A stretch of DNA of 60,000 nucleotides from Schmidtea polychroa (taxonomy: Eukaryota): the NCBI GenBank assembly GCA_044892525.1, contig CM097885.1:6822001-6882000 (forward strand). Reading direction: 5' to 3'. A program made the translations under genes and the position numbers. Within the stretch, counting starts at the first letter, position 1; each line of letters starts with the position of its first letter. Below the pieces are notes generated by a model. It had not been told where the DNA came from, made no database searches, and was given only the letters and a program-made list of their open reading frames with translations. Below are positions 1 through 60,000 of this stretch, one piece after another.

Positions 1-1056
1 CGTAAGTTGGGTCTTTCAATAATTGAATTAAATTTTGCAAGGAAGTTCCACTGTTTTTCCGCAATTTCTTCTTTTTCTCCTTTAATTTATCAGAACTACG
101 CCTATACTTTATTCCTGCATCTTTGTCTCTACTAGTCATGTTGCGAAATTATCTAAAAGTAATATTATAAAAAACAAACAAAAAAAAGTTAACTATTTAA
201 AAAAGCTATTTAAAAAAGCAAGTTTCAACACAAAATTTGCTGTCAATTTTATCTTAGTAAGTAGTTAATGATAATAGATATATGATTAAATTTTTCTGGT
301 TGGATATCAAACTTGGTGTATATTATTTAATAAGGAAATTAAATCGGCAGTTCAATCTGGTTTCGGTTTTATCCCTTCAACGAGATTTCAACAAAAATTT
401 AATTTCAACTATTTTTAAAATTCCCATTTCGTTTCCACACGTGTGTAACAGCTGCAATTGCAATTGCAATTTTGTAACACTTAAAATTCACTATAAAGTT
501 CACAAAATTCACTTAAATTATTTTAGGATCTAGAAAGTCATAAAAAACAATTTATTAAAATATTTAATTACTTATTTTTGAATTTTGGTTAATTTTGTAC
601 ACTTGTTGCAGACATAAAATTTCTAAATTTTTCTAAAATTGTTCTGTGCCTTAAGAATTATATGGTTTCAAGATCTTTGAATATGATTTTAAAATCTTAT
701 AAGATTCAGAGAATTTACTGTCTTTTACTTGCCTTAATGATTAGTCATTTATCTTGAAATTCTACAATAATTGTGAGGTTCTGTAAGCCTGTAATGCCTT
801 TATATAGCATTTCTCAAGGCTTCATTCTTACTTTTGTTTGAATAAGTAATTAAGTAAAATGTTCGTCATTTCTTTTGCAAAATTTAACAAAGAAATAATT
901 ATTAATAACTTTCATTCTTATAATATTTATATATATTAATTGAATAATATATCATAATCATGATTTGTTTACCTAATTATTATACGTAATCAGTTTGCAT
1001 AAAGTTTTTTAATTTGGTAGATTTATTTTAATCAAAAACACCATTTTTATTTCAAT

Positions 1057-4000
1057 CAGGGCTGGCCTTAGGCACAAGCAAAGCAGGCAGTTGCCTAGGG
1101 CGCCAAAATCTGGAACGCATTTTTGTGTTTTTCACTTTCTAAACCTTTTTTTCATTTAAGTCGTTGCATTTTCATTAATTTCGTATTAAAAACTGTTGCT
1201 TATAACTTATAATATTTCTAACAGGTCAATTTTACCTCAATCATGTGTTTATAATTAGATTCACTTTTCGTCTTTTTAATAGATAAAATGATTATCATTC
1301 AGAACAAAATAATATTATCATAATTAGTTATATCGACTAAATTTTGTTTCAAATTTAGTTATTTATAATTTATATTGATGACTAATGAGCGTTATTATTA
1401 AAATGATTTTGCAACAAAACGCAGACAGTATTGAAATAAGTTAACTATCCTTTAAAATCTGTAGTACTTTTAAATTTTAATCAGTTTCTTAGTTATATCT
1501 AATTGCTAAATATTTAAAAATAATCTCCAAACCCTATGAAACGTCAGAAGAACTCGGGTGCTCAATCTCGTCAGAAAAAGCGACAAGCAAAACTTAGTAT
1601 GAAAAAGCAAACAGGATGGCTTTCCAGATATTTTGAGAAAATCAATACTACTCCATCTGTTAATATCATTTCCCAGTCTGGCTAGTCATCAGCTAGCAAT
1701 TCAGAAACTACAACATTTAATGTTAATAATGAAGATGTTGCTCAAAATGAAACGGAAGTAGACCTTACTGTCACTGAAGATGAACTTATAAGTTCATTTG
1801 CCTCTGATTCCGATTTAAATGCATCTCTAAGTACAGAAAACAATAAAGAAGCAGCCGTGGAAGAAAATCGATTTGATTTTGACGATCCAGCCAATTGGCC
1901 AAATATAATAGATGATGCCACTCGAGTAGCATTTGTAAAGAAAGGCCCAGTAAGAATGACAGAGTATGATTTTCCTAAAAATGAAGCTCAGAACAATCGT
2001 CGTTTTAAGGAAACATATTATAAACGAAAACTCAAGAATGAGAAGAAGTGGAGAGAACATGGTTAGTTTATTCCGAAAACAGCTACTGTTTATTTTGTAA
2101 GTTGTTTTCAAACAACAAGATTGCATTGACAGAAGATGCGTATAGTAACTGGAAAAATATTTCATGTCAGTTATCAAGTCACGAGTGCTCTCCAAAGCAT
2201 TGTGAGATCGTTAGCGGTAGGCTGAATTGAAAATGAGGTTAAACTAAGGTATAACTATTGACAAACAAAATCAGAGGATAATAAATGCTGAAACTGTACA
2301 CTGGCGAAACGTTTTTGAAAGATTGATCCTAATCATTTAATTTTTAACTCAACACAACCTGGCTTTTCGAGACACATGAAAAAAGGTTAACCAGATAGAC
2401 AATGGTAACTTTCTTCCTTGGTAGAACTTATAGGAAAGATCGATCCAGTTTTGCAAGAGTTCTTAAGACCAATCACGTCGGATGAAATCAATAACCATTA
2501 CCTTGGAAAAGAATCCTAAATGAATTAATTACTCTAATGACTGACAAAGTTAAAGAAACAATTTTAAATTCTACTCGACAGGCTAAATATTTTTCTATTA
2601 TTCTTGATTGCACTCTCGATTAGAGTCATAAAGAGCAGATGTCTATCACAATACACTATGTAGGTCATATCCTTTCTATCACTAACTGCAGAGGGCAAGC
2701 GCATGACAATAAAAGGTAAGAATTTCGGCGTCCAGCAAAGACTTCTTGATATGAACCCACTTGCATTCTTTGTTCCTTGTGGTTGCCATAGTTTAAATCT
2801 TGTTGTTGGTGATGCCGTAAAATCTGCAGGTGCTGCGTCCTCTTTTTTTGGTTTAATTTAGAAGATTTATGTTTTTTTCTCTGCATATACAGCTCTTTGG
2901 AAAGTACTGAAACAATATGTTTCTCGGTTTACTGTGAAGCCATTATCTGAAACCTGTGGGAAGTCAAGAATTGGCAGTATAGTACCAATACGACATCAAC
3001 TAGGCGAGGTTTAAGATGCTCTGTTTCAACTGTCACAAAAAGAAGATGACTCTTTAACTCGACACGAGGCAGCTACACTACCTCATGCTCTGAAGGACTT
3101 CAAGTTTATCTTTTCGTTAGTTCTACAGCATGATATTCTTCACCGAATAAGCATCATCAGCAAGCTTATGTAGGATCCTAAATTAGAAGTATCCTTTGTT
3201 GTAAGACTTATGGAAAAAATCACAGTCTTTTTAAAACGTTACAGGAAACACGGTTTGAAGCAAAAATAAAAGCAACAGAGCTTGCAGAAAGTGTATGTGC
3301 TGAAGCAGTTTTTTCCAGCATCGGTACAGATTAAAATTCGTCGCAAGAAGAGATTATTTGACTATGAATCGAGAGATGATCCAATTCAAAATCCTGAAAC
3401 TTCCTATCGGATTGAAGATTTTAACGTCATCGTTGATACGGCTATTAATTTGATTGCAAAACGCTTTGCACAAATGCAAGAGCACAGTGGGGAATTTTCA
3501 TTCTTTTATGACATTAAAGGACATTAAATTATCACGAGAAGACTTGTTGAAAAATTGTCAAGACTTACACATCCTACTCACTTGTGGCGACAGGTGGATA
3601 GGAATTATGTGATGAATTAATGTCAATATCTTCTAAGCTGTCAAAGAAAAAAACGTCCTTGCAAGTTCTTATATTTTTAAAATCAAACCATTGCTTGGAA
3701 CCTTTTCCAAACACAGCTATTGCAATCCGCATTTTGTTAACTATTCCAGTCAGTGTGGTAACTGGTGAAAGAAGCTTTTCAAAGTAGAAATTAATAAAAA
3801 CATACCTCCGAGCATCTATGACATAGGAAAGACTTACTCCTCTAGCTATCTTATCTATTGAGAAAGACGTAGTCCAAACATTAGATTACGGAAATATTAT
3901 AAGCAATTTTGCAAGTCCTAAAGCAAGCAAGGTATTTTTAATGTAAAAACATACTTTTAGAGACTAGAATAGATAAAACATTTCAAAGTTACATAAAAAT

Positions 4001-4321
4001 TTGTAATAAAATTTGCAAAAGAAAAAATTCGTCTTACGTCAGTAAATATTTTTAATAGCTCTTTTTTTCTTTTCTCGGTAATGTAAGTGTTTTACGATTT
4101 TCCAACAAATTTATATTAGCAAGTTCTGACGGTACTTATTAAAAATTATAATAATAAATAACTCAGTTTGGGTATAACATGGTTAATGTTCTGGGCCCCT
4201 ATGCAGTAGTTCGTCATTCAATTGTAAGGTGTAAGGCGTGAGGTAGTATGCGTCAGTCTGGTCAGAGGACGCCAAAATGTATGGATTTCCTAGGGCGCCA
4301 TTGTGGCTAGGGCTGGCTTTG
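1057..4321 (+). mobile_element. Decayed hAT DNA transposon (ZMYM1/TTF-type transposase), probably intronic in the GRK-like gene
   Basis: Degenerate TIRs CAGGGCTGGCCTTAGGCACAA (1057) and revcomp CAAAGCCAGCCCTAGCCACAA (ends 4321); 8-bp TSD ATTTCAAT/ATATCAAT (7/8 match). Confidence 0.85.
1536..3946 (+). pseudogene. hAT transposase pseudogene with many stops and frameshifts
   Basis: Fragments MKRQKNSGAQSRQKKR, DDPANWP, WLVYS..YCLFCKLF, YFSIILDCT, RRKKRLFDYE and the C-terminal dimerisation motif LTIPVSVVTGERSFSK. Confidence 0.85.
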
Positions 4322-6010
4322 ATATCAATTTTTCTATATCGAATAATGTTTGATTGTTTCTTTACAAAAGTATAACTGTCAGGCAGCAATAATGATTGCT
4401 AAATACTTCTTATAAATTTAATTCAGCATTTACATTACTTTAAATATTATTTTTAACAGGTTTAGTTTGGTGTTTTATTTCGGTGAATTTAATGTGAAAT
4501 TTAAAGAATTGAAATTATCAATCGAGCTGTAATTATTATAGTCACTATAATGCATCAATGGTCAATGTGAGGATGGACAATTCATTTGAATGTGCACTAT
4601 ATAATCTAATACAATAGTGGTTAGGAGAATCGTACTATTTTAAGAGACGTGTTATGTGAATATTTATTTTAAAATGGATTCAAACGTTTTGACTAGCGGC
4701 TAAGTCGAAGACATTCACACAGTGGCGATAATTACTTTATTATAATATATTATACGATATTGCAACTCTAACTTTACCAGAAATAAAAATCACATTATTT
4801 TTATATATCTAAAGGATGTAGAATTTTTTTTTGATTTGTAGCCTCATAGGTGCAAATTATGAAAGGCCGGTAAACAGATAAATATAACTGGGGGCATAAA
4901 ATGAATCCAGTGGCAAAGTAAAGGTTAATGTTGTTTGTTAGAGGCTATAACATTCAATTCTTCTGTCATCAAATAAATTACTAAGACTAATAAATCCAAA
5001 CTTATATTTCATTAAATCTGCTTATATAAACAAATATTCTTGGGACATTTTCTTTTTATAAATTTTAATTTCAACCAAATATCAACATACCACATTCATG
5101 CTTGAATTGCAATTTTATTAAAAATTATTTAAAATAAAAATAAACCATTTTAATTCTAATATATTTCAAATAATTTAAGTTTCACTTTTAATTTTACAGA
5201 ATTTAATGAAATAATTTTAATTTAACATTTTAATTTTAACTCCTCACATTGTTTTTTCGGCCGATCAATCTTTTAAATATTTCTTTATATTATATTGTAG
5301 AAAATTAAATTCTTTTCACATATTATTACAATAAAACTCGATTAAATTATTCTATTTGAAAAGTGTAATATCTACAATAAAGAACTTACATTTTTGAATT
5401 TCTGTTTAAATGTAGTACTGATCAGCTAGATCTTATGTTTTAAGATCTTTCCAAATTCTCTACCTAATAATAAAGACTTCTATAGAAGACATGCATACAT
5501 AAACTGACATTATATCAATAGTGATTTTTGTTTATAATAATAATAATTATTATTATAAGAAAGCGCTAATCAAACATTCGTTTCACGATAAATATTTCAA
5601 TAATTATTGGGAACGTGTAATTTGTAAAGCGTTATTGATAGTCATTGAATCCGAAAATTAATGTTCAGAATGCAGTGAATACTTGTGTTTTAAAGGTTTT
5701 TAAATATTTTTTTTGTATATTGTATCTATCGATTGTTGTTGTTAAATTAAATAATTATTAAATTAAATTTCAATATTTTAAAATTTTATATTTGATTGTT
5801 AAAATTTGAAAAAATAATATATTATTTGAATTTTAATTTTTATAATTTTTTACAGAATGAAATATTTTTATTAAAAATTTTAATATAAAAATCTATAATT
5901 TCTATAGTTATTATATCCTACTTGATGATGACAAGAAAACCGTCGAAATATATCGTGAAACGAATGTTTGATTGGTGCTTTCATTGTCATGTATGTTTAA
6001 CTATTTATTC

Positions 6011-6088
<78 letters not shown>

Positions 6089-6089
6089 T
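6011..6089. repeat. (AAT)n microsatellite
   Basis: Direct reading. Confidence 0.95.
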
Positions 6090-6159
6090 AAAAACTTTTC
6101 AAATAATTTCGCACATTTAATTTAAAAATGGAAATAGATTTTATTTATCTAATTTTTAG

Positions 6160-8230
6160 CTGATTTCGATGTTTGACATAAAGGAAATTCAACCGGAATT
6201 CCAAAAAGTCAATAAAATGGATCATGTCATTGTTATTTTGTTGAAAACTGACAGTAAAATATTCATAACCTCCAACGTAAGTAAAGAATTTTTGTGAAAT
6301 TAACAATTTAAATTGCTTGAAATTTTAATAATATTTTCTAATTATTTACTGTATGATATTGAATATGATCACGATAATATCATCATTTATATACGGATCA
6401 GTTCGAATGTAATTTATGAATTGAATGTCTTTTATTTTTAATTAAAAATACACTGTGATATAAACGGCACAACTTCACGAGCTATTTCATCCTTAATAAC
6501 ATTGTTACCTAATTATGGAAATGTAAAGCACGAATAAAAGAGATGTTACAACAGTTGATCAAAATAATAGAATCTATGTTGTCAAGAAAACTGAGAAGGG
6601 TTTTATTAATATAACGAGACAAGTTGGATTGTTTAGGACAACGACTCTTACTTAAAAAATACTGGCTGTTGTACCCGGCTTCGCCCGAATTTACATTTAT
6701 TATAATAATTCATTTAAATTAATTTTTTGTTTAATGATGTTATTACATTCTAGTATTAATTTTATAACAGCTTCAATTCCATGTTTAATTCACAATAAGA
6801 AAAGCTTTCAAAATAAATTTCAATTTGTAAAATCGAAAACACACTCCAATTTAAATCGAAAAATAACTGGCAATATTTTTCCAATTGCAAACTGGTTCAC
6901 TAATCAAATAAAATTCAAATTCTCCATGTTTGAATTCTGCTTTGAAAACTTTTGACTAAATTATATTACTTTCAACTGCAAGTAGCAAGCATATAATAAA
7001 TTATTATTTATATGGTAAAATGCTGACCGGACAGACAAAAAAACCGACTAATGGTACCCTAGGGTTGGTCACCTGGGGTAAAACATAGTCTATGATCTCT
7101 CCCGAGTCAAATGAGGGCCGCATGCAAAATTTCAGCACCCTAGGTCCAACAGTGGGGAATTCTATGGAAAACAAACAAGCAAACAAACAAACTTTCATCT
7201 TTATATATTAGATAATTGATTACCCAATAAATAGTGAGTTTAATATAAAAAATAAGGAACCATTCCTAAATGAGTTTTTATTCGCTACAACCAAGTTATA
7301 TAAAATGTTATTTTTCAATGACGTTTCCTAAAAAAACCAACATGTTTTAGCTCAGATCTTTGATTCAGTAGCATCAGCAACATTTAGTCCATTGTTTTAA
7401 CTTATTATTTACCTTATCATTTATTAACCACTTAAGGTACGAACGGATCAAATTTGGATTTTTTGATAAAAAAATTATGGGATTTTTTAATGTTGTAACA
7501 TGAGTAAAGTATGAGTAAAAGTAAATGAGTAAAGTTTGTTTTCAGCGACTCCCGCTATAGAGGGGGGGGGTTAATTTTATAATTTAGATGCTAATATTGT
7601 TAATAAAATATTATAGCTCCGTGTAAAATGTATGATTATTTTTCAGGTTTCATAAGGTGCTAGAGTTATGGGACTTATTTTAACCGTGGAGAAGGATGTA
7701 TAAATAAAAAAACGTATATCAAAATATTGTACCTAGAGGCAGATATATTTGCAAACGTGTCGTGCATTTATTTATCCATGACCGTGAGCCTTAAGTGGTT
7801 AATCAAAAATTACAATAAATTACGAATGCTACAAAATGTATTAAGTTATAAGAAAACAAAAATGAAAATGTTGTCAATTAAAATGAGTTGGTTATTTATT
7901 TATTTATTCATTTAGGACAAGATTCTTATTACTCAATGGAAAGAAGAGATTTTGAATGGGTTCAAATTGAGTAATGACGTTATTGCCACCATGAACCGTA
8001 AAGCTCATAAAATGTATGGTACTGGCCCTGATATCATTTCTGGAAGCTGTCAAAATTGCTCGAATTCAAGGACTTCGAGTGACTATCATCGTTTACATAA
8101 TACAAGTAGCAACTCCAATAAAGACGAATGCGACCTCTCATCCACTTCCGCACATCATCTCAATATTTCTCTTTGCTCAGTAAACCCGCCATCTGTAAAT
8201 AATCATCCGCATGTTAATGAAAATAACTGA
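6160..8230 (+). CDS. GRK2: Last two coding exons (6160-6276, 7916-8230) of a GRK2/beta-ARK (Gprk1)-like kinase: C-terminal half of the PH domain plus tail; earlier exons not located
   Basis: Canonical tttag|...|gtaagt exon of 39 codons joins in phase 0 to tttag|GAC, giving LISMFDIKEIQPEFQKVNKMDHVIVILLKTDSKIFITSN-DKILITQWKEEILNGFKLSNDVIATMNRKAHKMYGT. This resembles the invertebrate GRK2 PH end (W-helix then MxRKAxKxYG), judged from memory. Confidence 0.65.
6662..7212 (-). mobile_element. Non-autonomous Helitron-type element in the GRK intron
   Basis: Minus strand starts A|TCTAATATATAAAG and ends with a GC-rich subterminal motif CGGGCGAAGCCGGG then CCAG|T (variant of CTAG); A/T insertion site; internal (CAAA)n. 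Confidence 0.7.
7428..7798. mobile_element. piggyBac-type MITE
   Basis: TTAA on both sides (7424-7427, 7799-7802) and perfect 10-bp TIR CCACTTAAGG. Confidence 0.75.
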
Positions 8231-8560
8231 AATAATAAATTCACAAATCATTTTCATTGTCCTGAAATTCTATCTGTATCTGTTTTAAAAAAGAAATTTG
8301 TTGATATTCTAATCATATTTTCCTTTCCAAATGCTAGCTTTAATCTTATGGGCCAAGTTTGATTGATTCTAGAACTCACCAGGAAATTGCTTGATCCACT
8401 GTGATTTATTTTTTAATTGGGTTCAAATACCGATCTAAGATTATTTTATTCTTTGTTTGTTTGGTTATGTAAGTAAATGAATGTTCTTTTTACCATTTAG
8501 ATTTGTTTTTAATCTTTGACTGGCTTATTGTTGTTATCAACTTTGTACAAATTACTATCA

Positions 8561-8900
<340 letters not shown>

Positions 8901-9889
8901 ATAAATATTATATTCTAGTCATGTTCAGATTCTCCTGTAAAAAATATTATAATATTTATTATTGTTGTTTTATTTTTCAATATTCATTTATTATTATCTA
9001 ATTGGATTTGTTCTACTTTCTGTATTTTGTGGCTACTGACTATTTAGATGTAAGTTTATTTATAGAAAATAAATACTGATAAGTAATTTACCAGTCGAAT
9101 TTATTCTTTGAAATTAAATTTTCCATTAAGTTATAATTAATATCAAATATCAACGTCTTCTTTTAAGAATTTTTCTTTTAAAATTGAAAAAAGTAATTCT
9201 TATTGTAATTAATTAATAAATAGTCTATGAAATGGTTCTTGTTTAATTGATTCCTAATTAGAACTAATCATAAATACTGATCTGATTTCTAAAAATAGGA
9301 TCTAATTTATATTGCATATATTTCATTTGATATTCTCATCGGAAGAAGTTGCATTTGAGTTCCTAAATTACTAAATTGATAAATTAAATTTTAATATCCC
9401 AATTAGAGCTGTGAAAGGTGACTAATGTAAATCTATTTAAATTTATTTTTGTATTTTGCATAAGCCAAATAACCGGTCATGAGAAAGCAATTAGATGTAG
9501 TTGGCAGATGAAAAATACTGCTGATTACTTGGTTTTCCTCAGTACATATTCCTATATTGCTATTCAATTACTGCATTTCTAGTGCGGTTTTCAAAGGAGC
9601 ACGATTGGTCAGGAGTCTAAGGCAGACTCGTGAGCTTGTTGTTTTCATTTTTCCCTGCCACTTCGAAAAGGTTATATATATAGCAGTTGTTTTAAGCGCG
9701 ATTCTTTTTTACATTTCATTGCCCAGTATTTGTTTTTTGACAGATTTAACGAGATTCTATATTTTGTTTATTACCTTAATTGGTTAAACGATTTCATATG
9801 ATTGCTTACAATAATTATAACGGTCATGTATATAGTTGTTATTCATCTAGGCGATTGAAAATCCTTTTATTAATGATGTAAAATATAAA

Positions 9890-10494
9890 TATCTGTTTGA
9901 TCATGCCACTAGTCATATGCTTATCTCAAAGAGTAAGCCATGCATGTCTAAGTACACGAGTCAAAATATTGAAATCGCGGAAGTCTTATTATAACAGCTG
10001 TGATTTGAGAGATATTATCATTTTGCCACAAGATAACGGTGGTAATTCTAGAGCTAATAGCCCGGGCATATTTATGCTGGTGCTAGAGGTGAAATTCTTA
10101 GACTATGACAGACAAACTACTGTGAAAGCATTTGCCAAGAATGTTTTCATTAATCAAGAACGAAAGTCGGTGGATCGAAGACGATCAGATACCGTCCTAG
10201 TGCTGACCATAAACTATGCCAACTGACAGTTACTGAAGATTATTTAATTCGTTTTACTAGAAGTCACCGGGAAACCAAAGTCTTTGGATCCCAGGGGAAG
10301 TATGGTTGCAAAGCGGAAACTTAAAGGAATTGACGGAAGGGCACCGCAAAGACTCAACACGGGAAATCTCACCCAGTCCGGACACTGTGAGGATTGACAA
10401 ATTGATAGCTCTTTCTTGATTCGGTGGGTGGTGGTGCATGGCCGTTCTTAGTTGGTGAGGCGATTTGTCAGGTTAATTCCGATAACGAACGAGA
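9890..10494 (+). pseudogene. 18S rRNA: 18S rRNA pseudogene, internally deleted and 3'-truncated
   Basis: 5' end TATCTGTTTGATCATGCCACTAGTCATATGC...AAGCCATGCATGTCTAAGTAC; GGTAATTCTAGAGCTAATA is joined directly to the region before GAGGTGAAATTCTT; later AAACTTAAAGGAATTGACGGAAGGGCACC and GGTGGTGCATGGCCGTTCTTAGTTGGT...ATAACGAACGAGA. Confidence 0.92.
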
Positions 10495-10946
10495 TAATAA
10501 AGTTTGGATTATATATCAGGTCAAATGTTTGAGATAGGTTAGAAATTAAAATTATAATGGGTAAATATTGTAATCCTAATTCCATGTTTTTTATATCTAT
10601 TTGTAATGTGTGTTGGGCTGAAATGAAAAACAGGATAACCTAAACTCAGAGGAAAAACACTAGAAATAATATAAAGATCATAAATAAATTAGGAAAATAA
10701 ATTAAAAATTAGGAAAAATAATCACCATAAATAAAAAATAATAAATTAAAAAGAGAGAATTAAAACAAAAAAGGAAAATGAAAAATCAAGATAAGAAAAC
10801 CGAGAAAAATAGCAAAATAACATAAAAATTAAATAATTAATAAGAAAATAAATGAAAAATAAAAAAAGAATAAAGAAACAATAGGAAAATTAACGAAAAA
10901 CAGAGAAATTAAATTAAATTAAATAATTAAAAAGCGTCTCGATTTT

Positions 10947-11080
10947 GATTGGTCCGCACACATTCACAATTAGGTATATAAGGGAGACACTGAAATGAAA
11001 TTTTCAGTGTTAACCCAACAATTCTTAAGGTAAAATTTTTGCATACATTCACTCTCAGTGTTAACCCAACAATTCTTAAG
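10947..11080 (+). promoter_or_regulatory. Candidate Pol II core promoter (inverted CCAAT, TATA, TCAGT initiator) with a duplicated ~25-mer
   Basis: GATTGG at ~10947, TATATAA at ~10975, TCAGT ~30 bp downstream; CAGTGTTAACCCAACAATTCTTAAG occurs twice (~11005, ~11056). Confidence 0.35.
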
Positions 11081-13557
11081 ACATTTCTAGCATTCAAGGA
11101 TCCAAATCAACAACCATTAAGGATTAATTCCGAGCTAATTCATTTCGACAACAGATCACGCGAGGACTCAAAGATTTGATTTTTCGAGAAGCAATATTTT
11201 GCAGTTATAGAAAGTAAATTTTTATCTTAGAATTTTAGATTTAACATTAATGATTTATTCTAAATTAAATATTTCATAACAAATTTCGGCTTTTCTTTGC
11301 TCACCATTATTTATTTTATCAAGTTAACATAAATTTTTAGTAAACAATTTTTAAACGATCAATATATAATTGGAATATTCTTTTTGTAAATGTAGGAGAA
11401 TTTAGTAGCGTAACAAAGCATGTTTTAATGATTTTTTATGTAATCCACGACGCTGAGGTTCAGCTGGCCACAGCTCGAGGGACACCCGTTGTTCCACTTG
11501 CCAGAAGGTCGGATGATTCTTCAGCATCGTAGTGGCTGGGATCGGGTCATTGTGGGGGTTTCCCCACTTATCGGTCGCCACAGGAGATGAAAGACAAAAA
11601 CTCTAATAGAAAGAAAAAAGTCACTACAGCTGAAATGGGTACAATTATCAAAATGCTACTTATGTGAATGAGCCATCGCAATGACTAAGGGAGCCGAAAA
11701 TCGCACGTTAACAACTCTCATTCTATCATTCTTCTAGGAAGCCGTCACAATCGAAACATCGCACTTCATCGCTACGGATCGTCCGAGAACCACTTCCAGT
11801 ATCTATTTATTTATCTCAGAAACTGCGATCCAAACTATCACGAACTTTTCTCCTAAGATTTTAGCTCTCGTTTGGAAATTTTAGGCAAAGAGGTAGTGTT
11901 TGACTTCCACCGAAAACCGGTTTTTATGAATTAGTCTCATAGAATAAAAATAGTAATTTCAAATTGTATTACTTCGAACCATGTCGGATCTAGCATAAGG
12001 GGTACCACTGGGGCTCTTCGACAGATCATGTGACAGAGGGTACCCCGGATCGAGATAGCAACAAAAAATCCCACTTCTCCGTATGAATAAATCTACCTTG
12101 CCCAAGCTAAACCAATTGTCAACAGCTGATTTGCACTTTTAATTAGTGACTATCCCACGAGTATTCGAAACAATCTTTCAGGCGATGTGAACGCCATAAG
12201 GACTAATACACATACTGTTTTTCTATGAAATTAACCGTCTGATCGGCATTACTACACAAATGCGCACGAGTAGGAATCGACACATTAGTCGCTTTCCGAT
12301 AATGATCAAGTATGGCTTTTCGCATGTGCCCTAAATCAACCACAGTAGATAAAGTAGCAGCTCCAGTGCGATCGGCCAGTAGGGTAAATCCGTGAAGTAA
12401 TCACCTGGCGGATTTAATCGTATCCGAACCGCGGTACAGTTTTATATGCAATGTAAATATTCACACGATAACGCCGTGAGTATAACCAGGCGGCCTTATC
12501 TCTGTTTTTAAATGATATAGTAGCTTTCCGATAATTCAATATTACCTAACCGTTAATTCGTGAACGTCTATTTAATCGTTCAAAGCGTAAACAAATATAA
12601 ATAAAATAAGGTTTTTATGTAAAGTCAGATAGTGAATTTAAATTAAACATTTTCTCGGGGGTTTTTAAATCAATTGTTTCCCAGTACTGATCGGGAATTC
12701 GTGTGGGAAGGCTGTAGTTATCTGTAGGGGTTTTGATCTAATTTGTCCATCAACATAATTATCAAACAGCTCTTGATGACTTCTGAATGCTTGAATTAGG
12801 TTAGGTTAGTCCAGATATTCTCGTCATCTTTGTACTGAAAGCGAGACTATAAACAATGACCATTTTTATGAGATGCCCAATTTGGTGTAGAATTTATTTA
12901 AAGGAATGATGTAGTCTGGGTATAGATGAGGACCTGATTTCTCTTCAAATTTCAATTGTTTTACAGCTTCCTATTTCAAACTCCATAAGCCAACTGATTT
13001 GATTGACTGCTCTTTCTGGGGATAACTAATTCCTTCATCACTGATCCGAATTAATTCTTCTTTAATGGTAAAAGCTTGGTATAGTGTAATTAACGATCTT
13101 GAGTAGTGCACCAGGGAAAAGTTAGATCCCAAGAGTTGAATGCATACGTATTAGCTTGAGGTAACATAAAAACACATCATTTTTCTGTGATTGTTTATCG
13201 CGCCCGCCAGGAAAAGGGGTAATTAAATGTACAAATAAACAATTGAAATTAAAATTTAATAGCCACGGTGTGGAACTGTCGAAACTCCGAGATTTCTCCG
13301 GCGTATGTGTGGTAAACGAAGTTGATTGTTCTTCTTTCATTTTTCTAAAGTTTACCGTTATATCGCGAGTATGATTGTACATGAGGATTGTTATGTCGAC
13401 TATTAGCAGGAGCAGGATCTTAATATACATGTTCGATTCATTTAGATATGTCCAAAACCCCAACAACCGCAATCATCTAACAGCAATGTTTTTCCTGTGC
13501 CGATAAAAATCTCCTGATTAAGACTCTCCAGGCACAAAATGGTCTTCTAAAAAAGAA

Positions 13558-14192
13558 ATCTGATCATCTAGAGGGGACCTATTTCTCCCCCGCCCAAATG
13601 AAGGAGGTGAGAATGAGATTAACTCGAGCAGAAAGATGCCGAGACGAGCTGATCGAGGAAAGTCGCGCATTATGAGCATTGATCAAGGAGCAATCGGAGG
13701 CGCTGCACAAAGTCTATGTGCAGGCGTCAATCACAAAGAAAATCGTAGACATCTCCATCGCAGAGGAGGATAATGTGTTCCCACATCATCATTTCTGGCT
13801 AAGTCCACAAATCGGACAAGCGTTAGCAGTTCGGACGCCCCACGCCAATGATCTCTTCTGATGTCGTTTTTACAGGTGTCAGCCAAGCGGCACCAAAAGC
13901 AACTGACACGTCGGTCCCGGTCACTCTTCCGGAGGCGACAAAGACTACTAAGCGCCGGCAACCGTCTCGGGTCGAGCGAACCAAAAGGCGAAGGGTTCTC
14001 CAAGCTGAAAGAGAAGCGACTTTGATCGCCGCAGCTAAGAAGCAACCCCCGGCACTCCGAGTAAGGGTACCATCTCGCTCTCCGCCTGCATTCCGAGTAG
14101 TGCCTCCCACGAACACTTCTTGGGAAGAAGATGCCCGGGATTTCTTTGATCTCGACGAGATTTTTGCCGGAACTTCACCAAACACTTTGTGA
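13558..14192 (+). pseudogene. Unknown disrupted ORF of ~210 aa (coiled coil, basic patch, acidic-aromatic C-terminus)
   Basis: SDHLEGTYFSPAQMKEVRMRLTRAERCRDELIEESRAL*ALIKEQSEAL... then a frameshift into ORF 13848-14192; GC-richer than the flanks. Confidence 0.35.
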
Positions 14193-15222
14193 TTTTTTTA
14201 TGTTGTAAATTATAAATATATTACTTATTACTGAATGACGAATTTAACTGATTTTAAATGACCCAGTTGATGTTGAGATTTGCCTGTATGAAACTATATG
14301 GTAGATGGTGATGGTATCAACTTGAGAATGAATGGTAAAGATAAACTGTTGGTGTTAATTCGTGTCAAGAATGTCGTGGGTCTTTGGTTTGTGTGATTGT
14401 CAGTGACCCGTCGTAGCAGAGAAATCAAAATGGTTGCGGGTTGTTCGATGATAGAAATAATATGAGTAGCGCTAATACCGTGAGCAATAGAAAATGACGT
14501 AAGTCTTTTTAACGGCAGTCGGGAAATGGTTTTTTGCGATTTTGAAATGTAATGTCTTTGAACCATACGTTTTAATGTTGCAGTTGTTGGCTAAAGCAAG
14601 TTTGAAAGAGGCATCTCAGGAATTAAGATTGAATGTATTTACTGGAGTGATACACACCATACTTTAAATTAAATTATAAGAAATCTGTAAATTTTGAAAT
14701 TGGTAAATTTTATTATAAAAGTCTTTTTTCTAATTTTATTAAATTATCCTTGGATTTGAATTGTTTAAATATTCATAATATATTAAATTTTGGTGAAATC
14801 TTTTAAACGTCTAATAATAAAGTTGAAGAAATAAATTTATATTTAAATGCAATCAGTAATAAATCATTGATATAATATTCTCAAAATCATAGCTAAACGA
14901 GATCCTTCTAAAAGAGAGATTAAACCTGTAGATAAAGATGCATTTCAATTATTTGATGATATAGAATCAGGATCGGATGAAGATTTTTCTGATGGTAAAA
15001 TACTTATTATTGGTTTAATCGCTGTTATAGATGATTTCCAGAAAAGAGAAATCAAAGCGTTAACTTATTTATTTAAAATATAATATAAAGGAAATATTTA
15101 CTGAAATTCTCTACAATTTATTTTCTATGTTCAATAATATTACTCAAGAATTACATTTAAATAATTAGGTAATTAGATTTTTGATTTAATATTTTAATTA
15201 TTAAATTTTTTATTAATTAATT

Positions 15223-16466
15223 TGTAACCACAAGCTGTTTTATCACAAAAATGCCCTGGCTTAATTTGCCTTTCCTGCTAGCAGTTGCTAGAATCCAGAT
15301 CACCTCGTGACACAAAGATTCTAGCATGGTTACCGCGTGGGGTCCTCCTCCAGGTCGCCATGTCGCTCATCCGGGTTTCCTAGCCTTACGGGTTACCCGC
15401 CTCCGCTGTACGGGCCTCAGGTGAAGGGACCCGCCCTATATCTGTCCCCCTCCCTCCCCCGCATGCCGAATGGTGAAAGCTTCAATCCATGCTGCGGCAT
15501 GCAGATGGAGCCCGAACCTGTCATAATCATGTCCCAGCACGCCACAGGGCCGCCTGCACGCACCCCTAAATGCCCACAGGCCAGCATACCAAAGGGCCTC
15601 AATTATTACCCCACTCAACTAACTGCCGAACCCGAACGAGGAACTGCTCAAGGCATTCCAGTTAATCCAATAATCAAGGTGGCCATAATTTGCGCCAACA
15701 GCCCGATCTGGGTGACAAGAGTAACACGAGCGTGTTTCCCAAAGCATTCCGTAATAGCGCTAACCCAGAAATCGGTTACTGCTTACCTTGGCAATTCCCT
15801 GCTGAGAGCTTCCAAGAAGGAAAACAGTAATAACAGAATGATTACTGAAGCTCCGATTTATGCAGGCCAATTTAAGTTTGCTAGTTTCTCTCTTTCTATT
15901 GGTCGAATTTCTAAATTATATTCAGTCATTTCATTGATTTATGATTTACCCAATCGGTTGCTCGTTGCTGTCCACCTTGATTGGTGCTTCCTGCTGGATT
16001 AGCTGTGATTCCGTTAGCATGCTATATTGTAGCTGTTCATATTACACAGTTATTCATTTGATACAATTTGCATTGAGTTTTATATTAAATCAATTCATAT
16101 TCGATTTCCAGATTATTTTAGGAATATAAATTACCTTTGGCCCCGAAACAGAAATTGGTACGTTACCTTGCTTGATTATAGGTTTGTAACCTATCGAATT
16201 TATTATGGCTGCCTCTCAGTGAAGGAATCTGCCACATTTAATCAGTTGCTTAAATTCACCCAGATAATCAAATATGAAAGAAAACAGCAAAATTAAACGC
16301 TTAATTATAAATTGCAGCAAGCCATTTAGATAGAAAGCGCAAAATATAAATAAATATTAATCAGGAGGTTTCATTAGGTGCCTTATCATTTCTCATGCTT
16401 GATATTCTTTTCCGTTCTTAATTCTCCCCATCTTATTTCTATCGTACTTGCTGGGCCTGGGTTACA
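15223..16466 (+). mobile_element. Probable LTR of an LTR retrotransposon followed by a PBS-like TGGTGACC
   Basis: Termini TGTAACC...GGTTACA form a 7-bp perfect inverted pair; GC-rich interior; TGGTGACC at ~16475; no TSD or second LTR found. Confidence 0.45.
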
Positions 16467-17287
16467 TAGCTGCTTGGTGACCGGAGCGCCGCTGGAGTTC
16501 CTGAGATAAGGGCCGGCGCCAGCTTATTTATCGACCTAGGCAAAACTTATCAAAACGCCCCCTTTCACACAAATTAATAAAGAAATAAATATATATAAGA
16601 AAACAATAAATTTAAAGTGACACATTAATTTATTATCGATTGCATAAATGTTGCAAAATTAAAATTTAATTTTCCTTGCCTTCTTCCTCGCCAAATTTTC
16701 TACTAATTCCTTCAATCCCAGTGTCAAAGCGTAATCAATCAGATTCCATTGAAATTGCTGCCAAGTCCACAAGCCTGCTTTGCGATATAGTTGAACGCAA
16801 GCAACTTTTAATTAATTCCAATTTTGAAAACCTGCGTTCTCCACTAGCTACGGACACTGCAAGTGCTAATAATATTCTCAAGGAAACAACAACATTTGGT
16901 ACACAATCTTCCAATTTAATGTTGTGCTATATAGAGGAGCACATCTTATGGTGACAGGCTGCGGGAACAAAAGAAATTGAACAAGAAAATAAAAACCAAG
17001 GTCAGTACTAATAAATTAGTACAAAAAGGAAAAGGAATTTCGAAATAGGGAAAATAGAAAAAACAGCAATACTCTTATCTCGACAGCTTGTCAGTGATAG
17101 CAGATTGCTACGGAAAGGCGGGTGAACAAAAAAGTAAAAAGGGAAAATAACTTGACAGCCGTCAGAGATAAAAATGAAACAGTCGGGGATAGCAGGAGAA
17201 AGAAAGTCGGAAAACACTTGATTATCTTGAGTGCCACAATATAAGCAAACGTAGAGGAAAAGGAAAATGGTAAATAGAATCTGTCGC

Positions 17288-20200
17288 TAGTGGCCTGCCG
17301 AACTTCGATTTGAACTTCGATTCGGACCAAAGTTCAAACACTTCGGAAACTTCGGACTTCGGCAATAGACCCTGTACGATCCAAATAGTGAAATTTTGCT
17401 TGAGCGATAATAAATTATTATTGTTCCGTGATTATTTACATTAAAATTAATGGCGACACCCAAACAATGAAAGTAAATAAAATCTTAGTTGTTGTTGTTC
17501 ATTTTTCTTTACTATCGATTTTCCTTTCTACGGCTATGTCATACGAACACTGACAAGTCTAGCCTAGCCGTGGCTGTGTCGCTGTGTACACAATAGCCGT
17601 TCATGTTCATGCATCTCTATTCTCTACACTATAGCAGCCCTATACGTCAATCTCTGACTATTCTTAGCATAATCTCGATTGATTCGAGCCACGATATCGG
17701 GGGGCAGGCGCTTGAATAGGCATGGCTTGCGAGGCTGAGGCTACTGTAATACCACAATCAATTACCGATCGCAATCTAATAGGCCTAATAATAATTTTAC
17801 TCTGTACGAAATTTATTGCTTGGGCACTATTAGACTTGACTACTGTCAAGAGAGAAATACCACATAATCTACACATTTAAATTAATGTTGAGCACATTTA
17901 AATTTATTATGTCATCTATCGTCTCTGTATGTTGACTCTTCAATCTTATTGCATGCCTGATGGAAGCAGCACAAGATGCCACGCGCGTGTATGCAGTTCA
18001 ACCGAGTGCATATGTCAATGTCATGCACGATGATTTTCGTATACCGTACCTATCGACTTTATCGACAATAATACTTATTATAAAATTATATAGAAATAAT
18101 TGTGTCATTTTTCTGTCATAAAATTGTGTGTTTATTCATTAGGTAAAATATTAGACTGAGCAGAACTGCCAGTTGAGCATCCGATTCACTTTCCACATCA
18201 TCACATGCGAAAATCTCCATAGCTCCATACCCCTCCCCAGTGTACATAATATATATAAAAGCCCATCAAATTTGAAATCGAAAATTTTAAATATATTTCT
18301 TCAACAAAATTAATAAATTAGATTTAAATATTAAAAATAAATGAAATTAAATAAATATGGCTAATGCTATGAGAAGTAAAATTTGGAATTTCTTTGAAAT
18401 CAACGCTGTGGATGAATCTTTTGCTAACTGTGGGACATGTAGAATGAAAATGAAACGTGGCGGCAAGGATCCAAGATCATACGGAACAACAACATTAATC
18501 AACCACCTACGTTCTAAACATCCGGACAAGTACAAAGAATATTCACAGGCGTGTGATTCTGCAAAGAAACGACAAGCTGAAGAGGAAGAAAATCAACTCA
18601 ATGCCGCAGCTAAGAAGCCAAAGCTACAAACTCTGGATGCATGTATTGAACGTACACGTCCATTTGAATCGGGCCATCCTCGTCAGATCCTCATAACGAA
18701 ACTAATTGGTGAGATGATAGCCTTGGATAGTCAGCCATTTTCGATTGTCAGTGACGAAGGATTCCAACGTGTTCTGCATCAATTGGTGCCCAGATACGTC
18801 ATTCCAGACGAGACTTATTTCTCAAGAACAATCATACCGGACATGTTTGCTGCAGTGAAGTCGAAAGTCAAGAATCTCATCGGAGATGCTAAACTTCTGT
18901 GCTTCACGAGTGATGTGTGGACAACCACCAACAGCCTAAATGGATTCCTCTCTTTGACAGCACACTGGATCGACAACAATTGGGAACGCAAATTTGTGGT
19001 GCTGGCACTTCGAGGAATCAACGGACATCACACCGGTAAGCTGATTGGAGATACCATATTGGAATTGTTGAATGAATGGGACATTGATGCAGGCAGACGT
19101 GGAACCTTCGTTCGCGATAACGGGTCAAGCATGGTGAAGGCCGCTAGTGTTGCAGGCTTATCAGATCTAGGCTGCTACATACACACGATTCAGTTAGTTG
19201 GGTGCAGGATTAAAGAAGACGCAAAAGGCTGTCATTGATGCAGTTGCAGCTTCCCGCAACATTGTAACCCACTTCCGGCATTCACCATTAGCCAATGATC
19301 GACTGGAAGAGATTCAAAATTCTTTTCAGCCGGATGCTGCCGGAAACCCATATCCCGTCCACCGCCTGATACAAGATGTACAGACAAGGAGGAACTCCAC
19401 GTTTTATATGTTGGAACGTTTGATCGAACAGAGAAAAGCAATAGCTCTCTATCTCCAAGACAACGAAGTCACCAATCTGACAAACAATCAGTGGAAATTA
19501 ATCGAAAGGGTCGTGTCGACATTGCGTCCATTTGAAGAGGAAACGCGGAATGCTAGTTTGTCAACTGCAACAAGTGGAATGATTATTCCAAGTGTGCGTG
19601 TACTTCAGGCAGTTTTGACGAGACCAGCAAAGGAGGGTGACGACCTCTGCATTCAAACAATGCGTGCTGAAATGCTTGCGGATCTCAGCCGCAGGTATGC
19701 TAACGTTGAAAATATCTACTGCTTTGGATCTAGTGTACAAGCTTCGTCTCTTTAACGCGAATGCAATGAATGCTGTATCGTCGACGGACAACTCGCGTGA
19801 TGAAGTGCCAGCAGGCCCAACACCTTCCACATCATCTTCATCAGCCACATCTGCTTTGGATAGCTACTACGACGACATGCTTGGAGCTACACAATCCAAC
19901 TTTACAGATTCCGGTAATCTCCAACAACAGCTCGATGCATATTTAACGGAAGCGTGCAACCAACGACACTCACCTCCAAAAGATCCAATAGAATATTGGA
20001 AATCAAGGCAATACACATATCCTCAACTTGCACTGGTCGCCAAACAATTCTGTGCTTCTCCTCCTTCCAGCGTGGATAGTGAAAGAACCTTCAGTTTGGC
20101 TGGTCTTATATGCGATGACCGTCGATCAAAGTTAACACCAGCAAAAACTGAGATGCTTCTATTTTTAATGAAAAATCTCGATGTGGTCCGTTTTGACTAC

Positions 20201-20676
20201 TAATAAACTAATGAATTCTATTAACTCATCGGACAAGATGTATATATTTATATAAACACATGTATTTTTTTATTTTTTCGTTTCACGTTACTTTGCTTGT
20301 TGCTAACAGATCTATGTTATATAATTTACATCCATGTTTCAAAAGACAACAAAATGAACACTTCTCAATATCTTGTATTATCACCCATTGTATAATTTTT
20401 TTAGTTTTATTGATATGATTCATTTTATTAATTATTAATAAAAATAATATCAAAATTAGCAATAATGTTACATTTTTTAAATAACTGTTGATAATAAAAG
20501 GTAGTTATTACAATTTATTATAATTTTGGTTAGCGTTGATTCCTTTCTTGGTATAATATGCGTCTTGAATCGCCGTAGGTCATTGCAGTAGGTACAGGTC
20601 CGTAAATTATTTTCGCGCACCAGACATTTGATTCGACTTCGGACTTCGGCAAAAAAGTCACTTCGGCAGGCCCCTG
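17288..20676 (+). mobile_element. Nested hAT (Ac/ZBED-type) transposon
   Basis: TIRs TAGTGGCCTGCCGAA / CAGGGGCCTGCCGAA (13/15); ACTTCG(G/A) subterminal repeats at both ends. Confidence 0.85.
18357..20203 (+). pseudogene. BED-finger hAT transposase with two frameshifts
   Basis: BED finger WNFF..CGTC..TTTLINHLRSKH; TSDVWT, RDNGS, CYIHTIQL; C-terminal PPSSVDSERTFSLAG; split over ORFs 18357, 19198 and 19637. Confidence 0.92.
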
Positions 20677-23600
20677 CTTTTGATCCTGATTTTTCTAGAA
20701 TTGACGAGCTGTTTTGTTAAATAACTTGCAGCAAAAACAAAAAACCGTATATTTTATAGTTGAATATATCAACTGTGAACGGTATACTTCTTCACCATTG
20801 GCTAGTTTTCCCTTATAGTGAATTGGAGAAAATCTTCGATTTTTGGAATCTTTTGGAAAATTATGTGTAATAATTTGATTTGTTGAATTTTGTAATAAAA
20901 TCTGACGAAAATTATCATTACAATAGTCAGCCCAGTTTTATGGGTCATTGTAATCTACATAATTAATCCTGGCACTGGTACTGGATTTAATTTCATGTGA
21001 ACTTTCGGTTTGCATCAAAATATCAAACTATGAAACACCTTCTCTTTTATTTTCTTCTTTTTATGAAATACCTTCATCCGCGTGATCTGACATATTTTGT
21101 TGTACATCTGATTGTCCTACACATCTATCCAAGTCGCTGTTGGCTGAAACATCAAGACTTGATTTGAAACACTTTAACAGTCAACCACTTTCATTCGCAC
21201 GCTCTTCAGCTCTGAGAGTTTTGCGCTTACGAATTTGAAATCCGGATGGCTTTTTTGATGACATTTTAAAAGCACTAATGTCCCAATATAAATAATATTT
21301 AATTATTTTAATACAACAAATTAATATTTGCTATTAAACTTACCAGCAAAGAAGTGTTTAATGCTTTGTCGTATGAAGGATAACAAAATCAAATTTACTG
21401 CACGTAACTTCACTGACTCAATTATTTTTCTAATAATGCACAAAATTACACTTATCAGTAAACCTGTAATTATCAATAAACTATAACTGTTGTGTGTTTA
21501 CTGCGACTGTTTGTATTTCGCTGTGTGCGATACAAATTGTGATACACAAACAATAACGGTTCTCGGCAGAATTAAAAATCAAAATGGCTCAGAACGCCGC
21601 GTCATGCGCTGGAGCGATCTCTAAATCAACATTAAAATTAGTTTACCATCTGTAATGTTCGAAATTAAAAGGTTTATATTAAATACAATAATTATCTAAT
21701 TATATTACCCTGTGCCTAATTAATAATTGCGATTTCACATTTTATCACCCCTCTCTGGATAGCGCCCTAGGGACCGCCTAGTTTGCCTTAATAGTAGCGC
21801 CGGCTCTGCTCGACCAACTCCTGTGCCCGTGTGGATCCACCGACGCAACTCGATAACCTGCTGTGTCTGCTCTGGGATCGTGATCTTGCGATCACGAATG
21901 ATTCCTTGCTCCTCCACTCGAGCCTTCTGCGCTTCCTAACCAAAACCTCGCTGTGTAGCGCGTCACGTCCTGGCGAAATTTACCCATTGAACCCATGCTG
22001 CACTTAATTCTTGTTTAAATGAACTTGAAACTCCAGCGATATTGATTTCATTGCCTGAGCACCAGCAGCAGATCTGACTATATCCGAATAACTAGATAAG
22101 TTATTCTAATCTCATATTTATTTTTAATCAGGAGAAATATCAAATTTATCATTGTTATAAACTTTAATTTATTTCTTAGCCAATTAAAAATGCAAGATAA
22201 ATATAACTAAATAAAACTTATCCAAATGTCATGAATCTAATCAATGTAACCATGACAGCTGCCATGTTGGTGCTGTATATTGTCATTGGGAGCAAGGAGG
22301 GAGGTGAGCTGCTGTCTTACACCTACTCGCCCCATCATGCTCTCTGCGGGTCCATTACTGCCGCTCCCCGTCTTGATCAATGATATCAGTGCGGTATGAA
22401 TTGCAGCTTTGTTATAATTAATAAAGAGAAACGCGTGATTGATTAGCAAATATGTTCTATTTTCTATAACAGCTGTTTTATTTGTTTGAATATTCAAATA
22501 TTTAAATATTGAACATGATTTAAATGAAAATTCCCGCTTGGTCAAGTTGTTGCCCAGCCAAAACGAAATCCGAAGTTTCAAGCGCGAAATACATCAAATG
22601 AAAAGCAGAAATTTCGATGCCTGCTTCGGTTGAGAATGAAATTTACCATTGGATTGATTTTGATAATGCATCAGATAATTCCAATGTTCCTTTCAATGAT
22701 TCTATTTTTAATTAATGTTATAAATGATGTTCTACTTATTGTGAATTGGGCTGATAATTGGGTTTTACTGGTTTCAGGAAATGATTTGCCCAATAAATAA
22801 GGTTTCTAGTAAACTAAATAATTCTAATCAACCTATAATAAAACAACAACAGAAAATTGAAGCGTGCACTTTTAAACATTTTAATGAGTTTTTAATTTAA
22901 TTAATTTAAAACATCGTATAACAGGCATTTACCAAATAAACAATTGACTTCATGTTACGCACAAAACAGGATGTACAGTAAGAACATATTCATAATATAT
23001 TATGAAGAACAGCTAAACAACAATCGAATTTCGTTTGTAATGTCAATAATGTTAATTTCGTAACTAGAAATTTATTGCATCTCATCACGTCCTTCTGACT
23101 GGCTGCACGTGCTAAACTTGTCATGATTTTTGTTTTTTATGGTCGGTCGGGCCCCACAGCACGGCTATATCAGCTATCACAGTAGTTGCACCACTCATTC
23201 CTGATTGATGTTAACGCCGCTGCCTCCAAATATCATTCGTCTATATTCACGATCAATATCTAACTCACTCTCTTCTAGTCTAAACTCTTTCTTGGCATAT
23301 ATTTTCTGCGTCTCAGTGAACAATTCCTGGGTTTCATAGTGTCATACGATTCTATCTCAACTCACTCTGAAATTCAAAACTAAATTTTAGTTTCATTTTT
23401 ATATCATTAAAAAACAAAATTCGGAATTTTTGGTCATGATATGAGTTCGTTTCGTAACCTAAATGTTTCACTTCTCTCAATGCATGTGACCTGCTCTAGT
23501 GAAAATTATTAATTGTATGAATTCAAGGAAGTAAAATGTAAAAATTAAAGAAATTTGCATATCGATTTACCAAACATAAATATAAAATCCATAAATAAAA

Positions 23601-24796
23601 TCCTTACTGTTGGATGCGCATGAATGAATCTCGTGTTTTTCTTTAATTGATCTCTTAGATTCTGGTGGTTATTAATTATGGTTTGTTGGATTGTTTACTT
23701 AACTTATAAATGACATTTGGGCACATTTCATTTTGTAGTCAAAATCTTTTTAAAAATTTGCTATTAAAAAATTCTTATCAAAAACATTTTCAATAACAAT
23801 ATTGATTTAAATAATTTTCTTGGATTTAAAAAAAAATATTAATGTTATTTTTTTACAAAATTTTGGAAATTAAGTTACAAATAAATTCGAAAAACACTGA
23901 AAAATTAACATTAAAAAACCAATATTTATAAAATATCTGTTTATCTATAAAAACATTTTAAATATAGAAATTTCAAAATTAAGAGGAAATAACTATTATT
24001 TATAATTATGATTTATGAATGTTTTAATAATTTATTTATTTTCACAAATATTGATTTGAAACATTCGAGTCTGACAAAATATTTCGACTTTTAACATTTT
24101 CACATATTAGGTTTATTGATTTATTTATTTTACTCTATTCTAACTTTTCGATCATTGAAATATCCTTATCCAATTGTGGATCATTCCCAATATTTATAAC
24201 CATAACGAGATCATTAGATCAAAGGCTAAAACCCCACAATTCCTGAATACATTATTAACCTGCTTAGCGTTACAGAGTAAAATTTTATTCATATCATTTT
24301 TTTTAAAAATTGAATGAAAATTTTTTGTTATTTTGTTAAAAAGTATTTGAATTAAAAATATTGATTTTTTGTTAAATTTCTATTTTTGCTCTGATGATTT
24401 TGAATTTCTTTCTAATCTGTTCAAATAAATTCTAAATTTAGATAAAATTTTTTAAATTTTTATGAAAAATATTAATTTTTATATTTTGACCTATTTTTAA
24501 TTTTGATTTTCTCTTTAAAAAAGTTATTTAAATTTCCATCAAAATTTTACTTTTTGTTATCAAATTTTAATTTAAATAATTTTGTAAGATTTAAAATAAA
24601 AAAACAATGAAAATTAACATTAATAAAATTTCGAATTACACTCAAAGCTAAAATACAATATTTATAAATTGTTTGTTTATCTACATTAAAATACAAATTA
24701 TAAATATTGAAATTGTAAACGTCAGAAATAATTAATATAATAAGTATAATTTGTGAAAATTGTAAAATGTTGAAAATTTTGTTTATTTTAGATAAA

Positions 24797-26292
24797 ATGT
24801 TTTCAAGCGTATGGGAAATGATGAAGAGAAATAAATTTGAATTTGATAATGAAATCAGCAATGATTTGATGTGCAGAATTTGCAAATGTTTAATGATAAA
24901 AGCTTGCCAAGCTCCTTGCGGGTGTCACTTTTGTTCTGATTGCATTGAGCATTATTTGGAAGGAAAAGATAAATTCTGTCCAGGAGCAGCAAAATATTGT
25001 GAAGTTCTAACGATTCTTTTCACTAAAGATGTTTCTGTGGATCATTCAGTGAATTTAAAAATATCTGAAGTTATTGTAAAATGTCCAATGCAAAATTGTG
25101 AATTCAAAACCGAGTTGTGCATGATGGAGAGCCATATGAGAACATGCAACAAGCAGCCAATCAGATGCCCATTCAATAGAATTGGATGTGAAATGAATGA
25201 GGTGGTAAAAGACAAATTGAAAGCCCATCTCAATGAGAACAATGAAGGCCACAGCAAATTATTGATTGATCAGATCAGTAATTTATGCAATGAGATGCAA
25301 GCAATGAGAGATGAGAATATGAAATTGCGTAACGAAATTATCGAATTGAAAGGAGAAATGACGCAATTCAAACAACAATTTGATAATATCAATGTATATT
25401 TTATTTGTAATTGATTTAATTGATATTTATGATTGTAGGTGAAATTGTGCAATATTGAAAGGAAAGAGGTGGAGAACAGAGAGGAAATAGAAGAATTGAA
25501 TGAGGAAATGGTTGCAGTGAAGAATGAGAATCGCTCATTGAGAATGGAGATGGAGACAAATATTGGATCAATCAATCAAGTTTGATTATTGATTTGATTT
25601 GTTATTGAATTTTCATTGATGCAAAGCAGATCAGACAGCAAATTGAGGTTATTGAATCAAGATATCAACAGCAAATTGATGAAATGAAAGAGAAATGCGA
25701 CCAGCAGCTGCAACAGAAGAATGAAAAGGTGATTTATTGATTTACTGAAATGTTTGAATTTGAGATTCAGTTGCAGCTTGAAATGGCGAAATGCGCCAAT
25801 GATATTCGACCCATTAAAAGAAAATTACCAAATAAAAAATATATAAATTATGGATTTTTTGAATGGCAAATCGATAAATTATCACAACAAAAGGAAGATG
25901 AATCGATTTACAGCGAGGCATTTTATTCCGGGCCAATCGGTTACAAAATGTGCTTGGCGGTGTGGATTTGGGGTAATTTGTGTATTTCAGCTGGTTTCTG
26001 TTTCATGCGTGGGGTAAATGATGAGCAATTGGATTGGCCGTTCAAACAATTGGTGACAATCGATGTGATCGATCCAGCAAATGGCAGCATTTATATGAGC
26101 AAGTCAATGACATTTATGAGCAAGTCAATGACATTTATGAGCAAGCCAATGACATTTATGAGCAAGCGTAATGGATGGAGGAAACCGTCAAATGACAGAA
26201 ATATTCCAATTTGGATTTATTTTGGTGATTACTCAATCAATAAATTAGCAGCCAAAAGTGATAAATTGCTGCTCAGGTGCAGAATTGAATAA
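24797..26292 (+). CDS. TRAF: TRAF-family protein (RING, TRAF Zn finger, coiled coil, MATH); predicted exons 24797-25393, 25439-25579, 25630-25728, 25771-26292
   Basis: RING-like CRIC...CGCHFCSDC; Zn finger CPMQNC..H..TC..CPF..GC..H; MATH YSEAFYSGPIGYKMCL, GVNDEQLDWPF. Three phase-0 GT-AG introns of 45, 50 and 42 bp keep the frame; alternative in-frame acceptors are possible. Confidence 0.88.
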
Positions 26293-28559
26293 TTACGAGA
26301 AAATTACAAAAAACATTTCAATAAAAATTGATTTATTTTGGATTTTATCAGATTTATTATTTGCCTTGTGCTGGTGGATCAATTTGTCTGGATCAGTTAT
26401 TGATGCATTTGCCCAATTATAAACTGATTGCAACATTATTGATGATGTGGATCAGCTGTAACCGCATTTAATGCTGATTGGATCAAATCGGATCAGCATT
26501 TAATGAGCTTTGTGCAGATCCATTTATTGAGCTGTTTTGAATCAATTTTTATTGTTGCTCGTGATTTTGAATTGAAATATTTTGAAATTTTTACTTTTTC
26601 ATTTTATATTCAAAATATTTATTTTCTATTTGGAATCATTTTTAATTTTTATTTTCTTTCCGATAAGTGAAATTTTTGCATTTTAATTTCCCCTCAATTG
26701 TTACGCTGCTTTGTTTACAAATTGAGATTTCAATTGCTATTTTATATTTCTCAACCAATTTCCCTCAAATATCAATAATATCGGAATTGCCGCCACCAAT
26801 AAATGAGAAAATCAATGAAAATTAGCATTATATTGATATGAAATTGAATTATTTATTGAACAGCTGTCATTATGAGCATGCAACACACATCATCAGGGGA
26901 TCTCACAATTGCTGTCATTATCTGATCTATTATATCAATGCGGATCAGATATTATGGCAGCCATGTTAGATTTCTATCAGATCATTTATTTGAATTTATT
27001 ATAATAATATTGCAACTGAGCATTTCTTATAATTGAAGGTGAAAATGCATTTGATAGAATCCCTTGAAGGCCAGCCAAATTATCATTATCATTATCGATA
27101 ATTACAATTCCATATTTATAATAATGTTGCTAGGTTCAAGGCAGCAACCAAATTTACACCTTTAGGAGTTCCTTGAAATCTCCATCACATTCCCAACAAT
27201 AATATCCATAGAAACATTGAACATTTCAACATCAAAGCCTTCTGTAGAGTCACAAAATCTCTCATTTTCATTGAGTTTATCAAATATTTGAACGCTTTCA
27301 TTTTACATTTTTTTATGTTTGTCTAATGTTCAAAATAAATGTTTTATTTAAATGTGTTTTTATGAAAAGAATTTTAAATAATTTTATATTAAAATGAAAT
27401 CTCAATAAAGCAAAGCGAAAGAATATGGCTTATATATATATATTTGGCTTTACATATGTTTTTTGTAATTTATGTTTATTTTTATACTAATATTTATTTA
27501 TTTTTACATTCAAATTTTTTAATTAATATTTGTTTTTTTATCAAAATACGAAATAAATGCAATTTAGGCAGAATTTATGTAGCAATAATATTTTACACCA
27601 TTTCCAAATTAGATTTGTTATAAGCGGACAATTTCTACCTGATGACATTCATTTGACTGTCACTCTTTCATTTTACATTTCTTTATTTTTGTCCATTGTT
27701 AGTGAATTTTAGATAATTTTGTTTAAATGAGATCTGAATAAAATTTAATATTTGACTGTTTTGTGAGACCCCTTAAAGAATTTTGGTTTTTTTTGAACTA
27801 ATTAAATTTTTTAGATTTTTTTATAATTATTAATTAAATATTATTTTTAAATTGATATTTATTTATTTTCTATAAAATTAAAATATTTTAATTAATATTT
27901 TTCCACTCAGGATTTTATTATTATAAAAACATCTTCATTGGCATTGAACTATAAATCTCCTTTAAATTACAATAGTAAAAATAGCCTATTAAAGCAATAA
28001 ATTATCATAATTTAATCACAATGACTTACTCTAATGTAGAATCAATTTACAATAAAAAGACAAATTGTTTAATGCTTTATTATGATAACATTGAAGGGCT
28101 GCTATGAATAAACTCAAAATTTGGAAAGATTTTGTCAAAGAAATAACGAAGTGGAAAATTGAGATTTTTTAAAATATTTTATAGATTTTCAATATTTTGA
28201 TTTATTGATTTATTGATTTATTGATTTGCATTGCTGGTTCAAATTAAGATTTGTTTTATTTACTACATTTTCTATTTACCAAATAAAGCAAGCATTTCAA
28301 TAATAAAACGACATCTCAAATAGAACGTGCAGAACCAAAGTGGTCACAGCGAAAACTTATTGAACAGTCAGAATAGACATTTATTGCGATATTCGAGGTT
28401 TTGTGAATTGTATATTTAACGAATTTTATACATAAATATGTTGTTTTGTTTGTCTAAATGTTTTTATAGAACACGTGCAGTCAGAAACAGCGACTTTAAT
28501 ATTTATTTAATTGAAAACTCAACAGATTAAATGAAATGGGACAGTTTTGTTGATATAAA

Positions 28560-30370
28560 CTCTATCAACCAAATCCTGATGCAGAATTAGATTCAACACT
28601 TTCAAAGGTTTGCCACAAAATCATGGAGATAGTTGAGAAGGACAAAAGAAAACCATATCTCTCAAACATAACGAAAGAGGAACAAGCACTATTAAAATCC
28701 CTTTAAAAGAAACCATACGTTTACGTAACAAGTGACAAGGGGAGAATTTTGCATTATAGAGAAATTTTGTTACTGTGAAGCTGGTTATGAACACTTCGGC
28801 AACATCGAAACATACAAGAGAGTCAGCCGCATGTCACCAAACACCATCGAAATGACGATTAACAAAGTATGGAAAGCCATTGCTTTGGAAATGAAGCTCA
28901 ACAACAAAATAACCAACAGCTTCGTCACAAAGCATTCTGATCTTCCCAATTTCAACCATCTAATTAAAATTCACAAAGAGGGTCCTGCTATCAAAATAAG
29001 ACCTAAAGTGTCCAACACAAATGGATCAACATCTGAAACAAGTTGGCGCCTTGCAAAGATCTTGAAACCATTATTTGACACGATACCACATCATTTTCAA
29101 AGCGGCGACTGCCTCATGACAAGATAAAATAATAACATAATTTCTCATAGAGAATTCAGATACCCATTCAGTCTTGATGTCGTATCACTATACACATCTA
29201 TCGATCCAAAAGATGCTATTCAATGTTTAGAAAAGAAATTTTAAAAAAATAAAAAAAAATAAGAGAAAGCAACTTGTTAATAAAGGAAATGAATACCGAG
29301 AATACTGAGCAAAATATCTATAAACAAGCTAAAGGTCTGCCTATGGGTTCTAGCATATCAGGATTGCTAGCAATCATCTTTATGGATAACCTCGAACGAC
29401 AGACACTGAGTACCATACAACCCATCGGTTTCTATGCAAGATATGTTGATGATATCTTCATCACGACCAAAACCAGAAAAGAAGCGGAGGAAATATTTCA
29501 TACATTCAATGCGGCTCACCGAGATATTAAGTTCGAAATCGAATATCCGGAAGAAGATGGATTAATCAATCTACTGGATTTAAAAATTAAAATAGAAGTA
29601 GATACTCCAGCATTCGGGTTTTACAGAAAATCCACTCGCAAAAAAATATTTATGCACCAAAGATCAGCGCTTCCATACTTAAAGAAAGTACACGTGCTAT
29701 AAAACGAGAAACAAAGGATACCCAATCGATGTACTGAAGAAAACTAAAACTATAATCAACAAATAAACTTCAATGAAATCCTATACAGAAACATATATCA
29801 AGGTAAGGACATTGAAAGAATGAATTCTACTCCAGAAATATCTAAGGAAATAACACACAAAATGAAAAAGAAATATTTTTATCTGAATATCCCATACATT
29901 AATTACATACTCGACTTCAAGATCCTAAATGAACTGAAACGCACTAGCCTTCCAATTCGTATACCACATAAATCTTGGACATTGAGAAAAGCTCTTGAAA
30001 AGAACACAAAAAAACAATTGCAAACGGAAAACTTTCAGACACCGAAAGATCTGTGCTTTCGAAAAAACATTGTCTATTGATTCACGTGCGATGTATAAAA
30101 GGAAATATACATTGGAAGCCCGCTCAGGACCTTGTACCAAAGAGTTAAAGAACATCTAGATCCTTGTGGAAAATCCTCGGTATACAGATATCTCCAACAA
30201 AGTCAACCAAGAAATGAAAGAAAAAATAATTTAATCAAAATCTTAGCGGCTAAGACTTAGCCAATGGAAACATCACAAAAAATTTCAGATTTAAGGAAGC
30301 AATTCTCATAATAAACAGACGGCCAACTATCAACACTAAAGAAGAAATCATTGAAATCATCAGTTTGATT
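28560..30370 (+). mobile_element. Decayed Penelope-like retroelement (RT plus GIY-YIG endonuclease)
   Basis: KIHK..KIRP, SLDVVSLYTSI, YKQAKGLPMGSSISGLLA, YARYVDDIF, LLDLKI, then NIVY...YIG and QRVKEH; multiple stops. Confidence 0.88.
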
Positions 30371-30961
30371 TGTTGTTACTTACCTTGAGAAAAGTTTTTA
30401 AAAAATTAAATTAAAAATTAAAAATAATAATATAAAATAATATAGAAAAATAGATAAAATATAATTTTAGAAGATCATTAGTATTTAAAAATCAAAATAG
30501 AAACATTTTTTTAAATATTTAAATTCCGTATATAAATAGTTATTGGAAACTATATTTTATAAATATTTTAAGATAGTATTTATTAAATTAGGTTTCTACG
30601 AGCTAATTATAGAAGCTTTAAAAATTTAAAAATTTTTCCTTGTTAGTCGTTTTGAATTTTAAAGGATATTTAATTAAAACATCTTTAGAAATTTTATATG
30701 CTTGAGAAAAAAGTTTATTATTATTATTGACCAATGAGAAGTAAAAAAAAGGAAATAAAAATTAAAGAGCTTTTTTGAAAATAAAAGAAGCTAAAATCCA
30801 TGAAATTGAAAAGGACTATCTTATATTTGAAATTTTTTCATTTGTATTAAATATATTATTCGTAGCAAAGGGCTTAAATTATCATTTAATTGTTTAAATT
30901 TTAATTAATGCTGCTACCAAGTAATCATCAATTTATAATTATCTCACTTGAATAAAATAAA

Positions 30962-31407
30962 CAGTACAAGCTTTGTGATAACCAGTGCAAATCCCAACAG
31001 TAGACTAGTTTAGAGCTTTTGGCTCTCATCAATACTATCAAGATTTCTCTTTGCGCCAGGTAAGTATACAATATTGCTGATTCAACTCTATTGCATACTT
31101 TCCCCGGTACACTGGAAATCACATCATTTGCAAATTAGCTTGGTCACAAAAAATCTGTAAACTTGTAAGCATGGCCTATGAAAAATCATAATCACCTCTG
31201 CGGACTAAAAAATTAGTCGATACACAGAAACTGTTTACAAGTTCATCCGATTACTTTTAGCATTTTTAACTTATAAAATAATGTTGTAACATTTTTTGTC
31301 GGATGTCTCACTTGAAACTTTAACGTCTCCTACATAGTACTGATGAGAGTCAAGAGCTCGAATTTCTACTATTGGGGTTTGCACTGGGTATCACAAAGCT
31401 TGTACTG
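30962..31407. mobile_element. MITE with ~75-bp TIRs (Tc1/mariner-like CAGT ends)
   Basis: CAGTACAAGCTTTGTGATA.CCAGTGCAAA.CCCAA... is mirrored by ...TTGGGGTTTGCACTGGGTATCACAAAGCTTGTACTG; TA TSD not intact. Confidence 0.75.
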
Positions 31408-31408
31408 T

Positions 31409-31581
<173 letters not shown>

Positions 31582-33308
31582 TTTATTAATTGGGGGAAAA
31601 CAGTTTATAAATTATTTCTATTAAAACAATTATAGTTGTCGTTTTAAAGAAAGTTTTTGGTTACGATAAATTGTTATTTTTTTAACGGTTGTTGAGAATT
31701 AAGTTACAGCAAAATTCTGTAATAAATACTTAATTAGTAAAAGTTTTCAATTTTCTATAAGAATTTCGTCTGAAAAGATTTGTTTTAATTAAGTTGATGA
31801 GATAAGTATCTTATGCTGGATATCTAATTGACGCTTTTTTGAAATATTTTCATAATTAAAATAATTTTATTTGTTTTAATTAATGATATTTATGTGGGAC
31901 TGTGAATTGTCATTGGACAAAGAACTTTATTAAGTATGTATATATATTTTTTCGATCTTAATTGAATTGTTATTATTTTGTTTAAACAAAGAGTTCATTT
32001 CATGCCAAGAAACATTAATATAAAGATTAAAAAGGTCTTTCCAGACATTTGAAAGTCATGAAGAAAAGAACTTCTGAAAATGTTCATTTTATAATATTTT
32101 TATTCTGGGTACAAATGATAATTTGTTTTAATAAAAATGAAATTAGAGAAAAAGAAAGCAATTGTATTACCGACAGAGATCATTCAGATTGAAAAAGTCA
32201 TTTTCATTGTAGCACTTAACATGGTACATAGAAGGCTTTCCATTTTCATTAAATATAATAGCTTATACTGTTATAATTTTCATATACTATTGTTGTGAGG
32301 AGAGAATTTTGACTTTTCTTTTTTTATAACAAATAACATGTAAAACATAGAACATTGCATTTTCCTCTTTATCGTAGGTAACTCCACCACCAACCTTTTA
32401 TTTCAAAATTGATGCGCTTTACAACTCTCCTTTTAATACATTCTCAATACATACTTTTAATAAATTTGTAATTATTAACTTCCTTTAAATTTGCTGGGAT
32501 TTAACTGTATTTTATCCCTCCTTTGATAAGGTTCTCTCTGGATCAAGCATTTATTAAATTGCATTATCTGACTAAAATCATCTAACTCTTTGCCTGTTTG
32601 TTATATCAACTAATTAATTAATTATTTTGTATTTTTGATATAACCTTTACTAAGGACCCACTATCGATTTGAAATTATTATATTCATTTTGTCTTTTCAT
32701 TTGCCTCCTGCATTTCCCTCAAAAAATATTGATTTTTACATTTTTTGTTTTGTACAAAATTCTCTATACATTTTCCATTAATTTATACAATCCCTGCAAT
32801 ATTGTATTTATTTAAGTTGCGTTGGAAGTACTTTTTATTTATACCATTCATTAAATTGTCACTTTTGGATAGGATGAATTTCCCTAAATTTCCCTAATGT
32901 CAAAACATACACGAAGTCAATCAAAATATGAAATATTCTCTACTAATATTAAACAATATTTTGATATTATAACAGAAATATGTAATTTTATTCAATTTAA
33001 AATAATTACAAATTGAAGTTGGGTTATTGCTACATTTCTAACTGTTCTAAGTGCAAAATGCTCCTACATTTCGTTATAAAGAAGTTTGTATCATGTTAAG
33101 TGAAAAAATATAGCGAAATAATTCAGATCTGAAATTTACGGAGGCTTTACTTATCAGAAAATTAATTACATAAATTTATTTATTATTCAACAAACAAATA
33201 TTTTCATTTATTAAAATGATTTCTTGTTAGCATCATAAATTAAATGTTAAACAAGGGACATAATATTAGGGATTATCATATAATTTACTTGTTTGAAAAT
33301 TTTTATAA

Positions 33309-33328
33309 CAATAATAATAATAATAATA

Positions 33329-33373
<45 letters not shown>
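33309..33373. repeat. (AAT)n-(ATT)n fold-back microsatellite
   Basis: Direct reading. Confidence 0.9.
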
Positions 33374-35036
33374 GTAAAGAAGAATAATAAATAAATATTA
33401 CACAATTAATCAAAAAAACCTGTTACATAATAACATGTCAAAATCGTAGTTTCAAGATCAGAGTTTATTTATGATGTTTGATGCTAGTTTTTGAATATTG
33501 TAATATATGTATTTGTGCAGATATTTTGTATCAATAATTATTAAACCAATAAACTTCCTTTTAGATATCATGCAATGAAGAGCTATATAATGATGTGTTT
33601 CTAATTAACAATTATTATTATTATTATTTTCTAATAATTTTATTATGAGCAATTATAATATTTTATTTCTTTGATTCAAGTTCGTGTAGTTTAATGTATA
33701 TTTTTGTATGTATTGCACTGCACATTTTTGCATTACTATTAATTAATTAAATTATTTATATATTTATTTTATTTATATTTATTTTACAAAAATCGAGTAG
33801 CAGTAAAAGTAATTAATTGAAAATTAAAATTAGAAGTTGCTGTCATATTCAATTTATTATAAATAAAGAATTATTTTTATGTGGAGACATTCCGATATTA
33901 CCGGTTTGACTTTAATTGCTTCATGTCTATTATTTATAGCTGCATTTATCCCCAATATTATTGGGTTTTTTTTAATTGAAAATTTTCAAACACAGTGGCT
34001 GAGTTGTTACTGATATGTTGGTTTCTGGAGGATAATAATTAATTTCCCAAAATTTCCTCCAACAACTCATCATTCCATGCCAGACAATCCAATCTGGTAA
34101 ATTATTATTCTTGTTGTTATTTGTGGAGAATTTTAAATTTTAAACTTTTCTGTCTGTGAAAAGGACAAATTTTCTGTTCTGACATATCTTTCAGTTTTTT
34201 TATTAGAATTTATTTTGTAGGCCTTTCTCTCTATTAGGAATTGACTTTATATATTTCCCTGTTTGTTAATGTTTTGGTTTTGTTATGTTATTCGAATTTT
34301 TCTGTAAAGTTTGTGAAATATTGCTTCTTTTGATACTAGTTCTTTATAAAATATGTTATCCAAAATTGCAAGATAAGCATGTTTTTTCGTACACTTTGTA
34401 CAAACACTTGTAAGAATATTTTTTTTATAATATACTTTGCTTTTTTAATTAAATATATAGTTATTTACTAGGAAGGATTCTTTTAATTTTGCAATAAAAG
34501 CTAGGCATAGGAAAATGAGTTTATAAAGGATGTACTGGTATTGAGCTACGTGTATGTCAGGTGATTTTAAGACGAAAGAGTCGTATAGATATAATTCTCT
34601 GGTTATTTCTAGTCTGTCTTTATTTTGTGTTTAAATTGTATTTATATATAATTGCATAAAAAAAGAAAAAAAACATTTAAAACAGATAAGAGAAAGCTAT
34701 TGGAAATATAGCAATGATCAAGTTTTATATTTTTATTTGAAGACATTGAAGTATAAAGTGGTATTAATAAACAAAATTTGAAACCTAGTAAGGAAATTTC
34801 AATTCAAAGTCCGCAACAATTATCTACACAAATAGCTAGTGTAGTCTTAACATCCCTAATTCTTGTATTAGTGCATTGTCATTTGTGAAGTAACTGTAAT
34901 TGGATATTTGATTGCCTTGATCTTTATTTTATATTTATTATTGAATATTAATGTTGTCATGTTAGTTTGGTAAATATTAAATGACTAAATCCTTAAATTT
35001 TGTTATTGTTTAGTAATGATTCAAATTATAAATAAT

Positions 35037-35244
35037 AGTACTGAGGGTTCTACCCCTCTAACGTAAAGACCCCAGATAAGAATCACATTGTCAGACCACG
35101 TACACCATTAAATTAAAAAATAAAAAACTTAGTACCTATGAAAAACTTACTGCCTAGTATTTAGTAAAAACCAATTACTCGATAAATAATTTATTAATTT
35201 GATGAAAATGGCTTTGGGCTGGAGGAGGTAGAACCCTCACTAAT
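35037..35244. mobile_element. Small TIR element with decayed AGTAGTGAGG-type ends
   Basis: Left AGTACTGAGGGTTCTACCCCTC; right end revcomp ATTAGTGAGGGTTCTACCTCCTC. Confidence 0.65.
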
Positions 35245-36249
35245 TGGAAAAAAATAATAATTTTATTGACTTGGAAAATATTTGGGAAAAGTTCTTGGAA
35301 AATTTTGGGACTTATTTGAGTCACTTAGATATATCTTCACTACTCCATTTCTTGAGACTTGGAAAATTCTCTGATTTGCACCTGCGCAAATATTATCGCT
35401 ATAAAAATGTATTTTTGCAAACCTTTTAATAAATATATTTCAAAATCTCATTAAGTGAAACATGAAAGAACCCAAGGTTCAAAAAATAAAATGTGGTGGG
35501 ATCTACAACAAGTGAGATAATAATCATTATACATTTCCAAATCATTCTTTTCTTGTATAATTTCAACCAAATCATTTCAATGAGGAAATGTTGTTGTTAA
35601 ATCAGACAAAATACATTTTTTGTTATCATAGTTTTCCAAAGAAGATTTTTATGATTTTTGTAATAACATCTCATGATTTTTAGAATTTAAATTATAAATA
35701 ATATCCATACTTTTTTCAGAAAATGGTTTGAAGCAATCTAAATAATTTTGATGAGTTATTTTTTATTTTATGTTTTACACATTTTTTATTCCTTTATTTT
35801 TATTTTCTTCGCCTTAAAAACATTTGAGAGAATATTGTTTAGCTCGGTCTACGACCTCATCAACAGAGATGACTTTATTGGTAAATTTCCCTACTACTTT
35901 TCAAAAAAAAATATTTTTAAAATTAATAAAAATTTAAAGTGTAAAAAACAACAGCTTAGATAGCACAGTGGGAATCTATTTAACAAACATCAATAATAAA
36001 CATGGTTCAAATTCCAAGTAAAACTATTTTTATAAACAAATTTCAATGTTTCTGTTTTAATATAACAACTATTTTATAATTTGTTTTACTATTATAAAAT
36101 AAATATTTTGTGTATTTTGTGTGTATTAGTATTTCTTTTAATTAACTTACAAAATAAATATGAAAAAATAATTTTTTGAACCGAGTGTGGTGGCGAAACT
36201 GGAGACATCGCCACAACTCTTTCCAACACACCTGGGATTGATCCCTGAA

Positions 36250-36620
36250 TTGTTTGAATTTCTTTCAAACAGTTTTGATTCAAAATTTTCTAAACGTTGA
36301 AATAACTTGATTTATGCTATTCACAACGATCTGTTGGCAAAGTATTTGAGGATTTTCTTTCAAGCATTCTTAAAATGGTTCCCTCGGATTCATGTGTTCA
36401 AACGGATAGTGGCCTATCACAGTCAATTAAATTTTGCTAAAACTTCCCAGTATCATGTAAGTGTTGACGGACTTTGTTAAATATTCTTCTTCTTTATATC
36501 TGCGATTTTGTAAAGCTTCTTCATATAATTATCTTACTTAACCCTTAATAACCTAGAGTTTCAATTTTGATACCAATCTTTTAAACCGAATGTTCACATT
36601 ACTATTAGTTTTTTTTATAG
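36250..36620 (-). pseudogene. Possible remnant of a Tc1/mariner-related (DUF4817-like HTH) transposase N-terminus
   Basis: Minus-strand RRIFNKVRQHLHDTGKF...DCDRPLSV...ILRMLEENP; recognised from memory only. Confidence 0.4.
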
Positions 36621-37239
36621 GTTGGCTGTTCGTATTTTACTGTTGTATAATATTCTTTCCGACGAAATTAAAAAAAAACAAATGTCATTATTGTTTTATT
36701 TTATCTATGACATATTACTTGCGCGGCAAAGTGAACAAATAAACACATTTTACTAAAAGTTTTGTTGAATACAAATTTTATATATTTTCTTTTTCTGAAG
36801 AATATAAATACTTTTGAGGTAAGTGAATATATTATTTTTCCTATGATATAATTACTTTTTGCGAGTGCATGTTTTACTTGAAGAAACTAGTGCTATTTTT
36901 GTGAGTACCAATTTTGATACTTCAGGCATTCCGCCCTACATAAAACCTACCTACTAATTCTTTAGCTATAAAAACTTTTTGAACTTCCGTTTCATTATTT
37001 TTCTGCATAGCTTGGTGTTGGAATTACTTTTATTTTTATTTTATTATAGAAATTTATCAAAAATGCGACCAGAATAGATGAAGAGAATATTGAAGCGGTT
37101 AGAAAATGGTGAAATTTCGGAAGACGATTCCACCGACAATGAAGATGACATAGACTATTAGTAGTATGATTGGAGCTCCCCAGGCCAGGAGCTCCCCCGG
37201 CCACATATACCCCCTCCCCCCCCCGGGAAATTTTTTTTT

Positions 37240-38182
37240 AAATAAAAGGTCAAGGTCATTTATTTTTTTTTAATTTTTTGTTTTAATTAATTGGCCGGGA
37301 GGGCTCACACTTTTTTTCATCCCAAAAATTAATGTTTCTGCCAACATATTATATTGATCGATAGCTTATTTTAAAGCTCAGTCCAAGACCTTTCGAATGA
37401 GCTATAGGTATCATATATATCTTTAATAGTTTTAATGTTATTAACAATTGATGACCACCTTTTCAACGTTAAATTATTATTATTTTCCAAAATATTATTA
37501 ATTGGCCGGGCGGGCTCACACTTTTTTTCATCCCAAAAATAAATGTTTCTGCCAACAGATTTTATTGGACGATAGCTCATCTTAAAGCTCTATGCAACAC
37601 CTTTCGAATAAGCTAATGAAGGTATCATCATCATTAACATCGGCAAAGTTATTAACGTTTTCCCGAGACCATTTTTCAAGGTCATTTATTATTTTCAAGG
37701 TCAAATTTTTAAATAAAAGGTCAAGGTCATTTATTTTCTCAAGGTCATTTATTATTTTCAAAGTCATTTATTTTTTCAAGGTCATTTAATTTTTCAAGGT
37801 CATTTATTTTTTCAAGGTCATTTAATTTTAATTATGTGGCCGGGAGGGCTCACACTTTTTTTCATCCCAAAAATTAATGTTCCCACCAACAGATTTTATT
37901 GGACGATACCTTATTTTAAAGCTCTGTGCAAGACCTTTCTAATGAGATATAGATTTCTATCATACAATGACTCATCACATTTTTAGAACAAAGACAGTGA
38001 CTCATACGATGACACATCACATTTTTAGAACGATGACTCATCAAGGTCAAGGTCAAATTTTTAATAAAAGGTCAAGGTCAAGGTCATTTATTATTTTCAA
38101 GGTCATTTATTTTTTCAAGGTCATTTATTTTTTCAAGGTCATTTAATTTTTCAAGGTCATTTATTTTTTCAAGGTCATTTAT
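37240..38182. repeat. Compound tandem array: three ~210-330 bp units plus ~18-19 bp TCAAGGTCATTTA repeats
   Basis: GGCCGGG(A/C)GGGCTCACACTTTTTTTCATCCCAAAAAT at ~37293, ~37504 and ~37837; many TCAAGGTCATTT copies at 37675-37825 and 38040-38182. Confidence 0.9.
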
Positions 38183-38337
38183 TATTATTATTATAATTAT
38201 TATTATTATTATTATTATATATAATCTATCCGACAAAATATTCTGTCCCACTATGGGTACTGCACACAAATGTACTTCTCACATTCAACAAGTCACAATG
38301 GTACTGTTCACAATGCTACTGGTAAATATATTCAAGA

Positions 38338-38575
38338 CAAAACCTAAAATATTTTTTACACACACATGCACAACCCATTAACAATTATTATTGTAAATAT
38401 TAGTGAAAAACCTAAAATATTATTTACACACACACACAACCCATTAAACTTTATTATTATTATTATTGAAAAACCTAAAATATTTTTTACACACACGCAA
38501 TCCATTAACAATCATTATTATCAATATTAGTGAAAACCTAAAATATTTTCTACACACATATACAACCCATTAAAC

Positions 38576-38645
<70 letters not shown>

Positions 38646-38688
38646 GAAAAACCTAAAATATGGTTTACACACACACAACCCATTAACA

Positions 38689-38738
<50 letters not shown>

Positions 38739-38929
38739 AATTATTATTATTATTATTGCAAATATTAGTCAAAAACATAAAAACACACACACAACCCATT
38801 AAACTTTATTATTATTATTATTGAAAACCTAAAATATTTTTTACACACACGCAATCCATTAACAATCATTATTATCAATATGAGTGAAAACCTAAAATAT
38901 TTTCTACACACATATACAACCCATTAAAC

Positions 38930-38996
<67 letters not shown>

Positions 38997-39063
38997 GAAA
39001 AACCTAAAATATGGTTTACACACACACAACCCATTAACAATTATTATTATTATTATTATTATA

Positions 39064-39099
<36 letters not shown>

Positions 39100-39208
39100 G
39101 CAAATATTAGTCAAAAACATAAAAACACACACACAACCCATTAACAATTATTATTATCAATATTAGTGAAAACCTAAAACATTTTCCACACACACAACCC
39201 ATTAAACT

Positions 39209-39282
<74 letters not shown>

Positions 39283-39315
39283 ATTAGTCAAAAACCTAAA
39301 ATAATTTTTACACAC
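38338..39315. repeat. Minisatellite GAAAACCTAAAATATT..(CA)n ACCCATTAA (ATT)n, more than a dozen units with higher-order duplication
   Basis: Direct reading. Confidence 0.92.
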
Positions 39316-41005
39316 TAAGTTATGGGGTAGAGAATTATTATATGTTTGCAATATTTTGTGTTTGCCTATACAGGAAGTTGTCAATAAGGAGCGATAATTT
39401 TATACATACATTCTATATACACATACCTTGTTTAACATGGGTGTATATACTCCTAGTCTATCCGACAAAATATTCTGTCCCCCTATGGGTATTGCTCACA
39501 AAGGTACTACTCACACTCAACATATCGCAAGGGTATATCAATTATGGTTAGTAAATAAAACCTATCACACACACTTTTATATTTAAACGATAAAAATCAA
39601 GACAAGAGAGGACAAGGCAAAGTTTATGCATTTAGTATTGCCAGGCCTAATGAGCAGTGATCAAATATCTGTGCCTGAAAGACACGGTGGATATTTGTTC
39701 GCGTCCACAAGGGTCGTCTGTGCCTCCCCCAAGTGGGGTCAGAAGAACCTGGGCATTATAGTTTTCTGTATGGAACATTACGCATAGCATGGGTAGTCAA
39801 CTACCAGCACATTCGAAACGTATAATTTCAAAATACATGCGTCATTGGCACTATAACCAAATTAATTAATGTTTTCACTAACACAAATATATATTTACAG
39901 AGGCCTCCCACTAGTTGGATTACAACCGCCCACCACGACGATCAGCTTGTAAATATATATTAATTAAGGGATAAAGAGGACCCACCCAACCCTATTATAT
40001 TTAATTTACAAATTTTTCTCGCTCTTCTGCTGGTAATCTATCTCAAAATTATCATCTCCATCGGGCCATTTGGAATACATCTTGCAAATTGGACGTATTT
40101 CTTAGTTTCTGATGCGGCGTCCACTATCATTGCTAAAATTTATATTGATTTAAAAGCAATTAACTTACATTATCTAACATTTTATCGTCACAAATTAAAT
40201 TCTGTCTGACTATTAGGCAACTGTTATTTGTGGTATACTTTTTCAATGTCATTTCCCACCATAAAACACAGATACGTAAATATAATATATATATTTTAAA
40301 AGATTAATTCATGTCTTACATTAATAATAATATTCTTCAGGTAGTACTTTACAATATCTAATTGCTAAAACATCGGTTTTTCCCATTTTTCTTGACATTC
40401 GTTGAAAGTTTACATAATTTAAGTCTGATAATTCATGTTGAAGGACACCCACAATCAGCTAATTCATTTAAGAAATCCAGAACATAGCAATGTTTCACCA
40501 TTTTGCCTGGTTCATTTTCTTCTATAATTCATGTTTTAATAAGAAATCTCTAAATCCAGAACATAAGTCATTTAGTGTTTCACCATTTTGTTCATCTTCT
40601 TCATAATCATATAATTCATTTTCTTCATTACTAAGTAAAATAATTAAAATATTTTAGTAAATTCTTTATTTATTTACTTTATGGATACTAAAACGAAAGA
40701 AATAACGTTATATCAGAATTATATTTAAATAATTTAAATTTAGTTATTTAAACATATTTAAACATTAATATTATTATATAGTATAATTTTATATAATTTT
40801 ATATAATATTATAATATTATAATTTTATGTACACTTATATATCCTTAATTTAATTTTTTAAATTCAAAAATTTATAATGAAGATTCTTTGAATTAAAAAA
40901 TATTCTGTTAGTATTTCCAGGCAGAAAACAACGAATTCAATAATTAAAATCTTAATTTTCATGTTGTTAGGGTTGTGGCCAGAAGTTAATCGCCATCTAA
41001 TCGTT

Positions 41006-44000
41006 TGTTCTCAATTTCGCTCATTTTTGTTCAAAACATTCAGGTGAGTTGTTATCTGGAAAGTTTCTTTGAGCTCAGTTTTGTTAAAACACTCACGGTA
41101 TTTTTGAGGGACGTGACACTGGAAATAAATTAACAATAGGTGGTCTTGCATACATGTTGTTGGTTTGAACTGTTGATTTATTTTAGAAATATGTATATTA
41201 AAAACATTTAAGGTATCATTCAGTAAAATAATATAGTATTTTTGAGTATTTTTAGTTGATTTATAAATAACAGTATTTTGATATATCAATAAAGACCATA
41301 TACTCCTAGTTTATCCGACAAAATATTCTGTCCCCCTATGGGTATTGCTAGCAAGGGTACTGGTCACACTCAACAAGTCGCAAGGGTATATTAATCATTT
41401 AGAAATTCTTAGGTAAGATAATCAGAAATTTGTGAATATTTTAAATGTAACTTTACACTTATGTCGAGCGACTAATTTATTGGTTAACCTTTTAGACATT
41501 TAAAGCAAAAGGTAATTTATTCATCTAATGTTCGTTACAATAGTTAATAATATGAGAAAAACATGGTCATTATTCATTGATAATTTTAAATTCTTTATCA
41601 TTTAGAGTAAATTTGTTTGAGGCAAAAATAATTAAAGGAGTCATAATAGAAATATGGTTATCATTTATCCAATTAAGGGGCTAATTAGTTAGAAATATAT
41701 ATTATAAAGTAACAATTATTTTCTAATTTAATTAGATGATCATTAGACGTAATATATCTTTGCGAGAAATTTAAGATGTTTGAGTAACCAAAACATGGAT
41801 ATTTTGTGCGATAAATTTATGAATATTGGTTAATTTTGTTATTTTTAGTCATTTAAAATAATATTTAGCAAAGGTAATTTAGCAAAATATCATTGAAAGA
41901 TTTATCCATCCGATAATAATATTCCTTCAATAGATTTTACCTTTAATATTCAACCGATTTAATTTCTAGAAATCTAATTAAAATCATAAAATTCCTTCAA
42001 TAAAGTTAAATTTTCTTTAGCCGTTGTCGATTTCCAACTTTTAAGTCAATATTTCTCAAGTTTTGTCACTGATGTCCCCACAATGAATAAAATAACTTCT
42101 TAAGTAAATAATTTAAAGCAATAACCTTTGATATCAATCCCAATTAATTCTAAAGATTTCAAATATTTCATTGTGAAAACCAAGTAAATTGATCATTAAC
42201 CCTAAACGACTTAATAAAACAATGGATAATTAATAAAAAACTGGTTCTAAAACATAAATCTAAATTACTGTGCAATAACATTCATCACAACCTAATAAAC
42301 CTTTAAAACGATATAATTTCACAGGAACTATTATTAATTCATAGCTAAATACTGACTATTTCCCTTTAAAATTTTACCAATAAGAACATTGTCGATTTAA
42401 ATAGAGATTTCAAACATTTCCACCTTAACCGATCCCTCACCAAATATTTCTATCATTTTAAACACCCCCTTAAAAATCATATATTACCATCTTAACCAAC
42501 CGACTTTAATATATCAGACCTTTAATATATCAATTCTCTTAAAATCCATAGAAAATTCTTCAAAATATGAATTTTATTTAATTGTTACAGACATCCGTCC
42601 ATTGAAATAATTTAGTATCTAAATTCAAAGAGTCCACTAAAAGATCAAAATTCACTAAAATCAATATTTAACCACATGTATCATCAAATACCTAACTAGA
42701 GATGAAATATATTGATTGATCATAATTCTTCATCGATCCAGCTAATTATATAGCAATTATAACGTGATATATCTTTCAAAATCACAAATTTCAGTATATT
42801 TTACAATAATTTTTACAAAAATTAAATAATAATCACTTGATTATTGTAAAAACTCTAATTATTAACCTAACTGTCATTAAAAATAATTTTTATTTAAAAG
42901 TAAATTTAAAAACAAGTCAATAAAATATAGCAAATTATCAAGAAATTAATTAAATTTGTCTTAGAATTAACACTAAAACGTTAAATTTCAAAATATTCTT
43001 TCAATTATTCACAAAAAGGTTAGTAATAATGTTAGTAAAATCCCGCTAACTCTAAAAATTACCAATGAATTTAATGCTAAATAATAACCAAAAATTTGCC
43101 TAAATAAAATCATTAAAACACACCAGTACCCTTACGAGCAGTACCAATTGTGAGCAGTACCCATAGAGGGAGAAAATATCTTGTCGGATAAACTCAGAGT
43201 ATATATAATAAAACGAATTAACAATAACTCCATCAAATTGAATCAGTCAAATTAACACAAATTTTGATAAAAAATCTTATTCTAAAATGTTAAGAAGCGT
43301 AAAGTCGAAAGATAATTTTAATAACACCGAGATAAATTAACAATATTATTCTCAGGTGGTAAGAATCTTCATTAAAGTTAGGAAATTATTTATTAATCTG
43401 TCATAAAATTATAATAAACTTCAAAGGGGTTAAAATAAGTGTTAGAATAATTCATTATTGGATTATGGAAGGTCAATGAAAATATACTGAGAAGTGGCAT
43501 GGATATATATTAATTTTATTTATTTAAAATTATTTCATAAAATTCATAAATTTCATAAAAATTCATAAAAACGTTCACTTTAATAAAAAAATATTTAATA
43601 CAATTTTAAAAGAAATATTTGCCCGGAGAATATAAATGATAATAATTATTGGGAAATCGAGAATCGGCGGCTATAAGTGATGAGGATATATAAAATTATT
43701 TCTATTATATGAGCTACTAAAGAATTAAAATATTTTAATAATGCGATAAACTTTTATTTAATAAAGTATTTAATCCCAAATGATTATTTTATTACATAAG
43801 AAACCGTGAAGGGTATTTGACAGAGTAATTATGATAAATTCATATTTTAAATTTTGATTAAGTCCTTTAATATTAGCAATTATTATTAAATTTACTATTT
43901 TACACTAAATATTTCATTTCACTTTAATGAAGATTCTTACCACCTGAGAATAATATTGTTAATTTATCTCGGTGTTATTAAAATTATCTTTCGACTTTAC

Positions 44001-46293
44001 GCTTCTTAACATTTTAGAATAAGATTTTTTATCAAAATTTGTGTTAATTTGACTGATTCAATTTGATGGAGTTATTGTTAATTCGTTTTATTATATATAC
44101 TCTGAGTTTATCCGACAAGATATTTTCTCCCTCTATGGGTACTGCTCACAATTGGTACTGCTCGTAAGGGTACTGGTGTGTTTTAATGATTTTATTTAGG
44201 CAAATTTTTGGTTATTATTTAGCATTAAATTCATTGGTAATTTTTAGAGTTAGCGGGATTTTACTAACATTATTACTAACCTTTTTGTGAATAATTGAAA
44301 GAATATTTTGAAATTTAACGTTTTAGTGTTAATTCTAAGACAAATTTAATTAATTTCTTGATAATTTGCTATATTTTATTGACTTGTTTTTAAATTTACT
44401 TTTAAATAAAAATTATTTTTAATGACAGTTAGGTTAATAATTAGAGTTTTTACAATAATCAAGTGATTATTATTTAATTTTTGTAAAAATTATTGTAAAA
44501 TATACTGAAATTTGTGATTTTGAAAGATATATCACGTTATAATTGCTATATAATTAGCTGGATCGATGAAGAATTATGATCAATCAATATATTTCATCTC
44601 TAGTTAGGTATTTGATGATACATGTGGTTAAATATTGATTTTAGTGAATTTTGATCTTTTAGTGGACTCTTTGAATTTAGATACTAAATTATTTCAATGG
44701 AAGGATGTCTGTAACAATTAAATAAAATTCATATTTTGAAGAATTTTCTATGGATTTTAAGAGAATTGATATATTAAAGGTCTGATATATTAAAGTCGGT
44801 TGGTTAAGATGGTAATATATGATTTTTAAGGGGGTGTTTAAAATGATAGAAATATTTGGTGAGGGATCGGTTAAGGTGGAAATGTTTGAAATCTCTATTT
44901 AAATCGACAATGTTCTTATTGGTAAAATTTTAAAGGGAAATAGTCAGTATTTAGCTATGAATTAATAATAGTTCCTGTGAAATTATATCGTTTTAAAGGT
45001 TTATTAGGTTGTGATGAATGTTATTGCACAGTAATTTAGATTTATGTTTTAGAACCAGTTTTTTATTAATTATCCATTGTTTTATTAAGTCGTTTAGGGT
45101 TAATGATCAATTTACTTGGTTTTCACAATGAAATATTTGAAATCTTTAGAATTAATTGGGATTGATATCAAAGGTTATTGCTTTAAATTATTTACTTAAG
45201 AAGTTATTTTATTCATTGTGGGGACATCAGTGACAAAACTTGAGAAATATTGACTTAAAAGTTGGAAATCGACAACGGCTAAAGAAAATTTAACTTTATT
45301 GAAGGAATTTTATGATTTTAATTAGATTTCTAGAAATTAAATCGGTTGAATATTAAAGGTAAAATCTATTGAAGGAATATTATTATCGGATGGATAAATC
45401 TTTCAATGATATTTTGCTAAATTACCTTTGCTAAATATTATTTTAAATGACTAAAAATAACAAAATTAACCAATATTCATAAATTTATCGCACAAAATAT
45501 CCATGTTTTGGTTACTCAAACATCTTAAATTTCTCGCAAAGATATATTACGTCTAATGATCATCTAATTAAATTAGAAAATAATTGTTACTTTATAATAT
45601 ATATTTCTAACTAATAAGCCCCTTAATTGGATAAATGATAACCATATTTCTATTATGACTCCTTTAATTATTTTTGCCTCAAACAAATTTACTCTAAATG
45701 ATAAAGAATTTAAAATTATCAATGAATAATGACCATGTTTTTCTCATATTATTAACTATTGTAACGAACATTAGATGAATAAATTACCTTTTGCTTTAAA
45801 TGTCTAAAAAGTTAACCAATAAATTAGTCGCTCGAAATAAGTGTAAAGTTACATTTAAAATATTCACAAATTTCTGATTATCTTACCTAAGAATTTCTAA
45901 ATGATTAATATACCCTTGCGACTTGTTGAGTGTGACCAGTACCCTTGCTAGCAATACCCATAGGGGGACAGAATATTTTGTCGGATAAACTAGGAGTATA
46001 TGGTCTTTATTGATATATCAAAATACTGTTATTTATAAATCAACTAAAAATACTCAAAAATACTATATTATTTTACTGAATGATACCTTAAATGTTTTTA
46101 ATATACATATTTCTAAAATAAATCAACAGTTCAAACCAACAACATGTATGCAAGACCACCCATTGTTAATTTATTTCCAGTGTCACGTCCCTCAAAAATA
46201 CCGTGAGTGTTTTAACAAAACTGAGCTCAAAGAAACTTTCCAGATAACAACTCACCTGAATGTTTTGAACAAAAATGAGCGAAATTGAGAACA
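41006..46293. repeat. Long inverted repeat: arms 41006-43378 and 43921-46293 (2373 bp each), 542-bp spacer
   Basis: Coordinate sum is 87299 at the outer ends, the inner ends and the mirrored ORFs 41011-41289/46010-46288; only a handful of substitutions seen. Confidence 0.95.
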
Positions 46294-46539
46294 GTAGTGA
46301 GGAATCTATGCACCCCAGCACCCCCACCCTCAAAAAAAAACAGCTCTATTGACCCATATTTTCCACATTTATATGCTTTTTTACCCCATATTCTTCACTT
46401 ATTTTAACTTTTAAACTTTGTCCCCTATTGCCATTAACCCTTAATTTCTTCCCTTAAAAGTAAAAAAGTTCGGAATAGATGTATTTATAGATTAGTAATT
46501 CCGAGAAAAGGTAACGGGGTGCATAGATTCCTCACTACT
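46293..46539. mobile_element. 247-bp element with perfect 24-bp TIRs starting AGTAGT (Polinton-like termini)
   Basis: AGTAGTGAGGAATCTATGCACCCC ... GGGGTGCATAGATTCCTCACTACT; no TSD. Confidence 0.75.
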
Positions 46540-46852
46540 TGGTCTTAAGGATTTAATGTTATAAGGATTTAATGTTATAAGAATATCAGATTACCTAATT
46601 CATAATGATCTAGGTCGCCTGATCACCTTAAGGTTTTGAAAGTTTTAAAAATAAAAAATTTTATGAAAATAGTAAAACTGCTTTGAGGGGACAGTGGTAT
46701 TTTTTTTTTTTTTTTTTTTTTTTTTCACTGTCCCCTCAACAGTTTTTTTTGATCCGGATCATTTTTTTTTTATTTATCAACCTCTTTCGTTTATCAAATC
46801 TCTTCCAATATACAAGCTGGCCAGACTCATACATCAGAATCAATCCGATAAT

Positions 46853-47075
46853 AGCAGCACGCCTTATTATTCGCTTCTCGCTCACGAAGTCGATTTCAAC
46901 GGCGTTTTAAGCGTGCTGCTCGAAAGTACAAATGAATTCGAAAGCGAATCCGAAAGAGGTCCGAAAACAACCAAGAAATAAATGTGCACATTATAGAATC
47001 GATCCGGGGGTGTTCGAAAGACAGGTGGCGATAATTACCGGTTCGCCACCATCACCCGTTTCAATATTTTTTTTT
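46853..47075 (+). ncRNA. Candidate structured ncRNA or ssDNA structure of unknown family, ending in a T9 run
   Basis: Stems AGCAGCACGC/GCGTGCTGCT, ATTCG/CGAAT, GGGTG/CACCC, GGTGGCGA/TCGCCACC; repeated CGAAA. Confidence 0.5.
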
Positions 47076-47220
47076 CATATTTATGTTTAAAAAATAATTA
47101 ATTAATAAAAAAATAAAATAAAATAAAATAAATAAAATAAAATATACAAGTACTTTATAAATATAAGATACCCACACTATTATTTTCAAATTTTTAATAT
47201 TATTTTATGTTGAAAAAAAA

Positions 47221-47294
47221 CTAACCACAGTTAGGATTTGAACCGCTATCTATTTGAACCACTGTGCCGGTCTAGCCCACTGCGCCATCAAGGT
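47221..47294 (-). ncRNA. tRNA-like Pol III unit 1
   Basis: A box TGGCGCAGTGG at position 8, B box GGTTCAAATCC, T8 terminator; cloverleaf poorly paired. Confidence 0.65.
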
Positions 47295-47461
47295 TTGAAT
47301 TTTTGTCATTTTTTAGACTATAAATAATCGATTCAAGTTAAAACGTTTTTGATCTTAAATTTCCAAGAGTTGCCGTTGACCAATCACCTTTAAAATTTGT
47401 ACAAGTACTAAATCGAGTATGCTGATCAATATTTTGTTTAAAAAAAAAATTTGAAAAAAAA

Positions 47462-47534
47462 TGACCGAAATGGGATTTGAACCCATTGGTATTGGCAATG
47501 CAGTCGAGTGCTATTACCACTAAGCTATACTCAA
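47462..47534 (-). ncRNA. tRNA-like Pol III unit 2, tRNA-Cys(GCA)-like
   Basis: GTATAGCTTAGTGGTAATAGCACTCGACTGCA...ATGGG-TTCAAAT-CCCAT then T8; D and T arms intact, acceptor and anticodon stems unpaired. Confidence 0.72.
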
Positions 47535-47694
47535 TATGAAATAAGTTGTTAATGTGTGACTATTTATTGATGAAATTAATAATTAATTATTCATTTTCTC
47601 GACAACTACCACTCAGATCCATCTGAAAATTTAAATATATACTAAAATCAGTACGCTGAATCAGATTCCGTTGAAAAAAAAATATCGAAAAAAA

Positions 47695-47769
47695 TTGACC
47701 AAAATCGAAAATTGAACCCGGTACTCCCGGTGATAAAATTGAAGCCTATTCCCACTCCGCTATAATGGC
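47695..47769 (-). ncRNA. tRNA-like Pol III unit 3
   Basis: A box TAGCGGAGTGG at position 8, degenerate B box GGTTCAATTTT, GCCA/TGGT end pairing, T7 terminator. Confidence 0.55.
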
Positions 47770-47825
47770 TTACATAATATATTTAATTAATCCTATTTTG
47801 TGTGTGTAAATTTTAATATATAAAA

Positions 47826-49118
47826 ATGAATAATATAAATCTTAAAATTCAAGAAAAAAATAAATTAAATCTTGATTATAATAAAGAATTTACTCATGAA
47901 ATCAAGAAAAATGATGTACTTAAAATCTCCCCAACATCAGGATCTATTGCAAACTTAAATCGTAGGGGTGATATAGTTTTTCAATCTCTTCAAACATCAA
48001 ACCCTATAGATATTTGTAATGCCAAATTATATTATAAAATCGAATTAGAAATTGAAGCAAACAAAGATATAACCCTAGAAAATAATTTCTTTCCAAATTT
48101 ATTCTCCAACATGAGATTAAAACTAGGATCATCAGAAATTGAAACTGTTTTGCATCCGGGAGTATATTCTACAATGTTAAATTTTATTTTGACTGGTTGT
48201 GATTATAAAAACGAATATGGTGAATTAACAGGTTGGATTCCTGATGTTAATAAAGGGGATTTAGATAAAGATGGTTTAGATGTAAACCATGGTTACCATA
48301 AAAGAGCTGAACTTTATAAATCTAAAAAATTTGAAGGTTATTTTGAATTAAAACACTTGTTTGGATTCCTTCAAAACTATAATCGTATACTTCATAATGT
48401 TTTTATAGAATTCATCTGTAATAGAGTAGAAGGTGATAAAAGATTGTTCTATGGAGCTGTAGATACAAAAGCTAAATTAAAATTATCAACACTTGAATTA
48501 CATATACCTGAATGGACATTAAACCCACATTCTGAGATTAAACTCCTTGAAAGATTAAATTCCAACAAGTCTATAAATGTAAATTATTTAAATAGAATCT
48601 GTAGTGAATTTAGTATGACAGAGGGTTCAACATATTCTATAAAGGTAGCAAATTTAGCATACCGACCAAGATATATCTTGATTGGATTCAAAGAAGTAGA
48701 TTCATCTTTCCAAAAAAATAACAACTTGTTTATTCAAAAGATTGGAGTTGATAATTTAAAAACAATCCAAATTCAATTAAATAGTTCTTATTATCCAATA
48801 AATAGAATGGAATTTAATATTGAAAATAATGAAAACATATTCCCATATCTAAATTATATTGAAACATGTTATGATTTCAAAGTTGAACCGCAATTAAGTT
48901 TAGAAGATTTCAAAAATTTATATTCTATATTTTGTATAAATGTTTCAGACCAAGATGATCGCCTAGCCATAAATAATGTTGATGTTACACTTCATGTAAC
49001 AAAGGATTCTAATTTTAAAGCTAAAGTATATACATTAATATTAGAAGAAAAGAAAATAGAAATGAAATTATATGGTGGAAAGATTTCAATAATCGAAAAT
49101 GTTAGGGGAGATTCTTGA
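47826..49118 (+). CDS. Polinton major capsid protein (double jelly-roll)
   Basis: 430 aa; ITLENNFFPNLFSNMRLKLGSSEIE, RPRYILIGF and LNSSYYP motifs; genomic context. Confidence 0.85.
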   Translation: MNNINLKIQEKNKLNLDYNKEFTHEIKKNDVLKISPTSGSIANLNRRGDIVFQSLQTSNPIDICNAKLYYKIELEIEANKDITLENNFFPNLFSNMRLKLGSSEIETVLHPGVYSTMLNFILTGCDYKNEYGELTGWIPDVNKGDLDKDGLDVNHGYHKRAELYKSKKFEGYFELKHLFGFLQNYNRILHNVFIEFICNRVEGDKRLFYGAVDTKAKLKLSTLELHIPEWTLNPHSEIKLLERLNSNKSINVNYLNRICSEFSMTEGSTYSIKVANLAYRPRYILIGFKEVDSSFQKNNNLFIQKIGVDNLKTIQIQLNSSYYPINRMEFNIENNENIFPYLNYIETCYDFKVEPQLSLEDFKNLYSIFCINVSDQDDRLAINNVDVTLHVTKDSNFKAKVYTLILEEKKIEMKLYGGKISIIENVRGDS

Positions 49119-49147
49119 TTTAATCCCTGATATTTTAACATTTTAAA

Positions 49148-50533
49148 ATGTCTTTAAATAAATATTGGAGATGTGAAACTTGTAATTGTCAAGTTACAAG
49201 ACATCATAAAGCAAGCCATCTTAAAACTAAAAAACATACAGGAGGCGATTTGCAATCTTCAAAAACAACATCTTCAATATTAAAACCTTTTACTACAGAA
49301 AAATATCCAGGTGAAAGACATTTATTTAAACACAACTATACTGGACCAGGAACAAGATTAGATATTAGATTAGATGAAAATAATAATCCCAAACAAGGAG
49401 AAGAACCAATAAATAGAATTGATCAAGCAGCTTTAAAACATGACATTGCATACAATTCAACAAATCTTAGAGATAGACATGTTGCAGATGTGAATTTAAT
49501 ACATGATTTAAATAGTATCCAAAATCCATCAACCCAAGAAAAGATTCAAAGAGCTCTAGTTAAATTAGCAATGAAAGGTAAGATTTTCATAGGCTTAGGA
49601 CACAGTCCGATCACCATGGGTGCAAGACTTCCTAGGAAAGCAAAAGATGTTGCTTATAAAAAGATTATCGAACAAGCAGACATTGAAAGATCCCTCGAGA
49701 GTACAGCCAAGACTAGTTTACAAACCCCAACAGAATCAGAAATAAAATATGCAAAGGAATTACACCATGAATTTAGAAAAAATAAAAAATATTTAAAAGT
49801 TCAAGTACATGAAAAAGATCAAACATGGTCTGCAGATTTAGTCTTTATGCCCAAATCATCAGACCCTGAAAAATATAAAATAATTTTAACTGTAATAGAT
49901 TTATATACAAGATTTGCTTTTGCAAGATGTTTAGAAAATAAAACAGGATATTCTATTACAGAAGCATTTGAAAATATATTTGAAGAAAATCAAAGAATCC
50001 CAAAATATTTATGGTGTGATAAAGGAACAGAATTTTATAACAAAGTTTTTACAAAGTTTTTAAATGAAAATGATATTAAATTATATTCAACAGAAAACGA
50101 AGGAAAAGCAGTCGTAGTTGAAAGATTAAATAGAACATTAAAAAATAAAATGTGGAAATATTTTACTGCTATTGGAAAACAAAAATGGAACAATGAATTG
50201 TTACAAAAGATTGTAAATGAATATAATAATGATGTACATAGTTCTATAAAATTAACACCTTTAAATGCTTCCACGAAGCCTGAAACCATTAAAGTGGTAA
50301 ATATTGAAAATGATGTTATTGAAAAACCAAAGTTTAAAATTGGTGACCGAGTAAGAATATTTAAATATAAAAATAAATTTGAAAAAGGATTCACAGCAAA
50401 ATGGACAAATGAAATTTTTATTATAAATAAAATACATTATACAACTCCAATAACATATACCATCTTTGATTTAAATAATGAAAAAATATTAGGTAGATTT
50501 TATAATAATGAGTTACAGAAAACAGATTTTTAA
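49148..50533 (+). CDS. Fusion protein: C2H2 Zn finger, parvovirus-type PLA2, retroviral-like integrase
   Basis: CETC..H..TKKH; HNYTGPGT...DQAALKHDIAY; integrase D-D-E in WSADLV, WCDKGTEF, VVERLNRTLK; C-terminal KFKIGDRVRI. Confidence 0.93.
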   Translation: MSLNKYWRCETCNCQVTRHHKASHLKTKKHTGGDLQSSKTTSSILKPFTTEKYPGERHLFKHNYTGPGTRLDIRLDENNNPKQGEEPINRIDQAALKHDIAYNSTNLRDRHVADVNLIHDLNSIQNPSTQEKIQRALVKLAMKGKIFIGLGHSPITMGARLPRKAKDVAYKKIIEQADIERSLESTAKTSLQTPTESEIKYAKELHHEFRKNKKYLKVQVHEKDQTWSADLVFMPKSSDPEKYKIILTVIDLYTRFAFARCLENKTGYSITEAFENIFEENQRIPKYLWCDKGTEFYNKVFTKFLNENDIKLYSTENEGKAVVVERLNRTLKNKMWKYFTAIGKQKWNNELLQKIVNEYNNDVHSSIKLTPLNASTKPETIKVVNIENDVIEKPKFKIGDRVRIFKYKNKFEKGFTAKWTNEIFIINKIHYTTPITYTIFDLNNEKILGRFYNNELQKTDF

Positions 50534-50544
50534 GTCGACAAGCC

Positions 50545-51336
50545 CTAAAACAAACTTTTCCATATTTCAGCTTCTTCTCTATCCAAATAAATATAATTAT
50601 ATTTTTCTTTCCAATGATTATCAACAAACATATCAAACATATTCTTATCAGGTTCAACATTTGAAAATAAATCATTATAAATCATATTCTTATCACGGCG
50701 ATCTAATTTAAAAAATATAAAACAATTGGAATTATTTCTTATTGAATTTTTATCTAAAGCATAATATGTTTGAGATATATAAATAACATTACAATTATTA
50801 TGTCGACCTCGTGTAAAGTAACTCTTTTGAATCTCTTGATTTTTCATATTAACAACATCATCAAATATAACTAGATTCTTTTTATCTTTAGGAAGTAAAT
50901 CACAATGTAAAACATCTTCAGGTTTATTAGAGAATAAAACTTGAATTGCCTCCTGCCCTTCTTCACAAATATAATCATTTTTATTACTAATATCTGATTC
51001 TAAAATCTTTTCCTTATACCAATCAACCATATCACAAGGTTGAAAAACTTCTTCAGGACACCTATGTTGATTTTTAAAAATATCAATTATTGCTTTTTTA
51101 GTTAATTTATTTTCAAATCCACATTTCAAAAGTTGTAATTCTGGTTGATTTATGGTTGTAGAATAAAAGATTAAATTATTATAATCTAAAAAATCATCTT
51201 CAAGTAACATTCTCAAAACAAGTACATTCTTTCCACATCCAGAAGAACCAACAATTAATAATCTAAAATTATCAGGAAATACTTTATTATTAAATTTACT
51301 CTTATGTCTATTTAAAATTGGTTTCCAAGTATCCAT
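50545..51336 (-). CDS. A32/FtsK-like DNA packaging ATPase
   Basis: Walker A GSSGCGKN, Walker B LVIFDD, RGRH, ISQTY, IRNN. Confidence 0.92.
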   Translation of the reverse strand: MDTWKPILNRHKSKFNNKVFPDNFRLLIVGSSGCGKNVLVLRMLLEDDFLDYNNLIFYSTTINQPELQLLKCGFENKLTKKAIIDIFKNQHRCPEEVFQPCDMVDWYKEKILESDISNKNDYICEEGQEAIQVLFSNKPEDVLHCDLLPKDKKNLVIFDDVVNMKNQEIQKSYFTRGRHNNCNVIYISQTYYALDKNSIRNNSNCFIFFKLDRRDKNMIYNDLFSNVEPDKNMFDMFVDNHWKEKYNYIYLDREEAEIWKSLF

Positions 51337-51352
51337 TTTTATTTATTATAAA

Positions 51353-51946
51353 ATGACAACTGAAGAATCTTTGCAAGAATTAATAAATTCAAATAAAAAT
51401 AAATCAGTAGTAATTGATGGTAAAAAATATTTTATTGGAAAACATGTAAAAGAACAAGTTAGAGCGAAGCTCCACGAAGCTAAAGAAGGTGGCATTCTTC
51501 CATTAGCTGCTTTAATACCTGCAATCATTGCTGGTTTATCAGGTGCTGCTGGAATAGCTGGAGGAATTGCAACTACAGTTCAAAAAGCTAAAGAATCTCA
51601 AAAGACAGACCTAGAAAAAGAAAAACTACAAACTGAAATCGATTCAATGAAGAAGGTAGGGCAAGCTAAAGGGGGAGTGTCCGTTGGAAAGGGTCTCTAT
51701 CTTAATCCATATGAGGGGAGTCGGCAAAAGTCTCAGGGCAAAGGTCTCTATCTTGATCCTTATAAAGGTAGAGGTTTAAATGATTTTTTAAAAAATCAAA
51801 TTTCTACATCTGAATCTTTATCTTTAAAAGATAAAGAAGATTTAAAAAAAATATGTAAATCTTTAAAGAATGGATGTCTTTGTAAAACTAAAAATGGCAA
51901 AGGTTTATACTTGAAGCCCTTTCCAACGGATCCTTTACCAAAATGA
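51353..51946 (+). CDS. Putative virion core protein with an adenovirus pX(Mu)-like segment
   Basis: GGILPLAALIPAIIAGLSGAAGIAGGIA; three GKGLYLxP(Y/F) repeats. Confidence 0.65.
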   Translation: MTTEESLQELINSNKNKSVVIDGKKYFIGKHVKEQVRAKLHEAKEGGILPLAALIPAIIAGLSGAAGIAGGIATTVQKAKESQKTDLEKEKLQTEIDSMKKVGQAKGGVSVGKGLYLNPYEGSRQKSQGKGLYLDPYKGRGLNDFLKNQISTSESLSLKDKEDLKKICKSLKNGCLCKTKNGKGLYLKPFPTDPLPK

Positions 51947-51968
51947 TACCATTTTTAATACCATAAAA

Positions 51969-52838
51969 ATGGTATATGAAGAAAGATTAGCACTTTTAAA
52001 AAAATTACAATCAGAACAAGATAAATATAATAAAAAAGATACAAGTCAACATGCTGAATCTATAATATTAAATGAGGTAATAACACAACAACAGGGGCCA
52101 ACAATTAAAGCTATAAAAGGATTAAATGAGCAAGCAAAATTTAAAGAGTTAGAAGATGGAGGAAGTCCCCATGAACAAAAAATAAAAAAACTAGAGTGGA
52201 AGGAAGAATCCAGTGAAAGTCATTCTGAAAGAAATCAAAGAAAACGCAGAAGAATTTCTAATGCGGAAGAAGAAGAAGAAATGTTTTTAAAAACAAAACC
52301 TCTTAAAGTTGATCCTAAAATTAGAGATGATTTACCTCCTTCAATTAGACCCACATTTAATACTAATACTGAAGGATATCAAATAATAACAATTAATAAA
52401 CAAAACTTTACTTTATATTCAAATTCAGAAAATAAATCACGTATTCATTCACAAAATGTTTATAATAATGAATATTTAGACTTTGAATTTACAGATGATT
52501 TTTATAAATTACTTTGTGGATATTCTTCAGATGATCTTGAAGAAATTAAAAAATATTTAAATTTAATAAGATTAATAAGAGCTGGTTCTAAAGCAAAATA
52601 TATTCAAGATTTAAAGAATTATTTAGATAAAAATGAAAAGGGTTATGTTGTTACAGAGGGAGAGGGATTAATTAGTGAAGGAAATCCCATCAATCTTTTT
52701 ATTGAATTAAGAAAACTATTAGCTGCAAGGAAAGCAGGACATAATAATTTAGATTCTGATATTTTAAAGATTTCTAAAGATTTGTTAAAACAAGGAATAA
52801 TTTCAAAAGATAAATTTAATAAGTATACGAAGTTATAA
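51969..52838 (+). CDS. Conserved Polinton protein of unknown function
   Basis: 289-aa ORF; GEGL..NPINLFIELRKLLAARKAGHNN...LLKQGII C-terminal motif; basic NLS-like RKRRR. Confidence 0.7.
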   Translation: MVYEERLALLKKLQSEQDKYNKKDTSQHAESIILNEVITQQQGPTIKAIKGLNEQAKFKELEDGGSPHEQKIKKLEWKEESSESHSERNQRKRRRISNAEEEEEMFLKTKPLKVDPKIRDDLPPSIRPTFNTNTEGYQIITINKQNFTLYSNSENKSRIHSQNVYNNEYLDFEFTDDFYKLLCGYSSDDLEEIKKYLNLIRLIRAGSKAKYIQDLKNYLDKNEKGYVVTEGEGLISEGNPINLFIELRKLLAARKAGHNNLDSDILKISKDLLKQGIISKDKFNKYTKL

Positions 52839-52890
52839 ATACGAAGTTATAAAATACGTAGTTTTAAAATACGAAGTTTTAAAATACAAA

Positions 52891-53358
52891 ATGACTCCTT
52901 CAATCGAATACCCCTCTATATTAGATTTTTTAAAAACATTTGGAATAAATGCAAAAACAAATTTTGATTTAAAAGATTATGCAAATTATTTAAATTTAAA
53001 AATTAAAATATTAATGAATGATGAATTATCAAGTCTGGAGAGTCCCCTGAATATAATAATCAATTATCAAAATTCAAATGAAAAAGGATCTCATTGGGTT
53101 TGTATATATAAGAAATCTATCTACTTTGATTCTTTTGGGATTAAACCTACTAAAGAAGTTGAAGATTATCTCTTGAGGGGTTCTCCGATTGATTCCCCAA
53201 ATGGTTATACTTTTAACTCTTTACAAGTTCAACCTTTGAATACTAAAATATGTGGTATTTTAAGTTTATATGTTTTGTATAGATTGAATATGGGGCATAC
53301 GCAGGATTTTGAATCTATAATTCAAGAAATTTATAATGATCTAGAATCTCTACTATAA
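52891..53358 (+). CDS. Adenain-like cysteine maturation protease
   Basis: GSHWVC, YFDSFG, QVQ..CG give the H-D-Q-C catalytic order. Confidence 0.92.
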   Translation: MTPSIEYPSILDFLKTFGINAKTNFDLKDYANYLNLKIKILMNDELSSLESPLNIIINYQNSNEKGSHWVCIYKKSIYFDSFGIKPTKEVEDYLLRGSPIDSPNGYTFNSLQVQPLNTKICGILSLYVLYRLNMGHTQDFESIIQEIYNDLESLL

Positions 53359-53406
53359 GGATTTTTACTATAAGGATTTTTACTATATGAATTTACTACT
53401 AAAGAA

Positions 53407-54171
53407 ATGGAGCTTCACAACCCTCCGGAAGATAATTTAAAAAAAATGGTAAACATAATGTCAGATAAATATTCAAGAACTTTATCTATAAATTCAAAAG
53501 AATCAGACTTTACTATAAACTTTCAAGATTCAATTAAATTAGATCAAAATTTAAATTATGAATTGGGGCTATTATGGTTTTGTGCTTATAATACTATTTT
53601 TAATATAACTAAAGATAATAATAAATTTACTATTCAAACTCGTGATGGGCATAAACCAGAAATTATAACAATAGAACCTGGGGCATATGAGATAAAAGAT
53701 TTAAATGATATACTTTCTAAAAAAACAAATGAAGGAATTAAAATTAAAATGGATATACCAACTTCAAAATGTGTAATGACTTTGAAGAATATAAAAATTA
53801 GTTTTTTAGATAATTGTTTCTTTCACACAGTTTTAGGATTTAAACCTATGGATATAACAATAAAAGAAGATAAAATAATAACATCAGAACATATTATAAA
53901 AATAATAAATACAAACACAATAAATATTCATTGCGATTGTATAACAGGTTCTTATAATAATGGTAAACAAACAAATGTTTTATATTCCTTTCCCTCAAAC
54001 ACAGTTCCTATGGGATATAAAATAGTTGAAAGAATGAATCCTCCAAATTATTTACCTTTATGTAGAAAATATATAATGGATATTAATTTTAAAATTCTTA
54101 ATCAAGAAGGAGAATTGATTGATTTTAATGGAGAAGAGATTTCAATGTATTTACATTTGAAACAGGTTTAA
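53407..54171 (+). CDS. Minor capsid protein (penton, single jelly-roll)
   Basis: IKLD..YELGL, IEPGAYEI, INIHCDCI..SY.NG...VLYSF, G.LIDFNGE motifs. Confidence 0.85.
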   Translation: MELHNPPEDNLKKMVNIMSDKYSRTLSINSKESDFTINFQDSIKLDQNLNYELGLLWFCAYNTIFNITKDNNKFTIQTRDGHKPEIITIEPGAYEIKDLNDILSKKTNEGIKIKMDIPTSKCVMTLKNIKISFLDNCFFHTVLGFKPMDITIKEDKIITSEHIIKIINTNTINIHCDCITGSYNNGKQTNVLYSFPSNTVPMGYKIVERMNPPNYLPLCRKYIMDINFKILNQEGELIDFNGEEISMYLHLKQV

Positions 54172-54197
54172 CGAAGTCCATTTTAAATTATTAATAA

Positions 54198-55208
54198 ATG
54201 AGTTCTTATATTCCATGTAATAGAGGTGGTGGAACAATAAAAACAGGGTTTAATACAGAAGAAATATTAACTTTAACAGAAAATAAATATATTAATGAAA
54301 GAGGTGATTCAATGAAGGGTGATTTAATTTTAAATGGACACAAGATAAAAGAATTATCTTTTCCAACTGATGAAGCTGATGCAGTTAATAAGAAATATGT
54401 AGATGGTGTTAAAAAATATACTGATTTAACAACAACAAGAATTGAAAGTTCATTAACAACAAAAATTGATTCAATGGAATCAAAGCTTAATAATATCGAA
54501 CAACGATTTAATGATAAATTTGACAAGTTACAAAGTCTGTTAACTGAACAAGTTGTAAAGTTAAATACTGCTATATTAAATTCTAAAGATAAACAAATTA
54601 TGAATACTAAATTTAATGCAATATATAATATAATAAATGAGATGATTACATCATTTAATAAAAGAATTTCAAATTTAGAGTCTCATGGAACACACATTAA
54701 CACCACACATAGTATTAGAAAAAGAGCTGCTGAATTAGAACAGAATAAAACATTATTACCCCATACATATAAACATTTTATAGAACCAAGTTTAATAACA
54801 ACAAACAGTAAAGAATGGGGTGTTTTTATGGTTGTAAAAATTATTGATCCTTATTTCTTTTTGTTTGATGATGATAATGAAAGAATGAAATGGTTTGTGA
54901 AATGTGATTATAATAGTAAGCTTGAAAAGGGTGATGTTATAATGACTAGTTATGATTTACCACACGGAGATTGGTATGTTAATACTCATTCACATGGACT
55001 ACATAAAGTTAAAAGTAAGAATATTCATTTTTCTAGTTCACTTGTACAATATATAGATTTAATATTTTATGAAAAAAAGGTTGATGTTGATGAAGTTCGT
55101 AAAGCATTGAGAGAATTGTATAAAGATATCCTCTCAACAAGAGTTTCTTTTGATATCCGAGTATTGGTGCCAGATGGTGCTCAGAAGAATAAAGTCTTAT
55201 TTTTTTAA
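54198..55208 (+). CDS. Putative fibre/spike-like protein
   Basis: GDSMKGDLILNGHKIKEL..P....DAVNKKYVD fibre-shaft-like motif, long coiled coil, C-terminal globular region. Confidence 0.6.
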   Translation: MSSYIPCNRGGGTIKTGFNTEEILTLTENKYINERGDSMKGDLILNGHKIKELSFPTDEADAVNKKYVDGVKKYTDLTTTRIESSLTTKIDSMESKLNNIEQRFNDKFDKLQSLLTEQVVKLNTAILNSKDKQIMNTKFNAIYNIINEMITSFNKRISNLESHGTHINTTHSIRKRAAELEQNKTLLPHTYKHFIEPSLITTNSKEWGVFMVVKIIDPYFFLFDDDNERMKWFVKCDYNSKLEKGDVIMTSYDLPHGDWYVNTHSHGLHKVKSKNIHFSSSLVQYIDLIFYEKKVDVDEVRKALRELYKDILSTRVSFDIRVLVPDGAQKNKVLFF

Positions 55209-55216
55209 TTATTAAA

Positions 55217-55813
55217 ATGGAAGAAGTAAGAGAAGAAAAATTTTACCCCGAATTGAGATCATCAGGATATTATTCTTCCAAGGCCTCGGCTCCCACAGAA
55301 CTTGAAATTATGAGAGTAAAAGAATTTAAATCAGAAACCTTACATTTACAAGATTTATTAAAGCATTATAAAAAAATTAAAAATAGATGGAATAAAGGGA
55401 ATACAGTTTTAAAAGTTATAGGTTATTCTTTAGGATTTGCATCTGCAATATTAACAGTTATTTTACCCATAACTTTACCAGTTGTTACTCTTGCACCTGT
55501 AATACTTGGAAGTATTTCTGTGGCTGATGGTTTCTTAACTGAAATAGTTTCATTATCTTATACTTCTAAAAAGAAAAGTTTATATAGAGAAGTTTGTTTA
55601 TCAATAGAATTAGGAATCTCTAAATTATTTTTATTTCAATTAAAAGCTTTGGAAGATGGAATCCTGACAGACGAAGAAATAATGAAATCAAATCAAATAA
55701 TACAAGATATAAAGAATGAGGTTATAAGATTAAAAAGGGAGGGCATGGTGGCTAATGTTATAAGTAATAAAAAAACATCTCGAGAAAAATGGTTAAAGAA
55801 TTCTTACTTATAA
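55217..55813 (+). CDS. Putative two-TM membrane protein
   Basis: 198-aa ORF with a hydrophobic hairpin VLKVIGYSLGFASAILTVILPITLPVVTLAPVILGSISV. Confidence 0.7.
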   Translation: MEEVREEKFYPELRSSGYYSSKASAPTELEIMRVKEFKSETLHLQDLLKHYKKIKNRWNKGNTVLKVIGYSLGFASAILTVILPITLPVVTLAPVILGSISVADGFLTEIVSLSYTSKKKSLYREVCLSIELGISKLFLFQLKALEDGILTDEEIMKSNQIIQDIKNEVIRLKREGMVANVISNKKTSREKWLKNSYL

Positions 55814-55907
55814 AATGGGTGTATTTTTAAAAAAGTAGATCAGGTTGCTATAGTTGCTTAAATTAATTGTCGACATTTTATTATTAAAAAATTAAATATC
55901 GTTTGTT

Positions 55908-56425
55908 TCAGTTATGGTTGAAAGCCAACCTATGAATCATTAATTTATGATCTTTAAATTCTTTATCACTTAGACCTTTTATATATTCAGGATCAGTATT
56001 AAAATATTTAAGTTCTAAACATATAGGATTAAAAACTTGAGAATATAAAGGTTTCTCGATTTCTCTCTCGGGATAAATAATTTCAACATTATAAATATCA
56101 AGATCAGTAATCTTTGTATCATATAACTTATTCAACTTTTCTAGATTTTTTATTATAGGGATTAAATTATGAATCTTTTATCATCATAATTTGATAATGA
56201 TACTTTTTGAGATTCTATCAAGTGAACATCATGGTTTTCACTTTTAAGTTGATGTATTTCATCAATTTTATCTTTATGATTTGGATTCAATGTATCTATA
56301 TAATCTTGATGAGAAAGATTCTTTGCCACCACTCTCTGTATTCCTTTACATCTGTTATCCTTTAAATTAGTAATATTTTTTATAATTTCAAAAATGTTAT
56401 TTTCTTGATTTTTAGTTTCCATCAT
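55908..56425 (-). pseudogene. Frameshifted stand-alone paralogue of the pPolB C-terminal region
   Basis: KGIQ..HQDY..HQLKSENH..NYDDKRFI and LELKYFNTDPEYI align with the last ~165 aa of pPolB. Confidence 0.85.
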
Positions 56426-56449
56426 TTTATAGTGTTAAAATTCTAATTC

Positions 56450-59400
56450 TTAGACCAGTCGTAATTGATTTATAATTATTTCTGCAGTAATGCTTTTTAA
56501 CATTAATTTATGTGATTTAAAGTCTTCTGGTGTTAGTCCTTGGATATATTCAGGATCAGTATTAAAATATTTAAGTTCTATAGGTTTTATATTTTGAACT
56601 TGATTATATAAAGGTTTAGGAATTAATATTTCAGGATATTGGATTTCTACTTTAGCAAGTTGAAGGTCTGTAATCTCTAGGTTATAAATTTCATTTATTT
56701 TATCAAGATTTTTTATTATAGGGATTAAATCATTTCCAATAGGTAATGTTGTCTTCAAGTCAGAAAGTATAAATCTTTTATCATCATAATTTGTTATAGC
56801 AATCTTGTTACACTCTTCAAGATATATATTATGTTTCTCTGATTTAAGATGATGGGTTTTAGCAATTTTATTTTTATAATTTATATTTAATGAATCTTTA
56901 TACTCTTGATGTGTGAAGGTTTTTGACACTGATTTTTGAATTCCTTTACTTTTATTTTCTTTATAGCTTTTCGGGTTTTCAGGGAATGAAGGATATTCAA
57001 ATGTGTGATCTATTTCAACAGATCCTTCTCCCTCCCCTATTATAAATTTTATTGTATGCTCTTTCATAATTGGTTTGTCTTTCATTTCAAGAGAATATTG
57101 TTTAGGTCTAATAAACACTCCTCCACTTATTGGAGTATTTGGTTTTTCATCTTTAAAAGTAAATAATTCTCCAGAGTTGTTTATTAATTTATTTAAGGTT
57201 TCGTTTTCACTTATTTCCTTTTTTAAATCTTTACTATGACCTTTTAAAAACATACTATCAGTGTCCATAGCATGCATGGATATTCGATCTCCAAAATGTG
57301 GTACTAGAACATCATAGTAGGCTTCATACATTTGAAGCTTTGAAAGTTCTAAAATTGAAAACCCTATAAAGATTGGTTTATTATAAGTTTTTACAGAGTT
57401 TTTAATCTCTATGGCTATAAGGTTACTAGAGAATATCTCGGCATTTTTAAATGTGGGCTTTCCAATTATCCGGTTGTACCTATTAAGGTCTTTTGATGTA
57501 TTGGTCAAAAGCTCTACACGTGTGTACTTGTCTATATTCTCCATGGTCTTTCCAAAGACCGCATTGTTCAGGAGTTTGTAAATCATATCAAGAAATGCAT
57601 TTCCAGCTCTCTTTGCTGCATTTCTTTTCAAAATATTTCCCTCTATGAATTTTTTCATAAAAGGGGCTTGTCGAAATTTAATAATGGAATGTACTTTTTT
57701 TAAAACCATTCCATGGGAGAGATAAAACTGAAGGAGTCTATAATGACAAAGGTAATCAGTTTTATCGGTCTGATCGCATAAAAGTTTTATACAGGGCGAT
57801 CTATCCTGAGCCATCTGCCAGTCTGAAAGTTCTTCAGTCGAGATCTTTCTTCTTACTGGAGCAAATGGAAAGAATCTTGTCCTGGATTTTATTTCATTGG
57901 GATATTCAAGATCGCATTCTATGACATATCCAAATTGAGAATCTTTTGGTGTTTTTAGAATTTCTTGTATTAATTCCTCAGTGGGCTCTTCCCAGGTGAA
58001 CTTGCCAATTGGAAGGTATTGAGTCATTACTCCCGCATATAAAGCTGTTGCATCTATATACATTATTTCAGAAGGATTAGAAAGACCTTCCATTATTTCC
58101 TTACGATCTTCTGGGTTTGTTATTTCTACATATAGAGCATCAGGATCTTTGAAAAATTTAGGATAAAGAGTTGTAAAATTATTAGCATTTATTTCTCTAT
58201 TCCCTTGTACTGAAGAAATACCTCCTCTAATATTATGTTTATATACATTAAACATATCAAGCTCAACTAATAATTCAATAGTTTTATTTCTTACTGCTAC
58301 ATCTTCATCAGTCCATATGGTATATAATAATATATCCCAAGCTAGAGAGGGAGCGGTTATATAATTATAAGGTTTTAATTCAAAAGCTTTTGAAAATGTC
58401 TCGAAGCAATCAGCTAAGATATAAACATCCAAGGAAAGATACATGTCAGTATATTCTCCAAGGTTTCTACAGTTGAATAGATTCCACATTTTAACTGCAC
58501 GGGAATATTCCTGATCAGAAATCCCTGATTGTGTTAAAACAGAAAAGAAATCTTCTTGGGGTGGGAGTAATTCATTATATTTTTCAAAGGAGTCTATATA
58601 ATCATATGGATAGATTCCTTTTGCTAGACAGGTATTATATTCCTCTAATGGAATATTGTTTTTTAATAACACATGTTCTTTTGTATATTTAAAATCCTCA
58701 GGGTTCATAGTTTTAGCAATCCCATCCAAAGACATCCCTAAGAAATTTAACGAGTCCAAAAACTTAAAGCATCCATATTGAATGCTTTTATATTTTTCTT
58801 TTGTAAGTCCAATAACCTTGAAAGAGTTTTTAGCATTTGCGGCCAGATGCTTAATGAATAGGTGAATATCATAGCCAAAAAGATTGTGAAATATAAATGG
58901 TATGTGTGTTGGTTTTTTACAATTGAGATTACATTTTTTATGGGCTGCTCCTCTGTAATTATTTTCTCTTTTAAAATGATCATGGTCTGCAACCTTTGGC
59001 TCCTCATCCTCAAACTCTTGTTTACACATCCAGCAGTGTGTTGCATTTTTATATTCTTCCTCTTGTTCTTCTGAAAAATTCATAGGAAAGTTGGATTTTA
59101 ATATTATATATAATTCATGTTCTAGATTATTTAAAGTTTTAACAAAATGATCTAGAGTCTCTTTGTCAGAAGTTCCTCTAAATGAATATTCTCTAGATTC
59201 TACAAGTTCTGGATAATTACTTTTAAAAAACATTTTATAAGCAGAGGGTAATTGTTTTGTTAGTTTTACAGTATTAGTTTTTGTTCGTCTTAGTTTTACA
59301 TTTATAGCTTCAAAATCACAATAAACCACTCCCAATGCTTCTAATAGATTGGAATAGTTTTTAAACCTCATATTAGCATTTTTCTTGTGTGGCATTTTTA

Positions 59401-60000
59401 TTAAAGCAGGTTGATTCTTACAACAGAGTCTCTCATGTTTAATAGCAGCAAGTTTTGAACTTGAATGATATAAACATCTTTTACAACATATGCCTCCACG
59501 AATGAGTGTGTTTCCTTTCATAAAACTTTGAAAATTCTTTATTAAGATATAATGAAGTTTTTTATCTAACATAGTGCCTCCGGACGCAGTGCTTTCTGCT
59601 TCTGGTTCTAATGAAATGCCTTCTTCTGCTTCTCTCCTCGGGTGAACGCTTTGAACCTCTTCACCATATTCTTCTCCATCAAAGTCTTCATCTGGTTTAC
59701 CTTCTTCTAATATTAAAAGATCTACTTCTCTCTTTTCATCTGAGATTTCCATGTTAGAAATGTAAATAGGAATAATGTGTTTATAATTTTTATTTTTTCT
59801 AGTTTTTGTAATTTTGGTTGGAATGAATTGATAAATATTAATTTTAAGATTATTTAATTTTTCAAATGCTGGAACATCTTCAATTTTCATTGGGTGGGAA
59901 AAATCTTTTGGATAAATTAATTCAGATTCATATTCTTCATATTTTTGAACTCTCTGTGGGTTAGTTGCTTGAGGATGTAAGTGTGCAAGTATTGACCATT
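56450..60000 (-). CDS. pPolB: Protein-primed family B DNA polymerase; 5' end lies beyond the window
   Basis: Frame open to the window edge (WSILAHLHP...); exonuclease CDFE, HNLFGYD, YLSLDV; EndoVII-like CWMC..DHDH..YRGAAHKKCN; polymerase YIDATALY, KLLNNAVFGK, MDTDS. Confidence 0.97.
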   Translation of the reverse strand, partial: WSILAHLHPQATNPQRVQKYEEYESELIYPKDFSHPMKIEDVPAFEKLNNLKINIYQFIPTKITKTRKNKNYKHIIPIYISNMEISDEKREVDLLILEEGKPDEDFDGEEYGEEVQSVHPRREAEEGISLEPEAESTASGGTMLDKKLHYILIKNFQSFMKGNTLIRGGICCKRCLYHSSSKLAAIKHERLCCKNQPALIKMPHKKNANMRFKNYSNLLEALGVVYCDFEAINVKLRRTKTNTVKLTKQLPSAYKMFFKSNYPELVESREYSFRGTSDKETLDHFVKTLNNLEHELYIILKSNFPMNFSEEQEEEYKNATHCWMCKQEFEDEEPKVADHDHFKRENNYRGAAHKKCNLNCKKPTHIPFIFHNLFGYDIHLFIKHLAANAKNSFKVIGLTKEKYKSIQYGCFKFLDSLNFLGMSLDGIAKTMNPEDFKYTKEHVLLKNNIPLEEYNTCLAKGIYPYDYIDSFEKYNELLPPQEDFFSVLTQSGISDQEYSRAVKMWNLFNCRNLGEYTDMYLSLDVYILADCFETFSKAFELKPYNYITAPSLAWDILLYTIWTDEDVAVRNKTIELLVELDMFNVYKHNIRGGISSVQGNREINANNFTTLYPKFFKDPDALYVEITNPEDRKEIMEGLSNPSEIMYIDATALYAGVMTQYLPIGKFTWEEPTEELIQEILKTPKDSQFGYVIECDLEYPNEIKSRTRFFPFAPVRRKISTEELSDWQMAQDRSPCIKLLCDQTDKTDYLCHYRLLQFYLSHGMVLKKVHSIIKFRQAPFMKKFIEGNILKRNAAKRAGNAFLDMIYKLLNNAVFGKTMENIDKYTRVELLTNTSKDLNRYNRIIGKPTFKNAEIFSSNLIAIEIKNSVKTYNKPIFIGFSILELSKLQMYEAYYDVLVPHFGDRISMHAMDTDSMFLKGHSKDLKKEISENETLNKLINNSGELFTFKDEKPNTPISGGVFIRPKQYSLEMKDKPIMKEHTIKFIIGEGEGSVEIDHTFEYPSFPENPKSYKENKSKGIQKSVSKTFTHQEYKDSLNINYKNKIAKTHHLKSEKHNIYLEECNKIAITNYDDKRFILSDLKTTLPIGNDLIPIIKNLDKINEIYNLEITDLQLAKVEIQYPEILIPKPLYNQVQNIKPIELKYFNTDPEYIQGLTPEDFKSHKLMLKSITAEIIINQLRLV

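Follow-up and report, generated by a model that had tools for sequence, protein, structure and literature searches.

The question raised by this locus is whether a multi-stem island near the left end of a Polinton in Schmidtea polychroa encodes an RNA and, if so, from which strand, by which polymerase and to what effect. The island lies at 46853-47075 of the window, that is, of the whole 60,000-nt stretch of DNA that was analysed, and a preliminary description had read it as an unnamed plus-strand viral RNA or a single-stranded DNA (ssDNA) origin or packaging structure. Once strand and limits are corrected, the feature holds up: an unnamed structured RNA within a Polinton is upheld, on the minus strand instead. 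A functional RNA is likely encoded there by a longer unit (unit D, 46653-47057), and RNA polymerase III (Pol III) is probably the enzyme that makes it. The best reading is that unit D specifies a new viral Pol III noncoding RNA derived from a tRNA-like cassette, and that the host Pol III makes a folded RNA of 300-400 nt that may act, by analogy with the adenovirus VA RNAs, as a decoy of double-stranded RNA (dsRNA) sensing and RNA interference (probability roughly 0.45).

The carrier is a Polinton/Maverick element, as genes for a double-jelly-roll capsid protein (47826-49118; PF21738), a retroviral-type integrase (rve, 49148-50533; PF00665), an A32 ATPase (50545-51336; PF04665) and a B-family DNA polymerase (56450-59890; PF03175) occur together in one element, where their overall span is 47826-59890 (all Pfam assignments). 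The left terminus, which starts with AGTAGT, occupies 46293-46316 on the plus strand and is supported by a junction contig of sequencing run X12. This contig departs from the window at 46293 and continues as a mirror copy of what lies left of 41006. Such a course matches the expectation for an insertion, and 46293 therefore appears to be the insertion junction inside one arm of a 2373-bp inverted repeat. The repeat is perfect (41006-43378 and 43921-46293), its right arm apparently received the Polinton, and each arm contains a 57-nt internal inverted sub-repeat. The right end of the Polinton lies beyond the 60-kb window, so that for the terminal inverted repeats and the 6-bp target duplication only the left end is visible. 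The 24-nt terminus at 46293-46316 recurs in inverted orientation at 46516-46539, 247 nt into the element, and the Polinton end could thus snap back on itself. The low GC and the likeness of the rRNA fragment at 9828-10542 make a planarian host likely, and such a host fits the Maverick expansion described for Dugesia (10.64898/2025.12.11.693146).

A strict scan of the 60 kb for A/B-box pairs returned three, all on the minus strand and all inside an array of tRNA-like cassettes (47527/47482, 47287/47243 and 47048/47004), and none on the plus strand; at a spacing of 42-48 nt, 0.01 pairs were expected from 100 Markov simulations against the three observed. The last of these pairs heads unit D, which thus has the promoter layout of a type-2 Pol III gene, both boxes being on the same strand and as far apart as in a tRNA gene, with the A box TGGCGAACCGG at 47038-47048 and the B box GATCGATTC at 46996-47004, 44 nt past the A box. 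The preliminary description had taken the island to be convergent with the tRNA-like array, but the two are co-oriented. The other cassettes are likewise on the minus strand. Units C (47213-47295) and B (47454-47535) each have a T8 terminator, with A boxes at 47287 and 47527 and B boxes at 47243 and 47482, respectively; unit A (47688-47770) has its A box at 47762, a single mismatch in the B box and a T7 terminator. The distance between the boxes is 45 nt in unit B and 44 nt in units C and D. Unit B scores 26.7 bits against the Rfam tRNA model, under the gathering score of 29. Runs X12 and X15 contain an alternative form with 232 other letters in place of the 469 nt that hold units A and B (47339-47809), so the tRNA-like array differs among copies.

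The terminators of units A, B and C fall at +68 (T7), +66 (T8) and +67 (T8) after the A box, and at +66 in unit D there stands an interrupted T-run, TTTATTTCTT (46973-46982, minus). Unit D then has no T5 for about 390-399 nt, the first T5 or longer run being at 46658, and a T5-free stretch of 399 nt is common on its own (28% of minus-strand windows). A T4 lies at 46967 within unit D, as an internal T4 also does in unit A, and could cause an early Pol III stop. Judged from the box positions and T-runs, the predicted transcription unit covers 46653-47057 on the minus strand, with a putative start at G47057 and candidate 3' ends at a T4 (46677-46674) or a T6 (46658-46653), and an AAUAAA overlapping an A10 tract is present at 46762-46775 (minus). 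The T9 run at 47067, which the preliminary description had noted after the stems, would not be the terminator of this RNA because it lies upstream of the predicted minus-strand start.

The motifs named in the preliminary description are all present at their given places in 46853-47075, namely the 10-bp stem (AGCAGCACGC at 46853 and GCGTGCTGCT at 46911), TCGCTTC at 46871 with GAAGTCGA at 46886, GTACA at 46926 with TGTGC at 46983, ATTCGAAAGCGAAT at 46936, GGGTG at 47008 with CACCC at 47053, GGTGGCGA at 47024 with TCGCCACC at 47043, five copies of CGAAA, and T9 at 47067. The plus strand of this interval has no folding excess over shuffled sequences (z -0.73, 48 of 200 shuffles as good), and the minus strand has a modest one (z -1.87, 7 of 200). 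Three of the proposed stems are strong in the plus-strand ensemble, with pair probabilities (P) of 0.92 for the 10-bp stem, 0.99 for the GGTGGCGA hairpin and 0.87 for the ATTCG hairpin, and CTTC/GAAG reaches 0.60, but those that had suggested a plus polarity are weak (GTACA/TGTGC 0.35, and TC/GA of the GAAA hairpin 0.23). GGGTG/CACCC, in the register that had been named, reaches 0.10. All three strong stems consist of Watson-Crick pairs and form on both strands (P 0.98, 0.99 and 0.92 on the minus strand). A plus-strand RNA, which a G-U pair and GAAA loops had seemed to favour, is not supported: the GAAA-loop stems reach P 0.23-0.35, and confident G-U pairs are mostly on the minus strand. Among pairs with P > 0.8 in 46674-47057, 12 of 94 are G-U on the minus strand against 1 of 65 on the plus strand. 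The element also outruns 46853-47075, extending to the left by at least 90 nt more, where 46791-46851 is the best-folded piece.

Over 46762-47058, the minus strand folds at -97.2 kcal/mol (z -4.97, 0 of 200 shuffles as good) and the plus strand at -65.8 kcal/mol (z -1.34, 21 of 200), and over 46674-47057 the minus strand reaches z -9.94, inflated by A-runs and the perfect terminal hairpin; these boundaries were picked after the results had been seen, so the z-scores are optimistic. The difference between the strands is largely due to a hairpin, H3, which the preliminary description had missed. Together with a 2-nt 3' linker, H3 spans 46789-46851 on the minus strand (63 nt, the size of a pre-miRNA) and comprises 25 bp, including 9 G-U pairs, with one 2x2 mismatch and a 7-nt loop. 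It is stable on the minus strand only (46791-46851; z -5.15 vs +1.21 on the plus strand), and its G-U pairs would be A-C mismatches on the plus strand. Its strand asymmetry of 21.7 kcal/mol is the largest among 9989 67-nt windows in the 60 kb, the next unrelated value being 15.2.

The predicted structure begins with a 5' domain (47008-47057, minus) in which a GGGUG/CACCC helix surrounds an 8-bp GGUGGCGA/UCGCCACC hairpin (P 0.95 and 0.99, respectively), the 5' end of unit D being predicted to pair with nucleotides 46-50. According to this model, the domain is a refolded tRNA-type head and forms no cloverleaf. Next comes a predicted rod, where the region of the B box is joined to 46760-46754 by a long-range helix (CCGGAUC 47007-47001 / GAUCCGG 46760-46754, P 1.00), and a second long-range helix joins 46970-46965 to 46775-46770 (P 0.92); both helices (minus, region 46754-47007) are predictions with no variants inside, and their P values come from the ensemble of 46674-47057. 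A 10-bp helix (46961-46952 / 46788-46779, minus, P 0.97, region 46779-46961) then closes a three-hairpin multiloop composed of a small 7-bp hairpin (46934-46951, minus, P 0.86), which is the ATTCG-AAAG-CGAAT element described before plus a G-U pair, and of the hairpins H2 (46853-46920, minus) and H3. H2 has a 12-bp helix (P 0.96), consisting of the previously described 10-bp stem and two further pairs, and a less certain interior with a 7x7 internal loop. The unit closes with a terminal hairpin (46674-46746, minus) of 13 perfect bp and 8 bp, with an A26-containing loop and a UUUU end.

UUUCG occurs five times (47015-46921 and 46789-46785, minus) with just one CGAAA partner downstream, so alternative pairing registers are possible. 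At the base of H2 stand an A-U pair, AGCAG/CUGCU and then one unpaired A; this base resembles the acceptor end of an initiator tRNA, with H3 beginning right after that A, at the position where RNase Z would be expected to cut. H2 has no T-arm, and the likeness to an initiator tRNA may be due to chance. An alternative pseudoknot for H2 is contradicted by the variants at 46912/46861. No complementarity of 12 nt or more was found between the unit and the rest of the visible Polinton (A-rich words excluded), which gives no support for a role as a guide.

Variants in the unit were taken from contigs of four of the 24 listed sequencing runs, the matches of one of them (X20) being low-complexity. Among the substitutions listed, of which there are at least six, two make up one compensatory change, two convert G-U to A-U pairs, one is unpaired and one breaks a pair. 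The compensatory change converts the H2 pair G46912-C46861 to A-U, with both letters altered together in single contigs of X12 and X19, and is also found in X15; it is uninformative on strand. The two conversions of G-U to A-U, at 46832 and 46845, are located in H3. The substitution at 47023 is unpaired on the minus strand and breaks a GAAA-loop stem of the plus-strand model, and the one at 46899 breaks a pair of P 0.72 in the uncertain interior of H2. The simulated chance is 0.008 for a compensatory double, 0.002 for the same with no confident pair broken, and 0.14 for the absence of a broken pair alone; alleles are common to three runs, and the variants therefore count as single events. Divergence of the unit (5/255) is not significantly lower than that of the capsid gene (10/207; p 0.11).

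At 35526-36266 lies the relic, now decayed, of an element related to this one. It consists of a PolB piece (35526-35810, minus), a tRNA-like unit on the plus strand with its A box at 35961, and a unit-D-like head with its upstream flank (36165-36266, plus; 70% identity), these parts having the opposite relative orientation compared with the intact element. In the relic head, the letters of the 7-bp stem are all identical (14/14), compared with 5/11 in the loop, the box spacing is kept, and the T-run is interrupted again. The body of the relic has no recognisable relationship to that of unit D.

If unit D acts as a decoy, one of the four tandem tRNA-derived cassettes would have lost its terminator, and Pol III would read through into a structured body to give a 300-400-nt RNA, which is probably abundant. 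The many short, G-U-rich helices of this RNA would occupy dsRNA-binding proteins (RIG-I-like sensors, Dicer, Exportin-5 and ADAR) and, falling short of a long perfect duplex, would bind the sensors without triggering them, and H3 may be diced as well. The decoy step is proposed by analogy. Planarians are described as having RIG-I-like receptors, Dicer and ADAR-gated antiviral responses (PMC8797187), and by the same analogy these could be what the decoy acts on.

VA RNAs are characterised by an A and a B box, a U4 end, PKR inhibition, Dicer feeding and a proposed derivation from tRNA (PMC7589676; PMC4378190), and with a length of about 160 nt they comprise a terminal stem, a central domain with a GGGU-ACCC stem, and an apical stem (PMC7589676). 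Like VA RNAI/II as portrayed in these sources, unit D has internal A and B boxes, a predicted U-run end, high structure and a GGGU/ACCC pairing, and its carrier, like adenovirus, is linear dsDNA that has a B polymerase of the protein-primed type. Unlike the VA RNA described there, unit D is about twice as long or more (300-400 nt predicted), has no 5'-3' terminal stem, and uses GGGU/ACCC, which is not kept in the relic, to close the 5' domain and not the central domain. It also differs in being part of a four-cassette tRNA-like array and in having no match to the VA models of Rfam up to E 10.

The Pol III noncoding RNAs of animal DNA viruses are few, namely VA RNAs, EBERs and TMERs in the account of PMC4378190, and unit D would be a family-less variant of this known class, in a carrier for which the literature search turned up no example. 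It is suggested, more tentatively than the decoy function itself, that animal Polintons produce their own VA-RNA-like, defence-blocking RNAs, and that this locus shows their origin from tandem tRNA-derived Pol III cassettes, one of which is without a terminator and has gained a multi-helix body. If true, the locus would represent a still-living intermediate stage on the route from tRNA that has been proposed for adenovirus VA RNA, and an integrated element would encode an antagonist of host defence. A family-less structured RNA in a Polinton would also indicate active, virus-like management of host RNA defence. The tRNA origin of viral decoy RNAs has so far been a hypothesis, as presented in PMC7589676, and terminated and read-through cassettes side by side would make it directly testable.

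Next after the decoy, the main rival is a microRNA precursor, which is considered unlikely: unit D would be a Pol III primary microRNA like those of TMERs or foamy viruses, from which H3 would be excised as a 63-nt pre-miRNA and diced, with specific targets. Foamy-virus Pol III RNAs take a dumbbell form, and the adjoining hairpins H2 and H3 of unit D share one 10-bp basal helix. H3 with its linker has the size and stability of the pre-miRNA hairpins of foamy virus and bovine leukaemia virus (BLV) type (63 nt, -23.8 kcal/mol, MFEI -1.03), and its first letter is U. Simian and bovine foamy viruses, in their Pol III pri-miRNAs, and BLV, in its pre-miRNAs, likewise have a type-2 layout with short hairpins, and Drosha is described as cutting foamy-virus pri-miRNA hairpins that had been thought too short (PMC4378190). 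Compared with the RNAs in that description, unit D is far longer, adds a 5' domain as well as long-range helices, and has a single miRNA-like hairpin in a DNA-element carrier. The TMERs of murine gammaherpesvirus 68 resemble unit D in their array of tRNA-like Pol III cassettes and in a tRNA-type head followed by hairpins, one being pre-miRNA-sized (PMC8223928; PMC4378190), and TMER pre-miRNAs sit behind the tRNA-like heads (PMC8223928). However, measured against the TMERs in these sources, the head of unit D forms no RNase Z-type cloverleaf (neither ARAGORN at a relaxed threshold nor the Rfam tRNA model made a call), H3 lies about 130 nt behind it inside a multiloop, and three of the four Polinton cassettes stop directly after the head. 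The 7x7 internal loop of H2 also argues against a microRNA precursor, as does the lack of any Rfam miRNA family at gathering score; the mir-15 model gives 13.3 bits vs a gathering score of 57.3 and is regarded as a chance match. A likeness to the seed AGCAGCAC was dismissed as chance too.

A Pol III passenger, either SINE-like or a captured host RNA, which is transcribed but useless to the Polinton, is improbable. The tRNA-derived SINEs have an A/B-box head, an unrelated body and an A-rich tract, and the tRNA-type head, body and AAUAAA/A10 tract give unit D a similar layout; in addition, its conservation does not significantly exceed that of the capsid gene. However, the body of unit D is folded far beyond shuffles, and no target-site duplication is seen at its flanks. 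The SRP and 7SK models do not match either. SRP (7SL) RNA has an Alu domain with a UGU turn and a helix-8 SRP54 motif, and unit D differs in that the UGU after its first hairpin is altered in X12, X19 and the relic, and a helix-8 motif was not seen by eye. The GAUC/GAUC pairing of 7SK is placed in the distal 5' stem-loop SL1 (PMC10083321), unlike that of unit D, which occurs solely in the long-range helix using the B box. Finally, the relic, which is the sole other copy within the 60-kb window, keeps the upstream flank and adjoins a tRNA-like unit and a PolB piece, and this Polinton context indicates that it moved with a Polinton.

An RNA of the BC1/BC200 type is more improbable still. In BC1 and BC200, a head derived from tRNA but refolded, A-rich tracts to which poly(A)-binding protein attaches, and a stem-loop at the 3' end together tune translation. 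Unit D likewise has a refolded head, together with tracts of A10, A8 and A26 and a UUUU-ending terminal stem-loop that the transcript may include. However, these A tracts are not part of the structure with the best support, and H2 and H3 would be left unexplained.

Even less credence is given to a role at the DNA level, in which the locus would fold as ssDNA close to the terminus, to serve as an origin or in packaging, or would recruit TFIIIC through boxes A and B as a chromatin boundary. The position of unit D, 360-760 nt from the Polinton terminus, is consistent with such a role, and the terminal and 5' hairpins fold equally on either strand and as DNA; the terminal hairpin may, to judge from the folding, be a DNA-level feature. 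However, H3 has -23.8 kcal/mol as RNA vs -3.0 kcal/mol as DNA, and the strand asymmetry of the whole unit is lost with DNA energies (-40.5 vs -37.4), which favours RNA over ssDNA, and the origin or packaging structure is thus not supported for the core. A plus-strand RNA with GAAA loops and a T9 end, convergent with the array, can draw on the one G-U pair in GTACA/TGTGC, the five CGAAA copies and the T9 at 47067, but is barely credible given z -0.73, no A/B pair on the plus strand, and GAAA-loop stems at P 0.23-0.35, one of them broken by the 47023 variant.

Unit D has no match in Rfam at gathering level or up to E 10, including the SRP, 7SK, VA RNA and tRNA models, in agreement with the preliminary description, and is not called a tRNA by ARAGORN even at the relaxed threshold. 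Motifs of hammerhead, RNase P/MRP and telomerase RNAs were not seen by eye in the unit. Capsid-anchored scans found nothing in viral contigs and prokaryote genomes; in metagenome contigs they found at least 16 loci, and among the matches listed, whose flanks are mostly short, there was no A/B pair and no similarity to the unit. One Polinton-like metagenome contig (L002; capsid 50% identical) contains a two-copy repeat of about 70 nt at 4520-4700, between PolB and the next ORF, with no A/B-box pair. The stem pattern was found in 7 viral contigs with unrelated interiors, about the chance expectation, the head pattern gave 0 matches, and no distant homologue of the unit D body was found in the viral, prokaryote and metagenome scans. 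Five words from the unit gave only an unrelated match in full-text literature, and words from H3 and H2 gave only a chance mRNA match in the supplements of PMC7722302, which perhaps do not include miRNA sequences. A literature search that ended short of Repbase entries, subscription journals and bioRxiv supplements turned up, among the papers listed, no description of an RNA of this kind from the Polinton of an animal. Polinton-like viruses resemble the present case in having noncoding RNA genes within Polinton-type elements, and the genes set out in PMC12220804 belong to Rfam/ARAGORN classes (tRNAs, group I introns and others), unlike unit D, which is family-less and no working tRNA.

None of the runs on record as RNA contains the stretch. 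In X15, which is RNA only by guess, contig depth at sites in unit D is 1385-8083, compared with 6-14 for unit B and about 299 for the capsid gene, and the corresponding depths in X12 are 29, 13 and 36. The ratio of unit D to the capsid gene is thus about 18x in X15 and 0.8x in X12, which is a lead and no evidence, as contig depth cannot rank genes. That X15 leaves 47023-47164 uncovered, and X19 other parts of the Polinton, carries no weight. The end of an X19 contig was rejected as support for the start site, as 15 unaligned letters extend beyond 47057, and in X15 a further loose end with T8, at 46762, may reflect an allele, an A tail or priming.

Further features were observed in the Polinton and on the host side of the window. 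The integrase ORF (49148-50533) opens with a phospholipase A2-like domain (PF08398, E 4e-9). Direct repeats of 233 and 199 nt with 70-73% identity (55938-56362 / 56501-56962) mark a decayed duplicate of the PolB 3' region directly beyond the polymerase stop codon. Scrambled fragments of eukaryotic small-subunit rRNA lie at 9828-10542, and other host-side fragments (18357-20203, 24767-26292 and 29289-29702) include hAT transposase pieces, a RING and TRAF/MATH gene, and a reverse-transcriptase piece.

Follow-up and report, generated by a model that had tools for sequence, protein, structure and literature searches.

A modular cassette of putative RNA polymerase III genes in the arm of a Polinton

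The 60,000-nt stretch of DNA analysed here (the window) contains an intact Polinton that extends beyond the window end (Table 1). The element carries the four core genes of a Polinton/Maverick, encoding protein-primed polymerase B (pPolB), rve integrase, packaging ATPase, and double jelly-roll capsid, all scoring above cut-off (PF03175, PF00665, PF04665, and PF21738, respectively), together with terminal inverted repeats and, as a target duplication, the same 6 bases flanking both ends. Capsid matches are ~100% identical in 98 of the 98 cases scored, and the family to which the element belongs (family A) is young and large. Each terminal repeat has an internal 24-bp inverted copy of its very end (window positions 46293–46316 and 46516–46539), so that the terminus can fold back across ~250 bases. 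The integrase ORF has a zinc-finger-like stretch at its N-terminus and a parvovirus-type PLA2-like domain fused ahead of the rve core. Just downstream of the polymerase gene, a small ORF and repeats (55938–56425) duplicate the C-terminal part of the polymerase (70–73% identical). Outside the element, a perfect 2373-bp inverted repeat with a 542-bp centre (41006–46293) stops exactly at the Polinton left end, and fragments of eukaryotic small-subunit rRNA, rearranged and decayed, are present at 9828–10542.

Table 1. Features of the Polinton and of the older Polinton relic in the window
Feature	Position	Strand	Details
Family-B relic (older Polinton)	35954–36270	+	Short unit with A box from 35961, B box 43 nt on, and T5; start of long gene
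Intact Polinton, 14.9 kb	from 46293		Ends ~1.2 kb beyond the window end
Left terminal inverted repeat	46293–46669		~377 bp; 96% versus right repeat; 6-bp target duplication outside
Long gene candidate, ~385 nt	46674–47055	−	A box 47048–47038, B box 47005–46995; internal T4 at 46967; 12-bp and 25-bp hairpins on a 10-bp helix
3′ part of long gene candidate	46746–46674	−	A-rich-loop hairpin, then T4, T4, T6 (46677, 46669, 46658)
Near-perfect hairpin, 61 nt, 25 bp	46791–46851	−	Pre-miRNA size; inside long gene candidate
Unit 1, commonest short unit	47213–47294	−	A box 47287–47277, B box 47244–47234, T8 from 47220
Unit 2, tRNA-Cys(GCA)-derived	47454–47534	−	A box 47527–47517, B box 47483–47473, T8 from 47461
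Unit 3, tRNA-derived	47688–47769	−	A box 47762–47752, B box 47718–47708 (2 mismatches), T7 from 47694
Double jelly-roll major capsid gene	47826–49118	+	PF21738; divergent from cassette
Rest of Polinton	49148–60000		Includes five to six further ORFs
rve integrase ORF with PLA2-like domain	49148–50533		Within rest of Polinton
A32-like ATPase	50545–51336	−	
Protein-primed polymerase B	from 56450	−	Runs past window end

The non-coding arm ahead of the capsid gene contains three short units on the minus strand, each with an A box, a B box, and a T7–8 run. The initial annotation had proposed three such tRNA-like units, and we recovered them at the same coordinates, far above expectation from shuffles: a generic model of A box, B box, and T run with ≤2 mismatches (settings chosen with knowledge of the units) identified 4 sites in the 60-kb window, versus 0.01 on average across 100 dinucleotide shuffles, and none when the local 1 kb was shuffled 2000 times. 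The fourth site (35961, plus strand) belongs to a relic of a second Polinton family, family B. The A boxes of the three units start at 47762, 47527, and 47287, giving spacings of 235 and 240 bp, and the distances from A box to B box are 44, 44, and 43 nt. In tRNA numbering, unit 3 has its position 1 at 47769, which is 57 nt from the capsid ATG at 47826, as had been claimed. Units 1 and 2 have no internal terminator; the interior of unit 3 has three T4 runs, and that of unit 1 has a second A-box-like and a second B-box-like copy. The whole element contains only four A/B pairs, all on one strand of the 1.1-kb non-coding arm and all with a spacing of 43–44 nt, and these pairs, with their closing T runs (T7–8 in the short units), have the composition of type 2 Pol III genes.

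Comparison with the host genome indicates where the short units came from. The likeness of unit 2 to tRNA-Cys(GCA), noted at the outset together with its unpaired stems, holds in both respects: 28 of 32 bases in the 5′ half and 11 of 11 B-box bases agree with host tRNA-Cys(GCA), and the acceptor and 3′ anticodon strands are lost. On this agreement, unit 2 is a descendant of a host tRNA-Cys gene. The two inter-unit spacers are homologous over ~65 nt, as had also been observed (score of 27, versus a best score of 22 in 300 shuffles; the match spans a T run), and a tandem duplication that included the spacers appears to have produced units 2 and 3, with unit 3 as the duplicate of the unit-2 module. 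Functional tRNA genes the units are not: ARAGORN identifies 0 tRNA genes among the three, the Rfam tRNA model scores unit 2 alone, at 26.7 bits and under the 29-bit cut-off, and the predicted folds are not cloverleaf. Fold z-scores of the short units are +1.1, −2.6, and +0.3, and that of the family-B unit is +0.1, which is no better than shuffles or, if better, not as a tRNA; no fold is shared. Host tRNA genes lie in long tandem arrays with periods of 424 bp (Lys), 278 bp (Arg), and 281 bp (Cys); the host tRNA-Cys(GCA) arrays give 1009 motif matches, with T4 as the sole terminator of the Cys unit. The idea that a tandem array of host tRNA genes was captured was considered and rejected, the unit spacers being without a match to the tRNA-Cys array spacer (Cys, Lys, and Arg arrays compared).

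The array has a fourth, longer member that lies outside the coordinates of the initial annotation. This long gene candidate lies downstream of unit 1 on the same strand, has a 43-nt A/B spacing, and brings the cassette to its end at the inner edge of the left terminal inverted repeat. Shuffling the long block 3000 times gives an A/B pair in 3 cases. The predicted fold has an energy of −137.5 kcal/mol and a z-score of −9.18, which 0 of 100 shuffles reach. A T4 run is present ~90 nt into the long gene in 20 of 20 family-A rows, with no shared place in family B; this run is as long as the first of the terminal runs. Since the host tRNA-Cys array ends on T4 only, Pol III may stop at the internal T4, which could shorten the predicted long RNA. 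Avoidance of T runs was tried as support for a long transcript and rejected, because T5 runs are not significantly depleted in the long gene (P = 0.37; 97 of 280 host 330-mers also have none), and contig depth, with a maximum at 46900–47001, was not used as expression evidence, because it gives no ranking of parts and the runs may derive from DNA. Rfam gave no match for the long gene and no VA match up to an E-value of 10.

To place these parts within the genome, we counted matches in the 781-Mb assembly, obtaining 3170 for unit 1, 3265 for unit 2, and 3090 for the long-gene head. Taking exact unit-1 loci in genome order, we examined the first 30, among which two pairs each represent one element; unit 1 adjoins the capsid start in 14, the polymerase start at the other arm in 14, protease and minor-capsid-like ORFs in 1, and cassette parts only in 1. 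Unit 1 therefore adjoins Polinton genes in 29 of the 30, in agreement with the earlier view that the units are part of the Polinton and not a free SINE; the tie to the capsid gene that had been proposed is not supported, given the 14 loci beside the polymerase start. The long gene follows unit 1 in 28 of the 30 loci, and for exact unit-2 matches, an exact long-gene head lies ≤1.4 kb downstream in 35 of 40 cases. When the first 100 exact heads are paired at distances of 10–21 kb, 18 pairs face outward and 2 inward. Free dispersed copies, as of a tRNA-derived SINE, are absent from the loci examined, from which ~1900 inexact unit-2 genome matches, without placement relative to Polinton arms, stand apart. 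The placements show that the putative cassette belongs to this Polinton clade, as one to three short units followed by a long A/B-box gene, facing the terminus. A 1245-bp satellite (L190, G000:C1:160000–170000) comprises short 17-bp repeats and 290–430 bp from an old Polinton arm that contains a diverged unit 2; the unit-2 piece is 83% identical and continues into a decayed small ORF of the arm, and for this reason looks taken from a Polinton arm.

The layout of the cassette varies between copies. We compared 60 loci chosen by capsid gene (including one duplicate), comprising the 30 nearest and 30 more divergent ones. All three units are present in 30 of the 30 near copies, 9 of which have ~253 bp extra, holding an 84-codon ORF, between units 2 and 1. 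The divergent loci comprise 17 with one or two unit-1 copies only, 1 with units 3 and 2 only, 2 with all three units, 3 with the downstream block and no short unit, and 7 lacking both units and long gene within 1.5 kb; units 2 and 3 are missing in 27 of these 30. The expectation that the units would be kept in other copies of the element is borne out by the near copies. The number of short units per sister copy is 0–3, often at both arms and sometimes with a small ORF in between. These counts indicate that the 240-bp period is incidental and that units 2 and 3 are optional, so that the initially described array of three at 240 and 235 bp is correct for the spacing in the window and does not represent a repeat period. 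Contig joints from 47315 to 47819 and from 47339 to 47809 correspond to layouts lacking units 2 and 3, as in the genome. The 84-codon ORF (for example, L047:3327–3581; absent at window position ~47340) has many copies and no Pfam match, and occupies the interval from unit 2 to unit 1 or that from the capsid start to unit 1, with its stop codon in the unit-1 leader; the extra 253 bp was considered as a fourth short unit and rejected, being this ORF. Sister elements (L191–L192, equal to G000:C1:171300–186400, and L243–L271) have a near-identical capsid module, a polymerase that is only 46–57% identical, other terminal repeats, and unit 1 and the long gene on both arms. Swapping of modules and ends among sister Polintons looks frequent.

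Diversity by part confirms that the Pol III signals are kept while the interiors diverge. The 54 copies of unit 1 fall into 31 haplotypes; the B box is the same in every copy (54 of 54), and all but one retain an intact A box (53 of 54). In divergent loci (BLAST-picked rows; 22 unit rows and 18 capsid rows), unit-1 diversity is 0.02 in the A box, 0.00 in the B box, and 0.01 in the T run, versus 0.30 in the leader, 0.10 in the interior, and 0.18 in the tail; the value at capsid third codon positions is 0.11. The leader and tail therefore vary faster than capsid third codon positions, and non-box sequence is unconstrained. The long-gene body, in contrast, has a diversity of 0.033 versus 0.110 at capsid third positions, while the B-box end of the long gene reaches 0.10, with the T-arm closed in some copies only. 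The poor folds of the short units, their unconstrained non-box sequence, and the presence of all three in only 2 of 30 divergent copies argue against the earlier proposal that the short units encode a product of the VA or TMER type; the long gene downstream appears the better analogue.

A comparison across families bears on whether the long-gene fold is maintained. In the family-B relic of the window, the short unit has a different interior, and the start of a homologous long gene comes next; its surroundings (35020–36300) include a short terminal-repeat-like inverted pair and a C-terminal fragment of a polymerase. In 24 family-B loci, Polinton protein matches are present in 17, with a capsid 41–43% identical, and the short unit is directly ahead of the long block in 20. 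The family-B long block is 65–70% identical to that of the window over its full length, and the short unit keeps the A box, the 43-nt spacing, the B box, and the T run, with an interior unrelated to that of family A. The block is internal in these relics, and the integrase start follows in 6 of the 24 loci.

We mapped the structure predicted for the window on 17 family-B rows, in which 112 of 121 base pairs were scorable: 82 are unchanged, 8 are kept with a one-sided change, 9 are doubly compensated, and 13 are broken. With partners re-dealt as a null, the means are 1.7 doubly compensated and 23.4 broken, and 0 of 20,000 trials reach 9. Compensatory changes thus exceed chance, as for a conserved structured RNA, between two lineages only, so that each change counts as one event. 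The 25-bp hairpin is the helix with the most compensated changes, and joint structure prediction recovers this hairpin and one small hairpin, nothing more. The family-B rows are decayed, and 5 of the 17 fold better on the other strand. The comparison shows that the predicted long-gene fold has been under selection and kept between distant families.

Searches further afield delimit the cassette. Distant Polinton families of the same genome have no units in 20 stretches of 10 kb, indicating that the cassette is not needed by Polintons in general. Capsids 73–74% identical are present in related species (P0002, P0003). Viral contigs searched for relatives yielded 0 loci; capsid relatives are present at 38 metagenome loci, mostly short ones that lack ends (103,841 bases in all), none of which yielded a tRNA, unit, or long-gene match; and 16 A/B-motif matches in viral contigs had no Polinton gene or block match.

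We propose that the Polinton arm carries a modular Pol III cassette in which a long, dsRNA-rich RNA would be the product and the short units would serve mainly as TFIIIC/Pol III landing pads, a reading that we give an even chance of being right. Host TFIIIC would bind the A and B boxes, and Pol III would transcribe both the short units and the long gene. The short units would yield 75–80-nt oligo-U RNAs, the sequence of which would be of little importance; by recruiting TFIIIC and TFIIIB, they would hold the arm in an open state and stimulate or protect both the long gene and the divergent first gene. Such a recruiting role would explain why the short units differ in number and interior but retain their boxes, spacing, and terminator. 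The long gene would yield an RNA of ~385 nt, rich in long helices, as the effector, and this RNA would most likely be a decoy or substrate for the host double-stranded-RNA and small-RNA machinery (Dicer-type enzymes). By analogy, an effector role like that of VA RNA for adenovirus is the most likely for the long RNA. Planarian Polintons are piRNA targets and are de-silenced during differentiation, according to part of the account in PMC8532177; if the host is a planarian, such de-silenced, piRNA-targeted Polintons would give the long RNA a purpose. A more specific version, that the clade encodes a VA-RNA counterpart, a ~385-nt Pol III RNA expressed from thousands of arms that would dampen or feed small-RNA silencing and that would be boosted by interchangeable tRNA-derived units, is offered tentatively and is, in our estimate, somewhat likelier to be wrong than right.

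It is unlikely that the cassette acts instead at the level of DNA, with the short units as a TFIIIC-bound chromatin barrier, the folded block as a single-stranded DNA signal for replication, integration, or packaging near strand 3′ ends, and any RNA as a by-product. tRNA genes can act as chromatin barriers, and in such barriers, as in tRNA-derived SINEs, boxes are kept while the body diverges. The subterminal, outward-facing place of the block (18 versus 2 head pairs), equally frequent at both arms (14 and 14 of 30), would suit a signal of this kind, but the element in the window has the block at one arm only, and the block is internal in family-B relics. Compensated pairs also fit a DNA hairpin, as does the internal T4 a role in DNA, but the strand asymmetry of the fold is large for RNA (−137.5 kcal/mol with 16 G–U pairs for the sense strand versus −108.0 with 3 for the antisense strand) and small for DNA (−64.9 versus −60.4). 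Moreover, the retained terminators would be superfluous at a site that served binding alone.

We consider it improbable that the short tRNA-like RNAs are themselves active, as decoys or small-RNA precursors whose rapid change would represent escape from host small RNAs. Each unit does keep an A box, a B box, and a strong T7–8 end at a tRNA-like distance, but the three internal T4 runs of unit 3 and the absence of units 2 and 3 from most divergent loci tell against functional short products. Diversifying selection could account for the unit-1 leader and tail exceeding capsid third positions and for the shuffling of unit-1 blocks (all four combinations in 113 of 153 site pairs; 37 rows picked by motif), and unit 2 is nearly fixed (6 haplotypes in 33 copies), whereas the missing shared fold and the unrelated interiors of families A and B count against active short RNAs. 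A passenger origin, in which a captured SINE-like element and tRNA pseudogenes hitch-hike and conservation reflects family youth and gene conversion, has little probability and is already weakened: the tRNA-Cys ancestry of unit 2, the SINE-like plan of the long gene (tRNA-like head, body, and A-rich stretch), the unit-2 piece in the satellite, and the unplaced inexact unit-2 matches favour it, but counts are not above those of other parts of the element, exact unit-2 matches are linked to the long-gene head, the A-rich stretch is a hairpin loop and not a tail, constraint and compensation extend across families, the satellite piece looks Polinton-derived, and the spacers do not match the host tRNA-Cys array spacer.

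The preferred reading, a Pol III cassette with a long RNA as its product, matters in view of how Polintons are studied. Annotation of Polintons covers little besides their proteins, and these elements may or may not act as true viruses with counter-defence. If the reading is true, Polintons would have a viral-type non-protein function in the form of a conserved Pol III RNA that is encoded by the element and has a selected fold. On the more specific version, that of a VA-RNA counterpart, Pol III RNA genes would be a recurring and overlooked Polinton trait, with counter-defence as in adenoviruses and herpesviruses. Degenerate Pol III-type genes are a class missed by ARAGORN and Rfam, and the trait would be invisible to such tRNA and Rfam scans. 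Because the element is young, with ~3000 arms in this genome, the putative Pol III RNA is directly testable. The literature searched, at the level of titles and abstracts, describes no Pol III RNA genes or cassette in Polintons or adintoviruses, with subscription papers, Repbase reports, and supplements possibly bearing on novelty, and the terms tRNA, non-coding, hairpin, and RNA polymerase are absent from PMC8097293.

In its proteins and ends, the element resembles alpha-type adintoviruses and Polintons, with which it shares pPolB, rve integrase, A32-like ATPase, jelly-roll capsid, terminal inverted repeats, and a 6-bp target duplication. It also shares the PLA2-like domain, tied to Alpha virion modules in a section of PMC8502044; here, however, the domain is fused to the integrase ORF. 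Sequence of tRNA origin has precedents within elements of the Polinton supergroup: a Polinton-like virus collection has 558 Rfam tRNA hits, as reported in portions of PMC12220804, and MELD viruses with other replicases have predicted tRNA genes, as described in passages of PMC8502044. The tRNA genes of Polinton-like and MELD viruses are recognised by Rfam or ARAGORN and have been interpreted as codon compensation, whereas the Polinton units fail both and cannot serve translation, and such scans would consequently miss them. With tRNA-derived SINEs, the units share an A/B-box head of tRNA origin; they differ in having no free dispersed copies in the examined loci and no poly-A tail with target duplication, and in having a fixed place in the Polinton arm.

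The closest comparisons are with viral Pol III genes. Adenovirus VA RNA is ~160 nt long, and PKR, its best-known target, is a vertebrate protein. The long gene candidate resembles the genes for VA RNA I and II in its gene-internal type 2 promoter, its T4 end, and its highly base-paired, here predicted, RNA, and its carrier is, like an adenovirus, a linear dsDNA element with a protein-primed polymerase and a jelly-roll capsid. It differs in its length of ~385 nt, in having no Rfam match, in its place in the arms (often both), and in the short tRNA-derived units ahead of it. The TMERs of MHV68 keep a cloverleaf that is cut off from miRNA hairpins. The Polinton cassette is likewise a tRNA-derived Pol III gene cluster with type 2 promoters at a genome end; unit 1 has its second A-box-like copy, and in the long gene a hairpin of pre-miRNA size comes after a tRNA-like head. 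The Polinton units, in contrast, have no cloverleaf, the short units end on T7–8 with no hairpin behind, and the long-gene head forms at most a T-arm, so that a cloverleaf joined to pre-miRNA hairpins in one transcript is not found. Adenovirus VA and MHV68 TMER genes have type 2 (A/B box) promoters and T4 ends, and TMERs have repeated A boxes, according to parts of PMC8223928. The comparison suggests that the cassette would work like the type 2 Pol III genes for VA RNAs and TMERs while being a member of neither group.
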